Notes under the pieces: generated by a model
What the model was told of the DNA's origin: nothing
Databases searched by the model: none
The model's input: only the letters and a program-made list of their open reading frames with translations
Made by a program: the position numbers and the translations under genes
Part shown: positions 1 to 64,000 of the stretch, one piece after another
How positions within the stretch are numbered: the first letter of the stretch is position 1
Layout of the letters: every line of letters starts with the position of its first letter
Assembly: GCA_963714015.1 (NCBI GenBank)
Contig: OY970223.1
Span: 3,456,001 to 3,520,000 of the forward strand
Direction of reading: 5' to 3'
Length of the DNA: 64,000 nucleotides
Origin: Vulcanimicrobiota bacterium
Lineage (GTDB): Bacteria > Vulcanimicrobiota > Vulcanimicrobiia > Vulcanimicrobiales > Vulcanimicrobiaceae

Positions 1-1530
1 GGCGATCGCATCCGCGTTCTGCGTATTCCAATTGACGCTGCCGCCGTCGTTTTGGAACTCCAAACCCGACGTTGCGGTTCCGCCTGCGCTGAGTGTAATT
101 GCCGTACCGTTGGGATTGGTAAATATCGTCGAGACGTTGTAGCCCACGATCTGAAAAGCTTTGGATGCCGCGACGTCCCCGGCGTTCGGCGCCGTTCCGG
201 CGGCCCCGGTGATGCCGGCCTTGTCGTAGAGCGTCAGGGTATAAGCGTCGTTGGGATAATTCGTGGGCGTCTGATTGTTCGTGAACGTCCAGTTGACGTT
301 GGTCGTCGTTCCGGCCAGATTATTTACGTCGTTGCTGTAGACGACCAATCCGTTCGGATCGCTGATGATCTCGCGGTAGCTGTGCCCGTTCGTGAGACCG
401 GTTACCTTCGCGGCAAAACCGGAGTCCGAGTTTTCGGTCGTCGAGTCGAAGGCAAATATGGCGGAAGGCGTCGGTGCAGCCGGTGCCGGGGACGGCGCTG
501 CCGTACCGCTCGCACCCGCTACGCCGGTCATGCTTATCGCGCCCGATGCGCCGTTCTTGACGACGGAAAACTGAATTTGCGCGACGCGCTGATTTGCGGT
601 CGTGTCGTAAAGCACGAGCGAATACGTGCCCGTAGCCTCCGCCGCCGGAATCGTCCAGGAGCCGTTGAAGGTCCCGAGCGCCGGCAGACGCGCAACGGCG
701 GAGTCCGGATTACACAGCCCTGCCGGCGGGTTGCCGCCCGGCGAGGGGAACAGGAAAACGCAGGTCGGCGAGGTCGACGTCGATTCGATGTAATACGCGT
801 AGTCGTCGGCGCCTTGCAAGCCGCTGTCGCTGAAGTACACCGTCTGTCCGCCGGTGAAATTCGTCTCCGGCACGGTGTCGTACTGATCGGAGAACGTCTG
901 CAGCGTATTCGTGTTTCCGACCTGAATGTACGCGACGTCGATCCAGAAACTTCCCGTCTTGTCGTATGTCCCGAGCACATACGTGCCGTCGACGTTCAGC
1001 GTTTGAATGTTGCCGCCGTCGCCGTTCTTGACCAAGTAAGCCGCATAGGCATTGAACGCCGTCGGGTCGTTCGGCGGCAGATAGACGTCTTCGACGGAGT
1101 CGTTACCGTTGAGCGCGCCGTTGCCGAACGTCGACCACCATTGGATCGTACAAGGATTGCCGAAGATGTAGTTTCCGTATTCCAGACAGCCCGTGTTGAT
1201 GTTGACGGTACTGCCGGTCGCGGACATCGGATGCCGGTGTCCGGAAAGAATGTCCGCTGCGCTGAAGGTGTTGGCGCGCGTTTGCTTAGGCAGCGGTGCG
1301 AGTTGCCAACGCGGAAGCCGCGCGACCACCGTTCGCTGCATGCGCACCGCACTGGGAACGTTCGTTCCCGAAAGGCCTTGGAGCGGGGCAAGGGTCGCAA
1401 CCGGCCTTACGGGGGCGGGACTAGGATGCGCGATAACGTGCAGCGTGGGGCCGACGGCGGCCACAGCGACTGCGCCGCCGACGAGCGCCAGGAATCCCGC
1501 GATGAGCGCTGCGCGCACGTTACTGAACAT
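1..1530 (-). CDS. Large secreted beta-rich adhesin-like protein (5' part; runs off left edge), probable tip adhesin of the chaperone-usher-like cluster
   Basis: Absent from the ORF track because it has no stop in the window. My translation from ATG 1530: MFSNVRAALIAGFLALVGGAVAVAA (signal peptide), then ~510 open codons of Thr/Asn/Gly-rich Ig-like strands (e.g. GSWTIPAAEATGTYSLVLYD, YTLTLYDK). TGATG overlap with the upstream pilin stop. Confidence 0.8.
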   Translation of the reverse strand, partial: MFSNVRAALIAGFLALVGGAVAVAAVGPTLHVIAHPSPAPVRPVATLAPLQGLSGTNVPSAVRMQRTVVARLPRWQLAPLPKQTRANTFSAADILSGHRHPMSATGSTVNINTGCLEYGNYIFGNPCTIQWWSTFGNGALNGNDSVEDVYLPPNDPTAFNAYAAYLVKNGDGGNIQTLNVDGTYVLGTYDKTGSFWIDVAYIQVGNTNTLQTFSDQYDTVPETNFTGGQTVYFSDSGLQGADDYAYYIESTSTSPTCVFLFPSPGGNPPAGLCNPDSAVARLPALGTFNGSWTIPAAEATGTYSLVLYDTTANQRVAQIQFSVVKNGASGAISMTGVAGASGTAAPSPAPAAPTPSAIFAFDSTTENSDSGFAAKVTGLTNGHSYREIISDPNGLVVYSNDVNNLAGTTTNVNWTFTNNQTPTNYPNDAYTLTLYDKAGITGAAGTAPNAGDVAASKAFQIVGYNVSTIFTNPNGTAITLSAGGTATSGLEFQNDGGSVNWNTQNADAIA

Positions 1531-2240
1531 CACCAGTACACCGTGTAAGTAGCGGTCGTGCTGTAAGATCCGGTCGGAACGGAGGCGGGAATCACGATGC
1601 TGAGATCGACGCAGTAGGTCTTCATGCCGCCGGCGGTCGCGACGTTCTGCCACGCCGTAGGATATACGGTGAAGGGCGAAGCCGTCGGCTGCGGCGTCGC
1701 GCCGGCGTAATTATCGCGGCTCACGTTCTTCCCGGGAAAGCTCGTTGCCGACGAAGACGGATTCTGCGCTAGCCCGTCCTTCAGAGTCCATGAGGTCTGC
1801 GCGCTGTCGACAGTGACTTGATACGCGCACGACTGCTTGAGCGTCGTGCCCGCGGTGCCGTTCAGCGTGACGATCGGGTTGTTGGTATAGAGCAGGGTCC
1901 CCATTGGATTGGGGGAGACTTCCGCTTCGACTTTGAGCGCCGACTGCGTCTGCTGCGCAACGAGCACGCTGCCGCGTTCGAATGCGTTGCCGTCGACGTA
2001 GCCGGCCGACCCCTTCGCGCGCAGCGCGATGTGCGCGGCGATCTGCGGAGCCGATACGGGCGGCCCTGCGTCTGCCGGAGCGGGCGCCTTTGCGACGCCG
2101 GTGATGTTCATGAGAATCGTGACTTGGATCTGGTCGCGCTGAGTCTGCCCGACGCCGGCTTGCGAATGACCGCCGAACGCCGCGAAGATCGCTGCCACCG
2201 CCAGTGCTGCGAAAGCTCCTCGCTTGAGCGGCCGGTTCAC
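1530..2240 (-). CDS. Minor pilin-like secreted protein (Csu/spore-coat-U-like C-terminus)
   Basis: Signal peptide. C-terminus VPTGSYSTTATYTVYW resembles the final strand of archaic chaperone-usher pilins. GTG at 2240 overlaps the upstream TGA (ORF track start 2267). Confidence 0.7.
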   Translation of the reverse strand: MNRPLKRGAFAALAVAAIFAAFGGHSQAGVGQTQRDQIQVTILMNITGVAKAPAPADAGPPVSAPQIAAHIALRAKGSAGYVDGNAFERGSVLVAQQTQSALKVEAEVSPNPMGTLLYTNNPIVTLNGTAGTTLKQSCAYQVTVDSAQTSWTLKDGLAQNPSSSATSFPGKNVSRDNYAGATPQPTASPFTVYPTAWQNVATAGGMKTYCVDLSIVIPASVPTGSYSTTATYTVYW

Positions 2241-2896
2241 GACGCCACCACCGTGTAGACGATCCAAACGTAGTAATTCACGGTGCCGGACGTAGCGGCC
2301 GCATTGGGAACTTTGAGCTCGTAATCCTGATAGATGTCGCCGCTCTCCGAAGACGAGCTGTCGATCGGAGCCGGATACGTCCCGTAGGTGATCGTCGGCG
2401 GAACTCCGGATTCGGGCTGCGCGGGATTGACCGCTCCACCCGTGACGTTAAACGGAAAACCTGCGCTGAAACCGGTATTGCCGTCGCCGCTGGCGACGGA
2501 GGGGACCCAATATAATGTTTGATTCAGATTCATGGTGTTGGCGCCGCCGTCCGAAAAGTTTGCGGCGCCTTCGCCGTAGAGGTTGAATCCCGAGCTGTCG
2601 TTGCTGCTGACGTTCACGTGAGCGGCGTACTTGTAGAGGTAGTCCACGCCGGCTTCGATCGCGCCGAAGTCGACCGCGCAACTGTTCGCGCACGATCCGG
2701 GTCCGGGCGCGGGCGTCGGCTGGGTGCCGAGCGCGGCCTTAACTGTTCCGTAACCTGCGTTATAGTTGGGCGTCAGCGTCATCGTGATAATCGCGTTGGT
2801 ATACCACGCAACTTTCACGCTACCGGCTGCCGAGGCCGGCGCGATTGTCAAAACCGCAGCCAGCGCCACCACACAGGAGCCAATCCAGGCTCGCAA
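2237..2896 (-). CDS. Minor pilin-like secreted protein
   Basis: Signal peptide ending APASA, N-terminal strand AGSVKVAWYTN, CxxxCAVDFG motif, terminal strand WIVYTVVAS. TTG at 2896 is best spaced from the AAAGGAG SD (alternative GTG 2905). Confidence 0.7.
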   Translation of the reverse strand: MRAWIGSCVVALAAVLTIAPASAAGSVKVAWYTNAIITMTLTPNYNAGYGTVKAALGTQPTPAPGPGSCANSCAVDFGAIEAGVDYLYKYAAHVNVSSNDSSGFNLYGEGAANFSDGGANTMNLNQTLYWVPSVASGDGNTGFSAGFPFNVTGGAVNPAQPESGVPPTITYGTYPAPIDSSSSESGDIYQDYELKVPNAAATSGTVNYYVWIVYTVVAS

Positions 2897-2935
2897 CGCG
2901 CACACTCCTTTGTTAGTTGTACTGCTTGGTCTGAA

Positions 2936-3739
2936 CTAGTGCGTTTCGAAAGCGACCTCGCCGCCCGTCATCGATTTCCCGCCGTAATCCACCATCGCGA
3001 TTACTTGATACTTTCCGGGAGGCAGCGGTTTGCCCGAAACCTCGATCAGACGTTCTCCGCCGCGTTCGACCAACTCGTTGTTCGGAAGCGAGATCCGATC
3101 GACCGTTGCGCCATCCTTCTGGACCTCCAGTTGTCCGTTCAGATAGACGTGCATGTTGCCGGTATTCTTGAAAACGACCCGGTAGTTCTCGTCGCTCGGT
3201 TCGCTCACCACGTTCATCTTGGCAATCGCACCATCGATTTTTTCGGTGCCTGCGATCGTCAAGTAAATCTTGGTGGCGATTCGAGCCGAGAACGCTACCG
3301 CTCCCGCCCGGCGAACTGCTCGCGTTTGAAAGAAGACGATGCCCGAATACTCACCGCTGAGCGTTTTGTCGTCCGGCAAGTGCAGACTGAGCTGAACTTG
3401 CTGCGACGTTCCCGCCGGAAGGTCGAACTCGCGAGGGTTGATGAAGGCCCAACGCATCAGCGAGTTAAGTCGGCTTCCGACTGCCGCGATCTTGTATCCG
3501 CCGCTTCGATCGACCGTGAAGTCGACCATCGAGGCTTGAATGTGGGTCGCCGCCCCCGATTGATTCGACACGGTAACCGGTATGTTGTAACTCGTACCGG
3601 TAGGCGCCGAAAGATCCAGTTTTGCGGGCGAGACCGAGATTCCTAAGACACCGGCAGTTTGAGCAGGTGCTCCGGATCCCATAAGAAGTGTCGCAAACAG
3701 TAACGCTATCGCTGAGATAATGACGCGAGAATGCTTCAT
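2936..3739 (-). CDS. Periplasmic pilus chaperone (PapD-like two-Ig-domain protein)
   Basis: Start MKHSRVIISAIALLF. Motifs GISVSPAKLDL, VTVSN, W..INPREFDLPAGTSQQVQL, EYSGIVFFQT and second domain FKNTGNMH...LPPGKY are typical of PapD-N-like chaperones. Confidence 0.75.
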   Translation of the reverse strand: MKHSRVIISAIALLFATLLMGSGAPAQTAGVLGISVSPAKLDLSAPTGTSYNIPVTVSNQSGAATHIQASMVDFTVDRSGGYKIAAVGSRLNSLMRWAFINPREFDLPAGTSQQVQLSLHLPDDKTLSGEYSGIVFFQTRAVRRAGAVAFSARIATKIYLTIAGTEKIDGAIAKMNVVSEPSDENYRVVFKNTGNMHVYLNGQLEVQKDGATVDRISLPNNELVERGGERLIEVSGKPLPPGKYQVIAMVDYGGKSMTGGEVAFETH

Positions 3740-3804
3740 ATGAGATCGTTTCGGTCGCAGGGACACCCGACCCCGCAGCCTTTCGAGCTTTCCTTCGTTC
3801 AGAT

Positions 3805-4554
3805 TTAGTTTGTAACGACCGTGTAAGTAACGGTTCCGGAGTCGTTGGCCGTCTTGCCGGCGTTGGCCGGAAGCACGACCGCGTAATCCTCGCCGAAGTA
3901 TGCCGGGTTGGTCGTGTTGTCGCTCGTGTCGAACACAGTCGTGGCCGCACCGCCGGGAACGGTTTGCGCGTTCACGCCGGAACCGCCGTACTGCAGACCG
4001 GCACACGTCGCTCCCGACCAGTTCGCAGCGGTCGTGTCCGTGGTGTCGGTGGCTTTAGCAGCCGTGTAGTTCGAAGAGGAGACGCCCGCTGCAGCCCATG
4101 CAACCGGCGCGTTCGATTTGATCGCGATGCCGCAGATCGCCGCTCCGGCTTGAGCCGGTGCAGCCGTCAGCTGCTCTTGAACCACGACGCCGGAGGTGTC
4201 GTTCGTATTGATTTGTGCTTCCGCCGCGTTGAGACCGACGCAAACGGTCGGGGCCGACGCGCTCGGCGTGATGCCGCCGAAGTCCAGCGTCAAGGCCTGC
4301 GTGCCGTTGCCGGCGCCGCCCGCGCCGGGGCTCACGTTGCAGGTGCCGCCGCCGGGAACGGTGAGCGGCGCAAGGTTGTCGCTGCCGCCGGCGCCGGCGT
4401 TGTTGTAGTTACCTTCGAGAACCATCGTCGCGACTGCGGAGATGTTCCATTGAATTTTCACGGTGCCCGTTGCTGCCGCCGCTGCGGATGCGGGGGCCGG
4501 CAGACAGGCGGAGATTGCCACGAGTGCCGTTGCGAGCGTTAAGAGCTTTTTCAC
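3805..4554 (-). CDS. Probable major pilin of chaperone-usher-like pilus
   Basis: Strong SD (AAAGGA) and GTG start. Signal peptide, N-terminal donor-like strand ATGTVKIQWNIS, LDFG motif, four Cys in the mature part, C-terminal strand DSGTVTYTVVTN. Confidence 0.75.
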   Translation of the reverse strand: MKKLLTLATALVAISACLPAPASAAAAATGTVKIQWNISAVATMVLEGNYNNAGAGGSDNLAPLTVPGGGTCNVSPGAGGAGNGTQALTLDFGGITPSASAPTVCVGLNAAEAQINTNDTSGVVVQEQLTAAPAQAGAAICGIAIKSNAPVAWAAAGVSSSNYTAAKATDTTDTTAANWSGATCAGLQYGGSGVNAQTVPGGAATTVFDTSDNTTNPAYFGEDYAVVLPANAGKTANDSGTVTYTVVTN

Positions 4555-4560
4555 TTTTGA

Positions 4561-4600
4561 GATCCTTTCACAATGCGCAATTTAAATGCCGTCCATGGCA
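4561..4600 (-). promoter_or_regulatory. Putative CsrA/RsmA-type binding sites in the major pilin leader
   Basis: Minus-strand hairpin TGCC-ATGGAC-GGCA contains CATGGACG (CANGGANG consensus) with GGA in the loop. A second AAGGA lies in the SD. Confidence 0.45.
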
Positions 4601-4613
4601 AATGCGAAAAGCG

Positions 4614-7600
4614 TTACCTCAACGTTATCGGCACCTTCGATAGCCTAGTTAGTAAGAGACCGTGGTAAGGCTGTTCAGATATCTTTACAGTGAATACGAA
4701 TATATGCGGCGCGTTCGGCTTGGGTAAAGTCGTCGTCTGACCGTCCTGCCAAACGATGCGATCGCCTTCGTGCGCGGCGGCCAGAAAGCGCGCGTGCACC
4801 ACGACGTATTGGCCTTTGATGGGATGCTCCGGGGATGAGCTCGAAAGTATCCGGCCGGCGCATCGGGATCGACCACCAGCGTAGCGGACGCCGACAAAAG
4901 TCGTTTGCCGTGAATCGTGGCCGCTATCTTGTACGATCCGCTTTTCGCTGCCGCGGGAACGTCGATCTCACCTTCCCAACGCGACGTTAAGCGAGAGTAA
5001 TTCAGCGGATGCGTTTCGCCGAATGCAATTGCGGCGACCGACGTCGCTTCCTCGCCGGCCGTCACCGAAACGAGCGTTTCACCGCCGGGCGGCAGGCGAT
5101 CGTGCGCGATCTCCATCATCGCCGCTTCCGAGTCTTCGGTGGCTTTGAACGAGAACACGATGTTCTTCTGCTCCTTGCCGATCGTGAAGAGCAGGCCGTC
5201 ATGGCGTTCACCGGGCTCCAGCTCGACGCTCACAGGCGGCGATTCGTTGCCCGTTCCGTCCGGAAGGGTTTCCGGATCGACGTTGACGTTGTACGTTCCG
5301 GCCGGGAGATCGTCGATGAGGAAGCTGCCGTCGTCGTTCGTGATCACCGCGTGTTCGCCCGGCTCGGCGACGACGTAAGCGTTGGTGACGCCTTGATTTG
5401 CGAGATCTTTGCCCAGAGCGGGATCGTACACGAGTTTTCCGGCAATGGACCCGAGCGCGCTCGCGGTGAAATCAACGGGCGTGTATTGACCGTTTTGCAC
5501 GATCACGTCCTTGACTGCATCCGATGACGGAAATGACGCGTCCGCAGGCAGCGAGGCCATGTCGATAGCGACGGTGTGCTTTCCGGGCGCGAGGCGGCCG
5601 AACCCGAATGTGCCGAGCGCAGTCGTCGTTACCGTCGTTATCTGATCCAGTTTGATCTGCGCACCCGAAATGGGGTAGAGATCGCCGCTCGGCGTGCGGC
5701 CCATCACGTGCCCTTCGATTCCGCCGAAACTGCCGATTTGGAAGAGCACCTGCGCGCTCTGACCGCCTTGCACGTCGATTGGCGCATACGGTTGATCCGC
5801 CGTCACACCGCGCGGAAGGGACGCCGTCTCGATTCGGACTTCGTGGTGCCCGGGCGAAACCAAGTTGAATTGAAAATGGCCGAGCAGATCGGTTCGTTGC
5901 ACTTGCGACTCGTCGAGCACCACTTCGACGTTTGAGATGCCGTTCGAAGAAGCTGCGGATCCGACGAAGTTGGTGGCTCCGGCGACGCTGACGACACTGC
6001 CCGCGATCGTCGCCGGAAGATGCGGATTGGGCCTTCCGCTGACGGCGCCGGTTCCGAACGAGAAGGGCGCATCTACCTCCAAATTGATGATGCGCGAATG
6101 TCCGTCGACCGAAGGGTTGATCGGATCGTGCGTGAACTGTTCGCCGACGTTTAATCCGAGCGTCAGGGCCGGGGATATTGCGCGGCTGAAATTTACCAGC
6201 GGCGTAATCTGCAGCGCATCGCTCGCGGCCGTGCGCGTGTGCGTAAACGACGTACCGAACGAGACCGTATTGCGCAGTCCGATCTGCGTCGAGGTGTTGA
6301 TGCTGTTCGAAAGGATCACGGACCCGGCGCCCGACGACGTGCTGTTCAGCACCTGGCCGTTGTACGTAAACGCGAGTCTGCCGAGCTGCCGCTGCAGTGA
6401 GACGCCGTACTGCGAGTTCGATCCGGGCGCAAGGCCGGTCAGCCGCTGCAGCTGCCCCTGAAACAGCGCGTTCGTGCCGAACAATTCGGTCTGAAGTTGA
6501 CCCGAGACTCCGCCGGTCCACTGCGCCGGCGCACCTGCTTGCAACTGATGCTCGTCTTGCAGAGCCAAGCTGTAATCGACAGTGCCGCGCGAGCCCGTAA
6601 ACGTTAAAGAATCGCGGCGGGTCAGGATTTGGTCGGCGCCCTCTCCCGCTTTGTCCATCGATCCGTCGAAGGAGAGTGAGGAATTCGAAAGCGTCTTTCG
6701 GAACGACGTGTCGGCAAAGTCGTCGGCACTGACCACGCCGCCGCCGAGCGCCACGAAGCCGTCGCTTTGATGCCGCAGCGTCAAGCTGCCGTACGTGAGC
6801 GCCGATCCGAAGTCGCTGCGGAACTGGTAAGCCGAACCGGATGCCGGAGCGTCCGCGCCGGCGTTCTTCCGATTTTCGAACGCTGCCTCGAGCGTTTCGT
6901 CCAGGGGCCCCGACGCATGCGAAAAACCGAAAAGCGCCAAGCCTTCGCGCTCCGGCGTGGACTCCGACGCGGCTTGCATATAGCCGGCCTCGTAGATCGT
7001 CGAGCCGGTCGTCTTGCGGGCGCGAATACCGGCGAGCCGCGCCGTAAGCCCGTCCTCAATCGCAATCGGGCCTTGGAACGTCGTCAGATCGCCGCCGGCA
7101 AACGGTACGATGACTCCGAATCCCGACAGCGTGGAGCCGAGCGGGATCTGTCCGAGCAGTCCCAGCGGCTGCGCCTGATAGGTCAGGCCGACCTTCGGCG
7201 TGGCATACGTGATCTGAGGAAAGCCCAATCGAGTGGGACCCGAGCTCGTCACACCGAGAGGGACGTTCAACTGCGTCATCGTCGAGCCGGTCCGCCGGGA
7301 AAGCTGCAGCAGGATGCCGGCATTGCCTTCAGTTTGACTCTGACCGGTGGCGCCCGTGTCGGACCCCGCGAAACTGCTGCTCAGCATGTGCTCTCCCAGC
7401 GCGAGGTTGCCGCTCATTGCGAAGGTCAACGGCCCGCCCCGCGAGGCAGCCTTCTCTGAAGGCTTGGGAGTAGACGGAAGAATGGGGGCGGGCGTGGAGC
7501 CCGCGCTTGCAGCGATGGGCGCAGCCGGGAGCGCCTGCGCCGCAATCTGGGCGAGCGCCTGAATCGGGGCCGCAATTGCGGCGGGGATGTCGGAGCGAAG

Positions 7601-7690
7601 CCCGGCCGCTGTAAGCGAGCCGGCCATCATCGTCAATCCGGTAAAGCGCAGCCCGCGGGCGAGGCGCCGTTGGAAGTCCCGTCCCCTCAT
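4614..7690 (-). CDS. Usher-like outer-membrane beta-barrel with three Cna-B/carboxypeptidase-regulatory-like repeats and C-terminal Ig-like domains (two apparent frameshifts near 4830-4855)
   Basis: Amphipathic beta-strand region followed by three repeats G.I.G.V...T...G.F....L.PG.H.V.I...SLP. The C-terminus continues in ORF 4614..4802 (..KVPITLR). First gene of a pilin-chaperone operon. Confidence 0.7.
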
Positions 7691-7754
7691 CTGTGGTCCT
7701 TTACGTGTTCGGAGGAGGACGAACGGCGGTTAAGCCCCGGTTCTTAATATTGAC

Positions 7755-7781
7755 GCAATTTTTTCGGCTGGCGGCCGATAG
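7755..7781 (+). promoter_or_regulatory. Sigma28 (FliA/SigD)-type promoter of flagellin
   Basis: GCAA-N15-GCCGATAG versus consensus TAAA-N15-GCCGATAA, 42 nt upstream of the flagellin ATG. Confidence 0.65.
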
Positions 7782-7798
7782 TTGAGAATACAGAGATA

Positions 7799-7830
7799 GT
7801 TTCACGGAGGAAACCGCCTCTTCATGGATG
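7799..7830 (+). promoter_or_regulatory. Two CsrA-type sites in the flagellin leader/start
   Basis: Hairpin GTTTC-ACGGAG-GAAAC (CACGGAGG, covering the SD) and CATGGATG at the start codon. Both match CANGGANG, 20 nt apart. Confidence 0.55.
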
Positions 7831-9221
7831 TGCTCGGAGGCGCGAATCAGGTACAGCTAAACCTGTTTCGCACCCAAATGGATGAACGGACGCAGATTAA
7901 CGCGCTGGCCAGCGGCCTACGCGTTAATAATGCTTCTGACGATCCTTCCGGCTACGCCATCGCCGAAACCATCCAGTCCAAGGTCAGCGGACTGCAGCAA
8001 GGCGTGCAAAACGTCCAGGAAACCGGCAACCTGCTCAATGTGGCGGACTCGACGCTGAGCAACGTACAGCTCATCCTTCAGCGCGTCCACTCACTCGTCG
8101 TCGAAGCGGCTTCCACGCTCAACTCGCCCCAGCAGCTGCAATCGGTCCAGGACGAGATCGACGAGCTGCTTCAGGAAGTCAACAAGATTTCTTCCGGGAC
8201 CAAGTTCAACGGCATCAGCCTTCTGGACGGCTCCCTGAGCGACGCGCCGGCACAGCCCGGCTACTTTGAAATCATCAATCCGGACAGCAATCCGGACGGC
8301 TCGGTTCCTAGTCAGGACGTCTCCGATTCGCAAAACCCGGGACAAGCGCAGCCCGGTCCGCTCATTTTTCAGGATCCGAACTACCCGATGTTCGACACGA
8401 ACGCGCACTACGTCTCGGGTTACACCGAGATGCAGGTGGTCAGCTACAGCGACAATCCGACGCCCCCCGGCGGATCGCCGCTGGGAGTGCCCGGCGTCGT
8501 GATCAAATTCACGCAGTTCAGCACCGATCCCAACTTCGGCGGCACGAACGGCGCGCAAGAACAGGTTTCCTACGGCGCATACGCGGTCGACGCCGGACAG
8601 GTCGGACCGGGCTCGCCGCCTGGACTGAACATCAATAACGCGAGCGGTTCGGCGCCGATGCTGACGCCGGATCTCGCGAATCTTTCGGCGCAAGACGTCG
8701 GTGTCGCAATGGCGGTCGAAACGTTCTATGGGGCGCCGGCCGGCACGGGGACGCCGCTGACCGTCAACACCGGCGGATCGGAAGGCGATCAAATCTCCAT
8801 CAGTCTGCCGAACGTGAACACGAGCGCGCTCGACATCGCCGGCATCAGCGTTTTGCAGCCGGTCTACGTCGACGGAAACAACAACGTCATCGGAACCGGC
8901 GACAACACGCAGGCCGTCGACGACGCCGAGGCGCGCGTGAACAATGCAATCAACTTGATCGATCAGGCCCTCGCGCAGGTGGGAGCGCAAAACGTCGCCA
9001 TGCAGGAAGAAGCGGACGGCGCTTCGCAGCAGATCGTCAACCAGGTCGCCAGCGAGAGCGCGATCCGCGACGACGACGTGGCGCAATCCACGACGCAGCT
9101 CACCAAAGATCAGGTACTCTCCCAAGTTGGAACGAGCGTGCTCGCACAGATGCAGAGCAGCGCGAAATTGGTCATTCGGCTCGTGACGGGATCGGCGATC
9201 GGCGGAGCGGGCCAAATCTAA
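7824..9221 (+). CDS. fliC: Flagellin (acidic, Pro/Gly-rich variable region)
   Basis: N-terminal LASGLRVNNASDDPSGYAIA...ILQRVHSL...TKFNG and C-terminal ASESAIRDDDVA...VLSQVGTSVLAQ flagellin helical domains. Confidence 0.9.
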   Translation: MDVLGGANQVQLNLFRTQMDERTQINALASGLRVNNASDDPSGYAIAETIQSKVSGLQQGVQNVQETGNLLNVADSTLSNVQLILQRVHSLVVEAASTLNSPQQLQSVQDEIDELLQEVNKISSGTKFNGISLLDGSLSDAPAQPGYFEIINPDSNPDGSVPSQDVSDSQNPGQAQPGPLIFQDPNYPMFDTNAHYVSGYTEMQVVSYSDNPTPPGGSPLGVPGVVIKFTQFSTDPNFGGTNGAQEQVSYGAYAVDAGQVGPGSPPGLNINNASGSAPMLTPDLANLSAQDVGVAMAVETFYGAPAGTGTPLTVNTGGSEGDQISISLPNVNTSALDIAGISVLQPVYVDGNNNVIGTGDNTQAVDDAEARVNNAINLIDQALAQVGAQNVAMQEEADGASQQIVNQVASESAIRDDDVAQSTTQLTKDQVLSQVGTSVLAQMQSSAKLVIRLVTGSAIGGAGQI

Positions 9222-9297
9222 GAGCGGAACGCGGCGGCACGTTTCAGCCTTTCTTCAGAGTTTACGATTAGTTACTCTGTGGAGAGGACTTTAGCGT

Positions 9298-10512
9298 ATG
9301 AATGCGTCTGCAATCCCCAAACTGCCGTTATTACCGGTTTTTATTGCCGTCGCTGCGATCGCCGGCTGTCACGGCGCAGGCCCGCCGTCCGGCGGCACGT
9401 CCACCATACCGCAGACCGACGCGCGGCACGCCGCGGTACCGGCGCGCGTGGGACTCGGAAAAGTGCTGAGCGCGAAAGACGGCGGCCAAATCTACGGATT
9501 CGACATCGATCGGAGCGGCAGCGACGGCGTTCTGGCCTCCGCCACGTCAAGCAGCAGGCCGAAGGTCTCCGTGCAGACGTTCGATGAGGATTCGGGCCGG
9601 ATCGTCAGCTTGGTCAAGGTCGACACCGCGGACGGCAGCTCGTACGGGGCGGACGGCATCTTCAATAGCGACACCGCGCTGCTCACGCACTACGTCATAC
9701 CGAAAGGCGGCATCTACGCTAAACGATTTTACCAAGTCATGGATCCGGTGACCGGAAACTCGATCACCGGTAAGTGGACGCCGCCGATCGAGGACGTCGA
9801 CGTGCAGCAGGCCGGCGTGAATCAATCGACGCCGCAGAGCGTACTCTTCGCCATCGAACTGCGCAATCAGGATGCGCCGGATCTCTTCGTCACCGATATC
9901 GCGGCAAACACCTTCGGCAAAGTCATCCATCTCGATCCGAATCTGTTCGGGTTAGCCGATGCCCCGCAGCTGGCGCAATTTATCTCGAAGAACGAAGCCG
10001 TCATGGCGCTTTCGCCGGACGGCGGCGCGGCCGGAGGAAAGCCTCCGCTCAATTTTCTCTTCGATCTTCAGACCGGCAAATCGACGCAGTTCGGCGGTTA
10101 CAACAACGGCCCGTTTCACGCCGGAGACGTCAACGGCGCAGCCGTCGACCCCAACACCGGCATAGAAGCGACCGACACCGAGCTCAATGCACAGGTCGAA
10201 TTCTACGACGACAACAAGAAATTGGGGGTTATCGCCGTGCAACTGCCGTGCACGAACGACGCCGACCAACTGAACAGCGGTTCCGGCATCGCCGTGGACC
10301 CCGTGCACAAGTTGTTCCTCGTCACCGAAGAGTACTACGCGTGCGGCTCCGGAAGCGCGATCGCGGTATACGACGAAACCGGCGCGTTGAAGGAAACGAT
10401 TACCGGATTTTCGTTCTACGTGGGAGAGCCCGCGCCGGTGCTCAATCCGTCCAAGCGCATGGGCTGGGTATTCGGCCCGAAGGTGAGCCAGCTGCAGCAG
10501 TTCTTCTACTGA
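9298..10512 (+). CDS. Lipoprotein, probable beta-propeller, function unknown
   Basis: Lipobox IAGC. Repeats such as GAAVDPNTG and GIAVDPVHKLFLVT. Confidence 0.7.
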   Translation: MNASAIPKLPLLPVFIAVAAIAGCHGAGPPSGGTSTIPQTDARHAAVPARVGLGKVLSAKDGGQIYGFDIDRSGSDGVLASATSSSRPKVSVQTFDEDSGRIVSLVKVDTADGSSYGADGIFNSDTALLTHYVIPKGGIYAKRFYQVMDPVTGNSITGKWTPPIEDVDVQQAGVNQSTPQSVLFAIELRNQDAPDLFVTDIAANTFGKVIHLDPNLFGLADAPQLAQFISKNEAVMALSPDGGAAGGKPPLNFLFDLQTGKSTQFGGYNNGPFHAGDVNGAAVDPNTGIEATDTELNAQVEFYDDNKKLGVIAVQLPCTNDADQLNSGSGIAVDPVHKLFLVTEEYYACGSGSAIAVYDETGALKETITGFSFYVGEPAPVLNPSKRMGWVFGPKVSQLQQFFY

Positions 10513-10628
10513 ACGGCCCCGCGCTTGTGCAGACCCCTGAGCTAAAACGGAAGGCTCCGCCCCGACGCGCGGCCCCTGCCGCGCTCCGCGGCACCGCGGG
10601 GTTGACGCGTCCGCCTATACTGAAGAAG

Positions 10629-10797
10629 GATACCTCGCTAGGTGAGGCGTCCACGCAATACACAGGCCGCTGCCCAGAAACGTCGAGAGACGCCAACCGG
10701 GTAGACCAGACTGCGCCGAGACAAGGCGATGTCTAACGCGGCTAAACCCGATGGGTTTTACGGTGCGTGGTGCCAAAGCAATCGCGACTGGGGTATC
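10629..10797 (+). promoter_or_regulatory. M-box (ykoK) Mg2+ riboswitch
   Basis: Conserved blocks TCGCTAGGTGAGGC, GCTGCCCAGAAACGTCGAGAGACGCCAA, AAGG, GTGCCAAAGC. Closing stem GATACCTC/GGGGTATC. TATACT -10 element at 10616-10621. Lies upstream of Mg-transport genes. Confidence 0.93.
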
Positions 10798-10826
10798 GGC
10801 CGAGCATGCTCCGCCGCCGCACCACG

Positions 10827-10861
10827 ACCGATCGCCGCCTTGCGGGATCGGTTTTTCTTTT
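10827..10861 (+). terminator. Intrinsic terminator of the M-box expression platform
   Basis: ACCGATC-GCCGC-CTT-GCGG-GATCGGT followed by TTTTCTTTT. Confidence 0.8.
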
Positions 10862-10900
10862 GTCTGCGCTGCAGCGCGGATTTCGAGGGAGGTGATGGCA

Positions 10901-12196
10901 ATGTTCCAGGAAGGCTTCGTCTCCGAGTTGGTTGGACGCCGGGCCACGGTGAACGACTTGCCGATCGGCAAAGTTGCGGACTTTCTCGTGAACAAACCGG
11001 ACGATACTTTCCCGCAGATCGACGGTCTCATCATCAAGACGGCGCAAGGGCAGCGCTTTGCTCCGATGTACACTGTGGCGGACGTCGACGATCGCGGGAC
11101 CGTGGCGCTCACCGCCGCGCCGAAGACCGCCGCACCTCCCGACGAAGAAGCGCTCTATCTCGTCAGCGACTTGCTCGACAAGCAGATCGTCGACGTGGAC
11201 GGACGCAAGGTGGTGCGCATCAACGACATCGAGCTTGCCAAGACCGGCGGCAAGCTGCGGGTCGTCGCAGCCGACGTCGGCGTGAGCGGACTGCTGCGCC
11301 GCCTTGGCCTAAAGTCGTTCGGCAAGCGCTTCACGCCGTGGATCTACGAAAACGTCCCGCGCACGATGATCGCCTGGAGCTCGGTCGCCCCCATCCGCGA
11401 CACCAACCCCTCGCAAGTGCAGCTCTCCGTCAAAGAGAGCAAACTCTCGCGTCTGCATCCCAGCGAACTTGCCGACATCATCACCGATCTCTCCGCGCCG
11501 GAAGCAGTAGCCGTGATCCAGCAATTGGACGACGAGACCGCGGCGGACGCCTTCGAACATCTGGACGCGGAAAAACAGCGTTCGCTGATCGACGACATCG
11601 GAACGGAACGCGCCGCCGACATCATCGAAGAGATGGACTCGGACGACGCTGCGGATCTGCTCGCAGAGCTTCCGGAAGAACGCCAATCCGAGCTGCTCGC
11701 CGAGATGAACGAATACACCGCCGGCGAGCTGCGGGCACTCGTCAAGTACGAAGACGACACGGCGGGCGGCCTCATGACGACGGACTACGTGTGGATCTAT
11801 CAGCATCGGACCGCCGAGCAGACGATTCGCAAGATCCGGGAGATCGCTCCTGAGTCCGAGTTCATTTACTACCTTTACGTCGTGGACAAGCAGGACGAGC
11901 TGCTCGGCGTCCTTACGCTGCGCGACTTGCTGCTGGCCGAACCGAACGCTTCGATCGACAAGATCATGCGCGGTGAGCTGGTCACGGTCGGCACCGAAAC
12001 GCCCGCGAGCGACGTCGTCGCAACGATCGCGCGGTACGATCTTCTCGCCGTTCCGGTCGTGGACGAAGCGGGCAAAATGCTCGGCATCGTCACTGTCGAC
12101 GATGCTATCGATGCCATCGTGCCGGAGCGCCTGGTGAGGAATCTGCCGCGCCTGACGCACAGGAAGCGCGAAGCCAGGGCGAGCGCCCGGGGATGA
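10901..12196 (+). CDS. MgtE cytosolic-domain protein (PRC-barrel-like + MgtE N-domain + CBS pair) with no transmembrane domain
   Basis: LHPSELADII, EEMDSDDAADLL, YEDDTAGGLMTTDY, YYLYVVD, LGIVTVDD. Ends after the CBS pair. SD GGAGGTG before ATG 10901. Confidence 0.88.
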   Translation: MFQEGFVSELVGRRATVNDLPIGKVADFLVNKPDDTFPQIDGLIIKTAQGQRFAPMYTVADVDDRGTVALTAAPKTAAPPDEEALYLVSDLLDKQIVDVDGRKVVRINDIELAKTGGKLRVVAADVGVSGLLRRLGLKSFGKRFTPWIYENVPRTMIAWSSVAPIRDTNPSQVQLSVKESKLSRLHPSELADIITDLSAPEAVAVIQQLDDETAADAFEHLDAEKQRSLIDDIGTERAADIIEEMDSDDAADLLAELPEERQSELLAEMNEYTAGELRALVKYEDDTAGGLMTTDYVWIYQHRTAEQTIRKIREIAPESEFIYYLYVVDKQDELLGVLTLRDLLLAEPNASIDKIMRGELVTVGTETPASDVVATIARYDLLAVPVVDEAGKMLGIVTVDDAIDAIVPERLVRNLPRLTHRKREARASARG

Positions 12197-13512
12197 CGCT
12201 CGCCAAGGGCCGGCGGCTCTCGCTGCGCCGGTCCATGCGCACGCTGGCGATGTTTTTCTCCATCGTCGGTCCCGGCATCATTACCGCGAACGCCGACAAC
12301 GACGTCGGCGGCATAGCGACGTACTCGCTCGCCGGCGCGCAGTTCGGGTACGAGCTGCTCTGGTTGCTGATACCGGTGACGATCGCGCTGATCGTGACGC
12401 AGGAGATGTGCGCCCGCATGGGAGCGATTACCGGTAAGGGGCTTGCGGATTTGATCCGGGAGAACTTCGGCGTAAAGGTGACGTTCTGGGTTCTTCTGCT
12501 CTTCGTGTTCGGCGATCTCGGGAACACGGCGGCGGAGTTCGCCGGCATCGCAACGTCGGCACCCATTTTTCACAGTTACATTCCGCACGTGCTCAGCAAG
12601 GACGTCTTCACCGATCTGCTCGTGGCGCTGGCCGCGGCCGGCGTCTTCTCCGCCGTTACGCGCGGGAATTACAAGACCGTCGAGCGGGTCTTTTTCTTTT
12701 TCTGCTTCGTTTACGTCAGCTATGTCGTCAGCGGCATTCTGGTGCACCCCGACTGGGGGCAGGTATTCCGCCAAACGATCGTCCCGCACTTCACGCCGAC
12801 CAAGGCCTACGTCCTGATGGCAGTCGGCGTGATTGGAACGACGATCTCCCCGTGGATGCAGTTCTACATTCAGGCCGCGGTCGTCGACAAGGGCGTGGGC
12901 GAGGAGGAGTACGCGTACTCACGGACCGACGTCGTAGTGGGCTCGTTCGTCACGGATATCATCGCCTATTTCATTATCGTGTCGAGCGCCGCCACGATTT
13001 TCTTTCATAATCTCCACGCGGCCCATCCGCTGATGATCAATACCGTCGCGGACGTGGCCGCGGCGCTCGCGCCCTTGGCCGGCAAGTTCTCGGCGCTGCT
13101 CTTCGCGCTCGGTTTGCTGAACGCGGCGATCTTTACCGCCTCCATACTGCCGCTTTCGACGGCATACTACGTCTGCGAAGCGTTCGGATTCGAGCGCGGG
13201 GTCGATCACCGCTTCAAAGACGCGCGCGTTTTCTACATACTCTACGCCGCCCTCATTTTTATTGGGGCGGTCGCAGTCATCGTCCCGGGATCTCCGCTGC
13301 TCTTCATCATCTTCGGATCGCAGGTCCTCAACGGGATGCTGCTGCCCATCGTGCTCGTGCTCATGCTGCTTTTGATCAACAACAAGCGCCTAATGGGCCG
13401 TTGGACGAATGGGGTCGCATTCAACGTGATTGCTTGGACGACCGTAGTCATCGTCGGAATTCTGACGCTCGTCTCTACCGTTCAGTTGATCTTCCCCTCT
13501 GCGGGTTCTTAG
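12193..13512 (+). CDS. NRAMP-family divalent metal transporter, NRAMP-related Mg2+ transporter (NrmT) type
   Basis: TM1 GPGIITANADNDVGG (not DPGN), QEMCARMG, TM6 GTTISPWMQF (not MPH). ATGA-coupled to the MgtE-domain gene and under the M-box. Confidence 0.88.
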   Translation: MTLAKGRRLSLRRSMRTLAMFFSIVGPGIITANADNDVGGIATYSLAGAQFGYELLWLLIPVTIALIVTQEMCARMGAITGKGLADLIRENFGVKVTFWVLLLFVFGDLGNTAAEFAGIATSAPIFHSYIPHVLSKDVFTDLLVALAAAGVFSAVTRGNYKTVERVFFFFCFVYVSYVVSGILVHPDWGQVFRQTIVPHFTPTKAYVLMAVGVIGTTISPWMQFYIQAAVVDKGVGEEEYAYSRTDVVVGSFVTDIIAYFIIVSSAATIFFHNLHAAHPLMINTVADVAAALAPLAGKFSALLFALGLLNAAIFTASILPLSTAYYVCEAFGFERGVDHRFKDARVFYILYAALIFIGAVAVIVPGSPLLFIIFGSQVLNGMLLPIVLVLMLLLINNKRLMGRWTNGVAFNVIAWTTVVIVGILTLVSTVQLIFPSAGS

Positions 13513-15286
13513 GCCAGTCCAGACGAGGCGCCTCGTCGTTGAAGAACAGCCAGCGGTTGCGCCCGGCATGTTTGGCGCGATACAGCGCGCGGTCGGCCCG
13601 ATCCATCAGTTCGTCCGGAGAAGTCCCGTCGTGGGGATAAAGCGCGATGCCGATGCTCGTGTGCACCGCGCGGCTCGCGCCTTCGATATCGAGCGGCGCC
13701 TGCATCGTGGAGACGATCTTGCGCGCCAGATCCGCTGCATCGTTCGCCCCGTTCACGACCGGTTGAAGAATGACGAATTCGTCGCCTCCGAACCGCGCCA
13801 CCGTATCGCTTTCGCGCAGCGTTGAAAGCAGACGATCCGCCACGGCCTTGAGAACGAGGTCACCCGCGCCGTGCCCGTCGCGGTCGTTGATCTCTTTGAA
13901 GTTGTCGAGGTCCAAATACATGACGGCAAAGCCGCGGTTGTAGCGTTTCGCGGCCCCCATCGTTTGGCGTATCCGGTCGCTGAAGAGCACGCGATTGGGC
14001 AGACCCGTGAGCGAATCGTAGAACGCGAGCTGTTCGATACGATCCGCGTGCTGCACGCGTTCGATGGCGGCGGCGACGAACAGGGCCATCAGCTGCAGCA
14101 GGTCCCGGTCGAGTTCCTGAAGCGCGCCGCTGTGCGGCATGCGGCCGGCGAAGACCAAAGCGCCGAATTCGCGATTGTTCACGACCAATTTGGTACCGAA
14201 ATAGGAGCGCCATGGGACGCTGCTGCGCGCCGGATCTTCGTCCCACGGCGGTTCGTCCAAATTCGGAACGAACAGCGTCTGCCGCTCTCCCACCAGGAAT
14301 CGCGAGATCGCCGTCTCGGTGGGGAAAACGCTGCCCGGCTTTACGGTCGACCCTTCACCTGCGGCATTCAGCACGGTCAGCGTCGCTTCGTCGAAGCGCG
14401 CGACGTACCCGTAGTCGAAACCGAACATCCGGCAGCCGATCGCCAGCGTGTTGTTGAGCTGGTCCTCCGGCGAGTCGCCGCGAGCCGCAGCTACGAGGTA
14501 GAGTTCGCGGATGCGTTCCCCTTGAAGCGCGATGGCGCGTTCGGCACTGCGCTGGGCATCAACGTTTTTCGCAATGGCGTAGGCGCCTTCGATCTCTTCG
14601 CCGACGCGGAGCGGCACTAATTTGAGCTGCACGTCGCTTCGATTGCCCAGCCGATCCAGCAACAGCGAGTCGAATTCGGTCGCTTCGCCCCTGCTGACGA
14701 GCTGGAAAGCCTCGTCCGCCGCTTCTCGGCATTCGGGCGAGACGATGATCGTCCAGGGCTTGCCGATGATCTGCTCGCCGTAGAATCCGGTCGCCGCTTC
14801 CAAAGCGACGTTCACCCGCGAAATCTCGCCGCTCGACTTGAGCGCCATGATCGCGTCCGGATGGTATTCGAAGAGCGATCGCGCGCGCTCTTGATTGATC
14901 CCCAGCGAGTGCTCCGCCGATCGAAGCGCAACGATGTCCCGGGCTTGAGCGAACACGCCGGCGATACCGTTTTGCGCGCGCGCCGGAAATAGGTACACCT
15001 CGACGGGTACGATCGTACCGTGACGATCGCGGATCGTCGTTTCAAAGTGCTCGGTAAATCCGGCGAGCGCCGTTTGGAAGGCGTTCGCGACGATCTCTCG
15101 ATCGCGCCCGTACACGTGCTCCCAATACGGCGTGCCGCGCATCTGCTCCAGCGGATATCCGGCAAGCTCGCACGTGCCGCGGTTGCACGACACGAGCAAA
15201 CCATTGCGGTCGTAGACGGCGACGGCATCGGGGTTGTCCTGGTAAAACGAGGACAGCAGGGCTTCGAGCAAAGGCTCCGTTTGCAT
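13475..15286 (-). CDS. Diguanylate cyclase PAS-PAS-GAF-GGDEF
   Basis: YDSLTGLPNR, DLDNFKEINDRDGH, RESD I-site, ARFGGDEF. Confidence 0.93.
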   Translation of the reverse strand: MQTEPLLEALLSSFYQDNPDAVAVYDRNGLLVSCNRGTCELAGYPLEQMRGTPYWEHVYGRDREIVANAFQTALAGFTEHFETTIRDRHGTIVPVEVYLFPARAQNGIAGVFAQARDIVALRSAEHSLGINQERARSLFEYHPDAIMALKSSGEISRVNVALEAATGFYGEQIIGKPWTIIVSPECREAADEAFQLVSRGEATEFDSLLLDRLGNRSDVQLKLVPLRVGEEIEGAYAIAKNVDAQRSAERAIALQGERIRELYLVAAARGDSPEDQLNNTLAIGCRMFGFDYGYVARFDEATLTVLNAAGEGSTVKPGSVFPTETAISRFLVGERQTLFVPNLDEPPWDEDPARSSVPWRSYFGTKLVVNNREFGALVFAGRMPHSGALQELDRDLLQLMALFVAAAIERVQHADRIEQLAFYDSLTGLPNRVLFSDRIRQTMGAAKRYNRGFAVMYLDLDNFKEINDRDGHGAGDLVLKAVADRLLSTLRESDTVARFGGDEFVILQPVVNGANDAADLARKIVSTMQAPLDIEGASRAVHTSIGIALYPHDGTSPDELMDRADRALYRAKHAGRNRWLFFNDEAPRLDWPKNPQRGRSTER

Positions 15287-15324
15287 CAGAATGTCCGGCT
15301 ACTCATTCGACCGAAGTAGCTCGG

Positions 15325-16491
15325 ATGACTGCAGACGAGATCGTCGCGTTTGCGGAGGGTCTTGCCGGAATTGCCGGCTCGGGAGGCGGCGCAAAGGCGC
15401 TAGCCGACCACCTTGCAAGGCGTATTCAAGCCGCCGTTCTGGTCGAGGACGCGCAGTGGCGGCACGTCGCCGCCTGCGGCGGGCCCGTGCCGAACAGCGT
15501 CCGATCGATGACCCGCAGCGACGATCCGGAGTTCTCGCCGCTGCTCGACGGACGCGCGGGCCGAACGATTGCAATAATCGGCGGAGAGCTGCGGCTCGGC
15601 CGGCTCTCGATTTTCGGCGAAGGGAATCTCGATCGCTTCGAATACTTCGTGCGCCTTACGGCCGGCGCAATAGGCGTCGAACTGGCGCGCGAGGCGACCG
15701 GTCAGCCCGCCGGGCGCCGCGCCTTTTGGGAGCGGTTGGCCGATCGCGCATACGTCGATGCGGCGGCCGCGCGCGACGATGCTGCGGCACACGGGATCGC
15801 GCTCGCTTCCCATTACGTCGCGGTCGCGATCGAGCCCGAATCGCAAAGCGGTGCGGCCGGCTCGCCCGCGCAAGAGATCGTGCGCAGCGCAGACTCTGCA
15901 GACGTTTCGATCAGGCCACGCGCAGCCCGGAATGCTCGAACGAGGCGGGACCATTTTGGTGTTGGTTCCGGCGTCGCGTGAAATCGATGCAGCGAACGCG
16001 CGGACCGCCGCATCGTTGATGCCGCGAGGATTGACGAAGAAACATCCGGACCTGATCGTCGGAGCCGGCGCCGGCACTCGCGTGGCGATGATCGATCTGC
16101 CGCAGTCGATCGACGAGGCGCTGGCCGCACTGACGATTGCGCGAAGGCTCCACGGCACGGGACAAGCCGGGATTTACGACGATCTCGGCGTCTATCCGCT
16201 GCTTCTGCAGGGCGCGGCGCAGCAGCAGTCTGCGGGAGTTTGCCGCGCGAACGCTTGCACCGCTGCGATCCTACGACGAAAAGCACCAAACCGAACTGGA
16301 AAGAACCTTACGTCTGTACTTCGAGGCCGGCGAGAACGTTAAAACGGCCGCCGCGAAACTCAACGTGCACCGGCACACGGTGTTTTATCGACTGCGGCAG
16401 ATCGGCGAGCTTTGCGGTTGCAAGACTCGGCGATCCGCATGACCAGCTTACGCTGAGAACGGCAATGGCTATCGATGCACTCACCAACTAA
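15325..16491 (+). CDS. PucR/CdaR-family transcriptional regulator (about 3 apparent frameshifts)
   Basis: Pieces in three frames join to give YDDLGVYPLL...LAPLRSYDEKHQTELERTLRLYFE...TAAAKLNVHRHTVFYRLRQI...DPHDQLTLRTA (PucR C-terminal HTH). Confidence 0.82.
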
Positions 16492-17767
16492 ACGCGAAGT
16501 CTTGCGGCTTGCGAAGGAATCGAACGTGCAGTTCGTCCGTCTTTCGTTCGCGGACGTTCTCGGCGTGGGAAAAAACGTCTCCATTCCCGTCGCGCAGCTC
16601 GACGCGGCGCTCGACGGAAAGGTGACCTTCGACGGCGGCTCCATCGACGGATTCGTTCGGGGAGAAGAGCTGGACATGGTGCTGCGGCCCGATCCGTCGA
16701 CGTTCGCGCTTTATCCGTGGTCTACGCCGCAAGCCGGCGAAGCGCGTCTTCTGTGCGACATCGCCATGCCCGACGGGTCGCCGTTCGAAGGGTGTCCCCG
16801 CACGACGCTGCGCCGTGCGGTCGATCGAACGGATTCGACACTGGGTTCGCTGAGCGTCGGACTGGAAGTAGAATTCTATCTCTTCGATGCGCGCGAGAGC
16901 GAGTTCGGGTCGACGGCGACCGCCGACGTCGGGTCGTATTTCGACTACTCTGCCAGCGACCGCGGCGAGGACGCCCGCAGCGCGATCGTCAGCGCACTGC
17001 AATCGATGGGCGCGCGGGTGGCAAGCGCGCATCACGAACATGGTGCCGCGCAGCACGAGATCGACCTTCAGCCCGTGGGTATTTTGGAAGCTGCGGACGC
17101 ACTGCTGACGTTGAGGACGATCGCTAAACACATCGCGGCGCGATACGGTTTGGAAGCGACGTTCATGCCCAAGCCCATCGAAGATCGCGCCGGAAACGGT
17201 CTGCACGCCGGCTTTGAATTTCCGGCCGGCGAAGATCGCGATACGGTGCTCTACGCCATCGGGGGTTTGCTCGCACATGCGCCTGCCGCCACCGCGGTGT
17301 GCAATCCCACGGTCAACTCCTACAAGCGTTTGGTCGCCGCGTGGGACGCGCCGATCTACACGGTCTGGTCAGCGCGCAGCGCCAACGCTTTGGTTCGCGT
17401 TCCGAGCACCGAAGGCGCACAGCTCGTCGAGATGCGCAGCCCGGATCCCGCGTGCAATCCGTACCTCGCGCTGGCCGTGCTGATCGGTGCAATCGCGGAC
17501 GGCGTCACGAACCGCGCGCTCCCCGGAGATCCGCTCGCCGGTTCGACGTACGAATTGAGCGAACGCGATCGCCGCGAACGGGGAATCGGCACGCTGCCCA
17601 AGTCGCTGCGCCAGGCCATCGCGGAGCTCGACGGCGATCCGGTCATGCGATCGGCACTGGGCGATCACATCTATCATGCCTTTCGCGACGCCAAGCTTGC
17701 GGAGTACGAACGGTACCGTCGTGCCGTGCATCCGTGGGAGCACCGGGCTTACCTGCGTTTGTACTAA
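16475..17767 (+). CDS. Glutamine synthetase type I-like protein with non-canonical active-site residues
   Basis: FDGGSIDGF, LEVEFY, HHE...QHEID, FMPKP, GNGLH, NSYKRL, EMRSPDPACNPYLA. Confidence 0.88.
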   Translation: MHSPTKREVLRLAKESNVQFVRLSFADVLGVGKNVSIPVAQLDAALDGKVTFDGGSIDGFVRGEELDMVLRPDPSTFALYPWSTPQAGEARLLCDIAMPDGSPFEGCPRTTLRRAVDRTDSTLGSLSVGLEVEFYLFDARESEFGSTATADVGSYFDYSASDRGEDARSAIVSALQSMGARVASAHHEHGAAQHEIDLQPVGILEAADALLTLRTIAKHIAARYGLEATFMPKPIEDRAGNGLHAGFEFPAGEDRDTVLYAIGGLLAHAPAATAVCNPTVNSYKRLVAAWDAPIYTVWSARSANALVRVPSTEGAQLVEMRSPDPACNPYLALAVLIGAIADGVTNRALPGDPLAGSTYELSERDRRERGIGTLPKSLRQAIAELDGDPVMRSALGDHIYHAFRDAKLAEYERYRRAVHPWEHRAYLRLY

Positions 17768-19693
17768 GCGCCCCTTGGAATACGGGCGGCATCCGCTTCG
17801 TGAATCGCCGCCTGCAAGTCAGTCCCAAGGAACGGATTGGTCAAGCATGCGTTCCACGCCGCTCCGCCGTCCGAGTTGCCGCCGATGGCGATGAGCCCGA
17901 TGGCCGGCGTAGCCGAGGCGGCGCGTTTGACGAGCGGCGAGGCGTCGGCGGTAATAGTGTCGCGGTCGACGATGACGATGTCCGCCTGTTCCACGTCCAA
18001 ACGCTCGAGTGCGGCCGTAAGCGTCTTGTCGCGCCGCGAGGCATACCCGTGCGTGCGAAGTTCGTGGGAGAGATACTGGCCCAACGTGTCGTCCGCGGTT
18101 ATGGCGAGCACCCGCAGAACGCCGCCGCGTCCGTCGCGCATCCGCGGAAGCACGATCGTGAACGTGCTGCCTTCTCCCAGATTGCTTTGCACCTGAATGT
18201 TTCCGCCATGACGCTCGACCAGCGTCTTGGACAAGTAGAGTCCCAGGCCAGTGCCTTTGACGGGAGATCGCTTAGCGTTGGACGCGCGCGAAAAACGTTC
18301 GAACAAGAACTTCATCTCGTCCGGCGGAATTCCCATACCGCGGTCGTGCACCGCTACGCGCACGGTGGAATCGGTCTCCGTCACGCGCACTTCGATGGGC
18401 GCATCTTCAGCGGAATACTTGATTGCGTTGCCGATGACGTTCTCGAACACTTGCCGCAGTCTGGCGGGATCCCCCCGGACGACGGGGTCGGCGGCCTGAA
18501 CCGCCAGCTCGAATCTGGCGTTGGGGCAAGAGTGAGTCGACGGTATCCTTCACGATTTCGGCGACGTTCACCGGATCGGCCGCCAGATTCAGTTCACCTT
18601 GCTCCACGCGCGAGAGCGCAAGGGTGTCGTTCGCCATGTTCGCCAAGCGCATCGCCGACTGCCGTATCGTCCGCAGTGCACCGTCGGCCTCGTTGCCTTC
18701 GAGCGCGTGCTGCTCGAGCAGTTCCGTGAAGCCGATGATCGTCGTGAGCGGTCCCTTGAAATCGTGCGCGAGCACCGCAATCAGATCGTCCTTGAGTTGA
18801 TTCAATTGGATGACGCTGGCGCGCTGAGACTGGAGTTCGCCGAAGAGCGCGACGTTCTGTACGGCGATTCCGACGTACTGACGCAGCAGTTCCAACGCGA
18901 AGACGTCGTTTTCTCCGAACGGTTCTTCGACGTTGCTGATATCGAGAATCCATTCGTTGCGGCCGCTCGTGCCCGGGATCGGCAGCGCGAGCCGGCGCCG
19001 GTCTTTGGCGAGCTTGGGCTTGCGCGATTTGAATGCGTCGAGCAGAAAAGCATCTGCGGCGCTGCGCGAGCCTCCGGAAGATTCCGTGCAAACCAGTTCG
19101 CCCGAGCCGCGAAGCGCGTACAGCGAGACGTTTCCGCCCCACAAGCGGCGCGCTTCCGCCGCCAGCAGACCCACGACCGCGCGCACGTCGAGCGTCGCGA
19201 AGACCCGCCCGGCCGCATCCGCAAGGCGCCGCAGAATCTTGTTCTCTTCCTGCAGACGAGCCTCACCCGCTTCGAGACGATCCAGCAGCTGCTGCCGTTC
19301 GATTGCGTAGCGCAGCGCTCGGCGAAGTCCGGCATCGTCCACGCGGCCCTTGATCAAATAATCTTGAGCGCCCGCCTGCATCGCCGCCAGCGCCGTCTCC
19401 TCGTCGTCACGGCCGCTCAAAACGACGATCGGAACGCGTGGAAGCGCCTCGCGGACGCGTTTGACGCCTTCCGCGCCTTCGGCATCGGGCAGCGTGATGT
19501 CGAGCAGCACCGCGTCGAACGGCGACTCCTGCGCAAGCGAAAGCGCTTCATGGAGCCGCTTCGCAACTACGGTTTGGGGAGCATCGTCTCCGTGACGCAA
19601 ATATTGCGCCACGATGCGTGCGTCGGTCGAGCTGTCCTCAACGATCAGGACGCGCATTCGGCTCGCACTTCGGCTGTGCGCAGGATTTCCCAT
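17764..19693 (-). CDS. Hybrid sensor histidine kinase REC-GAF-HisKA-HATPase-REC (frameshift near 18513)
   Basis: RVLIVEDS..LLDITLPD receiver, AHDFKGPL H-box, NAIKYS, DRGMGI, GTGLGL. Alternative start 19657. Confidence 0.88.
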
Positions 19694-21060
19694 GCCCGGG
19701 CTACGTCGGCACGAGTCGTGCGCAGGTTTCCGATGGCCAAACGCAGCGCGAAGCGTCCGTCAACCTTCGTGTGCGAGAGGAAGATCTCGCCGCTCGCGTT
19801 CGCGCTTTCCATGATTCGCTGGTTCATCGCATCCAGCGCCGCTTGCGCAATCCCCGCCGGCGCATAACGAAAACACACGACGGAGAACGGGTGCGGCGCG
19901 AGGATCTCCCAATCCGGCTCCGACGCAACCCACGACGCAAATTCCTGCGCGAGCCGGATATGGCCGCGAAGATGCTCGCGCAGTCCCTCGGCGCCGAAAT
20001 ACCGCAGCACGAACCACAGTTTCAGCGCGCGAAAGCGCCTGCCGAGCTGCAAGCCGTAATCCATGTAGTTGCGCACGGACTCTTCGGGCGTGCGCAGATA
20101 CTCGGGCACCAGGCTGAAGGTGCGGCGCAGCAGCTCGGGATCCCGCACGTAGAGCGCCGAGCAGTCCATCGGAACGAAAAGCCACTTGTGCGGATTGACC
20201 ACCAGCGAATCCGCAGCCTCGGCGCCCGCCAGCACCCAGCGAAACTCGGGCATGATCGCCGCGACGCCGGCGTATGCGGCGTCGACGTGAAACCAAACTC
20301 CCCGTTCCCGAGCGATCTCGCCGATCGATTCAAGCGGATCGCGCGAAGTCGTGGACGTCGTTCCGGCGGTTGCGACGATGCACATGGGGCGCATCCCCGC
20401 GCCGGCGTCCGCGTCGATCCGCGCGCGCAGGTCGTCCGGACGCATCCGGAACTCTGCATCACATGCGATCGGGACGACGTTTTCCCGTCCGATTCCAAGG
20501 GCGATGCACGCCTTTTCGATATGCGAATGCGTGTGCTCGGTGATATATACGCGGAGCTCGGGAAGATCGCGGCCGGTCATTCCATGCGCGCGAATTCCAA
20601 GGTCCAGCGCTTCTCGCGCGGCTGCCAGCGCGGTGAACCCGCCGATGGACGCCGTGTCGTAAATGATTCCGGTAAACGTTTCGGGCAGTCCCATTAGCCG
20701 CCGCAGCCAAGTCATGACCACTTCTTCCAATTCCGTCGCCGCCGGCGAAGTGCGCCAGAGCATCGCCTTGACGTCCAATGCAGCAGCGAGCGCTTCCGCA
20801 GCCACGCCCACCGGCGCCGCGCTGGTGGCAAAGTAGGCAAAAAAGCGCGGACTGTTCCAATGCGTGATTCCCGGCAGGATAACGCGTTCGAAATCCGCCA
20901 TCAGTCCGTCGAAGGATTCGGCCCCCTCCGGAGCCGTTTGCGGAAGCTGCGCGGCGATTTCGCCGGGCTGCGTCTGCGCAAGCACCGGGTACGCTATCTC
21001 TCCGGAGAGGTAGCGGTCGATCCAGGCGTTGACGGCGGCGAACTCGTCCGTATAAGTCAC
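19645..21060 (-). CDS. Group II PLP-dependent (aromatic-L-amino-acid-type) decarboxylase
   Basis: PGITHWNSPRFFAYF, SPAATELE, HVDAAYAG, NPHKW, LGRRFRALKLW. Confidence 0.92.
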   Translation of the reverse strand: MTYTDEFAAVNAWIDRYLSGEIAYPVLAQTQPGEIAAQLPQTAPEGAESFDGLMADFERVILPGITHWNSPRFFAYFATSAAPVGVAAEALAAALDVKAMLWRTSPAATELEEVVMTWLRRLMGLPETFTGIIYDTASIGGFTALAAAREALDLGIRAHGMTGRDLPELRVYITEHTHSHIEKACIALGIGRENVVPIACDAEFRMRPDDLRARIDADAGAGMRPMCIVATAGTTSTTSRDPLESIGEIARERGVWFHVDAAYAGVAAIMPEFRWVLAGAEAADSLVVNPHKWLFVPMDCSALYVRDPELLRRTFSLVPEYLRTPEESVRNYMDYGLQLGRRFRALKLWFVLRYFGAEGLREHLRGHIRLAQEFASWVASEPDWEILAPHPFSVVCFRYAPAGIAQAALDAMNQRIMESANASGEIFLSHTKVDGRFALRLAIGNLRTTRADVARAWEILRTAEVRAECAS

Positions 21061-21092
21061 GCCTATCCATACAACGGAGGAGTGCAGAGTTC

Positions 21093-21470
21093 ATGGCGCA
21101 AGCCGTACGTTCGCAGCAGGCGCCCGAGCCAATCGGGCCCTACAGCCAAGCCGTCAAGACGGGCGACGAGCTCTTTTGCAGCGGTCAGGTCGCCCTCGAT
21201 CCGCAGAGCGGCGAACTGGTCGGCAGCGATGCCGCCTCCCAAGCGCGTCAGGCGCTGCGCAACCTTGGCGCGGTTCTGGAAGCGGGCGGTTTCGGCTACG
21301 CCGACGTCGTCAAAACGACGATCTTCTTAGTCGATATGCACGACTTCGCCGCCGTGAACGAGGTCTACGCCGAATGTTTCGACGCCGTTAAACCGGCAAG
21401 GTCGACCGTAGCAGTCGCGGGATTGCCGAAAGGAGCCCGCGTCGAGATCGACGCGATCGCAAAGCGCTAG
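21093..21470 (+). CDS. ridA: RidA-family enamine/imine deaminase
   Basis: APEPIGPYSQA, SGQV, PARSTVAVAGLPKGARVEID. Confidence 0.92.
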   Translation: MAQAVRSQQAPEPIGPYSQAVKTGDELFCSGQVALDPQSGELVGSDAASQARQALRNLGAVLEAGGFGYADVVKTTIFLVDMHDFAAVNEVYAECFDAVKPARSTVAVAGLPKGARVEIDAIAKR

Positions 21471-21487
21471 CGTAACGGTACGCGCGA

Positions 21488-22676
21488 TCAGGGTTTCGCG
21501 GGCGGCGACGCAATCCGTCCGAGCGTTGCGAGCGATTCGCGCGCGAGGTCGCGGAACGTCGGCCAAATGTCTTGGGCTTCGGCCTGGCGATACTGGTCCT
21601 GCGCTTGCGCGTTCTGTCCCAGGCGGCGGTACGTTTCACCGAGCACGAAATGGAGTCGCCCGTCTTGCGGTGCGACGGCAAGTCCCTTGACTAGGGCGGC
21701 CTGCGCGAGTTGGTACAACCCGTGGTCGTCGTACGTCGTGCCCAGATCGATGTACGCTTCCGGTTGATACGGGTCGACGGTCATCGCCTGGACGTAATAC
21801 GCAATCGCCTTCTTCCAATCACCGCCGTCGTCTATGACGTTCCCCATGTTCACGAGAGCTTCCGCGCGCTCGGGTTCCAAGTTGCGCGCGACGGACAGCG
21901 CCTTTGCGGCATCCACGTCCTGGTGCATATCCAGGTACGTCGCTCCCATGTTCGTCCAGCAGTCGTAGTTGTAAGAGTCGTACAGCACGCACAGCTTGAA
22001 CTCGGTAATCGCTTCGTCGTCGGCGTGCTTGTCCTCGAGCGACATTCCCAGACCGTTGAGCGCGAAGAGCGAGCGCGGTTCGTAGTCGAGCACGCGCTGG
22101 AAGTACTGCATGGCCAGATCCGGCTGATTGATCGACTCGTACAGCTGCGCCAATTCCAGGATGGCCTCGTCGTCCCCAGGATAGTCGCGCACCATTTGTT
22201 GGCGTTCGCGTTTGTATTCGGGAAAGTCGCCCTTACGCAGATGCAGTTCCACCAGATTAGGAACGGAATCGGTGCCCGGCAGGCTGCGATTGAACTCTTG
22301 AATGGCGAGATCGATTTTGTTCTCGGTTGCGTACACGGATCCGAGGCGGCTGTGCGTCACTTTGTCGTTCGGCGCGTACTGCAGGATGCGTTGATACGAC
22401 GCTTGCGCCTGTTGAAGGTCGCCGTGACGAAAATAGAGATCGCCCAAGAGCCGTTCGGGTTCGGTATCCGTCGGGTGCGCCGCGACGAATGCAGCCGAGC
22501 TGCTTGAGTGCCCCGTCCAAATCGCCCGCGGCCACGCGCTCGCGAGCGGAGTCCATCGCCGACTGATCGGAAACCGTCGTTTGAGCCGGCCCGGCGGCAC
22601 AAATTCCCGGAGCCGCTACGATAACCCACAGAAGTGCGCCGGCCGCAAGGCCCGTCAAACGGCGCATGAAGATCAT
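21488..22676 (-). CDS. Secreted tetratricopeptide-repeat protein (frameshift near 22495)
   Basis: Signal peptide in ORF 22257..22676 joins a long TPR array in ORF 21488..22600. Confidence 0.82.
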
Positions 22677-22763
22677 CCTTTCAGGTCCATTCTATCGCGA
22701 AAGCGCTTAGGACGATAGCGTCGTGACCGAATGAGCGCGGCGCAAACTCGCGAAGCCATCCGC

Positions 22764-23066
22764 ATGAACACTGCGGAACTGGCTGCTTTGCTGGCGTCGT
22801 TCGTTTTCGGTGCCATTTTTGCGTTTATTTCGGCATTTCCCAGGAAAGCGCCGTCAGCCCGTCCGCCCCAGGCGAGCGAGCCCGCGATAACGTGGCCTGC
22901 GATGCTGGGGCTGGACGCGCGCTTGCGCATAGCGCTGGAGTTGGCGGCGCGGCAAGACCCGGCCGACATTCCGATGCTGCGGCAAGCCGTTTCCGAGGAG
23001 CAGGATCCCCGCATTCGCAGTCTTCTGGATCGGGCGTTGGCCCCGGTCATGGGTGAGCCCAAATGA
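22764..23066 (+). CDS. Small membrane-anchored protein with HEAT-like helices
   Basis: N-terminal TM segment, then IPMLRQAVSEEQDPRIR. ATGA-coupled to the next gene. Confidence 0.55.
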   Translation: MNTAELAALLASFVFGAIFAFISAFPRKAPSARPPQASEPAITWPAMLGLDARLRIALELAARQDPADIPMLRQAVSEEQDPRIRSLLDRALAPVMGEPK

Positions 23067-23509
23067 GCTCGCAGAGTTGGCTCGTGGTCGCGTTTGCCGG
23101 TACATCCGCCGGCGCCTATGCGGGAAATCTCGCCGCCGTCTTCTTCGGACGCCGCCGCATTACCGGACTGCCGTTCCCGGAGATCGTTACGGGCGGCGTC
23201 TTCTTCGCTGCGCAGCGCGGCTTTCCGAACGTCGAGCCGCTTACGATCCTTGCGGCGCTGTTTCTGACGATGGCCTGCGTGCAAATAGTTCGCGCTCGTG
23301 AAACGGCGGCGGACGCAAGGATACTGGCATTCGTTCCGCTCGCCGCGATGCTGCTGATCTGCATTCAGCAGATCTGTCCGCCGCAAACGGCCCCGCGATT
23401 GGAAGACGCGGTAGCGATTCTATTATGCGCCCCCGCGCCCGCGGCAGCAGTGTTCGGGCTAAGGAACCTTTACCTGGTACGAGAAGTCGCCTTCGATCGC
23501 GTTCGTTGA
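23063..23509 (+). CDS. Hypothetical multi-pass membrane protein
   Basis: Four to five hydrophobic segments. 3' end overlaps the convergent lectin gene. Confidence 0.5.
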   Translation: MSSQSWLVVAFAGTSAGAYAGNLAAVFFGRRRITGLPFPEIVTGGVFFAAQRGFPNVEPLTILAALFLTMACVQIVRARETAADARILAFVPLAAMLLICIQQICPPQTAPRLEDAVAILLCAPAPAAAVFGLRNLYLVREVAFDRVR

Positions 23510-25273
23510 ACTCGCGGGAGCGACTGCGTTCTTCAGCGTCCAGTCCAGCAGCGTCCCTTGACCTTGGAGCGAGGAAGCAAAGGCCGCGCTATTTGCCGAC
23601 GTTGGATTGGAGCAGCACGTGAACGCTTGCGTGCCGCTTTGATATATATAGTTCGGCGAAAGGAGATCTTCAAGAGCGGGTCCGCCCGAGCATGTTCCGC
23701 CGCCGCTCGCCGAACCGCACGCGTTTGCGTGCCGGTATTCGAAAAATAGACAGTGTACGTAACCAGATCGCCCGGATCGATGTTGGTCGTGGACGCGGTG
23801 CCGCTCAGGCCGGGCGAGCTTCCCGGATCGGGCGTCGGCGTAATCGTCTGCGGCGTGGAGTTGCCGTAGGAACGGACGATCTGCGTGATGCGTTTCCAAA
23901 TCGACATGAAGGGCGAGGCGGCGCCCACGTCGACGCTGTCGGTCGAACAGTCGGTGTAAGTTGCGCCGGTCGCGCTATACATGTCCGCGGAATAGACGCA
24001 GGCGGTATTGGCAATGACGCCGTTCGAGGTCGGTTTGACGGTCAAGGTGATCGCCGGAAGCGCGGTTCCGCTCGAGACGCCGGCAGGGTACGTGCATTGC
24101 ACCGGTGAGGCGGAATTGCACGTCCAGCCGCTCCCCGAGACGCTTACGAAGGTCTCTTTCGCCGGCAGCGTATCGGTCACGTAGATCGTCTGATCCGCGT
24201 TTCCGCCGCTGTTGTTCACGCCCGCTTGGATCGTGTACGCCTCGTTAGTGTTCCGGGTGAACGGCCCGTCGTGCTGTTTGGTAATCGTGAGATCCGGCGG
24301 GGCGTTATTCGCCACGAAGTTGCGGACTTCGTGAATGTCGTTTGCGCCTCCGGTGGACGCGGCCCAGCCGAATTTGAACGTCGGAGGGAATGCGGGTTGA
24401 CCGGCGATCGCGCTCAAATTCGTCGCGGGAATGACGTTTTGATAAGTCGCCCCCGTGCCGTTGGGATCCATGTCGACGGTAAGCACGTTCGAGGTGGAAA
24501 GAATGATCCGCACGCGAACTGCCGTCGGACGCGAAGTGCTCGAGTTGTTCGTCATGGTGAAGGGGAGCGATGATGCGACTCCGCCGCTCAAATATCCGGT
24601 AACGTAGTCGTACGACGTCGAAGCCGCGCCGCGCAGCGCGACGGTTTCGGAGACTTGCCCGGGGCCGCCAACTCGTCCCTCGGTGGGATTGGAGTAGTTG
24701 CCGTACGAATCGAAGCCGACGCCGACGAACCCGCCGACCAACCCCGGCGCGTCGCAGCAGCCCGTTCCGGATTTTTGCGCGTAGCCCAGCGATCCGCCGT
24801 TTGCGCCGGCGACCGTGGGTGAGTACGATCCGTCGATCAAAAAGAACGAGATGCCGTCGGCGCCCGTCCCGTTGTACATGAACATGTCGAAGATGACTTC
24901 GAGGCCCTGCAATTCGTTGAGCGACGTATTGTAGATCACGAAACCCGACTGATTGCCGCTGTTGTTCGTCAGGCGCAGCGCGCCGCTTCCCGACGTGTCG
25001 ATCGCGGGGCTCTGACATCCCGGAATTATCCCCGGCTGTGGCGACGGAGGCGGCGTGGCCGCAGTCAAACACGGAAACGCGCTGCTTCCGGTCGTACCGT
25101 AAATGAATCCGGGCGCCGCGCCGGTCATGAAAACTCGTTTGAAAGATCTGCGGCGGCGAGGTTGGCGCCGGCGTCGCCGCGATCGCGGGCATGCTGCCGA
25201 ACGGCGAACGTCCGAGCGCACAGGCACAGAAGAGGGCGGCGCCAAAAATCCCGGCCGCCGCGAGGCGGCGCAC
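23459..25273 (-). CDS. Secreted L-type (legume/ConA-like) lectin + two DUF11-like domains, putative tip adhesin (frameshifts near 25131 and 23730)
   Basis: Signal peptide. Lectin motifs GALRLT, GADGISFFL, GGSLGY, GVGFDSYGN, FGWAASTGGANDIHEV. DUF11 PDLTITK..VTDTLP..IANTA. Ends FSYQVKVP. Confidence 0.8.
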
Positions 25274-28200
25274 TATTTATTTCCCCAGCCGAAAATGCGA
25301 TCGACCAGAGTGGTCACGATCACGTAAAAGCCTCGATGCACGGCCTGACCCGTGAGCGTTGGATCGACGCTTCCCCGGAAGGAGTATCCGACCGCGGCGC
25401 GGGTGCCTTGACCGATGGCGTAGCCCGCTTCGGCCGCCAAGTCCGACGATTGAGCTGCCCGCAACGCCGGGAACGGCGAGGGTTCGAAACTCGGCGCCCA
25501 AGTCCGCGCGGCGGGAAACGTTCTTGCGCACGCGCAGTCCGAAAAGCGACGTATGCGCGACGTAGGTTCCATCGCCGTCCAATTTGTATGCGGCGCGTCC
25601 TGCAACCTCGATGCCCCATCCCGGACGCCAGAACTGTTCGAAGGAAAGCACGTCCGTCTGCGTGCCGGCGGAGATCGCGCCGGTTCCGCTCATACGGTCC
25701 CATCCGAAGAGTGAGATGAAACGATCGTTTTCATCGGGGCGAAATGCGAGCGAGAATCGATCGTCGGCGGACGTGACGCCGCCTGCCGTTGCTTGCTGAA
25801 TTGCCGCGACGGCGGAGACGTTGGGCGATACCGATCCTGCTAGGCCGGCGTCGATCGTGCTGCCGCCGCCGAGACCGCCGCGCGTTTGAAATGCCAGTCC
25901 ACCGCGCAGTTTGTCCGAGTTCGAGTAGGCCAGCGAGAATCCGGAAACCGAGAAACCGCCGGCGCCCGGGCCGGTCGCGTTGGCCGACTGCACGAAGAAA
26001 TTTCCCGCCAAGTGCGATGAAAGTTTGATCTTCTGCTGCACTCCGAGTGCGGAATAGATGTTCTCGCCGCTGCCGGTCTGATCGAGCAAATACTCGGAAC
26101 TAACCGTGGTGTCGCTGCCGATGGCGCGTTCGACGCCGATCGCGGTCGATCGCGTCGCCATTGCGCCGACCGTCAGATCGGAGGAAGACTGCGCAAAGCT
26201 CGCCACCGGCGCTCCGCTGATCAATTCCCGGATGAAGAGACGTCCCCGGGCGTCCATGTCGTAGTTCAGTCTGCGCCGTTGTTTCGTCCGGCTGCGTGGT
26301 GTCCTGATCGTTGCCGGTGACGGTCATCGATCGCTGCACCGTCAGTGAAACGCGCGAACCGGCTTTGACGTCGACGCCCGCGACGGCCTGCGTATTCGTT
26401 CCGCTCGCCGTACCAAGTGTGGGCGCCGGGGAGGACTGCCCGGCTTGTGCAAGCGAGACGTTGCTCTGCGTGTGCGAAGCTCAGCCCAAGCAGAACGGTC
26501 GCCGCCGAGCCGATCGCGTGCCGCCAATTGACCGATTCGGAGCGCTGCGCATCGGAGATGCCCAAGCCATGGTTCATCTGTCCGTCGAACTCAACCGCCA
26601 GGTTGTCGTTCTTGGGATCGCTGTGCGCCCACGCGGCACGGTACGAGGTGAAGCCGGGTACCGAGAGGCCGCCGAACGGATTGGCAAAGCCCGCAGAGGT
26701 GTCGGTAAAGTTGAGCGCCGTCTGATCCGAACCGGTCTTTTGGTTGTACTGAAACGCGAGTGCATCACCGCCGTTTCCGGGCGTCAGTTGCGAGGTAACG
26801 ATTCCAGGCGCAACACCGCTGCTCGAAGAGTGCGAGAGCGTCCAGCCGCCGCCGTTCACTTGACCGCTGAGCGTTTGGGAGAAGAGCGCAAAATTGTTCG
26901 ATCCCGTTGCGTCGTTCACGTAGCCGGCTTGGAGCCGCATGCTTTGCTGCGGCCCGAAATCTGCATGCACTACCGCGCCCGTCGTTTGCGAAGCGGTCGA
27001 AGGCCCCTGGTAAGCGTACTGCACGAGCACCGATTGCGGATTGAAATTATCGTCGAACGGCAACGGCACGTTGATGAAGCGCAGTACGCCCGTCGCGTAG
27101 TCGATGGTGTAGTCGACGTTGCGCTCCAGCGGCGTTTGGGAAACGACGCCTCCGGTGCGGCGATCGAGCGCAACCAGCGTCAGATAGTCGGAACCTACGA
27201 CGATGCCGGCGTGCAGCGGCTGCGCGAGCATCGAGAGCCCGCTCGCGGGAAAGACGAGTGAAACATAAGCCGTCGTATTCTTGGCCGTAAAAAGTTCCGC
27301 TTTTGCCGCGCCGCCCGGCATCGTATATCCCGCTTTGGCGCCCCCGAGCAGCTCGTGAAACGATCCCACGCCCGACGCATCCGGTATGTCTTCGTTGAAC
27401 TGTCCCAGCGTCAGATTGCTGCGTCCGGAATCTAGACGCGCAAACAGGCGCGTGTCGGAGTGGAAGTCGCTGGAGAGCGTCGAGGAATCGCCGTAAGTGA
27501 GATAAGGGCGCTCGTTCGGATCGTCGACGAACGGCCCATACGAAGACACGGGCGAGAGACGATTCTGCGACTCGTACGCGAGCGTCAAACTGCTCTGTTT
27601 GCCGACGCGTCCTTGCGCAAATAGCCCGATGCGTCCACGCCGGGCGCCGCCCTCGTCCGCCACGCCGTCGCCGTCCACCGTAATCGGCACGGCGCCCGCA
27701 CCGGCCGCAACGATTCCATTCACGAACGGCTTGCGCAAATACGGCTGCACGAAAAACGTCTGACTCTGCTCGATGTCGCCGCACGTAAGCTGAACCCGGA
27801 CGTCGCCGGCGAGCATGCCGGGAACGATTGGAACGGTTGCGCCTCCGCCAACGTCGAGCGAGATGTCGGAAAGGTGCGAGGGATCCGGCTGAGCCCCCGG
27901 CGTGCCGTCAGGCGGGGGCGATGCGCTGCTGAAAGGTTCGGGCGTCGGAAGCAGCGGCTTTTGAGACGTGGCGACGATAGTCGTCGCGGGATTGGAGAAG
28001 TGCGCTTCTCCCTCGGTGATTGCAATGTGAATGTCGGAACCGGGCTGCGCGGGGTGCCCCCAGCGATCGAGCGCGGTGATCGAGAGCGAGCGCGGCGTGC
28101 GTCCGTCCGCGACGAGCGGGCTATCGAGCTGCGCGCGCAAACTCGCCGGAACGCCTGGGCCGTAGATCGTGGCTCGCACCTGGGGGCCGCGCGCGCCGTT

Positions 28201-28596
28201 CAATCCCACCGGCGTAATCGTCACGTCGTTCGGGCCCGGTTTGAGCACGACGCCGTAATACTCGTACTGCGTCGCTCCCGATTTCACCGCGACGACGCGT
28301 TTGCCGATCTTGCTCGACGGCACGACTTCGCCGTCAATCTTCAGTTCCACGCCCGCGTCTCGCACCGTCGAGAGCACGAAGCGAACGGCGATGGTCGGGC
28401 TTGCGAATCCGTCGCTGGGAAAAACGAACGCTGCGTGCAGCGCCCCGGTTGCAGTGTACGTCAGGTGCGAGAGATCGCCGTAGACCGTCTTGTTGACGCC
28501 TGAATCGGCGCGCGTGAAAAGCACGCCGCAAAGCACAAACGTCGCTCCGACCAACACGAGCCCCGCATGCCGCAGCGCAGAGGCAAGACGCATCAT
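25273..28596 (-). CDS. Large outer-membrane beta-barrel protein with N-terminal Ig-like domains (about 3 frameshifts)
   Basis: Signal peptide, Ig-like N-domain (LKPGPNDVTI), YLTYGDSS and LERNVDYTIDYATGVLRF motifs, then a long amphipathic strand array ending GYSF...GFYVIVTT. Overlap-coupled to both neighbours. Confidence 0.78.
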
Positions 28597-30753
28597 GGTC
28601 CGCTCTCCACTGCGAAATTCACGTCCTGCATCAACCCGTCGTCAAAAATGCCATGCACCAACTGCTGGGCTTGGACGGGGTGAACGATTCCCGGCAGCGT
28701 TGTGAGGTCCAGCCGCAGCACGTGTTCGCCGGGGCGCACGCCCGGGAACGAAAAGCGCCCTTGACGATCCGTAGTGACGGACGATCCGTCTTCGAGATAG
28801 ATCCGGACGTTCTCAACGCCGCGGTCGCCGTAAGTGAAATGCCCGGTCTTGCGTTCGTCCAAAAAGACGCGGCCCGTGATGATGGAGCGATCGGTGAAGG
28901 CACCGGAGATCACCTGAACCGTTGCGGTCGCACTTGCCGTGGTCTGCGCCTGCGTGGCAGGCACACCGGCTTCAACCGTCACCGTATTGGCAAGTGACGT
29001 GTTCGCGGAAACGCTGGGATAGACGACGGCGTAATAGGTTATCGTATGACTCTCGCCGGCTGCAAGTCCCGAACGCGTCCATATCAGCGTATTTCCTTGA
29101 ACGCTCGGTTCGAGCGGCGCGCCGTCGAGTTTTGCCGTTCCGGAAGCGTACACCAATCCCGGCGGCATCACGTCGACAATCTTCACGGCCCCCAGCGGCG
29201 CGTGCGATTGATTGGAGAAACCTACCGTGTATCCAACCCGATCGCCCGCTTCCACGACTTGGCGATCGACGGTCTTCTGCACCTGAATCGTGCGCGTCGA
29301 GAAAAGCGGCAGATTGCCGAACAAGCCGAAGACGTTCTGAAGCTGCACGGAGTTGCTGGTAAGCGCATAACCTCCGGCAATCGCGAGCGGTTGGCCGTCC
29401 AGCGCGGTAGCGCGCACGTCGTAAAGCAGGCTCTGTTCGTCGAGCCTGATGTCGAGCTGAATGCGCCGGTTCAGATATCCCGGCGCGTTGATGAGCAGGT
29501 AAAAGCGCGAACCGGCCGATGCGATTTGCGCAGGCTGCAGCGCAAAACCGTACGTGCCGTTCGTCCCCGTGACGACCGGGTTCTGCGTCCCCGGCGTCTG
29601 CGAGCCGCCGGATTGCGTCTTTGAAGATCCCGATTCTCCCGAGTTCAGATTCACGGGACTCCCCGCGGAGTCGAGCAGCGTCACGACCGCTCCGGAGACC
29701 GGCATCCCGGCGCCGCCGTAGCCGTCGAATACCACGTTGGTCGAACCGAGCAGCACGGACGCGGGCGTCGTCGTAATCGGCGTGATGCCGTCCGCGGCGA
29801 TCGTGGCGACGTTCACGAACGTCGCTCCAAGGGACTGTTCATTCTGCACGACGGCGTTGAACGAAAAATCCAACTGCGCGCCGGGGCCGACTGACGGGAC
29901 TTTCAGCGTTGATGGTCTGGCCGGAAAGGGACGCTTCCGATCCGGCAGGCTGGCCGTTGACTTCGGCGCTGGAGAGTACCGGCGCAAGACCTTGCGGCAC
30001 GGCGTCGCTGACGATCACGCCGGTTGCCGCCGATCCGCCCGAGTTTTCGGCCGTCACGTCAAACGTCACGGTCGATCCGCCGCCGGACTGCACGCTGACC
30101 TGGTGGTCGACCGTCTTTGTAACCTTCGTGTCGGCGCCGCCCGGGCCGTTGAGCGATGCGCCTGCGGCGATCGCGATCCACGCCTCTCCCGTGTCGCTCT
30201 GCAGCCCGTTCGACGTACCGCTTGCGGTGGTTTGGGCGCTAAGCGTCACTTCGATAGCGATTGCCCGATCGCCAGTCCGTTTGTGACGACCGTCACCCGA
30301 ACCGCGATCGTTCCGCCGGCCGGCACCATCGGCGAAATGGAGGATCCCACGGCGATCGGGAGCGGTCCGCCGGGGGTGATGAAGACCAGAGATGCGATCT
30401 TTCCCGCCGAGACGTTTGCCGCAGTAATGCGGTACGCATCCGTGATGTTGCTCGTATTGGAAATCGTGAACGTGCGTACGGCGCTCTGTCCCTGCGGCAC
30501 TGCGTCCGCGGGCGCGGCTTTGCTTTCCTTCGGCGAGACGACGATCGAGCCGACTTGTGCGACGGTACTGTCGATATCGGTTCGATTCGGTCACGTACGT
30601 GCGGCCTTCGCGGTCCTGAAACGTGGCCGTGGCAGCGTTAATCAGCACCGTTCCGCCCGGCGTAGAAGACGCTGCGCCGTGTCCGCTCGCTGCAAGCACG
30701 AACAAGAACACGGCGCACGCTGTCGATGGCCCTCTGCGGCGAAGGCGATTCAC
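28593..30753 (-). CDS. Secreted multi-DUF11 protein with C-terminal Cna-B/SdrD-B-like domain, putative base/anchor subunit (about 3 frameshifts)
   Basis: Signal peptide, TPGGTVLINAATATF N-terminal strand, two complete DUF11 domains, C-terminal IITGRVFLD...TTDRQGRFSF...LDLTTLP. Confidence 0.78.
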
Positions 30754-30774
30754 GACTCTCCGTTAGACCGCGAT

Positions 30775-33106
30775 CTACTTCACCACGACGGAGAAAGCGA
30801 TCGTCCCGAATTGGCCTGCGCCGAGCGAGAAGCCGGCACCGCCGATGGTTACTGAGAATGCTGCAGAACCGATGTTGTTGGTCGTCCAAACGTCGCCGCT
30901 GTTCCAGGTTCCGCCGCCGCCCGGCATATCGGTTGCAGCCGCGGAGAGGCCGTTCGTATTGGCCGCCCAAGTGTTGCCGATCGTCGTGCCGTCATCGGTA
31001 AGGGTGAGTTGTCCCGGCTTTGGTTGCGACGAAGGCATTCGCAGGCTCGGTGTTGCCGCTGCCGCCCGGTTACTGCGACGTTGCGATAGTCGATCGAGTA
31101 CGTGAGCGTTCCGCCCGGGCAGAGCGAACCGGCGGCGTAACCCGGAGAAGTGCCCGCGGGACATCCGGACGAAGTGACCGTTACGCTCTTCGTCAAGGCG
31201 ATGAACCCGCTATACAGCTCGTTGTGCGTCGTATTGGCTTGCGTGTTGTCATTCACCGACGTGGCGGCGATCGACGCATCGAAGCGCGAGAACGTGGCGA
31301 TGCCGGACGGCGAATTGTAGACCGCCCAGTACTGGATCGCTTGCCCCGATCCGACTGCAATGGTGGCGGTACAGGTCGCGGCAGGACTCGTACACCCCGC
31401 GTACGGGCTCGCTGCCGGGCCCGGTTCCGGAACCGTTGTCCGGGAACAGTTGCACGGTCCATCCGCCCGACGGGGCGGCTGCAACGACGGTATACGAGTC
31501 GTCTTTGTTTCCCGAGTTGTAGAGCGCGTTGGCAACGTTCGATGCCGTTGACTGCGGAGGTGTACGTATTTCCGCTCGGCGCGCCTATAACGGTGCTCGA
31601 ATTGATCGACGTGAAGCGCGATCGGCGTGAACGAGACTTGCGTGAAGTCGTCGTTGGCGTTGACTCCGACGCTGCCGTCATACGAACCGGTCGCCTGCGA
31701 GTTGGTGATCAGCGTCGACATGGTGCGTGGGCGTCGAGCTCGACGGTCCGTTGAAAACGCCGGCGGCCAAATGCGCCGTAGTTCACCGTCGTGTTGGACC
31801 AGCCGTTTCCGCCGCTGCTTCCCGATCCGGGCGGTACCACGGGCGGGTAGTTGATGCCCTGGTTGGCTGCGTAGATTGGCGCCGCGCCGCCGCTGTCGGC
31901 AGTGCCGGCCGGGATGTTGCCGCCGTCGATGTGTTCGGTGGGTTGGTTGTCGCCGAAAATCGACGTCGCGACGTTTTGATAAGCGTTCGGATTGGCGGAA
32001 CCGGAACCGGTAGGCTGCGGCATCGCGAACTGCAGCTGAATCGCGGCTTGCGCGTTGGAAACGTTTCCGGCGCTCGTGCCGGAATGCGAATTCAGGCACG
32101 CCGTTCCGGAACGTCACGCTCAAGAAGACCGCAATGTATGCCGGATTCGACGGGGCGCTTGTCGTCCATCCGCTGCTGCCGTTCGCCGACGTCGTGTAAT
32201 AGATCGTCGCGCTGACTCCGCTGGACGGGAAGCCGTTCGTGCCGGCCGTATAGGTAATGCGTCGGCGTTCCCACCAAACTCGGCGGGGTTGCACCGAACA
32301 CCGGCAGCTTGTCGACGATTGCCAAGCAGCCTTTAGTCGGGAAGCCCATCGCCGTTACGGAGTTGAGCTGCTGCGAGGAGAACGCGCCGCCGTTGTTCGC
32401 ATTGACGGTATAGGTGATGTTGTACGGCGACGATCCCGCCCTGAGAAGACGTCTTCTGCACGTCCATGCGGGCATCGCTTTGTACGGTATCATTGTAAGT
32501 GTTCGAAATCGCTGCGGACGTTACGGCGCCGGCGGAACCTGCGGCGGCGTACGCGACGGTGGCCTTCAGCTGCGTCGTGACCGTGCCGGGGACGTTTGCC
32601 GGGCTCGACGACAACGTGTACTGCACTTGAACCGTAATCGAGCTGCCGCTGGCAGTCGCGGATGCTGAAGCCAAGGCTGTATTGAGCGCCGCGACGGTCG
32701 AGTACGTCGTACTGTTGTAAACGAACTGAACGCTGCTCGTATTGCCGTTGTCGTTACCGCTGCCCTCAACGCCGTTGTCCGACGCGCCGGTCGTGAGCCC
32801 AAAATTGCCGGCCGCATTGCCGGTATTGGTAAGGGTGTAGGTGTCGGTTACGACCTGACCCGGAGCAATCGTTTGCGAGCCTGCCGAGGAGCCGTTGTTG
32901 GTCGTAACGGTGAGCGACGGGGCATTCTGGACGATCGTCGTGACCGTGTTGGACTCCGTCGTGTAGGAGTTTCCGTTCGCGTCTTTGTACGTCGCGCTCG
33001 CGGTATTTTGAATGCTGGTGTTCGGAGGCGTCTCCGAAGCGTGCGCGTATAGCGCCGGCGATGCCAGCGCCGCAAAAAACACTATCGAGAGGAGCGCGCG
33101 CTTCAC
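30775..33106 (-). CDS. Secreted beta-strand-repeat/DUF11 protein, putative major pilus subunit (many frameshifts, reconstructed by eye)
   Basis: Signal peptide, TPPNTSIQNTASATY N-terminal strand, internal DUF11 (MDVQKT..IVDKLP..YQNVAT), C-terminal domain ALTKSV..LTYSIDYRN..LTDDG..GTIAFSVVVK-stop. Confidence 0.75.
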
Positions 33107-33604
33107 TTGACGCGCACCTCGTAGCTGTAGCGAGTCGCGTGCTTGGGCGCGAGCGCGCGCTGCGCCGTCCAGCGTATGGCGACGTATTGTTCCGGCGGCG
33201 CCGGTTTCTCAACCGGTCCGCGGCTCGTGTTGACGACGATCGTCGGGTGCGTCGAAAAGCGCTTGCCGTCGAGCGAAAATTCCACGAGCGCTCCCTGCCC
33301 GAAGGCAGTTCCCCCGACGTATTCGGTGCGTTGCGGTACGGGGCCGACCGTGCTCAATGCTACCGCGGGCTTTGCCCCCGCGTTGGAAGCGACGATCGTA
33401 TAACGAACGAGGTCGCCTTTCTTGAGAACCGCCTTTTGCACCGGCGTGGCGACGGTTTTTCCGTCCGATATCGCCAGTAAGTCGCCGCTGAGCTGCAGTT
33501 TTACCGCAGGGCGCGGTGGTGCGCTTTGCGGAGCTTGCGAATACCGGTGAAGCAGCAGACAGCAAAAAAGCCGACGTCAATAAAAGCGGGCGTCCGAGAA
33601 CCAT
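33103..33604 (-). CDS. Small secreted single-domain DUF11-like protein, putative chaperone (one extra A near 33526)
   Basis: SD AAAAGGA and signal peptide. GDLVRYTIVASNAG, GPVPQRTEYV, FSLDGKRFS, YVAIRW, YEVRVK-stop. Confidence 0.8.
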
Positions 33605-33727
33605 ACACTATCCTTTTCATCCGACGGACAGCACACCCGGGCGTCGTTAACTCAATCTAGTATCGGATAGCGTTTCGTTCGACCAGAGCTCCATACGAAT
33701 ACTTTATACAAACACTTAACGCCGCCT

Positions 33728-33754
33728 AAACAAAAGAGCCCACATGGGCTCTTT
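33728..33754 (-). terminator. Intrinsic terminator downstream of nuoN
   Basis: Minus strand AAAGAGCCC-ATGT-GGGCTCTTT followed by TGTTT. Confidence 0.8.
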
Positions 33755-33781
33755 GTCTGTTTACGCTTCTTGACGTTTCCG

Positions 33782-35209
33782 CTACTTGACTAACGGCAGA
33801 ACGTTGCTCGGGGTAAACGGATAGAACGTCATCACGATAACGAAAACGAGGCAGATCCCAAGCGTAACGTAGGCCAGCGGGGCTTTCCCGTAAACGCCGG
33901 AGTGCGGCTTGGCATGCGGTTCATACATGAGTCGAATGACTTTGAAATAAGCGTAGAGCGAGATCGCCGTACCCGCTACGAGCAGCCCCGCAAGCCACGC
34001 GTAACCGGTGCCGACGTTCGTCGAGAGAATCAGGATCTTCCCGAGAAATCCGGCGGTCGGCGGAAAGCCCGCAAGCGCGAGCAAGAAAAACGTCATTGCC
34101 GCGGCAAGGAAGGGGCGACGGTGGCCGAGGCCGGTGAACGATACGATGCGCGAACCTTCTTCGTTATCGGTCGAACAAAGCGCTACGACCGCAAATGCGC
34201 CTAAATTCATGAACGTGTACGCAACGAGATAATATATCGCGTAGCGAACGCCCAGCGCACTGCTCCCGGCGAGTGCGGCGACGACGTAGCCGATCTGCGC
34301 GATGCCGGAATACGCAAGCAGACGTTTCATGTCGGTCTGCGCGAGCATGCCCAGATTACCGGCGACCATCGATATGCCGGCAACGATGAAGAACGGAATG
34401 AGCAGTCCGTGCGCCGATGCCCCCGGAACGGCATAAGCAAAACGCGCGAAGACTGCGAGCGTCCCGGCTTTCGTAACGACGCTCATGAAGGCGGTAACGG
34501 GAAGGGGCGCGCCTTCGTAGACGTCCGGCGCCCAGACGTGGAACGGAACCAAACTCAATTTGAACGCCAGCCCGATCAAAAACAAGCCGCCGCCGATCCA
34601 GAAAAGCGGATTGTAGTTCAAAGCCGGAGCGGTGAGGGCGGCCAGCGCCACGCTGCCCGTGGCGCCGAAGAGCAGCGCCATGCCGAAAAGCAAGAATCCG
34701 GAAGCGGTCGAGCTGAGAATCAAATACTTGAGCGCAGATTCCCGCGAAGCCGGACGATCGGCCAGTCCGCACAGACAGTACAGTGCTAGCGAGAGCAGCT
34801 CCAGGCCCAGGAAGATCGTCATCAAATTCGCGGCGCCGGCCATGAGCATCGCACCCGACGTGCTCCACAGCATCAGCGCGACGGCGCCGGCGACGCGATC
34901 TTCGCGCCCGATCGCACCGTAGAGGACCAGTGAAAAGATAGCCGCGATGATGATGATCTCTTCAAAGACTACCGCGAAACCGCCGAGCACGAAACCGCCG
35001 ACGAACGCGTTGTAATTTTGACCGTAACTCGTCGCGGCCCAAATGCCGGCGGCAATCAAACCGGCCACGGCAATCGAAATCGAAACGTAGCGCTTGGCGT
35101 GAGAACGCGCGATCAAATCGGCAAGCAGTACGATGAGCGCTGCCCCGCCCGCGATGAAGAGCGGCGCCACCGCGTTGAGATCGAGATTGCCGTACGGATA
35201 AGCGATCAT
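33782..35209 (-). CDS. nuoN: NADH-quinone oxidoreductase subunit N
   Basis: FLGLELLSLALY, ESALKY, FKLSLVPFHVWAPDVYEGAP, KRLLAYS. ATGA overlap with nuoM. Confidence 0.95.
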   Translation of the reverse strand: MIAYPYGNLDLNAVAPLFIAGGAALIVLLADLIARSHAKRYVSISIAVAGLIAAGIWAATSYGQNYNAFVGGFVLGGFAVVFEEIIIIAAIFSLVLYGAIGREDRVAGAVALMLWSTSGAMLMAGAANLMTIFLGLELLSLALYCLCGLADRPASRESALKYLILSSTASGFLLFGMALLFGATGSVALAALTAPALNYNPLFWIGGGLFLIGLAFKLSLVPFHVWAPDVYEGAPLPVTAFMSVVTKAGTLAVFARFAYAVPGASAHGLLIPFFIVAGISMVAGNLGMLAQTDMKRLLAYSGIAQIGYVVAALAGSSALGVRYAIYYLVAYTFMNLGAFAVVALCSTDNEEGSRIVSFTGLGHRRPFLAAAMTFFLLALAGFPPTAGFLGKILILSTNVGTGYAWLAGLLVAGTAISLYAYFKVIRLMYEPHAKPHSGVYGKAPLAYVTLGICLVFVIVMTFYPFTPSNVLPLVK

Positions 35210-36720
35210 TGTGAACGGCGCTCCGATCCCGGCTCCGCGCCCCCCACGCTGAGCCGTGGGGCCCCCAATGCCGCATGGCGCGCAACGATTCTGCCTAACG
35301 AATATCTCCCCGACGTCGCCGGTGAGATTTGCGCTATCGTCCTTGCCCGCGCAAGACTCGAGAGAACCGCGTGCGGATAGCACCCCAGGATGAGGAGTGC
35401 CGCCAGCAACGGCGCGATCGCCAGACCTTCGGTCCAAGTCAGGTCGGCACGCTGCGGAATGTCTTCGATGACCGGTCCGTTGATGACGTCTTGAAGCAGA
35501 CGCAGCATGTACGCCGAGGCCAAGATGATTGGTATTAGGGCGACGAGAGCCGGCCAGAACAAGCCGGCGCGAAAGACTCCGGTCAATATGATCAGCTCGC
35601 CGACGAATCCGGCGAGGCCCGGGAGTCCCAGAGCCGCAAGGGCGGCGATTGTAAAGGCTCCTGCCAGCCGCGGATTCCCAGCCCCCATGCCCCCGAGACG
35701 CTTGAGCGAACGAGTTCCTTCACGCTGCTCGATAAATCCTAATATAAGGAAGAGCGCCGCGCTGAACAGTCCATGCGCGACGATATACACCGCCACACCC
35801 GCCATCGCCGCCGGATCGAAGCTGAAGATACCCAAAAGAATCAACCCAAGATGCGAGAGCGAGGAGTACGCCACGACGCGCTTGGAGTCGCTCTGAACGA
35901 GCGCGATGTATGCGCCGTAGAACAGCGACGCGAGCGCGAGCGCGATGAAAACCCACCGCGACTCCCGCATGGCGCTCTGTAAGAACGGCAAGCAAATAAC
36001 CAAGAAACCGTACAAGCCGGCCTTGGACTGCACGGCGCTGACAACGCTCACCATCGGTGGAGGCGAGTCGGCGTACGTTGCCGGCATCCAAGTGTGCAGC
36101 GGAAAGACCGGAGTTTTCACGGCGAAGGCAAACGCGAAAGCCGCAAAGATCCAGGGAGCCCACGAACCCGCAAGTTGATGAGTGCTTCCGATGACGTCCG
36201 TCGTTCCGTAGAGAACGCCGAACGCGGCCGTCGCGAGCAGCAACAGCAAGCCGCCCGAAAAATTGTAAATCAGGTAGCGCCACGCGGTTTCGCGGTGTCC
36301 GCCCCAGCCCACGAGCGCAAAGAACGGCGGAAGCAGCATCAGGTCCCAGAAGAGCGCAAAAGCCAGAACGTCGCGGGCGAGAAATACGCCCATCATCGAT
36401 CCTTCCAGCATGAGCAGCAGCGCGATCATCGTCCTGGGGCGCGGCATGCTCGTTGCGAGAATTGCACAGAAAGTGCAAAGCGCAAGCAGGAGTGCGATCC
36501 AGAACGCCAGGCCGCTCCATGCGAAATGGAACGAAGCCGCGAAGGGTCGCGAGAGCCAGCGAACGGCGAAACTTCCATCCGAACCAGCGGCGAGCGGGAG
36601 CAAAAACGTAATTGCCGCAACGATGCACCCCGCGGCGCGGCAGATGCGCTTCTCGTCGCGCGGCAGGAAAAACAGCGCTGCGCCCGCGAGGATCGGCAAT
36701 ACGATGAGGACCAGCGACAT
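35206..36720 (-). CDS. nuoM: NADH-quinone oxidoreductase subunit M
   Basis: FAVKTPVFPLHTWMP, KRVVAYSSLSHLG, LGLPGLAGFVGE. Confidence 0.95.
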   Translation of the reverse strand: MSLVLIVLPILAGAALFFLPRDEKRICRAAGCIVAAITFLLPLAAGSDGSFAVRWLSRPFAASFHFAWSGLAFWIALLLALCTFCAILATSMPRPRTMIALLLMLEGSMMGVFLARDVLAFALFWDLMLLPPFFALVGWGGHRETAWRYLIYNFSGGLLLLLATAAFGVLYGTTDVIGSTHQLAGSWAPWIFAAFAFAFAVKTPVFPLHTWMPATYADSPPPMVSVVSAVQSKAGLYGFLVICLPFLQSAMRESRWVFIALALASLFYGAYIALVQSDSKRVVAYSSLSHLGLILLGIFSFDPAAMAGVAVYIVAHGLFSAALFLILGFIEQREGTRSLKRLGGMGAGNPRLAGAFTIAALAALGLPGLAGFVGELIILTGVFRAGLFWPALVALIPIILASAYMLRLLQDVINGPVIEDIPQRADLTWTEGLAIAPLLAALLILGCYPHAVLSSLARARTIAQISPATSGRYSLGRIVARHAALGAPRLSVGGAEPGSERRSQ

Positions 36721-38738
36721 CAGCGCGAACCTCCGGCAAGCGCGTAATAGACCGCAAAGCATGCAGCTCCCGCTACCACGATGAACGCGTACGCGCGCAG
36801 AAGTCCGGTTTGAAAGCTGCGGACCAGCGCCGAGAGGAAACGATTGGTGATCACGACTTCGCGCACGGCGCCGTCGACGAGATGCGGATCGAACCAATCG
36901 CCGAACCAACGTCCAACGGCCTGCGCCGGCCGGACGAACAGCACCCCGAGCAAATCGTCGAAGTAGTAAAGCCGAACCAGTATGCGAGGCAGGGTCTGGG
37001 TTTCGCGACGCAGCCGTGCAGGCGCGTCTCGGAGCGCTTCGGGCGTCATGTAACGCGCGAAAGCAACGCCTAACCCAATGAGGAGCATGACGATCGCGAT
37101 GGCGGTCGTCATGGCTTCGCTGGGCGCCATGTGCGGCAACGGTTCATTCGGAAAGGAGCGGGCGAAGAATTGCGCCCAAGGCGAGCTCGGACCGATCATA
37201 ATGTAGCCCGCCGCGAACGAGAAGAACCCCAAGATTGCAACGGGCAGGGCCATGATCCAGGCCGGCGCGTGCGCATCATCTCGGTGCTCGGGTCCGCCCG
37301 CGGCGTGCGGATCGACTCTGTGCTGCTTCGCGGCGCCGCTCGAACTCATGGCGCCCGGCGTGGCTGTTCCGGACGTAATCCCCAAGTCCGCAGGATTCAT
37401 CTCGCCGCGGTACGTTCCGTAGAACGTGACGAAGAACAGGCGGAACATGTAATACGCGGTGATGCCGGCCGTGATCAGGCCGACGGCCCACATCCACGTG
37501 TACCCGTGTTCGAGCGCGCCGTAGATGACTTGATCCTTGCTGAAGTAGCCGGCAAATCCGGGGAAACCGCTGATTGCCAGCACTGCCGCAAACATCGCCC
37601 AAAACGCAACGGGCGTGCGCTTGCGCATACCGCCCATGAGCCGGATGTCTTGCTCGTCGGCCAGCTCGTGAATGATGATGCCCGATCCGAGGAACAAGCA
37701 CGCTTTGAAGAACGCGTGCGTAAAGAAATGCGCGACGCCGGCGGTGTATGCGCCTACGCCGACGCCCATGATCATATAGCCGATCTGCGACATCGTCGAA
37801 TAGGCCAGAATCCGTTTGATGTCCCATTGCGCGGTGCCGAGAAGCGCGCCGGCGAGCGCGGTCAAGGCGCCGACCGCTCCGGCGAGCGTCTGCGCGTCGT
37901 GCGAGGCGCTCCAGAGCGGAGCGCAGCGGGCAATCAAATACACGCCGGCCGTAACCATAGTAGCCGCGTGAATCAACGCGGAAACGGGGGTCGGACCTTC
38001 CATCGCATCGGGAAGCCACGTATGGAGCGGAAGCTGCGCCGACTTGGCGGCCGCGCCGACGAAGAGGAACGCGCACGTCCAGAACAACCACGGATCCAGC
38101 GCGTGCGGATTGGCAAAAACGTCCGCGAACGAAATCGATCCGACGCGCGCGACGATGATGAAGATCGCGAACATAATGCCGACGTCGCCGACCACGTTGA
38201 TGACGAACGCCTTTCGCGCCGCCGCGACGGCCGAGGGCTTGAAGAACCAGAAGCCGATCAGAAAATACGAAGCAAGTCCAACCAGACCCCAGCCGACGAG
38301 CAGTCCGACGAAGTTGTCGGAGAGGACCAGCGTGAGCATCGCGAAGACGAAGAAATTCATGTACGCGAAGAAGCGCGCAATCGCGCTGTCGGACCACATG
38401 TAGCCGATCGAGTACGCATGGATCAAAAACCCGACGCCCGTGATGATCAGCGCCCAGATCAGCGAGAGCGGATCGAACAGCAGCCCGAAGTTGAATCCGG
38501 GCATCCAAGTGAAGAGTTGTTGATGCGCGCCAAGCTGCGAGTCGCTGCTCTGCACGGCGCTTCCCCATGCAGCCAGCGTCGCGATAAAGGACGCGCCGAG
38601 CACGGCGGTTCCGAGCCAAGCGCTCCCGCGCTTGAGCTGCGGCCCAAAGGCCCAATTTGCGATCGCTCCGGCAAGCGGCAACAGCCAGATGATGAACAGC
38701 ACCGGATACGTACCGTCGATTCCCATCTGATGAGTCAT
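36720..38738 (-). CDS. nuoL: NADH-quinone oxidoreductase subunit L
   Basis: KSAQLPLHTWLPDAMEGPTPVSALIHAATMVTAG, DIKRILAYSTMSQIGY. Confidence 0.96.
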   Translation of the reverse strand: MTHQMGIDGTYPVLFIIWLLPLAGAIANWAFGPQLKRGSAWLGTAVLGASFIATLAAWGSAVQSSDSQLGAHQQLFTWMPGFNFGLLFDPLSLIWALIITGVGFLIHAYSIGYMWSDSAIARFFAYMNFFVFAMLTLVLSDNFVGLLVGWGLVGLASYFLIGFWFFKPSAVAAARKAFVINVVGDVGIMFAIFIIVARVGSISFADVFANPHALDPWLFWTCAFLFVGAAAKSAQLPLHTWLPDAMEGPTPVSALIHAATMVTAGVYLIARCAPLWSASHDAQTLAGAVGALTALAGALLGTAQWDIKRILAYSTMSQIGYMIMGVGVGAYTAGVAHFFTHAFFKACLFLGSGIIIHELADEQDIRLMGGMRKRTPVAFWAMFAAVLAISGFPGFAGYFSKDQVIYGALEHGYTWMWAVGLITAGITAYYMFRLFFVTFYGTYRGEMNPADLGITSGTATPGAMSSSGAAKQHRVDPHAAGGPEHRDDAHAPAWIMALPVAILGFFSFAAGYIMIGPSSPWAQFFARSFPNEPLPHMAPSEAMTTAIAIVMLLIGLGVAFARYMTPEALRDAPARLRRETQTLPRILVRLYYFDDLLGVLFVRPAQAVGRWFGDWFDPHLVDGAVREVVITNRFLSALVRSFQTGLLRAYAFIVVAGAACFAVYYALAGGSR

Positions 38739-38775
38739 CCCGTCTCACCCATTCGTTCATACCGTGGCAAGGCTT

Positions 38776-39096
38776 TCATCCTTTCAACAATGCCACTTCA
38801 TCAACATCGACATTGACGCGGTTGCGGAACACGACGACGACGATGGCAAGACCGATAGCGGCCTCCGCGGCGGCGACAGTGATCACGAGGAAAGCAAAAA
38901 TGTGGCCGGCGTTGTTCAGCCACGCGCGCGCGAACGCGAGGAAGAGCAGGTTTGCGGCATTCCACATCAGCTCGATGCTCATCAGCATGATGAGCGGATT
39001 CCGTTTGAGCAGTACGCCGGCAACGCCGATTGCGAAAATCACAAAGGAAAGGCTGATGTAGTTTAGGAGCGGCACGGGAAGCAAGGATGCATGCAT
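38776..39096 (-). CDS. nuoK: NADH-quinone oxidoreductase subunit K
   Basis: MLMSIELMWNAANL, VAAAEAAIGLAI. Confidence 0.96.
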   Translation of the reverse strand: MHASLLPVPLLNYISLSFVIFAIGVAGVLLKRNPLIMLMSIELMWNAANLLFLAFARAWLNNAGHIFAFLVITVAAAEAAIGLAIVVVVFRNRVNVDVDEVALLKG

Positions 39097-39099
39097 GCG

Positions 39100-39705
39100 C
39101 TACTCCTCGCCGGCCCGGAGGATTGCCTCGCGCATGTCTTGCTCGACGATTCGCGCTCGCTTTCTGGTCGGAACGTACGGCGTCGCGTCTCCGGCGAGCA
39201 GGATGACGCCGATGACGGCGACCATCAGGATGAAAGCGGTGATCTCGAATGGGAGCAAATTGGTCGTGAACAGCGCGCGGCCGAAATCGGCGACCGAACC
39301 GAAGACGTTCGCCGCACCTACGGGTCCCGCCAAAGACGCCGGCGCTGCCGCAGCCGGAACCGGTACGGGCATTCGCGCCGCGGCGTAGACCAGAAACGCC
39401 AAAATCACGGCTACGCAAAGTGCGGCGGGGATTGCAATCTTCGGCAGACGGTCGGGCCCTTGGGTGAGCGGCGCCACGCCGCTCGAGAGCAGCGCGATGA
39501 CGAACAAGAACAGCATCAAAATCGCGCCGCTGTACACGATGATTTGGATGACGGCCAAAAACTCCGCCGCAAGCGAAAAATACATGATCGCGAGCGCCGC
39601 AAAATTGATCAGCAGCCCTACGACGCTGTAAATCGGCTTTGGCGCCGTCACAACGAAAACAGCACTGAGGATCAGAATCAGGGCCAGAATTGCGAAAAGG
39701 ATCAT
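39100..39705 (-). CDS. nuoJ: NADH-quinone oxidoreductase subunit J
   Basis: [29 protein letters not shown]. Confidence 0.95.
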
Positions 39706-40310
39706 TCTGCGAGGCCCTTGTTTTCCGTCTTCAGCACTTGGCCGCGCCACGTAGCGTCGTAGCCGGACTGCCACTCGGCCGTCGATTTGATTTCAGCGAC
39801 TCGTCCCAAGTCCGAAGGAATGCCGTTGGGGCGGTCGTCGGGTGCCGCGCCGACGCCCGCATCCGGCGGAACCAAGAGACGCTCCTTTGCGTAGATCAAC
39901 GATCCCCGGCGCAGATCCGACATCTCGAAGCGCGGCGTGAGCACGATGGCGTCGGTCGGACACGCCTCTTCGCACATTCCGCAAAAGATGCAGCGCAGCT
40001 CGTCGATCTCGTAGCGCTGCGCGTGGCGCTCGCCCGGTGAAATTCGCAGTTCGGGCGTGTTTTCGGCACCGATGACCGTGATGGCGTTCGCGGGACAGAC
40101 GCTCGAACAAAGTTCGCAGCCGATGCACCGCTCTTTACCGTCCGCATAGCGGCGCAGTTCGTGCAATCCGTGGAACCGCGGCGCGTGCTTCTTCTTCTCC
40201 GACGGATATTGGATCGTCGGCTTCTTATGGAACATGTACTTGAAGGTTACGCTCAGCCCCGCGATGAGCGCGCCGACATTGTAAAGTTTCTTGCGAGAGG
40301 TTTTCGCCAT
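39702..40310 (-). CDS. nuoI: NADH-quinone oxidoreductase subunit I
   Basis: [12 protein letters not shown] and [12 protein letters not shown]. Confidence 0.96.
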
Positions 40311-40316
40311 CGCGTC

Positions 40317-41324
40317 CTATCCTCTGACCGCGACCACGACGGCCGTTACGACGAGGTTCAACGTTGCGACCGGAAGCAGCACTTTCCAGCCGAACGCCAT
40401 GAGCCGGTCGTACCGGAAACGCGGAAAGGTCGAGCGAAGCCAAATATAAACGAACATGAACAACCCGACTTTGAGCAAGAACCAGACGATTCCGGGAATG
40501 AAGGTGAGGTGGAGCGGCGCGTTCCAGCCGCCCAGGAACAGCAGTGTTGCGATGCACGAAACGGTCAGCATGTTGATGTATTCGGCGATGAAGAACAATC
40601 CGAAACGCAGCCCCGAATACTCCGTGTTGAAGCCGCCGACGAGTTCGGCGTCCGCTTCGACGAGATCGAACGGCGCGCGGTTCGTCTCGGCGATGGCGGT
40701 AATGATGTAAATGAGGAAGCCCACGATTTGCGGCAGGATGAACCACCATTGCGCCTGCGCGTTGACGATGCCGACGAGCGAGGTCGTTCCGGCAAGGATC
40801 AGCACGCCGATCAGCGACATCGACATCGCCAGTTCGTAGCTGATCATCTGCGCCGTCGCGCGCACGCTGCCGAGGAGCGGATACTTCGAGCCCGAGGCCC
40901 ACCCGCCCAGCGAAATGCCGTAGACGCCGATCGAAGTCAGCGCCAAGATAAAAAGAATCCCGGCATTCACGTCGCCGATGGCCCAAATGTTGCCCGGCGC
41001 GGGTTCGGAAAACGGAATAACCGCGTATACCGAGAGTGCCGTCACGAGCGAGATGAACGGCGCCAGCCGGTAGATCAACGGGTCCGCCGTCTTTGGGGTG
41101 AGATCTTCTTTGAGGATCAGCTTCACCGCGTCGACGGCCGGTTGCAGCAATCCCCAAGGCCCGACGCGGTTCGGTCCCGGCCGCATCTGCATCCAACCCA
41201 TGACTTTGCGCTCCGCCAGCATCGCGTACGCAAACGTCGTAATGACGACCAGGAGCAACACCGCGCACTTGACCACGATCACCCACCATACCGTCGCGGC
41301 CGGCGTCCACCATGCGCCGCTCAT
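40317..41324 (-). CDS. nuoH: NADH-quinone oxidoreductase subunit H
   Basis: ERKVMGWMQMRPGPNRVG, AETNRAPFDL, PRFRYD. Confidence 0.96.
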   Translation of the reverse strand: MSGAWWTPAATVWWVIVVKCAVLLLVVITTFAYAMLAERKVMGWMQMRPGPNRVGPWGLLQPAVDAVKLILKEDLTPKTADPLIYRLAPFISLVTALSVYAVIPFSEPAPGNIWAIGDVNAGILFILALTSIGVYGISLGGWASGSKYPLLGSVRATAQMISYELAMSMSLIGVLILAGTTSLVGIVNAQAQWWFILPQIVGFLIYIITAIAETNRAPFDLVEADAELVGGFNTEYSGLRFGLFFIAEYINMLTVSCIATLLFLGGWNAPLHLTFIPGIVWFLLKVGLFMFVYIWLRSTFPRFRYDRLMAFGWKVLLPVATLNLVVTAVVVAVRG

Positions 41325-43630
41325 CGCGCGCTTCCCACGGATTCCGGTACCTCGGCAGAGGGCCGAACATTGGCGATGCGGACGAAGCTCGCTTCGTCGA
41401 AGATGTTGGCGGGATCGTCGGATAGGCCGCCGATGAGCGCAACGATGCCGTCGGGCATTGCCGGACGCACTTCGACAAGCACGTCGCGCATCGTCTTCAC
41501 GTTTGCCGCGCCGTCTTCATCGGCTGACGCAATGTCGGCATAGTCGCCGGTCGAGACTCCCAGCACCGCCGCCGTGGACGCAGAGATCGCCGCTTGCGGA
41601 AGCGGACAAAGTTCGGTCATGCGATCGTCGTGCGCGCTGGTGCCGCCGCCGGCAAAGATGTGCGATTGAAGCGCGACGCGGAGCGCGCCTTCGGGCCGGG
41701 TAGCGGGCGCGGCGGTCGCGATGCGCGCGTAGCGATCGTCGCCGAAGGTAAACGCCGGCGTCTGCGCGAGCCGCGAGATCACCGTCGACTCCAATTCGTC
41801 CGCCATGGGGAGCGCGACGCCGAGTTTCTCGCACAAACCGATCAGCAACTCGAAGTCGCTGAGCACGCCGGACGGCGCCTCGAGTGCGTGGGCTGCGTTC
41901 ACCGGCAGCACATCGCCGGCCAGATTCGTCGTCGTACCCGTCTTTTCGAATCCGGCCTTTACGGGCAGCACGAGCGTTGCAAGTTTTGCGGTCTCCGTCA
42001 TGAAGAGCTCGGTTACGACGACGAATGGAACGTTCCGCAGCGCTTCACGCACGTACGCTGCGCCGCAGCAATGCAGTGCCGGATTCGCTCCGAAGATCGA
42101 CAGGACCGACATATTGCCGTCGTGCGCGGCGGCGAGCATTGCACTGGTATCGAGTCCACCGTCTGAGGGCAGCATGCCCATCGCTTCCGCACCGCGCGCG
42201 TTGGGCTGCTCGCCCGTGATGTAGGTGAGGATCCGGGCGTCCTTGGGAAGTTCGTCCAGCATCGCGCGGCCCAACGCCAAATCCGCGCCGTCCCAAATGA
42301 CCGCTATCCGCTTTGCGCCGGCCGGAAGCGCCGCGAGCGCGTCGCGAACGCTCTTAACGTCCGCGCAGGGAATTGGGCTCGGATACGCGCGCTCCATCGA
42401 TCCGACGCGAATCAGCTTGGCGCGTTTCTGGAAGGCCGCTTTGCGGACGCGCAGATCCATGATGGGCGCGCGCTCGGCCGGCGACTCGCCGATGATGAAG
42501 ATCGCATCGGCCGTTTCCAGATCTTCGAGCTTGCCGCCGTCGCGTCCGGGCGAGGCTTGCCGCTGCCGGCCTGCGCGCCAGTCGAGATTCTTCACGCCTT
42601 TGGCGCGGAAAATATATTGGAGCAGATACGCTTCTTCGTTCGTCAGCCGTCCGCCGCCGATCGCCCCCACGGTTTGTGGATTCGCCTTGATCGCTTCTTG
42701 GAGCGCCGTCGCCCAGATCAGCAGCGCGTCGTCCCAGTCGATCTGAATCCACGCGCCGTTCTGTTTGTAGAGCGGCTGCGTGAGACGCGCGCCGTTCTCG
42801 TAAAAGCCGACGTTGTAACGCCCCCGGTCGCACAGCCAGGTGTCGGAGATGGCGTCGTCGCTCTCCACGGACATCGTGCGCATCACTTTGCCGACGCGCA
42901 CGTCGACGTGCATCTGACATCCGACGGAGCACTGCGTGCACGTCGTCGTCGTGCGTCGCAAATCCCAAGGCCGCGACTTGAAGCGATACGTCTTGGACGT
43001 CAGTGCACCGACCGGACAAAGCTCCGTGACGTTTCCGGTAAAGTTGTGGCGGTAGGGCTCTCCCGTGGCCGTCGCGATGATGTTCCGGACGCCGCGATCC
43101 TTGAGCACGAGTTGCCGTTCGCCCACGAGCATGTCGTCAAAACGCACGCACCGCTGGCAGACGACGCATCGCTCTTCGTCGAGCACGATCGTCGGGCCCA
43201 GATCGACCGCCTTGGGTTTGGGAACTTTGGGATCGACGCTGCGCGAGTAATCCTGTCCATAGGCCATCGCGTAATCCTGAAGATCGCATTCCCCGCCCTT
43301 GTCGCAGATCGGGCAGTCCAGCGGATGATTCTTCAAATAAAACTCGAGCACCGAACGGCGTCCCTCGGCGGCGTTCGTGCTTTGAGTGTGCACGACCATG
43401 CCTTCGGCCGCAGCCGTATTGCAGCCGATCTGCAGCTTCGGCAGTCCCTCGACCTCGACCAAACAGATCCGGCACAATCCCGCCGGTCCCATCTTCGTGT
43501 GGTAGCAGTACACCGGAATCTCGCGCTTTATTTTTTTCGCGGCCTCGACCAGCAGCGTGCCTTTCGGCACGCTCAACTGGACCCCGTCGATCGTCAGAGT
43601 AACGAGTTGCGGCTGCGGACTATCCGGCAT
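41321..43630 (-). CDS. nuoG: NADH-quinone oxidoreductase subunit G
   Basis: CRICLVEV, NHPLDCPICDKGGECDLQD, CVVCQRC, CTQCSVGC. Confidence 0.95.
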   Translation of the reverse strand: MPDSPQPQLVTLTIDGVQLSVPKGTLLVEAAKKIKREIPVYCYHTKMGPAGLCRICLVEVEGLPKLQIGCNTAAAEGMVVHTQSTNAAEGRRSVLEFYLKNHPLDCPICDKGGECDLQDYAMAYGQDYSRSVDPKVPKPKAVDLGPTIVLDEERCVVCQRCVRFDDMLVGERQLVLKDRGVRNIIATATGEPYRHNFTGNVTELCPVGALTSKTYRFKSRPWDLRRTTTTCTQCSVGCQMHVDVRVGKVMRTMSVESDDAISDTWLCDRGRYNVGFYENGARLTQPLYKQNGAWIQIDWDDALLIWATALQEAIKANPQTVGAIGGGRLTNEEAYLLQYIFRAKGVKNLDWRAGRQRQASPGRDGGKLEDLETADAIFIIGESPAERAPIMDLRVRKAAFQKRAKLIRVGSMERAYPSPIPCADVKSVRDALAALPAGAKRIAVIWDGADLALGRAMLDELPKDARILTYITGEQPNARGAEAMGMLPSDGGLDTSAMLAAAHDGNMSVLSIFGANPALHCCGAAYVREALRNVPFVVVTELFMTETAKLATLVLPVKAGFEKTGTTTNLAGDVLPVNAAHALEAPSGVLSDFELLIGLCEKLGVALPMADELESTVISRLAQTPAFTFGDDRYARIATAAPATRPEGALRVALQSHIFAGGGTSAHDDRMTELCPLPQAAISASTAAVLGVSTGDYADIASADEDGAANVKTMRDVLVEVRPAMPDGIVALIGGLSDDPANIFDEASFVRIANVRPSAEVPESVGSAR

Positions 43631-43660
43631 GGTTCACCTTCCGGGCGTGCGGCATGAGCC

Positions 43661-44923
43661 TCATGCGGGCAAAGCCTTCTCTTGGATCGCGCGAGCTTGG
43701 AATTGCTCGGGGAAGCGCTTGAGCACCGAAAGCAAGAAAGGCTCGATGGAATCGCCGAGCGGACACAAGTTGATTCCGGTGATCTGATGCCCCACTTTGA
43801 GCAGCATATCGATGTCGGACCGAAGCGCGCGGCCCTCCACGAAACGGTGGAGCACGGTTTCGAGCCAATCGCCGCCCTCGCGGCACGGCGTGCACTGTCC
43901 GCACGATTCGTGCGCGAAGAAGCGCACCAAATTAAAGGCGGCTTTGACGAAATCGGTCGTGTCGTCCATTACGACCATCGCGCCGGAGCCGAGCATCGTG
44001 CCGGCTTTCGCGAGCGACTCGTAGTCGTACGGAAGATCGAGATGCTCCTCGAAGATGCACGCCGACGAACCGCCGCCCGGCTGAATCGCCATGAGCTTGC
44101 GTCCGTCGCGCAATCCGCCGGCGATCTCGATGAGTTCGCGCACCGGAATGCCCAGCGGCACCTCGTAGTTCCCGGGCTTTTTGACGTGCCCGCTGATGGA
44201 GATGATCTTGTAGCCCTTGCTGCGCTCGGTACCGGCGGCGGCAAACCACTCGGCGCCTTTTTCGAGAATCGGCACCAAATACGCGAGCGTTTCGACGTTG
44301 TTCACGACCGTCGGCATGCCGTACAATCCGGCTACCGCCGGAAAAGGCGGCTTCAGGCGCGGTTCGCCGCGCTTGCCTTCCAGCGAATTGAGCAGCGCGG
44401 TCTCTTCACCGCAGATGTACGCGCCCGCCCCGCGATGCACGGTGACCTCGAGATCGTAACCGGTTCCGAAAAGGTTCTTGCCGATGAATCCGGCCGCGCG
44501 CGCTTGCGCCACCGCGTCCATGAAGATTTGGTAGCCCCGTTTGAACTCGCCGCGAATATACATATATGCGTGGTGCGATCCGATGCCGTAGGCGCCCAGC
44601 AGAATCCCCTCGAGAACCAGATGCGGCGTCTCTTCGAGCAGCATGTGATCTTTGAACGTGCCGGGCTCGGCTTCGTCGCAGTTGCAGACCAAATAACGCG
44701 GCTTATCGTTACCGGGCAGGAACGACCATTTGCGCCCGGTCGGAAATCCGGCGCCGCCGCGTCCGCGAAGGCCCGATTTGTCCGCCGCCTCCAATACGTC
44801 GGCGGGCTTCAGCGTCTTGAACGCGCGCTGCAACTGTTTGTAGCCGCCCCGGTCTTTGTAGACCGCGATGTCGCGCAGATTCGCCTCGCCGATTCCTTCG
44901 GTGAGCACTTTGACCACCGGCAT
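43661..44923 (-). CDS. nuoF: NADH-quinone oxidoreductase subunit F
   Basis: GLRGRGGAGFPTG, EPGTFKD, GAGAYICGEETAL, ESCGQCTPCREG. Confidence 0.97.
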   Translation of the reverse strand: MPVVKVLTEGIGEANLRDIAVYKDRGGYKQLQRAFKTLKPADVLEAADKSGLRGRGGAGFPTGRKWSFLPGNDKPRYLVCNCDEAEPGTFKDHMLLEETPHLVLEGILLGAYGIGSHHAYMYIRGEFKRGYQIFMDAVAQARAAGFIGKNLFGTGYDLEVTVHRGAGAYICGEETALLNSLEGKRGEPRLKPPFPAVAGLYGMPTVVNNVETLAYLVPILEKGAEWFAAAGTERSKGYKIISISGHVKKPGNYEVPLGIPVRELIEIAGGLRDGRKLMAIQPGGGSSACIFEEHLDLPYDYESLAKAGTMLGSGAMVVMDDTTDFVKAAFNLVRFFAHESCGQCTPCREGGDWLETVLHRFVEGRALRSDIDMLLKVGHQITGINLCPLGDSIEPFLLSVLKRFPEQFQARAIQEKALPA

Positions 44924-45684
44924 CAGTGCGCCGCTCCGTCTTCGAGTACCGCTGCAATCGCCGGTTCCACGTTGGCTAGACGCTCTTTCGTCCGCCCCTT
45001 AAAACGCGCTTCCTGCATGATGATGCGATCGAGCATGATGATCCCGTCTTTATCCAAACCGCCGGCGTTGTCCGGATTCGGCTGGTCGATCGCGCCCGCG
45101 GACTTCTCACCGGTCGAGACCTGCGTGCCTTGATTTACCGTCCAAGTGCGTGCCGGCGCTTCGGTTTGCGCCATGGGCGCCACGGGATACGTGCCCGCGC
45201 GCATGGCCGCGATCATCTCGTCGATCATCCGCGGCTCAAGATCGTACACGAACTCGAGATTCACCTGCATGCACGTCGCGCGGTCGCAAGCCGCAAGACA
45301 CTCGACCTCTTCGTACGAAAACAACCCGTCGGCCGTCGTCTGCAGATGGCCGATGCCGAGCTTCTCCCGAAAGTACGCCATGACGTCTTCCGCGCCGTCG
45401 ATCGTGCACGCCAATCCGCGGCACACCTGAAGCACGTACTTGCCGACCGGCCTACGAAAGAACAGCGTGTAAAACGAAACCGTCGACTCCACCACGGCGA
45501 GCGAAAGGTCGAGCATCTCGCTAACCGCGCGCATCGCCTCCGGACTTGCAAATCCCTCATGTTCCTGGAACAAGTGCACCAGCGGCAGCAGCGCCGAACG
45601 CGGCTGCTCGTACTGCGCAATAATCGCCTCACACTGCGGCTTTAATCGCTCTCGCAGCGCCGCAAAATCATCGACTCTGCTCAT
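44923..45684 (-). CDS. nuoE: NADH-quinone oxidoreductase subunit E (C-terminal extension)
   Basis: SFYTLF, CRGLAC, ECLAAC. ATG 45684 with GGAG SD. Confidence 0.93.
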   Translation of the reverse strand: MSRVDDFAALRERLKPQCEAIIAQYEQPRSALLPLVHLFQEHEGFASPEAMRAVSEMLDLSLAVVESTVSFYTLFFRRPVGKYVLQVCRGLACTIDGAEDVMAYFREKLGIGHLQTTADGLFSYEEVECLAACDRATCMQVNLEFVYDLEPRMIDEMIAAMRAGTYPVAPMAQTEAPARTWTVNQGTQVSTGEKSAGAIDQPNPDNAGGLDKDGIIMLDRIIMQEARFKGRTKERLANVEPAIAAVLEDGAAH

Positions 45685-45692
45685 GCCTGCTC

Positions 45693-45891
45693 CGTATTGC
45701 GCAGCGCATCGCGGCCGGCGACCGGCATCCGTGCATGTCGCCGCTAGAAAATTTCCATCCGTGGAAATTTTCTGCTCGCGCCGCATTTTTCGCAAAACAA
45801 GTTTTGAAGCTGCCATCCCGGCAGGGCGAAAAATGTCGGAGCGCGCCGTGCACGCAGCCGTGTCGCCGGCCGCGATGCGTTACGAAATTCG
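45693..45891 (-). repeat. Structured palindromic element, unit A
   Basis: Perfect 18-bp inverted repeat 45705-45722/45862-45879, imperfectly extendable, enclosing an AT-rich multi-hairpin core homologous to unit B in opposite orientation. Confidence 0.8.
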
Positions 45892-45945
45892 TCGTATCAA
45901 GCGTGCGTCAAGGCGCCGATTTGCGGCACGCGCTTTATTCCACAA

Positions 45946-46146
45946 GCTGATGCGAGGAATGCGTGAGGTTGGGCGGGATCACCGGTTCGGGGGACACTCT
46001 GATAATTTCGCGCAAACCCGGAGGGTTTCTTCAAAACTTCGTTCTCGCGAAATTTCAGGTAGCAGAAAATTGCCATGGAGGGCAATTTTCGAGCGTGTCC
46101 CCGGAACCGGTGATCCCGCCCAACCTCACGCATTCCTCGCATCAGC
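45946..46146 (+). repeat. Structured palindromic element, unit B (MITE/REP-like)
   Basis: 52-bp inverted repeat with one mismatch (45946-45997/46095-46146) enclosing a multi-hairpin core. The right arm includes the nuoD stop codon. Confidence 0.88.
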
Positions 46147-47353
46147 GATCCACCTCGCCGAAAACGGGATCCAGAGAGCCGATCATCACGACGAGGTCGG
46201 CGATCAGATTGCCGGGCGCGAGACCTTTGAGCGATTGCAGGTTGTACATCGACGGCGGCCGCGTGCGAATGCGATAAGGGCGGTTTCCTCCGTCGGAGAC
46301 CAGATAGAAGCCGAGTTCGCCGCGGGGGCCTTCGACGGCTTGGTAGACGTCGCCGGGCGGGACGCGGAAGCCTTCGGTCATGATTTTGAAGTGATGGATC
46401 AGCGCTTCCATTGAGAGCGCGATCGTTTCTTTGGGCGGAGCGACGATCTTGGCGTCGTCGATCGTTACGGGACCGGGTTGGAGCGTGCGCCGGATCTGCT
46501 CGATGATGCGCATCGACTCTTCCATCTCGTCCAGACGCACCAGGAAACGTGCGTAAGAGTCGCCTTCCTCCCGCGTAGGAATGTCGAACTGATAGTTTTC
46601 GTAGCCGCAATAAGGATAGGCTTTACGGACGTCGTATGCGACGCCGCTTGCGCGCAGGCTCGGACCGGTGACGCTCCACTGGACCGCTTCTTCCGGCGTC
46701 ATGATTCCCACGTCGATCATGCGATCTTGCAGAATGGGATTGGCCTGGAGCAGCGCCCGCAGATCGCGCATGCGTCCGGGAAACTTTTCGATGAGCGCGT
46801 CCAGGCGGTCGAGATATCCCTCCGGCAGATCGCCGTTCACGCCGCCGACGCGCATGTAATTGGGATGCATGCGCGCGCCGCCGGCGGCCTCTTGCATGTC
46901 GAGGATATTCTCGCGCAGATCGAACGTGTAGAAAAACACCGAAAGCGCGCCCAGATCGATCCCGCCCGTTCCGAGCCAGACGCAGTGCGAAGCGATGCGC
47001 GTGAGTTCGGCGCTCAGCACGCGAATCTGCTGCGCGCGCTGCGGAATGTCGTTCGTGATGCCGAGCAGTTTCTCGACTGCGAGCGCATAACACAGCGCGT
47101 TGCTGCTGGGCGCAAGATAGTCCATGCGCTCGACGTTCGTCTGTGCCGTCGACCAGAACTGATTTTCGCAATTCTTTTCGATGCCCGTGTGGAGATAACC
47201 GATCTCCGGCTCGGCTTTGACGATGTTCTCGCCTTCGATCTCCAGCATGATCTGCAGAACGCCGTGCGTCGAGGGATGCTGCGGTCCCATCGAGAGGACC
47301 ATCGAGTTCCCGTCTTTGGAGACGATCTCGGGAGTGAGCGCGGTAAACGACAT
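46142..47353 (-). CDS. nuoD: NADH-quinone oxidoreductase subunit D
   Basis: MGPQHPSTHGVL, GYLHTGIEK, EGPRGELG, SLDPVFGEVDR. Confidence 0.97.
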   Translation of the reverse strand: MSFTALTPEIVSKDGNSMVLSMGPQHPSTHGVLQIMLEIEGENIVKAEPEIGYLHTGIEKNCENQFWSTAQTNVERMDYLAPSSNALCYALAVEKLLGITNDIPQRAQQIRVLSAELTRIASHCVWLGTGGIDLGALSVFFYTFDLRENILDMQEAAGGARMHPNYMRVGGVNGDLPEGYLDRLDALIEKFPGRMRDLRALLQANPILQDRMIDVGIMTPEEAVQWSVTGPSLRASGVAYDVRKAYPYCGYENYQFDIPTREEGDSYARFLVRLDEMEESMRIIEQIRRTLQPGPVTIDDAKIVAPPKETIALSMEALIHHFKIMTEGFRVPPGDVYQAVEGPRGELGFYLVSDGGNRPYRIRTRPPSMYNLQSLKGLAPGNLIADLVVMIGSLDPVFGEVDR

Positions 47354-47952
47354 CAGCGGCCTTCGCGAGCTTTGGCGATCTGCGCTTGCAGCGCTTCCAG
47401 CGTGCGTCCGGACGGCGGCGTGCCGGCATTCACGTTGCTCTTCAGAGCGAACGCCGGGCGCGGCGAATGCTCGCGCGCCGGGCCGCGCAGCGGGTAGTCC
47501 TTGCGCAGCGGATAGCCTTCCCAATCGTTGGGCATTTGAATGCGGCGCATATCGGGATGCCCTTCGAACGCGATCCCGAACAGATCGTAGATCTCGCGCT
47601 CAGCCCAGTCCGCAGACTTCCACAAGTCCGTTGAGGTGGGAAGTAACGGACGTTCGTCCGGAACGCCGCAAAGCAGCCGCAAGCGTTGGGGAGCACCCAC
47701 TTCGGCAACGTTCGATTTGCGCAGCGGCATCTTCAGCAGATGGTAAACGACGTCGAAGCGCGGCGCGCGCTCGGGGTAATCGGCACCGCCGATATCCAGC
47801 AAAAGCGAGTAACCCTCGGCCTTGAGCGCTTTAAGCCGCGAATGAAGCTGCTCGGGCTGGATGCGCTCGATCTGAGCGTCGTCGATAGCCGGACGCACGG
47901 CAGTCGGGTCAATCGCGCCGCCCAACAGCGGCGGTGATTGCGTGCTTGGCAT
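47353..47952 (-). CDS. nuoC: NADH-quinone oxidoreductase subunit C
   Basis: ADWAEREIYDLFGIAFEGHPD, GYPLRKDYP. Confidence 0.96.
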   Translation of the reverse strand: MPSTQSPPLLGGAIDPTAVRPAIDDAQIERIQPEQLHSRLKALKAEGYSLLLDIGGADYPERAPRFDVVYHLLKMPLRKSNVAEVGAPQRLRLLCGVPDERPLLPTSTDLWKSADWAEREIYDLFGIAFEGHPDMRRIQMPNDWEGYPLRKDYPLRGPAREHSPRPAFALKSNVNAGTPPSGRTLEALQAQIAKAREGR

Positions 47953-47992
47953 GAACCTCTCTCGTTTCTGGCTGGTGAGCTGGTCTCGTGCA

Positions 47993-48472
47993 CTAGGCTC
48001 GGGCTAGGATACCGCCGCGGCCGCCTTCGCGGATTTGCTGCTGAATCAGATTTACCGCGTAAAGCAGACCATCGGGCGTGGGCGGACAACCGGGAACGTA
48101 GACGTCGACCGGAATGATCGTGTCGACGCCTTGGACGACCGCGTAGTTGTCGAAGACTCCGCCGGAGCTGGCGCAAGCGCCCATCGATATGACCCACTTC
48201 GGATCCGCCATTTGATCGTAGAGCCGCTTGACGACCGGCGCCATCTTCTGCGCAACGCGGCCCGAAACGATCATCAGATCCGCTTGCCGCGGCGAGGGAC
48301 GAAAGACTTCGGATCCCAACCGCGCGATGTCGTATTCCGAGGACGTTACGGACATCATCTCAATCGCGCAGCAAGCCAGGCCCATCGTGAGGGGCCACAC
48401 GCTGGAACTCTGTGCCCAACGCGCCACCTCGTCGAGCTTGGCCAGAAAAAATTGCCCCGGTCCTATCTCCAT
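47993..48472 (-). CDS. nuoB: NADH-quinone oxidoreductase subunit B
   Basis: [29 protein letters not shown]. Confidence 0.97.
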
Positions 48473-48816
48473 TCAAAGCCTCGCTTCTTCCACACATAGG
48501 CATACCCGATAGCCAAAACGAGGACGAAGATGACCATCTCGACCAAGCCGAAGACGCGCAATCCGTGCATCTCCACTGCCCACGGATAAAAGGAGGCCGC
48601 TTCGACGTCGAGGACGACGAAGAGCATGGCGATCAAATAAAATTTGACGGGAAACCGGCCGGATATGCTCGAGGTCGGTTCGACCCCGCACTCGTACGCC
48701 TGCTCCTTTTCGGGATTCGGCTTGCGCTGCGCGAGCAGCCCGGGCAACAAACTGAAACCAAGTGCGGCAGCGAACGCGACGGCCACAAAAATCGCTACTG
48801 GAGCATACGGAGTCAT
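48463..48816 (-). CDS. nuoA: NADH-quinone oxidoreductase subunit A
   Basis: [21 protein letters not shown] 48816 preferred, alternative GTG 48834. Confidence 0.95.
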
Positions 48817-48818
48817 CG

Positions 48819-48836
48819 CTGTGAAATTATTCACAA
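48819..48836. promoter_or_regulatory. Rex-type operator (alternatively a CRP/FNR-family site) at the head of the nuo operon
   Basis: TTGTGAA-TAAT-TTCACAG on the minus strand, one mismatch to the Rex consensus TTGTGAANNNNTTCACAA. Confidence 0.7.
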
Positions 48837-48950
48837 GCGACGCTCATCCCCTACTCTGCGTTAAGAAACTATTGAGATGCTACTATTGTGGCACTTGCCT
48901 CACCCTCGTATGCTGACGGGGGAACGCAGCAGCCGCAAGAAAGGAACCGC

Positions 48951-49421
48951 ATGCGCAAATTCTGGGTGCTCGGATTCGTTTTTCTTTGCTTGGGAGCCAA
49001 CGGCGGCGGGTGCAGCAATCCCAATGCGATCGGCGTTCAGCAGTACGGAACGGTCGTCGGACGAATCCTCGACGCAACGAACAACCGCCCGGTCCCGAAT
49101 GCGCTCGTTTCGGTCGGATCGATCTATACCGCGTACGCCGACGCGACGGGCGCGTTCCAGGTGCCGAACGTTCCGATCGGACCGCAGGACGTCACCGCGA
49201 CCGCACCGGGATACGAACGAAATTCGGTGCGTACCCGGATTCGGGAAAAGCAAGCAGTCAGCGTAGGATACCTGCGGATCATGCCGCTTACCGGCGGGCC
49301 GACCGCGCCGCCGCCGCCTACGCCGAGCCCGACACCAGGCATAGCGACGCCGATTCCCGCACTGACTCCGGGACCGAGCCCCCACGGATCGGGGGCGCCG
49401 GCCGCCGCTTCCACGCCGTAA
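48951..49421 (+). CDS. Secreted/lipoprotein with carboxypeptidase-regulatory-like domain and Pro-rich tail
   Basis: SD AAAGGA, hydrophobic leader ending GGGC, GTVVGRILDA..PVPNALV..DATGAF..APGY. Confidence 0.75.
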   Translation: MRKFWVLGFVFLCLGANGGGCSNPNAIGVQQYGTVVGRILDATNNRPVPNALVSVGSIYTAYADATGAFQVPNVPIGPQDVTATAPGYERNSVRTRIREKQAVSVGYLRIMPLTGGPTAPPPPTPSPTPGIATPIPALTPGPSPHGSGAPAAASTP

Positions 49422-49425
49422 CGCG

Positions 49426-50532
49426 ATGGCCGCGATAGGCGACGTCTGCGCGGTCGCCGGCGGCATCGTGATTCTCGGCGTCGCGCTGGTAGACGTCTTT
49501 CAAACGGTTATCGTCCCGCGCGCCGAGGATACGTTCTTTCGCGTCAGCCGCTACCTGACGCGCATGGTTTGGCGGCTCTGGCCGCCGCTGGGGCGCACGC
49601 TGCATCCTGCAAACGATCGCGCCCGCGAAGACTGGCTTGGGACGTTCGCGCCGTTCGCGCTCATGCTCGAACTGGGGCTCTGGGTCGCGATGCTGCTGCT
49701 CGGGTGGGGACTTCTTTTTTACGGTTTGCGCGCTCAGTTGCATCCGTCGAATCCGTCCTTCGGATCGGCGGTCTATTTTGCGGGAACTTCGCTGATGACG
49801 ATTGGGTACGGCGACATCGTTCCGACGACCACTCTGACGCGCATGCTCGCCATACTCGCGGCAGGGTCGGGTTTAGGCGTGGTCGCCATCGTCATCTCAT
49901 TTTTGTTTGCGGTCTTCGGATCGTTCCAGCGCCGTGAGACGTTCGTCGTGACGATTGGCGCTCGCGCCGGCGTCCCCCCGAGCGGCGTGGGTCTGTTGGC
50001 GGTGCACGCGCGAGCCGGAATTCTCGGCGATTTGGGGCAGGTCTTCAGGCAAGGCCAGACCTGGACCGCCGAAGTGATGGAAAGCCATCTCGCGTATCCA
50101 ATCCTGATCTATTTCCGGTCGAGTCACGATTACGAATCATGGGTCGGGACGCTCGGAACGTTGCTCGATGCAGCGGCGCTCGTCATGAGCACGTTGGACA
50201 CGCAATCGATGGAAGATGCTCAGACGCAGGGCCAAGCGCAGATTCTATACGAGCTCGGCCGCCATCTCGTGGTAGATTTTTCAACGTACTTCGGATCGTT
50301 CGATCTCGCCGCCCCCGATCGTTCGGTAGGCGTGGAACGCGGCGAATTCGATGCGGCCTGCGATCATCTCGAGCAAAAAGGCTACCGTATTTGCGCGCGA
50401 GACGCCGCTTGGACCGAGTTCGCGCGACTGCGTTCGGCGTATGCGGAACCGCTCAACGCGCTTGCCAGATGGCTCGAGATCCCGCCCGTGCAATGGGTCG
50501 GCGATCGATCGCTCATCCACGTTCACCAGTAG
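49426..50532 (+). CDS. Potassium channel family protein (ion-transport-2 pore)
   Basis: Selectivity filter TIGYGD between TM helices. Confidence 0.88.
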   Translation: MAAIGDVCAVAGGIVILGVALVDVFQTVIVPRAEDTFFRVSRYLTRMVWRLWPPLGRTLHPANDRAREDWLGTFAPFALMLELGLWVAMLLLGWGLLFYGLRAQLHPSNPSFGSAVYFAGTSLMTIGYGDIVPTTTLTRMLAILAAGSGLGVVAIVISFLFAVFGSFQRRETFVVTIGARAGVPPSGVGLLAVHARAGILGDLGQVFRQGQTWTAEVMESHLAYPILIYFRSSHDYESWVGTLGTLLDAAALVMSTLDTQSMEDAQTQGQAQILYELGRHLVVDFSTYFGSFDLAAPDRSVGVERGEFDAACDHLEQKGYRICARDAAWTEFARLRSAYAEPLNALARWLEIPPVQWVGDRSLIHVHQ

Positions 50533-50636
50533 CCTTCTGCATTGGTCCGGAGCCACTCAATCACTGATGGATTGGGGTTGTAGCGCTTCGAAGAGACCGG
50601 CTACGCAGTGGCCCCGCGGCGGATCGCCGGAATACG

Positions 50637-50786
50637 CTAGTACGAGAGGATTTGCAAGCCGGCCATGAGACGCTGGCCGATCGCCAAGAGATGAAACGAG
50701 AGCACCATGTCGGCGATCACCTGCGCGGCGCCCAGCGCAACGAACGTGGAGCCGACTACAATTACAAAGACGCCCACGACGTACAT
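50637..50786 (-). CDS. Small hydrophobic protein (49 aa)
   Basis: My translation: MYVVGVFVIVVGSTFVALGAAQVIADMVLSFHLLAIGQRLMAGLQILSY. AGGAG SD 9 nt upstream, overlapping the cupin stop. Confidence 0.5.
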   Translation of the reverse strand: MYVVGVFVIVVGSTFVALGAAQVIADMVLSFHLLAIGQRLMAGLQILSY

Positions 50787-50798
50787 ATCGTCAGTCTC

Positions 50799-51860
50799 CT
50801 AGCCGGCAAGAATCGGCGGAACGTTCAGCAACCCTGAAGCGCCAAGGTCTGAAAGCTCCTGCGTCCAGGCGCTCATTTTCTGCTCGGGATCGAAGCCGGG
50901 GAAGTGCGCCGCAATCAAGTGTTGCATCGCCGTTCGGCTTGGGATACTGGTCAGCATCGCGAGAAAAAACCGATGCTCCGGATTGCGGGTCTTTTTCATG
51001 GCATTTTTGATCGCGGCTCTTCGTCGTTTTCCGTCGAACGCGTCTGTGGCGACGCTCACCAAATCCGAGTGGCGCTGCCGCAAAGTCTCCATGAGGACCG
51101 CAAAGGTTTCCCAGTGTCCGGTGTCCTTGGACGCAGACTCGACGACTTTGAATGCCGTCCAAAAGTCGGCGTTTGCGACCAGATTCCCGGCGAGATCGAG
51201 AAAGAGCCGGTGATCGGCGACCTGGAGAGCTTGCACAAGCGCGAGCTGCGTTTCCAGTGGTTCGGGATGATGGAACGGATCTATCGCAAGGCCGGGGTGA
51301 TAGTACCGGTACTGCGGCGCGTAAGCCGGAAGCGAAACCGTTCGCACGACCAAACTGATCGACGGCGGCTCCAGATGGAGCAGCGAATGAATGAACCGCT
51401 CACCAGGATAAATCGTCCGGACGTCGCCGCGCTCGAGCAACTCACCCGCGAGAAAGCCGAGATTCCCGAGCAACAAGTGAGGGCACACGCGCTCGGCGCA
51501 CTCGAAACGATACTCGCTGTGAAAGCTGGAGCCTTGCAATACGCCGAAAGCTCCCGCGAAGCCGTGCTGATGGATCGACGTCGGACGGTCAATCCACAAC
51601 AGAACCTCGATGTAAAATCCGCGCCCTTCGTAGACTTTGACCGGCGGTTGGCCGAAGCCGTTGAGGCGTTGTGCCGGCAGGGCGTTCGAATACAACGTCC
51701 ATTCGGCGATTTGATCGAGCGTGGTCGTTTTCAGAATCCCGGAGTCACGCAGAGCCGCCGTCGCGATCTCGGGGAATCGGTCCGCGTCGTTCCCGCACGC
51801 TTGCCAGGCGCGCGCTACCTGCTCCCCGAGCTCTTGGAAATTCGGCATTTCCTCCAGCAT
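50799..51860 (-). CDS. Hypothetical protein with cysteine-dioxygenase-like 3-His cupin motif
   Basis: TSIHQHGFAGAFGVLQG...GDVRTI..FIHSL..PSISLVV. Confidence 0.65.
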   Translation of the reverse strand: MLEEMPNFQELGEQVARAWQACGNDADRFPEIATAALRDSGILKTTTLDQIAEWTLYSNALPAQRLNGFGQPPVKVYEGRGFYIEVLLWIDRPTSIHQHGFAGAFGVLQGSSFHSEYRFECAERVCPHLLLGNLGFLAGELLERGDVRTIYPGERFIHSLLHLEPPSISLVVRTVSLPAYAPQYRYYHPGLAIDPFHHPEPLETQLALVQALQVADHRLFLDLAGNLVANADFWTAFKVVESASKDTGHWETFAVLMETLRQRHSDLVSVATDAFDGKRRRAAIKNAMKKTRNPEHRFFLAMLTSIPSRTAMQHLIAAHFPGFDPEQKMSAWTQELSDLGASGLLNVPPILAG

Positions 51861-51983
51861 ACGGAAGCAGAGCCCCGCGGCACACGTGCCTGCGTATCAC
51901 GGGGGAATGAGCCGAACAGTTCGGCTCGGCATAGGCTCAAGCGCTCAGCCGCGGACCGAGGCGGCACAAAGTCTTCGTGCGGC

Positions 51984-52679
51984 TTAGAGTCCGTGGCGCG
52001 CGTCGTACCGGTGCAGAAACTTCTTCGCGTCTTCAATCGGCAGCGCGAAGCCGATCGAGTGCTCCTCGTCAAAACGTGATTCCGCCATTCCGACGATCTC
52101 GCCGTTGTCGCTCAAAAACACGGGAGCGCCGCTCTCGCCCGGTACGATCTGCAGCGTCACCTCCATCGCATCTTCGCGCAAAGAAGAGATGCGGCCCGAA
52201 TCGAGCGAGGTGGCCAGGCCGAGCCCTTCGTCGTCGAATTGATCCGGAATCGGATACCCGAGCAGTCCAATCATTCTGCCGGGCTGCGCGTCGGCCGACG
52301 AACCCAGCGACGCCGTGGGAAGATTTCCCCGGCGCGTGCGAACGAGCGCGATGTCCAAATCCTTGTCCGCAGCTACGACGCGCGCCGGCACTTTTTGTTT
52401 GTTCCCGATCGTTGCCTGCAGGTTCCACGCCTGATCGATCGCGTGCTGAACGGTGAGAATATCAGTGCCCCACGCACCGCTTGCGACGATCGTTCCCGTT
52501 GCGTACTCGTCGTCCGGAGGAGATTTTCTCGTATCGCCCGGCACCTTCATCGACAATAACACGACGGCAGGACGCAACTTATCGGCGGAATGAACGAAGT
52601 CGTCGTCCGGGCTACGCCCGGCGCAGCCGAAAAACGCAAAAATCGCCACGGCGAAAGAAAGAATAATGGGAGAACGCAT
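51984..52679 (-). CDS. Trypsin-like (S1) serine protease lipoprotein, no PDZ
   Basis: Lipobox FFGC. Catalytic triad motifs TVQH, DIAL, GESGAP. Confidence 0.88.
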   Translation of the reverse strand: MRSPIILSFAVAIFAFFGCAGRSPDDDFVHSADKLRPAVVLLSMKVPGDTRKSPPDDEYATGTIVASGAWGTDILTVQHAIDQAWNLQATIGNKQKVPARVVAADKDLDIALVRTRRGNLPTASLGSSADAQPGRMIGLLGYPIPDQFDDEGLGLATSLDSGRISSLREDAMEVTLQIVPGESGAPVFLSDNGEIVGMAESRFDEEHSIGFALPIEDAKKFLHRYDARHGL

Positions 52680-52687
52680 GGGAGCGC

Positions 52688-53779
52688 CTATGAATGCGGC
52701 ACCGCCGCCGCCAGCGCCTCTTTCAGATCATCTAAACCGCTGCCCAGGCGAGCGCTGATCTGCAGCGCGCCGCGCAGGTGCGGCAATTCCCCCGCAACGG
52801 CGTCACACTTATTCAAGACGATGACTCTCGGCTTGTGCTCGAGACCGAGACCGTGCAGCGTCGAATCGACCGCTTGCATTTGACGAGGCCAATCCGCGTT
52901 CGAAGCGTCCACGACGTGCACGAGAAGATCCGCCTCGTTCAGCTCCTCCAGCGTCGCGCGAAATGCGTTGATCAAGTCTTTCGGCAGGTCCGTGATGAAG
53001 CCGACCGTGTCGACGACCCGCACGTATCGCTCGCCCGTCAGCCAGACCCGCCGCATCGTCGGATCGAGGGTCGCAAAAGGCTGATCGGCGACGAGCGCGT
53101 TGGCGCGGGCGAGCCGGTTGAGCAGCGAACTCTTGCCCACGTTGGTGTATCCCACCAGGGCTGCCAGCGGCTCGCGATGGGGAGCTGCTCGCCGGGTGGC
53201 GCGCTGCCGGCGCACTTCCTCCAGCTGACGATTGAGCACGCTGATGCGTTGCTGAATGCGCCGCCGGTCGACCTCGAGTCTGGTTTCGCCGGGTCCGCGC
53301 GTGCCGATGCCGCCGCCGAGCCGCGAGAGATCCGCTCCCACACCGATCAAATTGGACTGCCGGTACCGCAGCTGCGCGAGTTCGACTTGAAGCTTGCCTT
53401 CGCGGCTGCGCGCATGCCGGGCAAACACGTCCAATATGAGCATTGTCCGGTCGACGATGGGCAACGGAACGATCTTCTCCAAGTTTCTGCGCTGACGGGG
53501 ACGCAAATCGTTGAGCACCAGCAGCAAATCGACGCCCAAAGCCTTTGCGACCTCGGCGATCTCCCGAGCCTTTCCCGTTCCGACGAGCGTCGCGGGATCG
53601 ACCTGCTCGCGCCGTTGCACGATCCGTTCCACGATTGCGGCTCCCGAAGCCGCTGCCAGCGCTTCGAGTTCGGCAAGCTCCGGTTCGATTGGCCGGCGTT
53701 CGTCGCGCGTGTCCACGGCGACGATCAGCGCGCGGGAGCCGGTCCCGTCTGTGCCTGCTGCAAGCGTTCGATTAGCCAT
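52688..53779 (-). CDS. hflX: GTPase HflX
   Basis: EGKLQVELAQL, GGGIGTRGPGET, GYTNVGKSSL, FATLDPT, DTVGF, NKCD. Confidence 0.96.
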   Translation of the reverse strand: MANRTLAAGTDGTGSRALIVAVDTRDERRPIEPELAELEALAAASGAAIVERIVQRREQVDPATLVGTGKAREIAEVAKALGVDLLLVLNDLRPRQRRNLEKIVPLPIVDRTMLILDVFARHARSREGKLQVELAQLRYRQSNLIGVGADLSRLGGGIGTRGPGETRLEVDRRRIQQRISVLNRQLEEVRRQRATRRAAPHREPLAALVGYTNVGKSSLLNRLARANALVADQPFATLDPTMRRVWLTGERYVRVVDTVGFITDLPKDLINAFRATLEELNEADLLVHVVDASNADWPRQMQAVDSTLHGLGLEHKPRVIVLNKCDAVAGELPHLRGALQISARLGSGLDDLKEALAAAVPHS

Positions 53780-54576
53780 TGGAGTCCTTCATTATAACGA
53801 GGTCCGGGACGCACCAGAATCGAGTCGTCCGCAGGAAAGTAGACCCGCTTTGTCTCGACCGCTCGAAGCGAGCGCCACGGCTCGCGATCCAATGCCAGGC
53901 GCAAACCGGAGTCCGAGGGCGCAATGACGACGTCGGGCTGCAGCCGCACCAGCGCTTCGGCGCTGTACTGCGCATACGGCCGCGGCAGCGACTGCACCGC
54001 GTTGCTTCCGCCGGCCAAAGCGATCAGCTGCGCAATATAGGAGTGCGGCCCCACCGTCCAAATCGGCTGCGCCTGCACCACAACGAACACCGAGAGTCGG
54101 CGCCTAAAGTGCTCGGCGCGCCGCAAAGCGCCGGTTCGAGCTTGCAAATCGGCAACGAGGCGCGAGGCTTGCGCGCTCCGTCCGCTGAGCCTTCCCAGTC
54201 CAACGATGTCGCTGAAGATCTCGGCGTAGGTGTCGTCGGGGAAAAACCGCACCGGAATGCCGGCACGGCGCACGGGTTCCGTCAAGAGCCGCTGCGCCGG
54301 AATGCCGGCGACCGCGTCCGCGTGCAAACTGAGAATCCGTTCCGTGTCGATGCTCGAGGCGTTGCCCACCTGCGGAACGCCCTTGACGCAAGGTATGTCT
54401 TGACTGTATTCGGAGACGCCGACGATCTGCGGTCGCGCGCCGAGCGCGCAGAGGTCTTCGGTGAGGGAAGGCATCAGCGAAACGATGCGATGCGCCGGGC
54501 CCGACGCCGCACGCTGCGGCGAGCCGGCGCACGCGCAGCACGACGCGGCCAGCAAGACGGCGGCACAGGCTTTCAT
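53725..54576 (-). CDS. btuF: Cobalamin ABC transporter substrate-binding lipoprotein (BtuF-like)
   Basis: RIVSLMPSLTE, IVGVS, LAGGSN, RPGPR. Adjacent to the B12 riboswitch and btuBCD. Confidence 0.82.
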   Translation of the reverse strand: MKACAAVLLAASCCACAGSPQRAASGPAHRIVSLMPSLTEDLCALGARPQIVGVSEYSQDIPCVKGVPQVGNASSIDTERILSLHADAVAGIPAQRLLTEPVRRAGIPVRFFPDDTYAEIFSDIVGLGRLSGRSAQASRLVADLQARTGALRRAEHFRRRLSVFVVVQAQPIWTVGPHSYIAQLIALAGGSNAVQSLPRPYAQYSAEALVRLQPDVVIAPSDSGLRLALDREPWRSLRAVETKRVYFPADDSILVRPGPRYNEGLQWLIERLQQAQTGPAPAR

Positions 54577-54617
54577 CGCAACGCGCCATTCCCCGACCAG
54601 GAACGCCCGCCTCCCCG

Positions 54618-54776
54618 CGGTATAGCAGTTCGTTCACGCTTGCGCGAGGGAAGCCGGTCCAAGGCCGGCACGGTCGCGCCACTGTAGGCGGGGAGCCGCC
54701 CGAACGTCACTCCCGCACTGGGGGGAAGGCACGGGCACGGGGCTACGATCCGCGAGTCAGGATACCACCGCAAGCG
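54618..54776 (+). promoter_or_regulatory. Cobalamin riboswitch
   Basis: AGGGAAGCCGGT..AA..CCGGCACGGTCGCGCCACTGTA, CACTG..GGGAAG, B12 box GAGTCAGGATACC, stem CGCTTGCG/CGCAAGCG. Upstream of a TonB-dependent receptor. Confidence 0.92.
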
Positions 54777-54812
54777 CCGCTGACAACCGCCTCGCGCAAA
54801 GGAAAGGTTCGA

Positions 54813-56654
54813 ATGACTCATCTTTGCATACGTGCTCGGCGCGCTGCTTGCGCTTGCACCTTCGCCCTCACCATCCCCGTCACCAGCTGCGGAAATAGCG
54901 CACGTCTATACCTCCGATCGCTCCGATGAAACGCTGAACAACGCAGCGCGGAGCACCTACGTCGTCACGAGTGAAGAGATTGCCCGCAACGGTTATCGAA
55001 CCGTTGCGCAGGCGCTCCAAGACGTCCCCGGTGTCGAACTCTCCGAACTCGGACCTATCGGATCGAACGTGGAGTTCGGCGTGCGCGGAAGCGCATCGTC
55101 CGAAGTGCTCGTGCTGATCGACGGACTGCCCGCGCCGGGTATGTTTTCGAACACCGTCGAGCTCGGGAACCTGCCGACGACCGGCGTCGATCGAATCGAA
55201 GTCGTCGAAGGCGGCGGATCGACGCTCTACGGCACGGGCGCCATGGGCGGGATCATCAACGTGATCACGCAGCGCTCGGCAAACACGAGCGCGACGGCGC
55301 GTTACGGATCCTTCGGCGATCAAGAACTGTATCTCAACACCGAACACGTGCAAGTCTCACGCGTGGTCGCGGCCAACGACTTCGGTTTGCCGGGCGGATC
55401 GACGCGACCCGACAGCGACTACGCTTCTTCGTCCATTCATGGAAACGAAGCGTGGTCGATGGGCTCCTTCGATGCCGCAATACGCGCAGGAATCGAGTCG
55501 GACCGCTTGGGCGCTCCCGGAAGCGATTCGTTTCTCTCCCCAACCTCACGCGAGAGTGACCTGAACGAGAACGCCGATTTCACGCTGACGCGGCGTACGG
55601 CGCAAGCGCAAAGCGCGCTGCAGCTGGGTGTCACGCGACAGCAGATTGAGTTTCTCTGCGAGGCGGCCGTCGATCCGAACTGCGGCTTCGCCAATCCTGC
55701 ACTCGATACGGAAAACCGCTTTGACTTCGGCGCGCGCAACACGATTACGGGCGCAGACGAACAGACGCTGTACGGGATCGATCTCTCGCGCGGGGTCGTG
55801 CGCAGCGACAGCGGCGGGGAGGTTACGCCGCCCACGGCGCCGGTTTCGACGGATGCACTTGCCCAAGCCGCTGCATACGTGCAGCAGCGGTTCGATCAGT
55901 CGTGGGGAGACGCGTACGCCGGAATTCGGGGCGAACGCGACGGCGGTTTGGGCGGCGAGTTCTCCCCGTCCGCCGGCTTCGTGTACCGGCTTTCGAACGA
56001 AGCGGCGATCAAGGGCAACGCGGCGACGGCATTCCGGGCGCCGAACGCAGGCGAACTTTACTTTCCCGGCTTCGGCAATCCCGCGCTTCAACCGGAGCGC
56101 GCCAAAGTGTTGGATCTCGCGGTGAGCGATTCGCATTTTGCCGGCGGCGCATCGCTGGGCTGGTTCTCCAACCGCACGAACGATCTCATTGCGTACGATT
56201 TCACGACGAACACCGACGAGCAGATCGATCGTGCGTTTTTGCAAGGCCTCACGTTCGATATGCGTACACCGGTCTACAACGGTTATGCGATGTCGTTCAA
56301 TTTGACGGATCTTTACCGCGCGCAGAACGTCGATACGCAGACGCGTCTGGCAAACGATCCGGTTATCGCCTCGAATCTTCGCTTGGACTACACGGCGCAT
56401 TCCACCGGCCCTCTCGACGGCTGGGGGATTGTGCTGCGAACGAGCGGTCAACGCGGCAAGCGTCGATACGTCGCTGCCGGCGTACGATCAGCCGGTCGAA
56501 TACGCAACGCTCGAACGCGTATCTGCGAGTGCGCGCCGGAAATGCCGCGCTCGTGACGCTGCGCGGGTTCAACATCGGAAACGAGCGGTATGCGACGGTT
56601 TCCGGCTATCCGATGCCCGGGCGTTCGTTCATGGTGGAGGTTTCGGCGAAGTAG
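54813..56654 (+). CDS. btuB: TonB-dependent cobalamin receptor (frameshifts near 54823 and 56457)
   Basis: Plug motifs VLVLIDG and RIEVVEGGGSTLYGTGAMGGIINVIT, AFRAPN, C-terminal NIGNERY..GYPMPGRSF. ATG 54813 follows an AAGGAAAGG SD. Confidence 0.88.
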
Positions 56655-56655
56655 C

Positions 56656-57640
56656 ATGATCGCGCGCCTGGCAGGCTTGGCGGCACTGACGCTTGCGGCG
56701 TTGCTGGGCGCGTTGCTCGCCGGCGGTACATGGCTCGCGCCGGCGCAAGTCGTCCTCGCGCTCCAACACCCGCATGGCGGCGATGCCGCAATCATCGTGT
56801 GGCAACTGCGGCTTCCGCGCGTCGTCATCGGCGCGACGGTCGGCGCGTCGCTGGGAATCGCCGGCGCGCTGCTGCAGGGAATGCTGCGAAATCCGCTCGT
56901 CGATCCGTTCTTGACCGGCGTAAGCGCGGGCGCGGCGGTGGCGATCGTCGCGGGCATGGCAGCCGGCGTGGCCGCCGCTGCATTACCGGCCCTCGGATTT
57001 GCCGCGGGCATGGGGACGGCACTCTTCGTCGCCGTCCTCGCTCGCCGCGGCAGCGGCATCGATTCGGCGCGGCTCATCCTAGCCGGAGTCTCGCTCTCCT
57101 CGCTCTTCTCTGCCATGATCGCGCTGATACTGACGCGTCTGCAGAGCGCCGACTCGGCGCCGGCGATCATCGGCTGGCTCGCGGGTTCGCTTGCCGGACG
57201 CGGTTGGAGCGATCTCGCGTTCGCATTACCCTATGCCGCCTGCGGGGCGTGTCCTTGCACTCGCGTGCGTTCCGGCGCTCAATGCGATGCGCCTGGGCGA
57301 CGTGCGCGCCGCCTCCGTCGGCGTGGACGTGAATCGAGCACAATGGCTGATCCTCGCGGCGAGCGCGCTCCTCACGGCGTCCTCGGTCACGCTCGCAGGC
57401 ACGGTCGGATTCGTCGGGCTTATCGTTCCGCACATCGCCCGTCGCGCAACCGGCTCGGACACTCGCTTCGTCATTCCGGCCTCGGCGCTGCTCGGCGCTG
57501 CCCTGACAGTACTCGCGGATGCGCTCTGCCGGACAATCGCCGCTCCGACGGAGATTCCCATCGGCGTACTGCTGGCGTTCGTCGGCGTGCCTGCATTCTT
57601 GTACCTCTACCTGCACGCGGAACGCGCTCCATCGGTATGA
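56656..57640 (+). CDS. btuC: FecCD/BtuC-family ABC permease (frameshift near 57245)
   Basis: LRLPR, LRNPLVDPFLTGVSAGA, GFVGLIVPHIARR, EIPIG. Confidence 0.87.
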
Positions 57641-58426
57641 TCGCAGCCCGCAACTTGGAACTGCGCGCCGGCACGCGCACGCTGCTCTCGGATACTTCAT
57701 TTGAAATAGCGCGCGGCGAATTCACCGCCGTCCTCGGTCCCAACGGCGCCGGAAAGACGACGCTGCTCCGCACGCTCGCCGGGGTGGTTCCTCCGGCCGC
57801 AGGCAGCGTGCTGCTGGGAACCGGACGACGTGCGGACGATGCCGCCGTCTTTGCGCGCACAAGCAATAGCATATCTCGCCAGCGAAGAGATCTTCGTCGA
57901 TCAGCTGGCCGTTCGGGACGTCGTTTCTGCCGGACGATATCCGCATCACCGCTGGTATCAATGGCGCGAGGACGAGCGGGACGATCGAACGATAGCATCT
58001 GCGCTGCAGTCCGTGGGAATGCGCGCGTTCGAAGAGCGGCGTTTTTCGACGCTCTCGAGCGGCGAACGCCAGCGCGTTTGGCTTGCGATGGCGCTCGCGC
58101 AGGAAGCTCCGCTGCTGCTGCTTGACGAGCCCACGAGTCATCTCGACGTGCGAACCGCTCAAGAGATGCTGCAGTTGCTGCGTTCGCAGGTTCGCCGAGA
58201 AAAAAGCGTCGTCTGCGTTCTGCACGACGTCAACGAGGCGGCCGAGTTCGCCGATCGAATCATCTTGCTCGACGGCCGCAGCATGCTCGCATTCGACAGC
58301 GCATCGAACGTGCTCACCTCGCCGTTGCTGGACCGTGCTTATGGAACGGCCTTGGAAAGAGTTCGCACCCCGTCCGGACGCTTACGCGTTTTTCCCGCCG
58401 CAGAAAGCAGCTCAACCGAGCCGTAG
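57637..58426 (+). CDS. btuD: Cobalamin/iron ABC transporter ATPase (frameshift near 57823)
   Basis: GPNGAGKT, LSSGERQR, LLLLDEPTSHLD, LHD. Confidence 0.87.
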
Positions 58427-58471
58427 TGCGCGCGCCCTTCGTTTACAGATCGCTCGAAGGGAGTTGCTCGA

Positions 58472-59011
58472 ATGAAAACTATCGTTACGGCAATGGCGGC
58501 TCTACTCGCATTCGGTTCGGCCGTCTCAGCCGCAGGCGCTCAGCAATACGGCAATTACGGAAACCAGTACGGATCCGCTAATAACGGCGATAACGCGCAA
58601 TGCCGGTACGAAACGAGGCAGCAGCGCCGCGATCGCCGAGAACGCGGAAACTACAACAACAACGACAATGGTAACGAATACTACGGAGGCAACACGTCCT
58701 ACAACGCCGGCAATCCGTATTACAACGGGAACAATCAGTATAACAACGGCGGTCAGCCGTATTACCGAAACGGCACGGGATACTCCGGCGCAAACAATCG
58801 GTGCGCCGATTCCAACGCGACGGTAAGCGGATCGATCGTCGGGATCAACGGGACCCAGGTTACCTTGCAGACCCAAAACAGCCGCACGATAACGATCGAC
58901 GATCGGCCTGCGCTCGATCGCCGGATGTCGGGACGCGTTGCCGTCGGCCGCTTCGTTACGGCTCGCGGCTACTGGAGCAACGGCGTCTTTTACGCTACGG
59001 AACTGGACTAG
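58472..59011 (+). CDS. Secreted Asn/Tyr/Gly-rich protein with C-terminal OB-fold-like domain
   Basis: Signal peptide, low-complexity N/Y/G tract, then VSGSIVGING...VGRFVTARG. Confidence 0.78.
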   Translation: MKTIVTAMAALLAFGSAVSAAGAQQYGNYGNQYGSANNGDNAQCRYETRQQRRDRRERGNYNNNDNGNEYYGGNTSYNAGNPYYNGNNQYNNGGQPYYRNGTGYSGANNRCADSNATVSGSIVGINGTQVTLQTQNSRTITIDDRPALDRRMSGRVAVGRFVTARGYWSNGVFYATELD

Positions 59012-59098
59012 CTGCGCGCTTTGCGCGCTTTCTTGCGGCTCGAGGTTTTGCGATCCGCGCTCTTACGGGCGGTCGTCTTGCGGCCGCCCTTTTTGCAT
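59008..59098 (-). CDS. Possible tiny Lys/Arg-rich peptide (requires removing one A)
   Basis: Reconstructed MQKGGRKTTARKSADRKTSSRKKARKARS. Its TAG overlaps the convergent gene's TAG (CTAG). Confidence 0.3.
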
Positions 59099-59118
59099 TC
59101 GCTGCCTTACGGCCGCGT

Positions 59119-59526
59119 CTACCATTGCGGTTCCGGCTCCGGAATACCGGGGCCGTGAATGTCGGACGAGCTGACCCAACCGTAACGTCCTCGATCTTTG
59201 CCGCTGACGAGCTGCACACCCACCGCGTCTTCGGGCGCCATACGGAATTTGGAATGTACCGCGCCGCCGACGCAACTCTGGACCAGCGCTACCGTTCCGG
59301 GCCGCACGAGGAGCGCGTGCGGGAGCAAGAACTTGCGTGTGTCGGAGGAGCCGGAGGCAAACGAGACCAGCCGGTCGCGATTGTCCCAAACCAGCACGTC
59401 GGGATCGTCTACGCCGCCGAAGAGCGTAATCCGCATGCCGTGCGTTGCCCGGCAAGGCGAAACGGCTGCGGAACTTACGCCGCCTGCGAGTGCGGCGAGT
59501 GCGGCGATCAGCAGCAGCCTACGCAT
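59119..59526 (-). CDS. Secreted hypothetical protein
   Basis: Signal peptide MRRLLLIAALAALAGG. SH3-like ending GRYGWVSSSD. Coupled to the phosphatase gene. Confidence 0.68.
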   Translation of the reverse strand: MRRLLLIAALAALAGGVSSAAVSPCRATHGMRITLFGGVDDPDVLVWDNRDRLVSFASGSSDTRKFLLPHALLVRPGTVALVQSCVGGAVHSKFRMAPEDAVGVQLVSGKDRGRYGWVSSSDIHGPGIPEPEPQW

Positions 59527-60928
59527 CGGGCGGCTCCGGTTGAGTTTGCTCCACCGGCGTGGACAGATTGACGCGAATCACCAAGACCGCGACGTCATCG
59601 CGCATCGCCTTGCCCGAGCGCTTTCGCGCTCGTTCGATGAGCCGGTTTGCCAGGACGTCGGGCTCTCCGCTTTCCTGTCCAATCCACTCCATTGCGCCTG
59701 CCGCTTCCAGCATGACGCCGTTCGTATCGCGCGACTCTGAGAGACCGTCCGTCGAGAGCACGATCTCGTCTCCGTCCTCCAAGTACAGCGTCTTGACTTG
59801 AAACGGCTCCTCCATGACGCCGAGGACCGGACCGGTGACCGCGAGTTGCTCCACCTCATGAGAACGACGGATAAAGGCTACGTCGTGCCCTGCGCTCGCG
59901 TAGTCGAAACGCAAAGTTTCCGTATCGAGAATTCCCACGAGCATGGAGACGAACAGATACGGGTTTTCAACGGTTTGAGGAAACGCCCGGTTAAACTCCT
60001 GGAGAATGAAACCGGGGTCGCGGCGGCGCAGCGCAATTCCGCGTATGGTGAATTTGATGAATGCGGTCAGCACCGCAGCGTCGACGCCTTTTCCGCTGAC
60101 GTCCGCAATGAGTATCAGGCCTAAACGATCCGAGAGCCGATGCACGTCGAATACGTCGCCGCCGACCGCCAAGTGGCTGCTCGCCGCGCCGTACGCGCTT
60201 CCGATGGTGCAGTTCGGCAAGGGCACGTGCTCGCTGCGGAACGCGCGCTGCAGTGTTTGCGTGGTCGTGCGTTCCTCTTCCAGTTCGCTCGTCAGACGCG
60301 ACCGCAAACCGTAGAACAAGATCGTGAGCACGCCGAAAACGCCCAGCCACAGCACCCGATCGAAGAGCGAACGGCTGATCTGCGATTGGGTGGATTGACG
60401 CACGCTCACGTTCTTGTCGCTCAGCACCTTGCCCAGGTAGTGGGCGGCCTCGTCCTGCGAACCGATGAGCTCCTTGCTGCGCGCGTCGAAGTCGCGAGGC
60501 GGCGTGCCCGGATGCGCCAGAAGGACGTCGGCGATTTCCGCATGCCACTGTTCGTGATACGATTTGTAGTCTGCGAGCGCGTTCTGTGCATCGGTAAGCC
60601 CCTCGTTCTTGAGCGTACGCTGAAGGCCGTTCAGCGCGCCGTAAAACTGCGCGCTGGTGTAGTTGAACGAGTCGATGTACGACGGATCGCGAGTGATGAC
60701 GTACGCATTCAAGTAGTTCTGCTCGTCGAGTTGAAGTTCGACCGTGCGAGCCAGATCGAGTTGACCGGCTTGAATCGCTTGCTGCTGGGCAAATGAGACG
60801 TCGATCGCCGCGCCGGTGCTCCATGCGCCTTCGATGGCAACGACGAGCGCAAATACCAAGATGACCGTGGCAGCAAGCGTGCCGGCACCGCGCAAAATCC
60901 GGGCGGGGAGCCGAGGAACGCGAATCAA
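59519..60928 (-). CDS. Membrane sensor PP2C/SpoIIE-family phosphatase
   Basis: Two TMs flanking a helical sensor. VGGDVFD, IADVSGKG, SAGH, STDGLSE, DDVAVL. Confidence 0.92.
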   Translation of the reverse strand: MIRVPRLPARILRGAGTLAATVILVFALVVAIEGAWSTGAAIDVSFAQQQAIQAGQLDLARTVELQLDEQNYLNAYVITRDPSYIDSFNYTSAQFYGALNGLQRTLKNEGLTDAQNALADYKSYHEQWHAEIADVLLAHPGTPPRDFDARSKELIGSQDEAAHYLGKVLSDKNVSVRQSTQSQISRSLFDRVLWLGVFGVLTILFYGLRSRLTSELEEERTTTQTLQRAFRSEHVPLPNCTIGSAYGAASSHLAVGGDVFDVHRLSDRLGLILIADVSGKGVDAAVLTAFIKFTIRGIALRRRDPGFILQEFNRAFPQTVENPYLFVSMLVGILDTETLRFDYASAGHDVAFIRRSHEVEQLAVTGPVLGVMEEPFQVKTLYLEDGDEIVLSTDGLSESRDTNGVMLEAAGAMEWIGQESGEPDVLANRLIERARKRSGKAMRDDVAVLVIRVNLSTPVEQTQPEPPDA

Positions 60929-61027
60929 GCGGCAAGCGCCTTCCGCTTTGCGACATTTGGCGCATCGGCCACGGAGCGCCCCCGCTTCCTAGGTCCGGAC
61001 AACCAAACCTCCGAAGCGTGGCTCGCT

Positions 61028-62377
61028 ATGCAGACGCGGTTGAATTCGGCGATTTTCAAGAGTTACGACGTTCGAGGTATATATCCGGCCGAACTGAACG
61101 AAGAGGTCGCTTACGGCATCGGACGCTGTTTCGTTTCGATGCTCGGCGCCAAGACCGTCGTAGCCGGACGCGACATGCGTCCGTCGGGCGAACGCCTCTT
61201 TGAGGCATTCGCGCGCGGCGCGACCGACGCGGGCGCGGACGTCACGGACGTCGGCATGCTTTCGACCGACGCGCTCTACTTTGCCGTCGGAAAATTCGGT
61301 TTCGACGGCGGCGTCATGATTACGGCCTCTCACAACCCCGCACAATACAACGGCATGAAGTTCACTCGCAGCGAAGCTCAAGCAATCTCGCTCGACACCG
61401 GGCTCTCTGAGATTCGCGACCGGATCGCTTCCGGAATCCTTCCGCCCAAAGCGGAAAAGCCGGGTACGATCGTTCGGCGCAACGTTCTGGACGAATTCGC
61501 GCAGCATTGCCTCTCTTTTATCGACCCGAAAAAGATCAAGCCGTTCAAGATCGCTATCGATGCCGGAAACGGGATGGCCGGGGAAACCGTTCCCCACGTG
61601 TTCAAACACCTTCCTTGCGAAGTCGTGCCGCTGTATTTCGAACTTAACGGAACCTTTCCAAACCACCCGGCCAGCCCCATTGAGCCCGAGAACATGGTCG
61701 ACCTTCAGGCGGCTGTCCGCAAACACGGCTGCGACTTGGGCGCCGCCTTCGACGGCGACGCCGATCGCATGTTCATCGTGGACGAAAAGGGCGATCTCAT
61801 AGACGGCAGCACCGTGACGGCTCTGGTCGCGCTCAATACGCTCAAGCGTTATCCCGGAAGCAAGATTCTCTACAACTTGATCTGCAGCCGCAGCGTGCCC
61901 GAGCTGATTAGTAAAAACGGCGGGATTCCCATTCGATCGCAAGTCGGGCATTCGCTTATCAAGAAGACGATGCGCGAGCAGGACGTCGTTTTTGGCGGCG
62001 AGCACAGCGGCCATTTCTATTTTCGCGACAACTGGTATGCCGACTCGGGCATGATCGCCCTCATGGAATGTTTGGAGCTTTTCAGCGAATCGGGTAAGCG
62101 CGTGAGCGACGTAATCACTCCGATCGACACTCGCTTTCGCTCGGGCGAAATCAACAGCACCGTCAAAGACATCCCCGCAAAGCTCGAGCAGATCGAATCG
62201 CACTACAAGGACGCGAGCATCGATCATCTCGACGGCGTCACGATCGCCTATCCGGATTGGTGGATGAACATCCGGCCGTCCAACACTGAACCGCTGCTGC
62301 GCTTGAACGTCGAGGGCGACACGAAGGAACTGATGGAGCGCCACCGCGACGAGGCGCTGGAGCTGATTCAAACCTGA
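61028..62377 (+). CDS. manB: Phosphomannomutase/phosphoglucomutase
   Basis: FKSYDVRG, TASHNP, FDGDADR, GEHSGH, RPSNTEP. Confidence 0.93.
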   Translation: MQTRLNSAIFKSYDVRGIYPAELNEEVAYGIGRCFVSMLGAKTVVAGRDMRPSGERLFEAFARGATDAGADVTDVGMLSTDALYFAVGKFGFDGGVMITASHNPAQYNGMKFTRSEAQAISLDTGLSEIRDRIASGILPPKAEKPGTIVRRNVLDEFAQHCLSFIDPKKIKPFKIAIDAGNGMAGETVPHVFKHLPCEVVPLYFELNGTFPNHPASPIEPENMVDLQAAVRKHGCDLGAAFDGDADRMFIVDEKGDLIDGSTVTALVALNTLKRYPGSKILYNLICSRSVPELISKNGGIPIRSQVGHSLIKKTMREQDVVFGGEHSGHFYFRDNWYADSGMIALMECLELFSESGKRVSDVITPIDTRFRSGEINSTVKDIPAKLEQIESHYKDASIDHLDGVTIAYPDWWMNIRPSNTEPLLRLNVEGDTKELMERHRDEALELIQT

Positions 62378-64000
62378 TCGATCAGTCGGCGATCGCGCGT
62401 TACGAAGAGACGCGCGTCGCAGTGCTCGAGGCGGTTCGTTCCCTCGAAGGACTCCTCGCCGAAGACGACCGGCCCGCGGTCACTTCGGCGCGCGAACGGT
62501 TGGAACGCGCAACGTTCACGCTTGCGGTCGTCGGTGAATTCTCGAGCGGAAAATCCTTTCTGCTCAACGCGCTGCTGGGACAGTTTCGCTTGGAACGCGA
62601 GGGGAGCCGCGAGGAGATCGTCGGGCTGCTGGCCACGGACATCAATCCCTCGACGGCGACCATTACGGAGCTGCAATACGCGGACCAGCCGCAAGCGCAC
62701 GCCTATCACCCGGATGGTCGCGTAGAACGCGTCCCGCTCGATCGTCTTTCGCACTTCGTCGCTTCGGATGAGGGCGCTCCGACCCGCGTGGTAGTCGAAG
62801 TCGACTCGCCGTTTTTACGCCGCGGCTTCACGGTGGCGGACACGCCTGGTCTTGCGTCGATAAACCCCGCGCACCGCCGCGCGACCCTGCAGTTTCTGCC
62901 CGGCGCGGACGCCGTGCTCTACCTGATCGATACCCAGCAGCCTTTCTCGGAAGGGGACGCTTCGTTTCTGGGAATCATCCGGCAGCATCTGGACACGATC
63001 TTCATCGTTCAGACCAAGATCGATCTGTGGGAAAGCCCGACCGCGAGCGGTATTCCCCAGTGGCAGGCGGCGCGGCACCGGATCGAGCAGCTCGCGGCGA
63101 TTCACGCGCCCCAAACATACGTCTACGCCATCTCCGCCCGGCGCTATGTCGAAGGCATTCTGCGCGAGGATCGGGCCGCCGTCGAAGAATCGCGCTTTGA
63201 CAAGTTCCTCAGTGCGCTCGATGCATCGCTCGTGCGCAATACCGGTCGCGCGCGGCTGCGGCGGGCGCGCGATCAGGTAGCCCAGGCAGCATCGGACACC
63301 GTGAGCCGCTTGCAGCGCGACGTCGAAATGCTCGCGCTGGGCGTTCAGACGCTGCGCGAACGGCGGTCGCAAGCGCAAGCGGGAATCGCCGGCTTGGAGT
63401 CGTTCGTCGCGCAGGCAAAGACGCAGGCGATCGACGCCGCCGATCGCACCCTGGAGGCTTTGAAAGAACGCGGAACGCTGCTCGCAGCCGACGCCCAGCG
63501 CGCCCTTTCTCAAGCTTTCGACGTAACCGACGTGGCGCGTCTTCGCGACCGGCCTCGCCTGCATATTCTGGTCGACCGGCGACTGGGCGAATCGGTCGAG
63601 CAGTTTGCGCAAGAGGTTTCCGCCGCCGTGGCTGCAGACTATTCGCGCGCAATTTCGGAGGCCAAAGAACGGTTGCCGATTCGATTCTCGTTCGGACACG
63701 CCGCTGCTCAGGCTTTCGGAAGCAGCGGACAGAGCAACCTCTGGTCGGAAAATCCGCAGCAGGCGCTGGCGGCGACCATCGTACTGGACGCCATCGGCGG
63801 CCCGGCGATATCGCTGGTCGAGCTCGTTTCCGCCGGATTTGCCGGAAAAGCGCAAGGCGCGTACATGAAGCGCGAGCTCGTGGCGGATCTGCGCGCGACG
63901 ATCTGGCCGCGGTTTCAGACGGAGATGGAAGCGTTCGCCGAAGGGGTCGCCGGCCGCATCTGCGAGATCGCGCACGCTTACGCCGCCGCTTTGCAAAACG
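62374..64000 (+). CDS. Bacterial dynamin-like GTPase (runs off right edge; start uncertain)
   Basis: Absent from the ORF track. My translation shows GEFSSGKS, PSTAT, DTPG, TKID, then a coiled-coil stalk. CTG at 62374 overlaps the manB TGA; the next in-frame GTG is 62422. Confidence 0.87.
   Translation, partial: MIDQSAIARYEETRVAVLEAVRSLEGLLAEDDRPAVTSARERLERATFTLAVVGEFSSGKSFLLNALLGQFRLEREGSREEIVGLLATDINPSTATITELQYADQPQAHAYHPDGRVERVPLDRLSHFVASDEGAPTRVVVEVDSPFLRRGFTVADTPGLASINPAHRRATLQFLPGADAVLYLIDTQQPFSEGDASFLGIIRQHLDTIFIVQTKIDLWESPTASGIPQWQAARHRIEQLAAIHAPQTYVYAISARRYVEGILREDRAAVEESRFDKFLSALDASLVRNTGRARLRRARDQVAQAASDTVSRLQRDVEMLALGVQTLRERRSQAQAGIAGLESFVAQAKTQAIDAADRTLEALKERGTLLAADAQRALSQAFDVTDVARLRDRPRLHILVDRRLGESVEQFAQEVSAAVAADYSRAISEAKERLPIRFSFGHAAAQAFGSSGQSNLWSENPQQALAATIVLDAIGGPAISLVELVSAGFAGKAQGAYMKRELVADLRATIWPRFQTEMEAFAEGVAGRICEIAHAYAAALQN

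What the first reader, a model, noticed from the sequence alone, without database searches (positions are those of the whole stretch)
23459..33604. Five-gene DUF11 operon with the architecture of a self-crosslinking donor-strand pilus
Seen in sequence (reconstructed across frameshifts): complete internal DUF11 domains carry Lys on the first strand, Asp in 'xxDxLP' and Asn on the last strand (DLTITK/VTDTLP/IANTA; MDVQK/IVDKLP/YQNVA; KVTK/VSDAVP/FVNVA; QVQK/IVDVMP/LANTV). The C-terminal domains of the large subunit (ALTK..LTDDG..FSVVVK-stop) and of the lectin protein (SIWK..LEDLLSP..YQVKVP-stop) keep Lys and Asp but stop before the Asn strand. The mature N-termini of two genes supply such a strand (TPPNTSIQNTASATY, Asn codon 33005-33007; TPGGTVLINAATATF, Asn codon 30637-30639). 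Established: Lys-Asp/Glu-Asn triads form spontaneous isopeptide bonds in Cna-type Ig folds, and donor-strand complementation builds chaperone-usher pili. Inference: a sortase-independent covalent fibre (lectin tip, repeated major subunit, base subunit) exported by the co-encoded barrel. I recall similar DUF11 clusters in cyanobacteria and Deinococcus but cannot verify whether this mechanism has been described.
Basis: partly seen in the sequence, partly recalled or inferred. Interest (0 to 1): 0.9.

Follow-up and report, generated by a model that had tools for sequence, protein, structure and literature searches.

The report
Split-domain surface fibre operon, Eremiobacterota
A conserved five-gene operon of a soil bacterium seems to build a surface fibre whose subunits plug into one another by completing a split antibody-like domain, probably locked by a self-made covalent bond; this way of building a fibre has not been described for bacteria with an outer membrane.

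Summary
All 20 quoted peptide motifs and both Asn codons lie where stated. The 19 frameshifts are mostly single extra bases. Short-read contigs lack the extra base at 7 of them, and 10 relatives carry intact operons, so the genes are probably whole.

Gene order is A (small single-domain protein), B (major subunit), C (base), D (about 1,110 aa, beta-barrel-like), E (lectin tip). B and C start, after the signal peptide, with a two-strand hairpin. Its Asn aligns to the isopeptide-Asn column of complete DUF11 domains in 45 of 47 cases (12 of 47 shuffles). A, B and E all end just before that hairpin. The acceptor domains keep Lys (37 of 39) and an acid (37 of 39).

Natural C-D fusions are common (58 of the 150 best D relatives). 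Giant DUF11 adhesins sit next to D-like genes in Phyllobacterium and Vibrio.

The likely reading is a modular, outer-membrane-anchored fibre joined by trans-completion of a split Ig-like domain, perhaps isopeptide-locked. I found no description in print.

The parts
33103..33604 (-). Gene A: signal peptide plus one truncated DUF11-like domain (about 167 aa), ending ...YEVRVK-stop. It has no donor hairpin. One frameshift near 33526.
   Evidence: The orthologues are intact and 161-207 aa long. In all 22 A orthologues no residue aligns to the Asn tail of the DUF11 profile. The Asp column reads G 11, D 6, A 3, E 1, V 1 of 22.
30775..33106 (-). Gene B: major subunit (about 775 aa). It consists of signal peptide, donor hairpin, three Ig-like/CnaA-like domains and a C-terminal acceptor domain ending FSVVVK-stop. 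Ten frameshifts near 32437, 32259, 32111, 31780, 31725, 31616, 31540, 31422, 31067 and 31015.
   Evidence: The AF2 model of the G001 orthologue has pLDDT 80.1. Domain 2 resembles the isopeptide pilins PitA (Z 9.9) and BcpA (Z 9.7).
32924..33037 (-). B donor hairpin (mature residues 24-61). The Asn34 codon is 33005-33007.
   Evidence: N34 is invariant in 22 of 22 B sequences. It aligns to the Asn column of complete DUF11 domains in 23 of 23. The model shows two strands, 31-41 and 47-58.
30778..31210 (-). B acceptor domain. Lys of ALTK is at 31188-31190. The first Asp of LTDDG is at 30994-30996. The chain ends after the FSVVVK strand.
   Evidence: Lys is present in 22 of 23 B and the acid in 22 of 23 B. 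K637 is at least 90% conserved.
28593..30753 (-). Gene C: base subunit (about 720 aa). It consists of signal peptide, donor hairpin (Asn codon 30637-30639), two complete DUF11 domains with Lys/Asp/Asn, beta-sandwich domains, and an SdrD_B/CarboxypepD_reg-like C-terminal module ending ...DVNFAVESGP-stop. It has no acceptor domain. Three frameshifts near 30579, 30250 and 29910.
25273..28596 (-). Gene D: about 1,110 aa. It has an N-terminal hydrophobic helix, Ig-like domains, then some 40 long beta-strands, giving a large outer-membrane-barrel-like fold. It belongs to no Pfam or NCBIfam family. Three frameshifts near 26481, 26270 and 25459.
23459..25273 (-). Gene E: tip protein (about 604 aa). 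It consists of signal peptide, L-type lectin domain, one complete DUF11 domain and a truncated DUF11 acceptor domain: SIWK Lys at 23893-23895, Asp of LEDLLSP at 23666-23668, ending YQVKVP-stop. It has no donor hairpin. Two frameshifts near 25132 and 23726.
   Evidence: Eight intact homologues (589-620 aa) all end after the same strand and keep Lys (8 of 8) and Asp (8 of 8).
33733..33754 (.). Palindrome with flanking T/A runs between nuoN and gene A. It is a likely terminator of the nuo operon, so the fibre operon probably has its own promoter in 33605-33732.
   Evidence: This is a pattern match only.

Best explanation
The operon encodes a modular cell-surface fibre of a diderm bacterium (Candidatus Baltobacteraceae, Eremiobacterota/Vulcanimicrobiota). 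It is a split-up version of a widespread two-part system, in which a long DUF11-type stalk adhesin is encoded next to a large D-family outer-membrane protein.

The stalk has been cut into subunits inside an Ig-like domain.
- The C-terminal domains of A, B and E stop just before the last two strands.
- The mature N-termini of B and C consist of exactly those two strands. The first of them carries the Asn that forms the Lys-Asn isopeptide in complete DUF11 (CLIPPER) domains.

Each junction is rebuilt in trans. From the cell outward the order is: D, then C (base, donor only, held at or in D by its C-terminal module), then one or more B (donor plus acceptor), then a donor-less cap. The cap is either E (lectin adhesin) or A.

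The acceptor Lys and acid and the donor Asn would then react spontaneously and lock the joint. This is a natural counterpart of SpyTag/SpyCatcher, and of the 'exchange and lock' proposed for BsaA.

A lacks conserved Lys and Asp. It is read as a non-covalent decoy acceptor: either a periplasmic keeper of free hairpins or a minimal distal cap.

Shown here: gene content, domain grammar, conservation, C-D fusion, and that the frameshifts are assembly errors. Inferred: trans insertion (about 0.65), the covalent bond (about 0.45), repetition of B, and export through D.
For: 1. Grammar. A profile of 48 complete DUF11 domains from C orthologues has Lys in 46 of 48, Asp in 46 of 48 and Asn in 47 of 48. 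The B and C hairpins match its tail in 46 of 47 cases, against 14 of 47 shuffles. Their Asn falls on the Asn column in 23 of 23 B and 22 of 24 C, against 12 of 47 shuffles. Lectin-type acceptors run to about profile position 95 of 130 and then the protein ends. A and lectin acceptors have no residue in the tail.

2. Distribution of roles. The donor motif is found in 22 of 23 B, 20 of 25 C, 0 of 17 E and 0 of 22 A. A, B and E end ...F.V.VK.

3. Triad. Acceptor Lys is present in 22 of 23 B and 15 of 16 E. The acid is present in 22 of 23 B and 15 of 16 E. Lectin tips keep Lys in 8 of 8 and Asp in 8 of 8. Donor N34 is invariant in 22 of 22.

4. Base and anchor. Of the 150 best D relatives, 58 are at least 1,500 aa long with the D module at the C-terminus. 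The 5 whose full sequences I read (P0169, P0171, P0179, P0183, P0190) have a C-like N-terminal part; 3 of these 5 start with a signal peptide and a donor hairpin, P0179 appears to lack its N-terminus, and P0190 instead has a long run of DUF11-type repeats. Of the 58, 28 start with signal peptide plus donor motif by the strict pattern, and further ones have near variants. C's C-terminal module recurs at the end of giant DUF11 adhesins encoded directly before D-like genes in Phyllobacterium and Vibrio campbellii.

5. The operon A-B-C-D(-E) is intact in 10 relatives of two families and in further loci. The same logic, with small subunits, occurs in a distant low-GC genome.

6. D has Ig-like domains plus long beta-hairpins that match outer-membrane barrels. 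The one cultured member of the phylum is diderm (PMC9758169, passages read).

7. No Sortase, PapD_N or Usher family was found in the genome.

8. In the AF2 model of B the hairpin forms two 11-12-residue strands (pLDDT 66-79). Structural hits to domain 1 begin at residues 58-65, that is, after the hairpin.

9. DUF11 isopeptide chemistry is established (PDB 9IFR: Lys715/Asp748/Asn806; PMC12617251, passages read).
Against: - No structural test of trans insertion could be run: complex prediction was never available. The single-chain model output does not say what the hairpin packs against.
- B's C-terminal domain, and that of the E type found in relatives, is not demonstrably DUF11. Pfam gives no hit. 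My profile finds 0 of 23 B and 1 of 16 E at E<0.01. hhalign aligns 20 columns at probability 32%.
- That domain has a nearly invariant Asp (D723). It could form a cis Lys-Asp bond, or the Lys and acid could be structural.
- Individual hairpin-to-profile scores are weak (E 0.008-0.5), in the range of the shuffles. Only their consistent placement is informative.
- One hairpin would have to fit two unrelated acceptor types (lectin-type E and B-type). That needs promiscuity.
- One B orthologue has Ala at the Lys column and one has Asn at the acid column.
- The D model is poor (pLDDT 58, pTM 0.36), and its barrel hits are generic and tied.
- There are no expression or protein data.
Confidence: 0.55

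Rival explanations
1. The fibre is the same modular fibre built by strand complementation, but the joints are non-covalent, as in chaperone-usher or TasA fibres. The conserved Lys, acid and Asn would be structural hydrogen-bond partners, or the Lys would bond in cis.
For: The survey of isopeptide domains notes that some DUF11 domains lack the bond (PMC12617251, passages read). D723 is a nearly invariant possible cis partner. A, which lacks Lys and Asp, still has the same truncated shape, so binding need not be covalent.
Against: The donor Asn is invariant and sits on the isopeptide column. Acceptor Lys and acid are kept in 37 of 39 domains each and in 8 of 8 lectin tips. The same triad is reactive in complete domains of this fold.
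Confidence: 0.17
2. There is no trans completion. A, B, C and E are separate secreted or surface proteins that use D as exporter or anchor. The N-terminal hairpin belongs to the chain's own first domain, or is a recognition signal for D. The C-terminal domains are compact, complete variants.
For: B's acceptor is not recognisably DUF11. Compact seven-strand relatives (DUF7507) exist (PMC12617251). AF2 folds the C-terminal domain of B with pLDDT 62-91 in a single chain.
Against: - A signal for D would be expected on A and E too, yet it is found in 0 of 39 of them.
- It would be needless in C-D fusions, which nevertheless keep it.
- The hairpin aligns to the end, not the start, of a domain.
- Canonical DUF11 acceptors (lectin tips, A) end about 35 profile positions early.
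- Structural hits to domain 1 begin after the hairpin.
Confidence: 0.2
3. The operon is a decaying pseudogene cluster, and the 19 frameshifts are real.
For: The frameshifts are concentrated here, while the flanking nuo genes are open. Genome completeness is 89.6%.
Against: - Seventeen of the 19 are single extra bases.
- There are no in-frame stops, and identity to relatives is kept.
- Near-identical short-read contigs lack one base at 7 sites that lie within 10 nt of 7 mapped frameshifts.
- Orthologues are intact.
Confidence: 0.03

Closest known systems
CLIPPER / DUF11 domains of fibrillar adhesins (PF01345; PDB 9IFR)
   Same: Same fold family for C's two internal domains, E's middle domain and, more weakly, A. 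The same Lys / Asp / Asn triad sits on the first strand, the 'D.LP' strand and the penultimate strand.
   Different: The known bond is intramolecular, inside one long polypeptide. Here the Asn strand sits on another chain, so the bond would be intermolecular. The survey paper does not mention split or donor-strand forms: the terms 'donor', 'split' and 'strand complementation' occur 0 times.
Chaperone-usher pili (type 1, P pili)
   Same: An N-terminal extension of one subunit completes the incomplete Ig fold of its neighbour. There is a two-domain lectin tip without a donor, a terminator/base subunit without a usable acceptor, and a large outer-membrane protein encoded in the operon.
   Different: PapD_N and Usher families were not found. 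Two strands are donated rather than one. The joint is possibly covalent. The subunits are 700-800 aa and multi-domain. The accessory protein A looks like an acceptor, not a strand-donating chaperone.
Clostridium perfringens BsaA (TasA family) 'exchange and lock'
   Same: An N-terminal donor strand carries Asn, the acceptor carries Lys, and a nearby Glu is present. Mutants lose oligomers (PMC11580942; abstract and section 8 read).
   Different: The fold is unrelated (TasA / camelysin-like). The organism is a monoderm. Processing is by SipW and secretion is linked to type IV pili. There is no outer-membrane barrel.
Sulfolobus acidocaldarius threads
   Same: Donor-strand complementation plus an intermolecular isopeptide involving Asn (PMC9715654, passages read).
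   Different: It is archaeal. The bond runs from Asn57 to the alpha-amino group of Asp24 of subunit n+2. There is no Lys, no DUF11 and no barrel.
SpyTag/SpyCatcher (engineered split CnaB2 domain)
   Same: A peptide strand completes a truncated Ig-like domain and is locked by a spontaneous isopeptide. This comparison is from my own knowledge and from the search listing of PMC6539128.
   Different: It is man-made, uses a CnaB fold with a Lys-Asp bond, and donates a single strand.
Sortase-assembled Gram-positive pili (BcpA, PitA, RrgB)
   Same: Multi-domain pilins with CnaA/CnaB domains. B's domain 2 resembles PitA (Z 9.9, rmsd 3.3, 144 aligned) and BcpA (Z 9.7, rmsd 2.9, 128 aligned). C hits NCBIfam RrgB_K2N_iso_D2.
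   Different: No sortase was found. There is no LPXTG: the chains end ...VK. The organism is diderm.

Membership tests
DUF11 / CLIPPER (PF01345, TIGR01451) | Profile match over the curated cut-off | tested here: met
   Met for C (51.1 bits in the window, 67-75 bits in orthologues) and for E (37.5 bits). A scores 20.5 against 24.6 bits in Pfam, but its G018 orthologue scores 33 against 24 bits in TIGR01451. B gives no hit at E<=0.01 and none at E<=10 for its hairpin or C-terminal domain. Membership therefore holds for C, E and marginally A, but not for B.
DUF11 / CLIPPER (PF01345, TIGR01451) | Lys (first strand), Asp ('D.LP') and Asn (penultimate strand) within one domain | tested here: met
   The complete domains of C orthologues have K in 46 of 48, D in 46 of 48 and N in 47 of 48. 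The terminal domains of A, B and E lack the Asn strand in cis.
Chaperone-usher pili | PapD-like periplasmic chaperone | tested here: not met
   PF00345 gives 0 matches in the genome (one contig, completeness 89.6%). No such Pfam hit occurs in the operon proteins.
Chaperone-usher pili | Usher (PF00577) outer-membrane pore | tested here: inconclusive
   PF00577 gives 0 matches in the genome, and D has no Pfam hit. The D model aligns to the FimD pore (Z 14.3, rmsd 10.2, 333 aligned) and to PapC (Z 13.8). These are tied with Tom40, VDAC, MtrB and porins, and the model has pLDDT 58.
Chaperone-usher pili | Incomplete Ig fold completed by a neighbour's N-terminal extension | tested here: inconclusive
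   The sequence grammar fits.
Sortase-dependent pili | Sortase gene and C-terminal LPXTG sorting signal | tested here: not met
   PF04203 gives 0 matches. A, B and E end ...VK or similar, and C ends ...NFAV....
TasA/BsaA donor-strand fibres | TasA-family fold and SipW-type signal peptidase | tested here: not met
   No TasA-family Pfam hit occurs in any operon protein. SipW was not searched for.
Type V secretion (autotransporter, two-partner, intimin/invasin) | 12-16-strand barrel families or POTRA-bearing TpsB | tested here: inconclusive
   D has no Pfam or NCBIfam hit of any kind. Its N-terminal Ig-like part resembles intimin D0-D1 (Z 12.1, rmsd 1.9, 94 aligned). CdiB and TamA appear among the tied barrel hits. 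The passenger-then-barrel order of the C-D fusions resembles an autotransporter.

The most novel reading that the evidence does not exclude
This would be an unrecognised, widespread class of surface fibre in diderm bacteria. Subunits polymerise without sortase or chaperone-usher machinery, by a natural 'SpyTag/SpyCatcher' reaction: a two-strand N-terminal hairpin completes a truncated CnaA-like domain of the neighbour and becomes isopeptide-locked. The fibre is rooted in a new family of giant outer-membrane barrels (2,760 cluster representatives). A catalytically dead decoy acceptor (A) keeps the reactive hairpins quiet in the periplasm or caps the fibre.
Probability: 0.4. Interest if true: 0.9.

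Novelty: new variant of a known kind. Interest (0 to 1): 0.8.

Why it matters
If true, this adds a further way of building pili in bacteria with an outer membrane. It would be donor-strand assembly as in chaperone-usher pili, but made irreversible by the self-catalysed chemistry so far known inside Gram-positive pilins and DUF11 adhesins.

- It would explain how soil phyla without cultured models (Eremiobacterota, Acidobacteriota and others) make very robust adhesive fibres.
- It would give a function to a large family of about 1,100-aa outer-membrane proteins that belongs to no Pfam family and is the partner of DUF11 adhesins.
- It would show how a giant adhesin can evolve into a polymer by being cut inside a domain.
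- It would supply natural, orthogonal peptide/domain ligation pairs for protein engineering.

Tried and rejected
The job was not sent on. The tool was finally declared unavailable. No co-fold exists, so there is no support or refutation from it.
- The search of earlier findings was not open.
- Pfam scans of the isolated B hairpin and of B's C-terminal domain gave nothing at E<=10.
- hhalign of the B/E-type acceptor against complete DUF11 domains gave only a 20-column match at probability 32% (one divergent row, E of L042, was left out).
- My DUF11 profile found the B-type acceptor in 0 of 23 at E<0.01.
- The D profile against PDB sequences gave 0 hits at E<=1.
- Foldseek on the D model gave LptD and TonB-dependent receptors at TM 0.14-0.28 only. 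The VIA-wide search gave tied generic barrels. No specific family can be named.
- The ESM Atlas gave unnamed clusters for D and DUF11-type small proteins for A.
- Runs X2 and X3 held only short unrelated pieces, and their joints are from other organisms. Twelve of the 19 frameshift sites were not shown to be covered by X1.
- The E type found in relatives (AgmC_N-like N-terminus, 82 bits against a cut-off of 275) is absent from this genome, and there is only one such operon.
- Literature searches found no description of a split DUF11 pilus. Hits for 'DUF11' in the tafi paper are DUF1102. The Litorilinea fibre is one 6,596-aa DUF11 protein.
- Supplements of the papers were not opened.
- I considered that the conserved C-terminal Lys (...VK-stop) is the reactive Lys. 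I rejected it as the less likely reading, because canonical DUF11 uses the first-strand Lys. This was not tested.

Full report
**What is there.**

On the minus strand of window 33604-23459 lie five co-directional genes with overlapping or abutting ends.

- A (33604-33103) is a signal peptide plus one Ig-like domain.
- B (33106-30775) is a multi-domain protein of about 775 aa.
- C (30753-28593) is about 720 aa. It has two Pfam DUF11 domains and an SdrD_B/CarboxypepD_reg-like end.
- D (28596-25273) is about 1,110 aa and has no Pfam, NCBIfam or PDB-sequence match.
- E (25273-23459) is about 604 aa. It has an L-type lectin domain, one complete DUF11 domain and a further truncated domain.

Upstream lie nuoN and nuoM, which are intact, and a terminator-like palindrome at 33733-33754. 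Downstream lie an ORF without a family, a TPR protein and a PLP-dependent decarboxylase.

**The frameshifts are assembly errors.**

I aligned the intact same-genus orthologues, and a 90%-identical intact homologue of E, to the DNA while allowing frame changes. This gave 19 frameshifts: A 1, B 10, C 3, D 3, E 2.

- Seventeen of the 19 are single extra bases. One (23726) looks like a single missing base. One (30250) is a two-base skip that I did not resolve further.
- A fourth site reported for C (30763) lies in a spurious upstream extension of the query and is not counted.
- There are no in-frame stops.
- The genome is one 3.56-Mb contig with 89.6% marker completeness.
- Contigs of a soil-metagenome short-read run (X1) are near-identical to the window. 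They leave out one base at 26477, 30576, 31414, 31541, 31626, 31725 and 31779. Each of these lies within 10 nt of a mapped frameshift.
- The other 12 sites were not shown to be covered.

Ten relatives from two families of the class carry the operon with open genes. In the sample of 41 genomes, 19 have a D homologue. I therefore treat the genes as whole and used the intact orthologues for everything that needs a protein.

**Who carries it.**

Named records place the window's close relatives in Candidatus Baltobacteraceae (Eremiobacterota / Vulcanimicrobiota). The one cultured member of the phylum has a typical Gram-negative envelope with an outer membrane (PMC9758169, passages read).

**The domain grammar.**

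In complete DUF11 domains of the C orthologues the order is as follows.

1. A first strand with Lys.
2. A 'PGD..tYti...N.G' hairpin.
3. 'vvvtDtLP' with Asp.
4. '...tvtf.a.V'.
5. 'l.NvAtv', carrying Asn.
6. A last strand that leads into the next domain.

A profile built from 48 such domains has Lys in 46 of 48, Asp in 46 of 48 and Asn in 47 of 48.

The mature N-termini of B and C read 'GT.I.N.A.A.Y.D..G..Y...SN.V...V'. This is the last two strands only, followed directly by the first strand of the chain's first full domain.

- By a strict pattern this motif is present in 22 of 23 B, 20 of 25 C, 0 of 17 E and 0 of 22 A orthologues.
- The six misses have near variants. One C orthologue (L036) has Ser instead of Asn.
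- Against the profile, the hairpins' best match falls in the tail (positions 95-130) in 46 of 47 cases, against 14 of 47 shuffled copies.
- Their Asn lands on the Asn column in 23 of 23 B and 22 of 24 C, against 12 of 47 shuffles.
- The individual scores are weak (E 0.008-0.5). The consistent placement is what counts.

Conversely, A, B and E all end right after the '...F.V.VK' strand.

- Lectin-type acceptors can be followed along the profile to about position 95 of 130, where the protein stops.
- None of the 22 A or 8 lectin acceptors has a residue in the tail.

So the chains are cut two strands before a domain boundary. B is a cyclic permutation of the usual repeat, E and A have only the open domain, and C has only the plug.

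**The triad.**

- The donor Asn (N34 of B) is invariant in 22 of 22 B sequences.
- In the aligned C-terminal domains of B and of the E type found in relatives, the first-strand Lys is present in 22 of 23 B and 15 of 16 E.
- The acid of 'ITEDG' is present in 22 of 23 B and 15 of 16 E.
- Eight intact homologues of the window's lectin E (589-620 aa; the closest is 90% identical) keep Lys in 8 of 8 and the 'D.LP' Asp in 8 of 8. All end after the same strand.
- A is different. Its Asp column reads G 11, D 6, A 3, E 1, V 1 of 22. The first-strand Lys is not kept either, as seen by eye in 10 sequences and.

That DUF11 forms a spontaneous Lys-Asn bond with a catalytic Asp is established by a crystal structure (9IFR; PMC12617251, passages read).

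**C belongs to D.**

A profile of D finds 2,760 cluster representatives at E<=0.001, of which 1,108 are at E<=1e-30.

- Of the 150 best, 58 are at least 1,500 aa long with the D module at the C-terminal end.
- I read the full sequences of 5 of these. All 5 have a C-like N-terminal part. Three (P0169, P0171, P0183) start with a signal peptide and a donor hairpin followed by DUF11, a beta-sandwich, DUF11 and an SdrD_B-like module. P0179 appears to lack its N-terminus. P0190 instead has a long run of DUF11-type repeats.
- Of the 58, 28 begin with signal peptide plus donor motif by the strict pattern, and more have near variants.
- Sources name some of them, in Acidobacteriota, as 'isopeptide-forming domain-containing fimbrial protein'.

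In a Phyllobacterium plasmid a giant 'DUF11 domain-containing protein' is followed directly by a D-like gene. In Vibrio campbellii an adhesin of more than 2,600 aa is followed by a D-like gene and an OmpA-like gene. Both adhesins end with the same module as C: 'G.pGVR...TD..GRY......lD..tLP.g......NF'.

In a distant low-GC genome (L050) the same logic is written with small subunits of 329 and 382 aa. Each has a donor start and a truncated DUF11 end. There is also an A-like protein, a donor-less 1,018-aa tip, and a barrel protein that additionally carries OmpA domains.

Hence D is the general outer-membrane partner of DUF11 stalk adhesins. C is the barrel-proximal end of such a stalk. The operon in the window is a version in which the stalk has been cut into pieces.

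**Folds.**

The D model is poor overall (pLDDT 58, pTM 0.36).

- It shows Ig-like domains at residues 55-290 and some 40 long strands from 297 to 1099. The last 480 residues score 70-85.
- Its C-terminal half aligns to many outer-membrane barrels with tied scores: Tom40 and VDAC Z 14.5, FimD pore Z 14.3, MtrB 14.2, PapC 13.8.
- The N-terminal part aligns to intimin D0-D1 (Z 12.1, rmsd 1.9 over 94 residues).
- Foldseek gives LptD at TM 0.2-0.28.

This supports 'large outer-membrane barrel with Ig-like domains' and nothing more specific.

The B model is good (pLDDT 80.1, pTM 0.59).

- The hairpin forms two strands, 31-41 and 47-58, with pLDDT 66-79. The C-terminal domain scores 62-91.
- Domain 2 resembles the isopeptide pilins PitA (Z 9.9) and BcpA (Z 9.7), and the Cna/ACE/RspB adhesins (Z 8.1-8.7).
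- Hits to domain 1 begin at residues 58-65, after the hairpin.

The output does not show what the hairpin packs against.

**What is against the reading.**

- The decisive test, co-folding acceptor and donor, could not be run.
- B's acceptor domain is not demonstrably a DUF11.
- A nearly invariant Asp (D723) in it could take the Lys in cis.
- One hairpin must fit two unrelated acceptor types.
- Nothing here shows that B is repeated, that D is the export route, or that the genes are expressed.

**Most likely mechanism.**

After Sec export the subunits meet at D. C is held by its C-terminal module at or in the barrel, and its N-terminal hairpin points outward. B's open C-terminal domain closes over that hairpin. 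B's own hairpin is taken by the next B, or by a donor-less cap, which is the lectin protein E or A. Lys, acid and Asn then react and make each joint covalent.

Whether growth is at the base (tip first, as in chaperone-usher pili) or at the tip cannot be told.

A is more conserved than B (37-49% against 29-36% identity to the reference) and lacks the reactive residues. It is best read as a decoy acceptor that either holds free hairpins reversibly or acts as a minimal cap. This is inference.

**Comparison and novelty.**

- It works like chaperone-usher pili in the logic of donor strand, lectin tip and terminator. It is not a member of that family: no PapD_N or Usher family was found.
- It works like BsaA of C. 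perfringens and the Sulfolobus threads in adding an isopeptide lock to strand donation (PMC11580942, abstract and section 8; PMC9715654, passages). The fold, the bond partners and the envelope all differ.
- It uses the chemistry of CLIPPER/DUF11, but between chains.
- No sortase was found.
- Eight literature searches turned up no description of such a system. The 2025 survey of isopeptide domains does not mention split or donor-strand forms. Papers outside the held library, and supplements, were not seen.

I rate it a new variant of a known kind, with a fair chance of being a distinct pilus class.

Noticed in passing
window 23459-33604 against its flanks: All 19 frameshifts of this stretch fall inside the five fibre genes, while the neighbouring nuoN/nuoM genes and other long genes of the window are open. 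Seventeen of the 19 are single extra bases, and they are not confined to long homopolymers. This suggests a local consensus problem, for example strain variation in a surface-protein locus, in a long-read assembly.
   Followed up: partly
L052 (Phyllobacterium sp. T1293 plasmid pT1293b) 1-11661; L051 (Vibrio campbellii LJC015) 143-12477: D-family barrels also sit directly after giant single-chain DUF11 adhesins in cultured Proteobacteria. In Vibrio an OmpA-like gene follows. The D-like gene is annotated 'outer membrane protein transport protein' or 'TonB-dependent receptor'. This looks like an undescribed adhesin/barrel pairing in its own right.
   Followed up: partly
L050 326-13072: A low-GC metagenome genome (labelled Pseudomonadota) has a miniature version. 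It has two small subunits (329 and 382 aa) with a donor start and a truncated DUF11 end, an A-like protein, a 1,018-aa donor-less tip with DUF7933/DUF7507 domains, and a 2,032-aa barrel protein with two OmpA domains.
   Followed up: partly
L013 14459-17197 and E orthologues of relatives: The fifth gene is swapped between lineages. Most relatives have a 780-970-aa tip whose N-terminus weakly resembles the AgmC gliding-motility N-domain (82 bits, cut-off 275). This genome has an L-type lectin tip instead. One locus (L024) has two tips in tandem, and several loci have none.
   Followed up: partly
genome C1:728362-733133 (outside the window): This is a second locus with four DUF11 matches in open frames of 275-976 aa. 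It is unrelated to the operon: A, B, C, D and the E of relatives find nothing there.
   Followed up: partly
window 33733-33754: A perfect 9-bp-stem palindrome (AAAGAGCCC ACAT GGGCTCTTT) with flanking T/A runs lies between nuoN and gene A. It is a likely two-way terminator. The adjacency of nuo to the fibre operon is kept in at least three relatives (L011, L012, L013).
   Followed up: no
window 22673-23386 (-): A 237-aa ORF directly downstream of E has no Pfam family. It is followed by a TPR-repeat protein (21488-22600) and a PLP-dependent decarboxylase (19645-21060). Whether the first belongs to the operon was not examined.
   Followed up: no
B orthologues, column of D723 (L011 numbering): A nearly invariant Asp sits in a loop of the acceptor domain ('AATDT'), beside an invariant Trp (W710) and Cys (C646). 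Its role is unknown. It could be a cis bond partner or a metal site.
   Followed up: no
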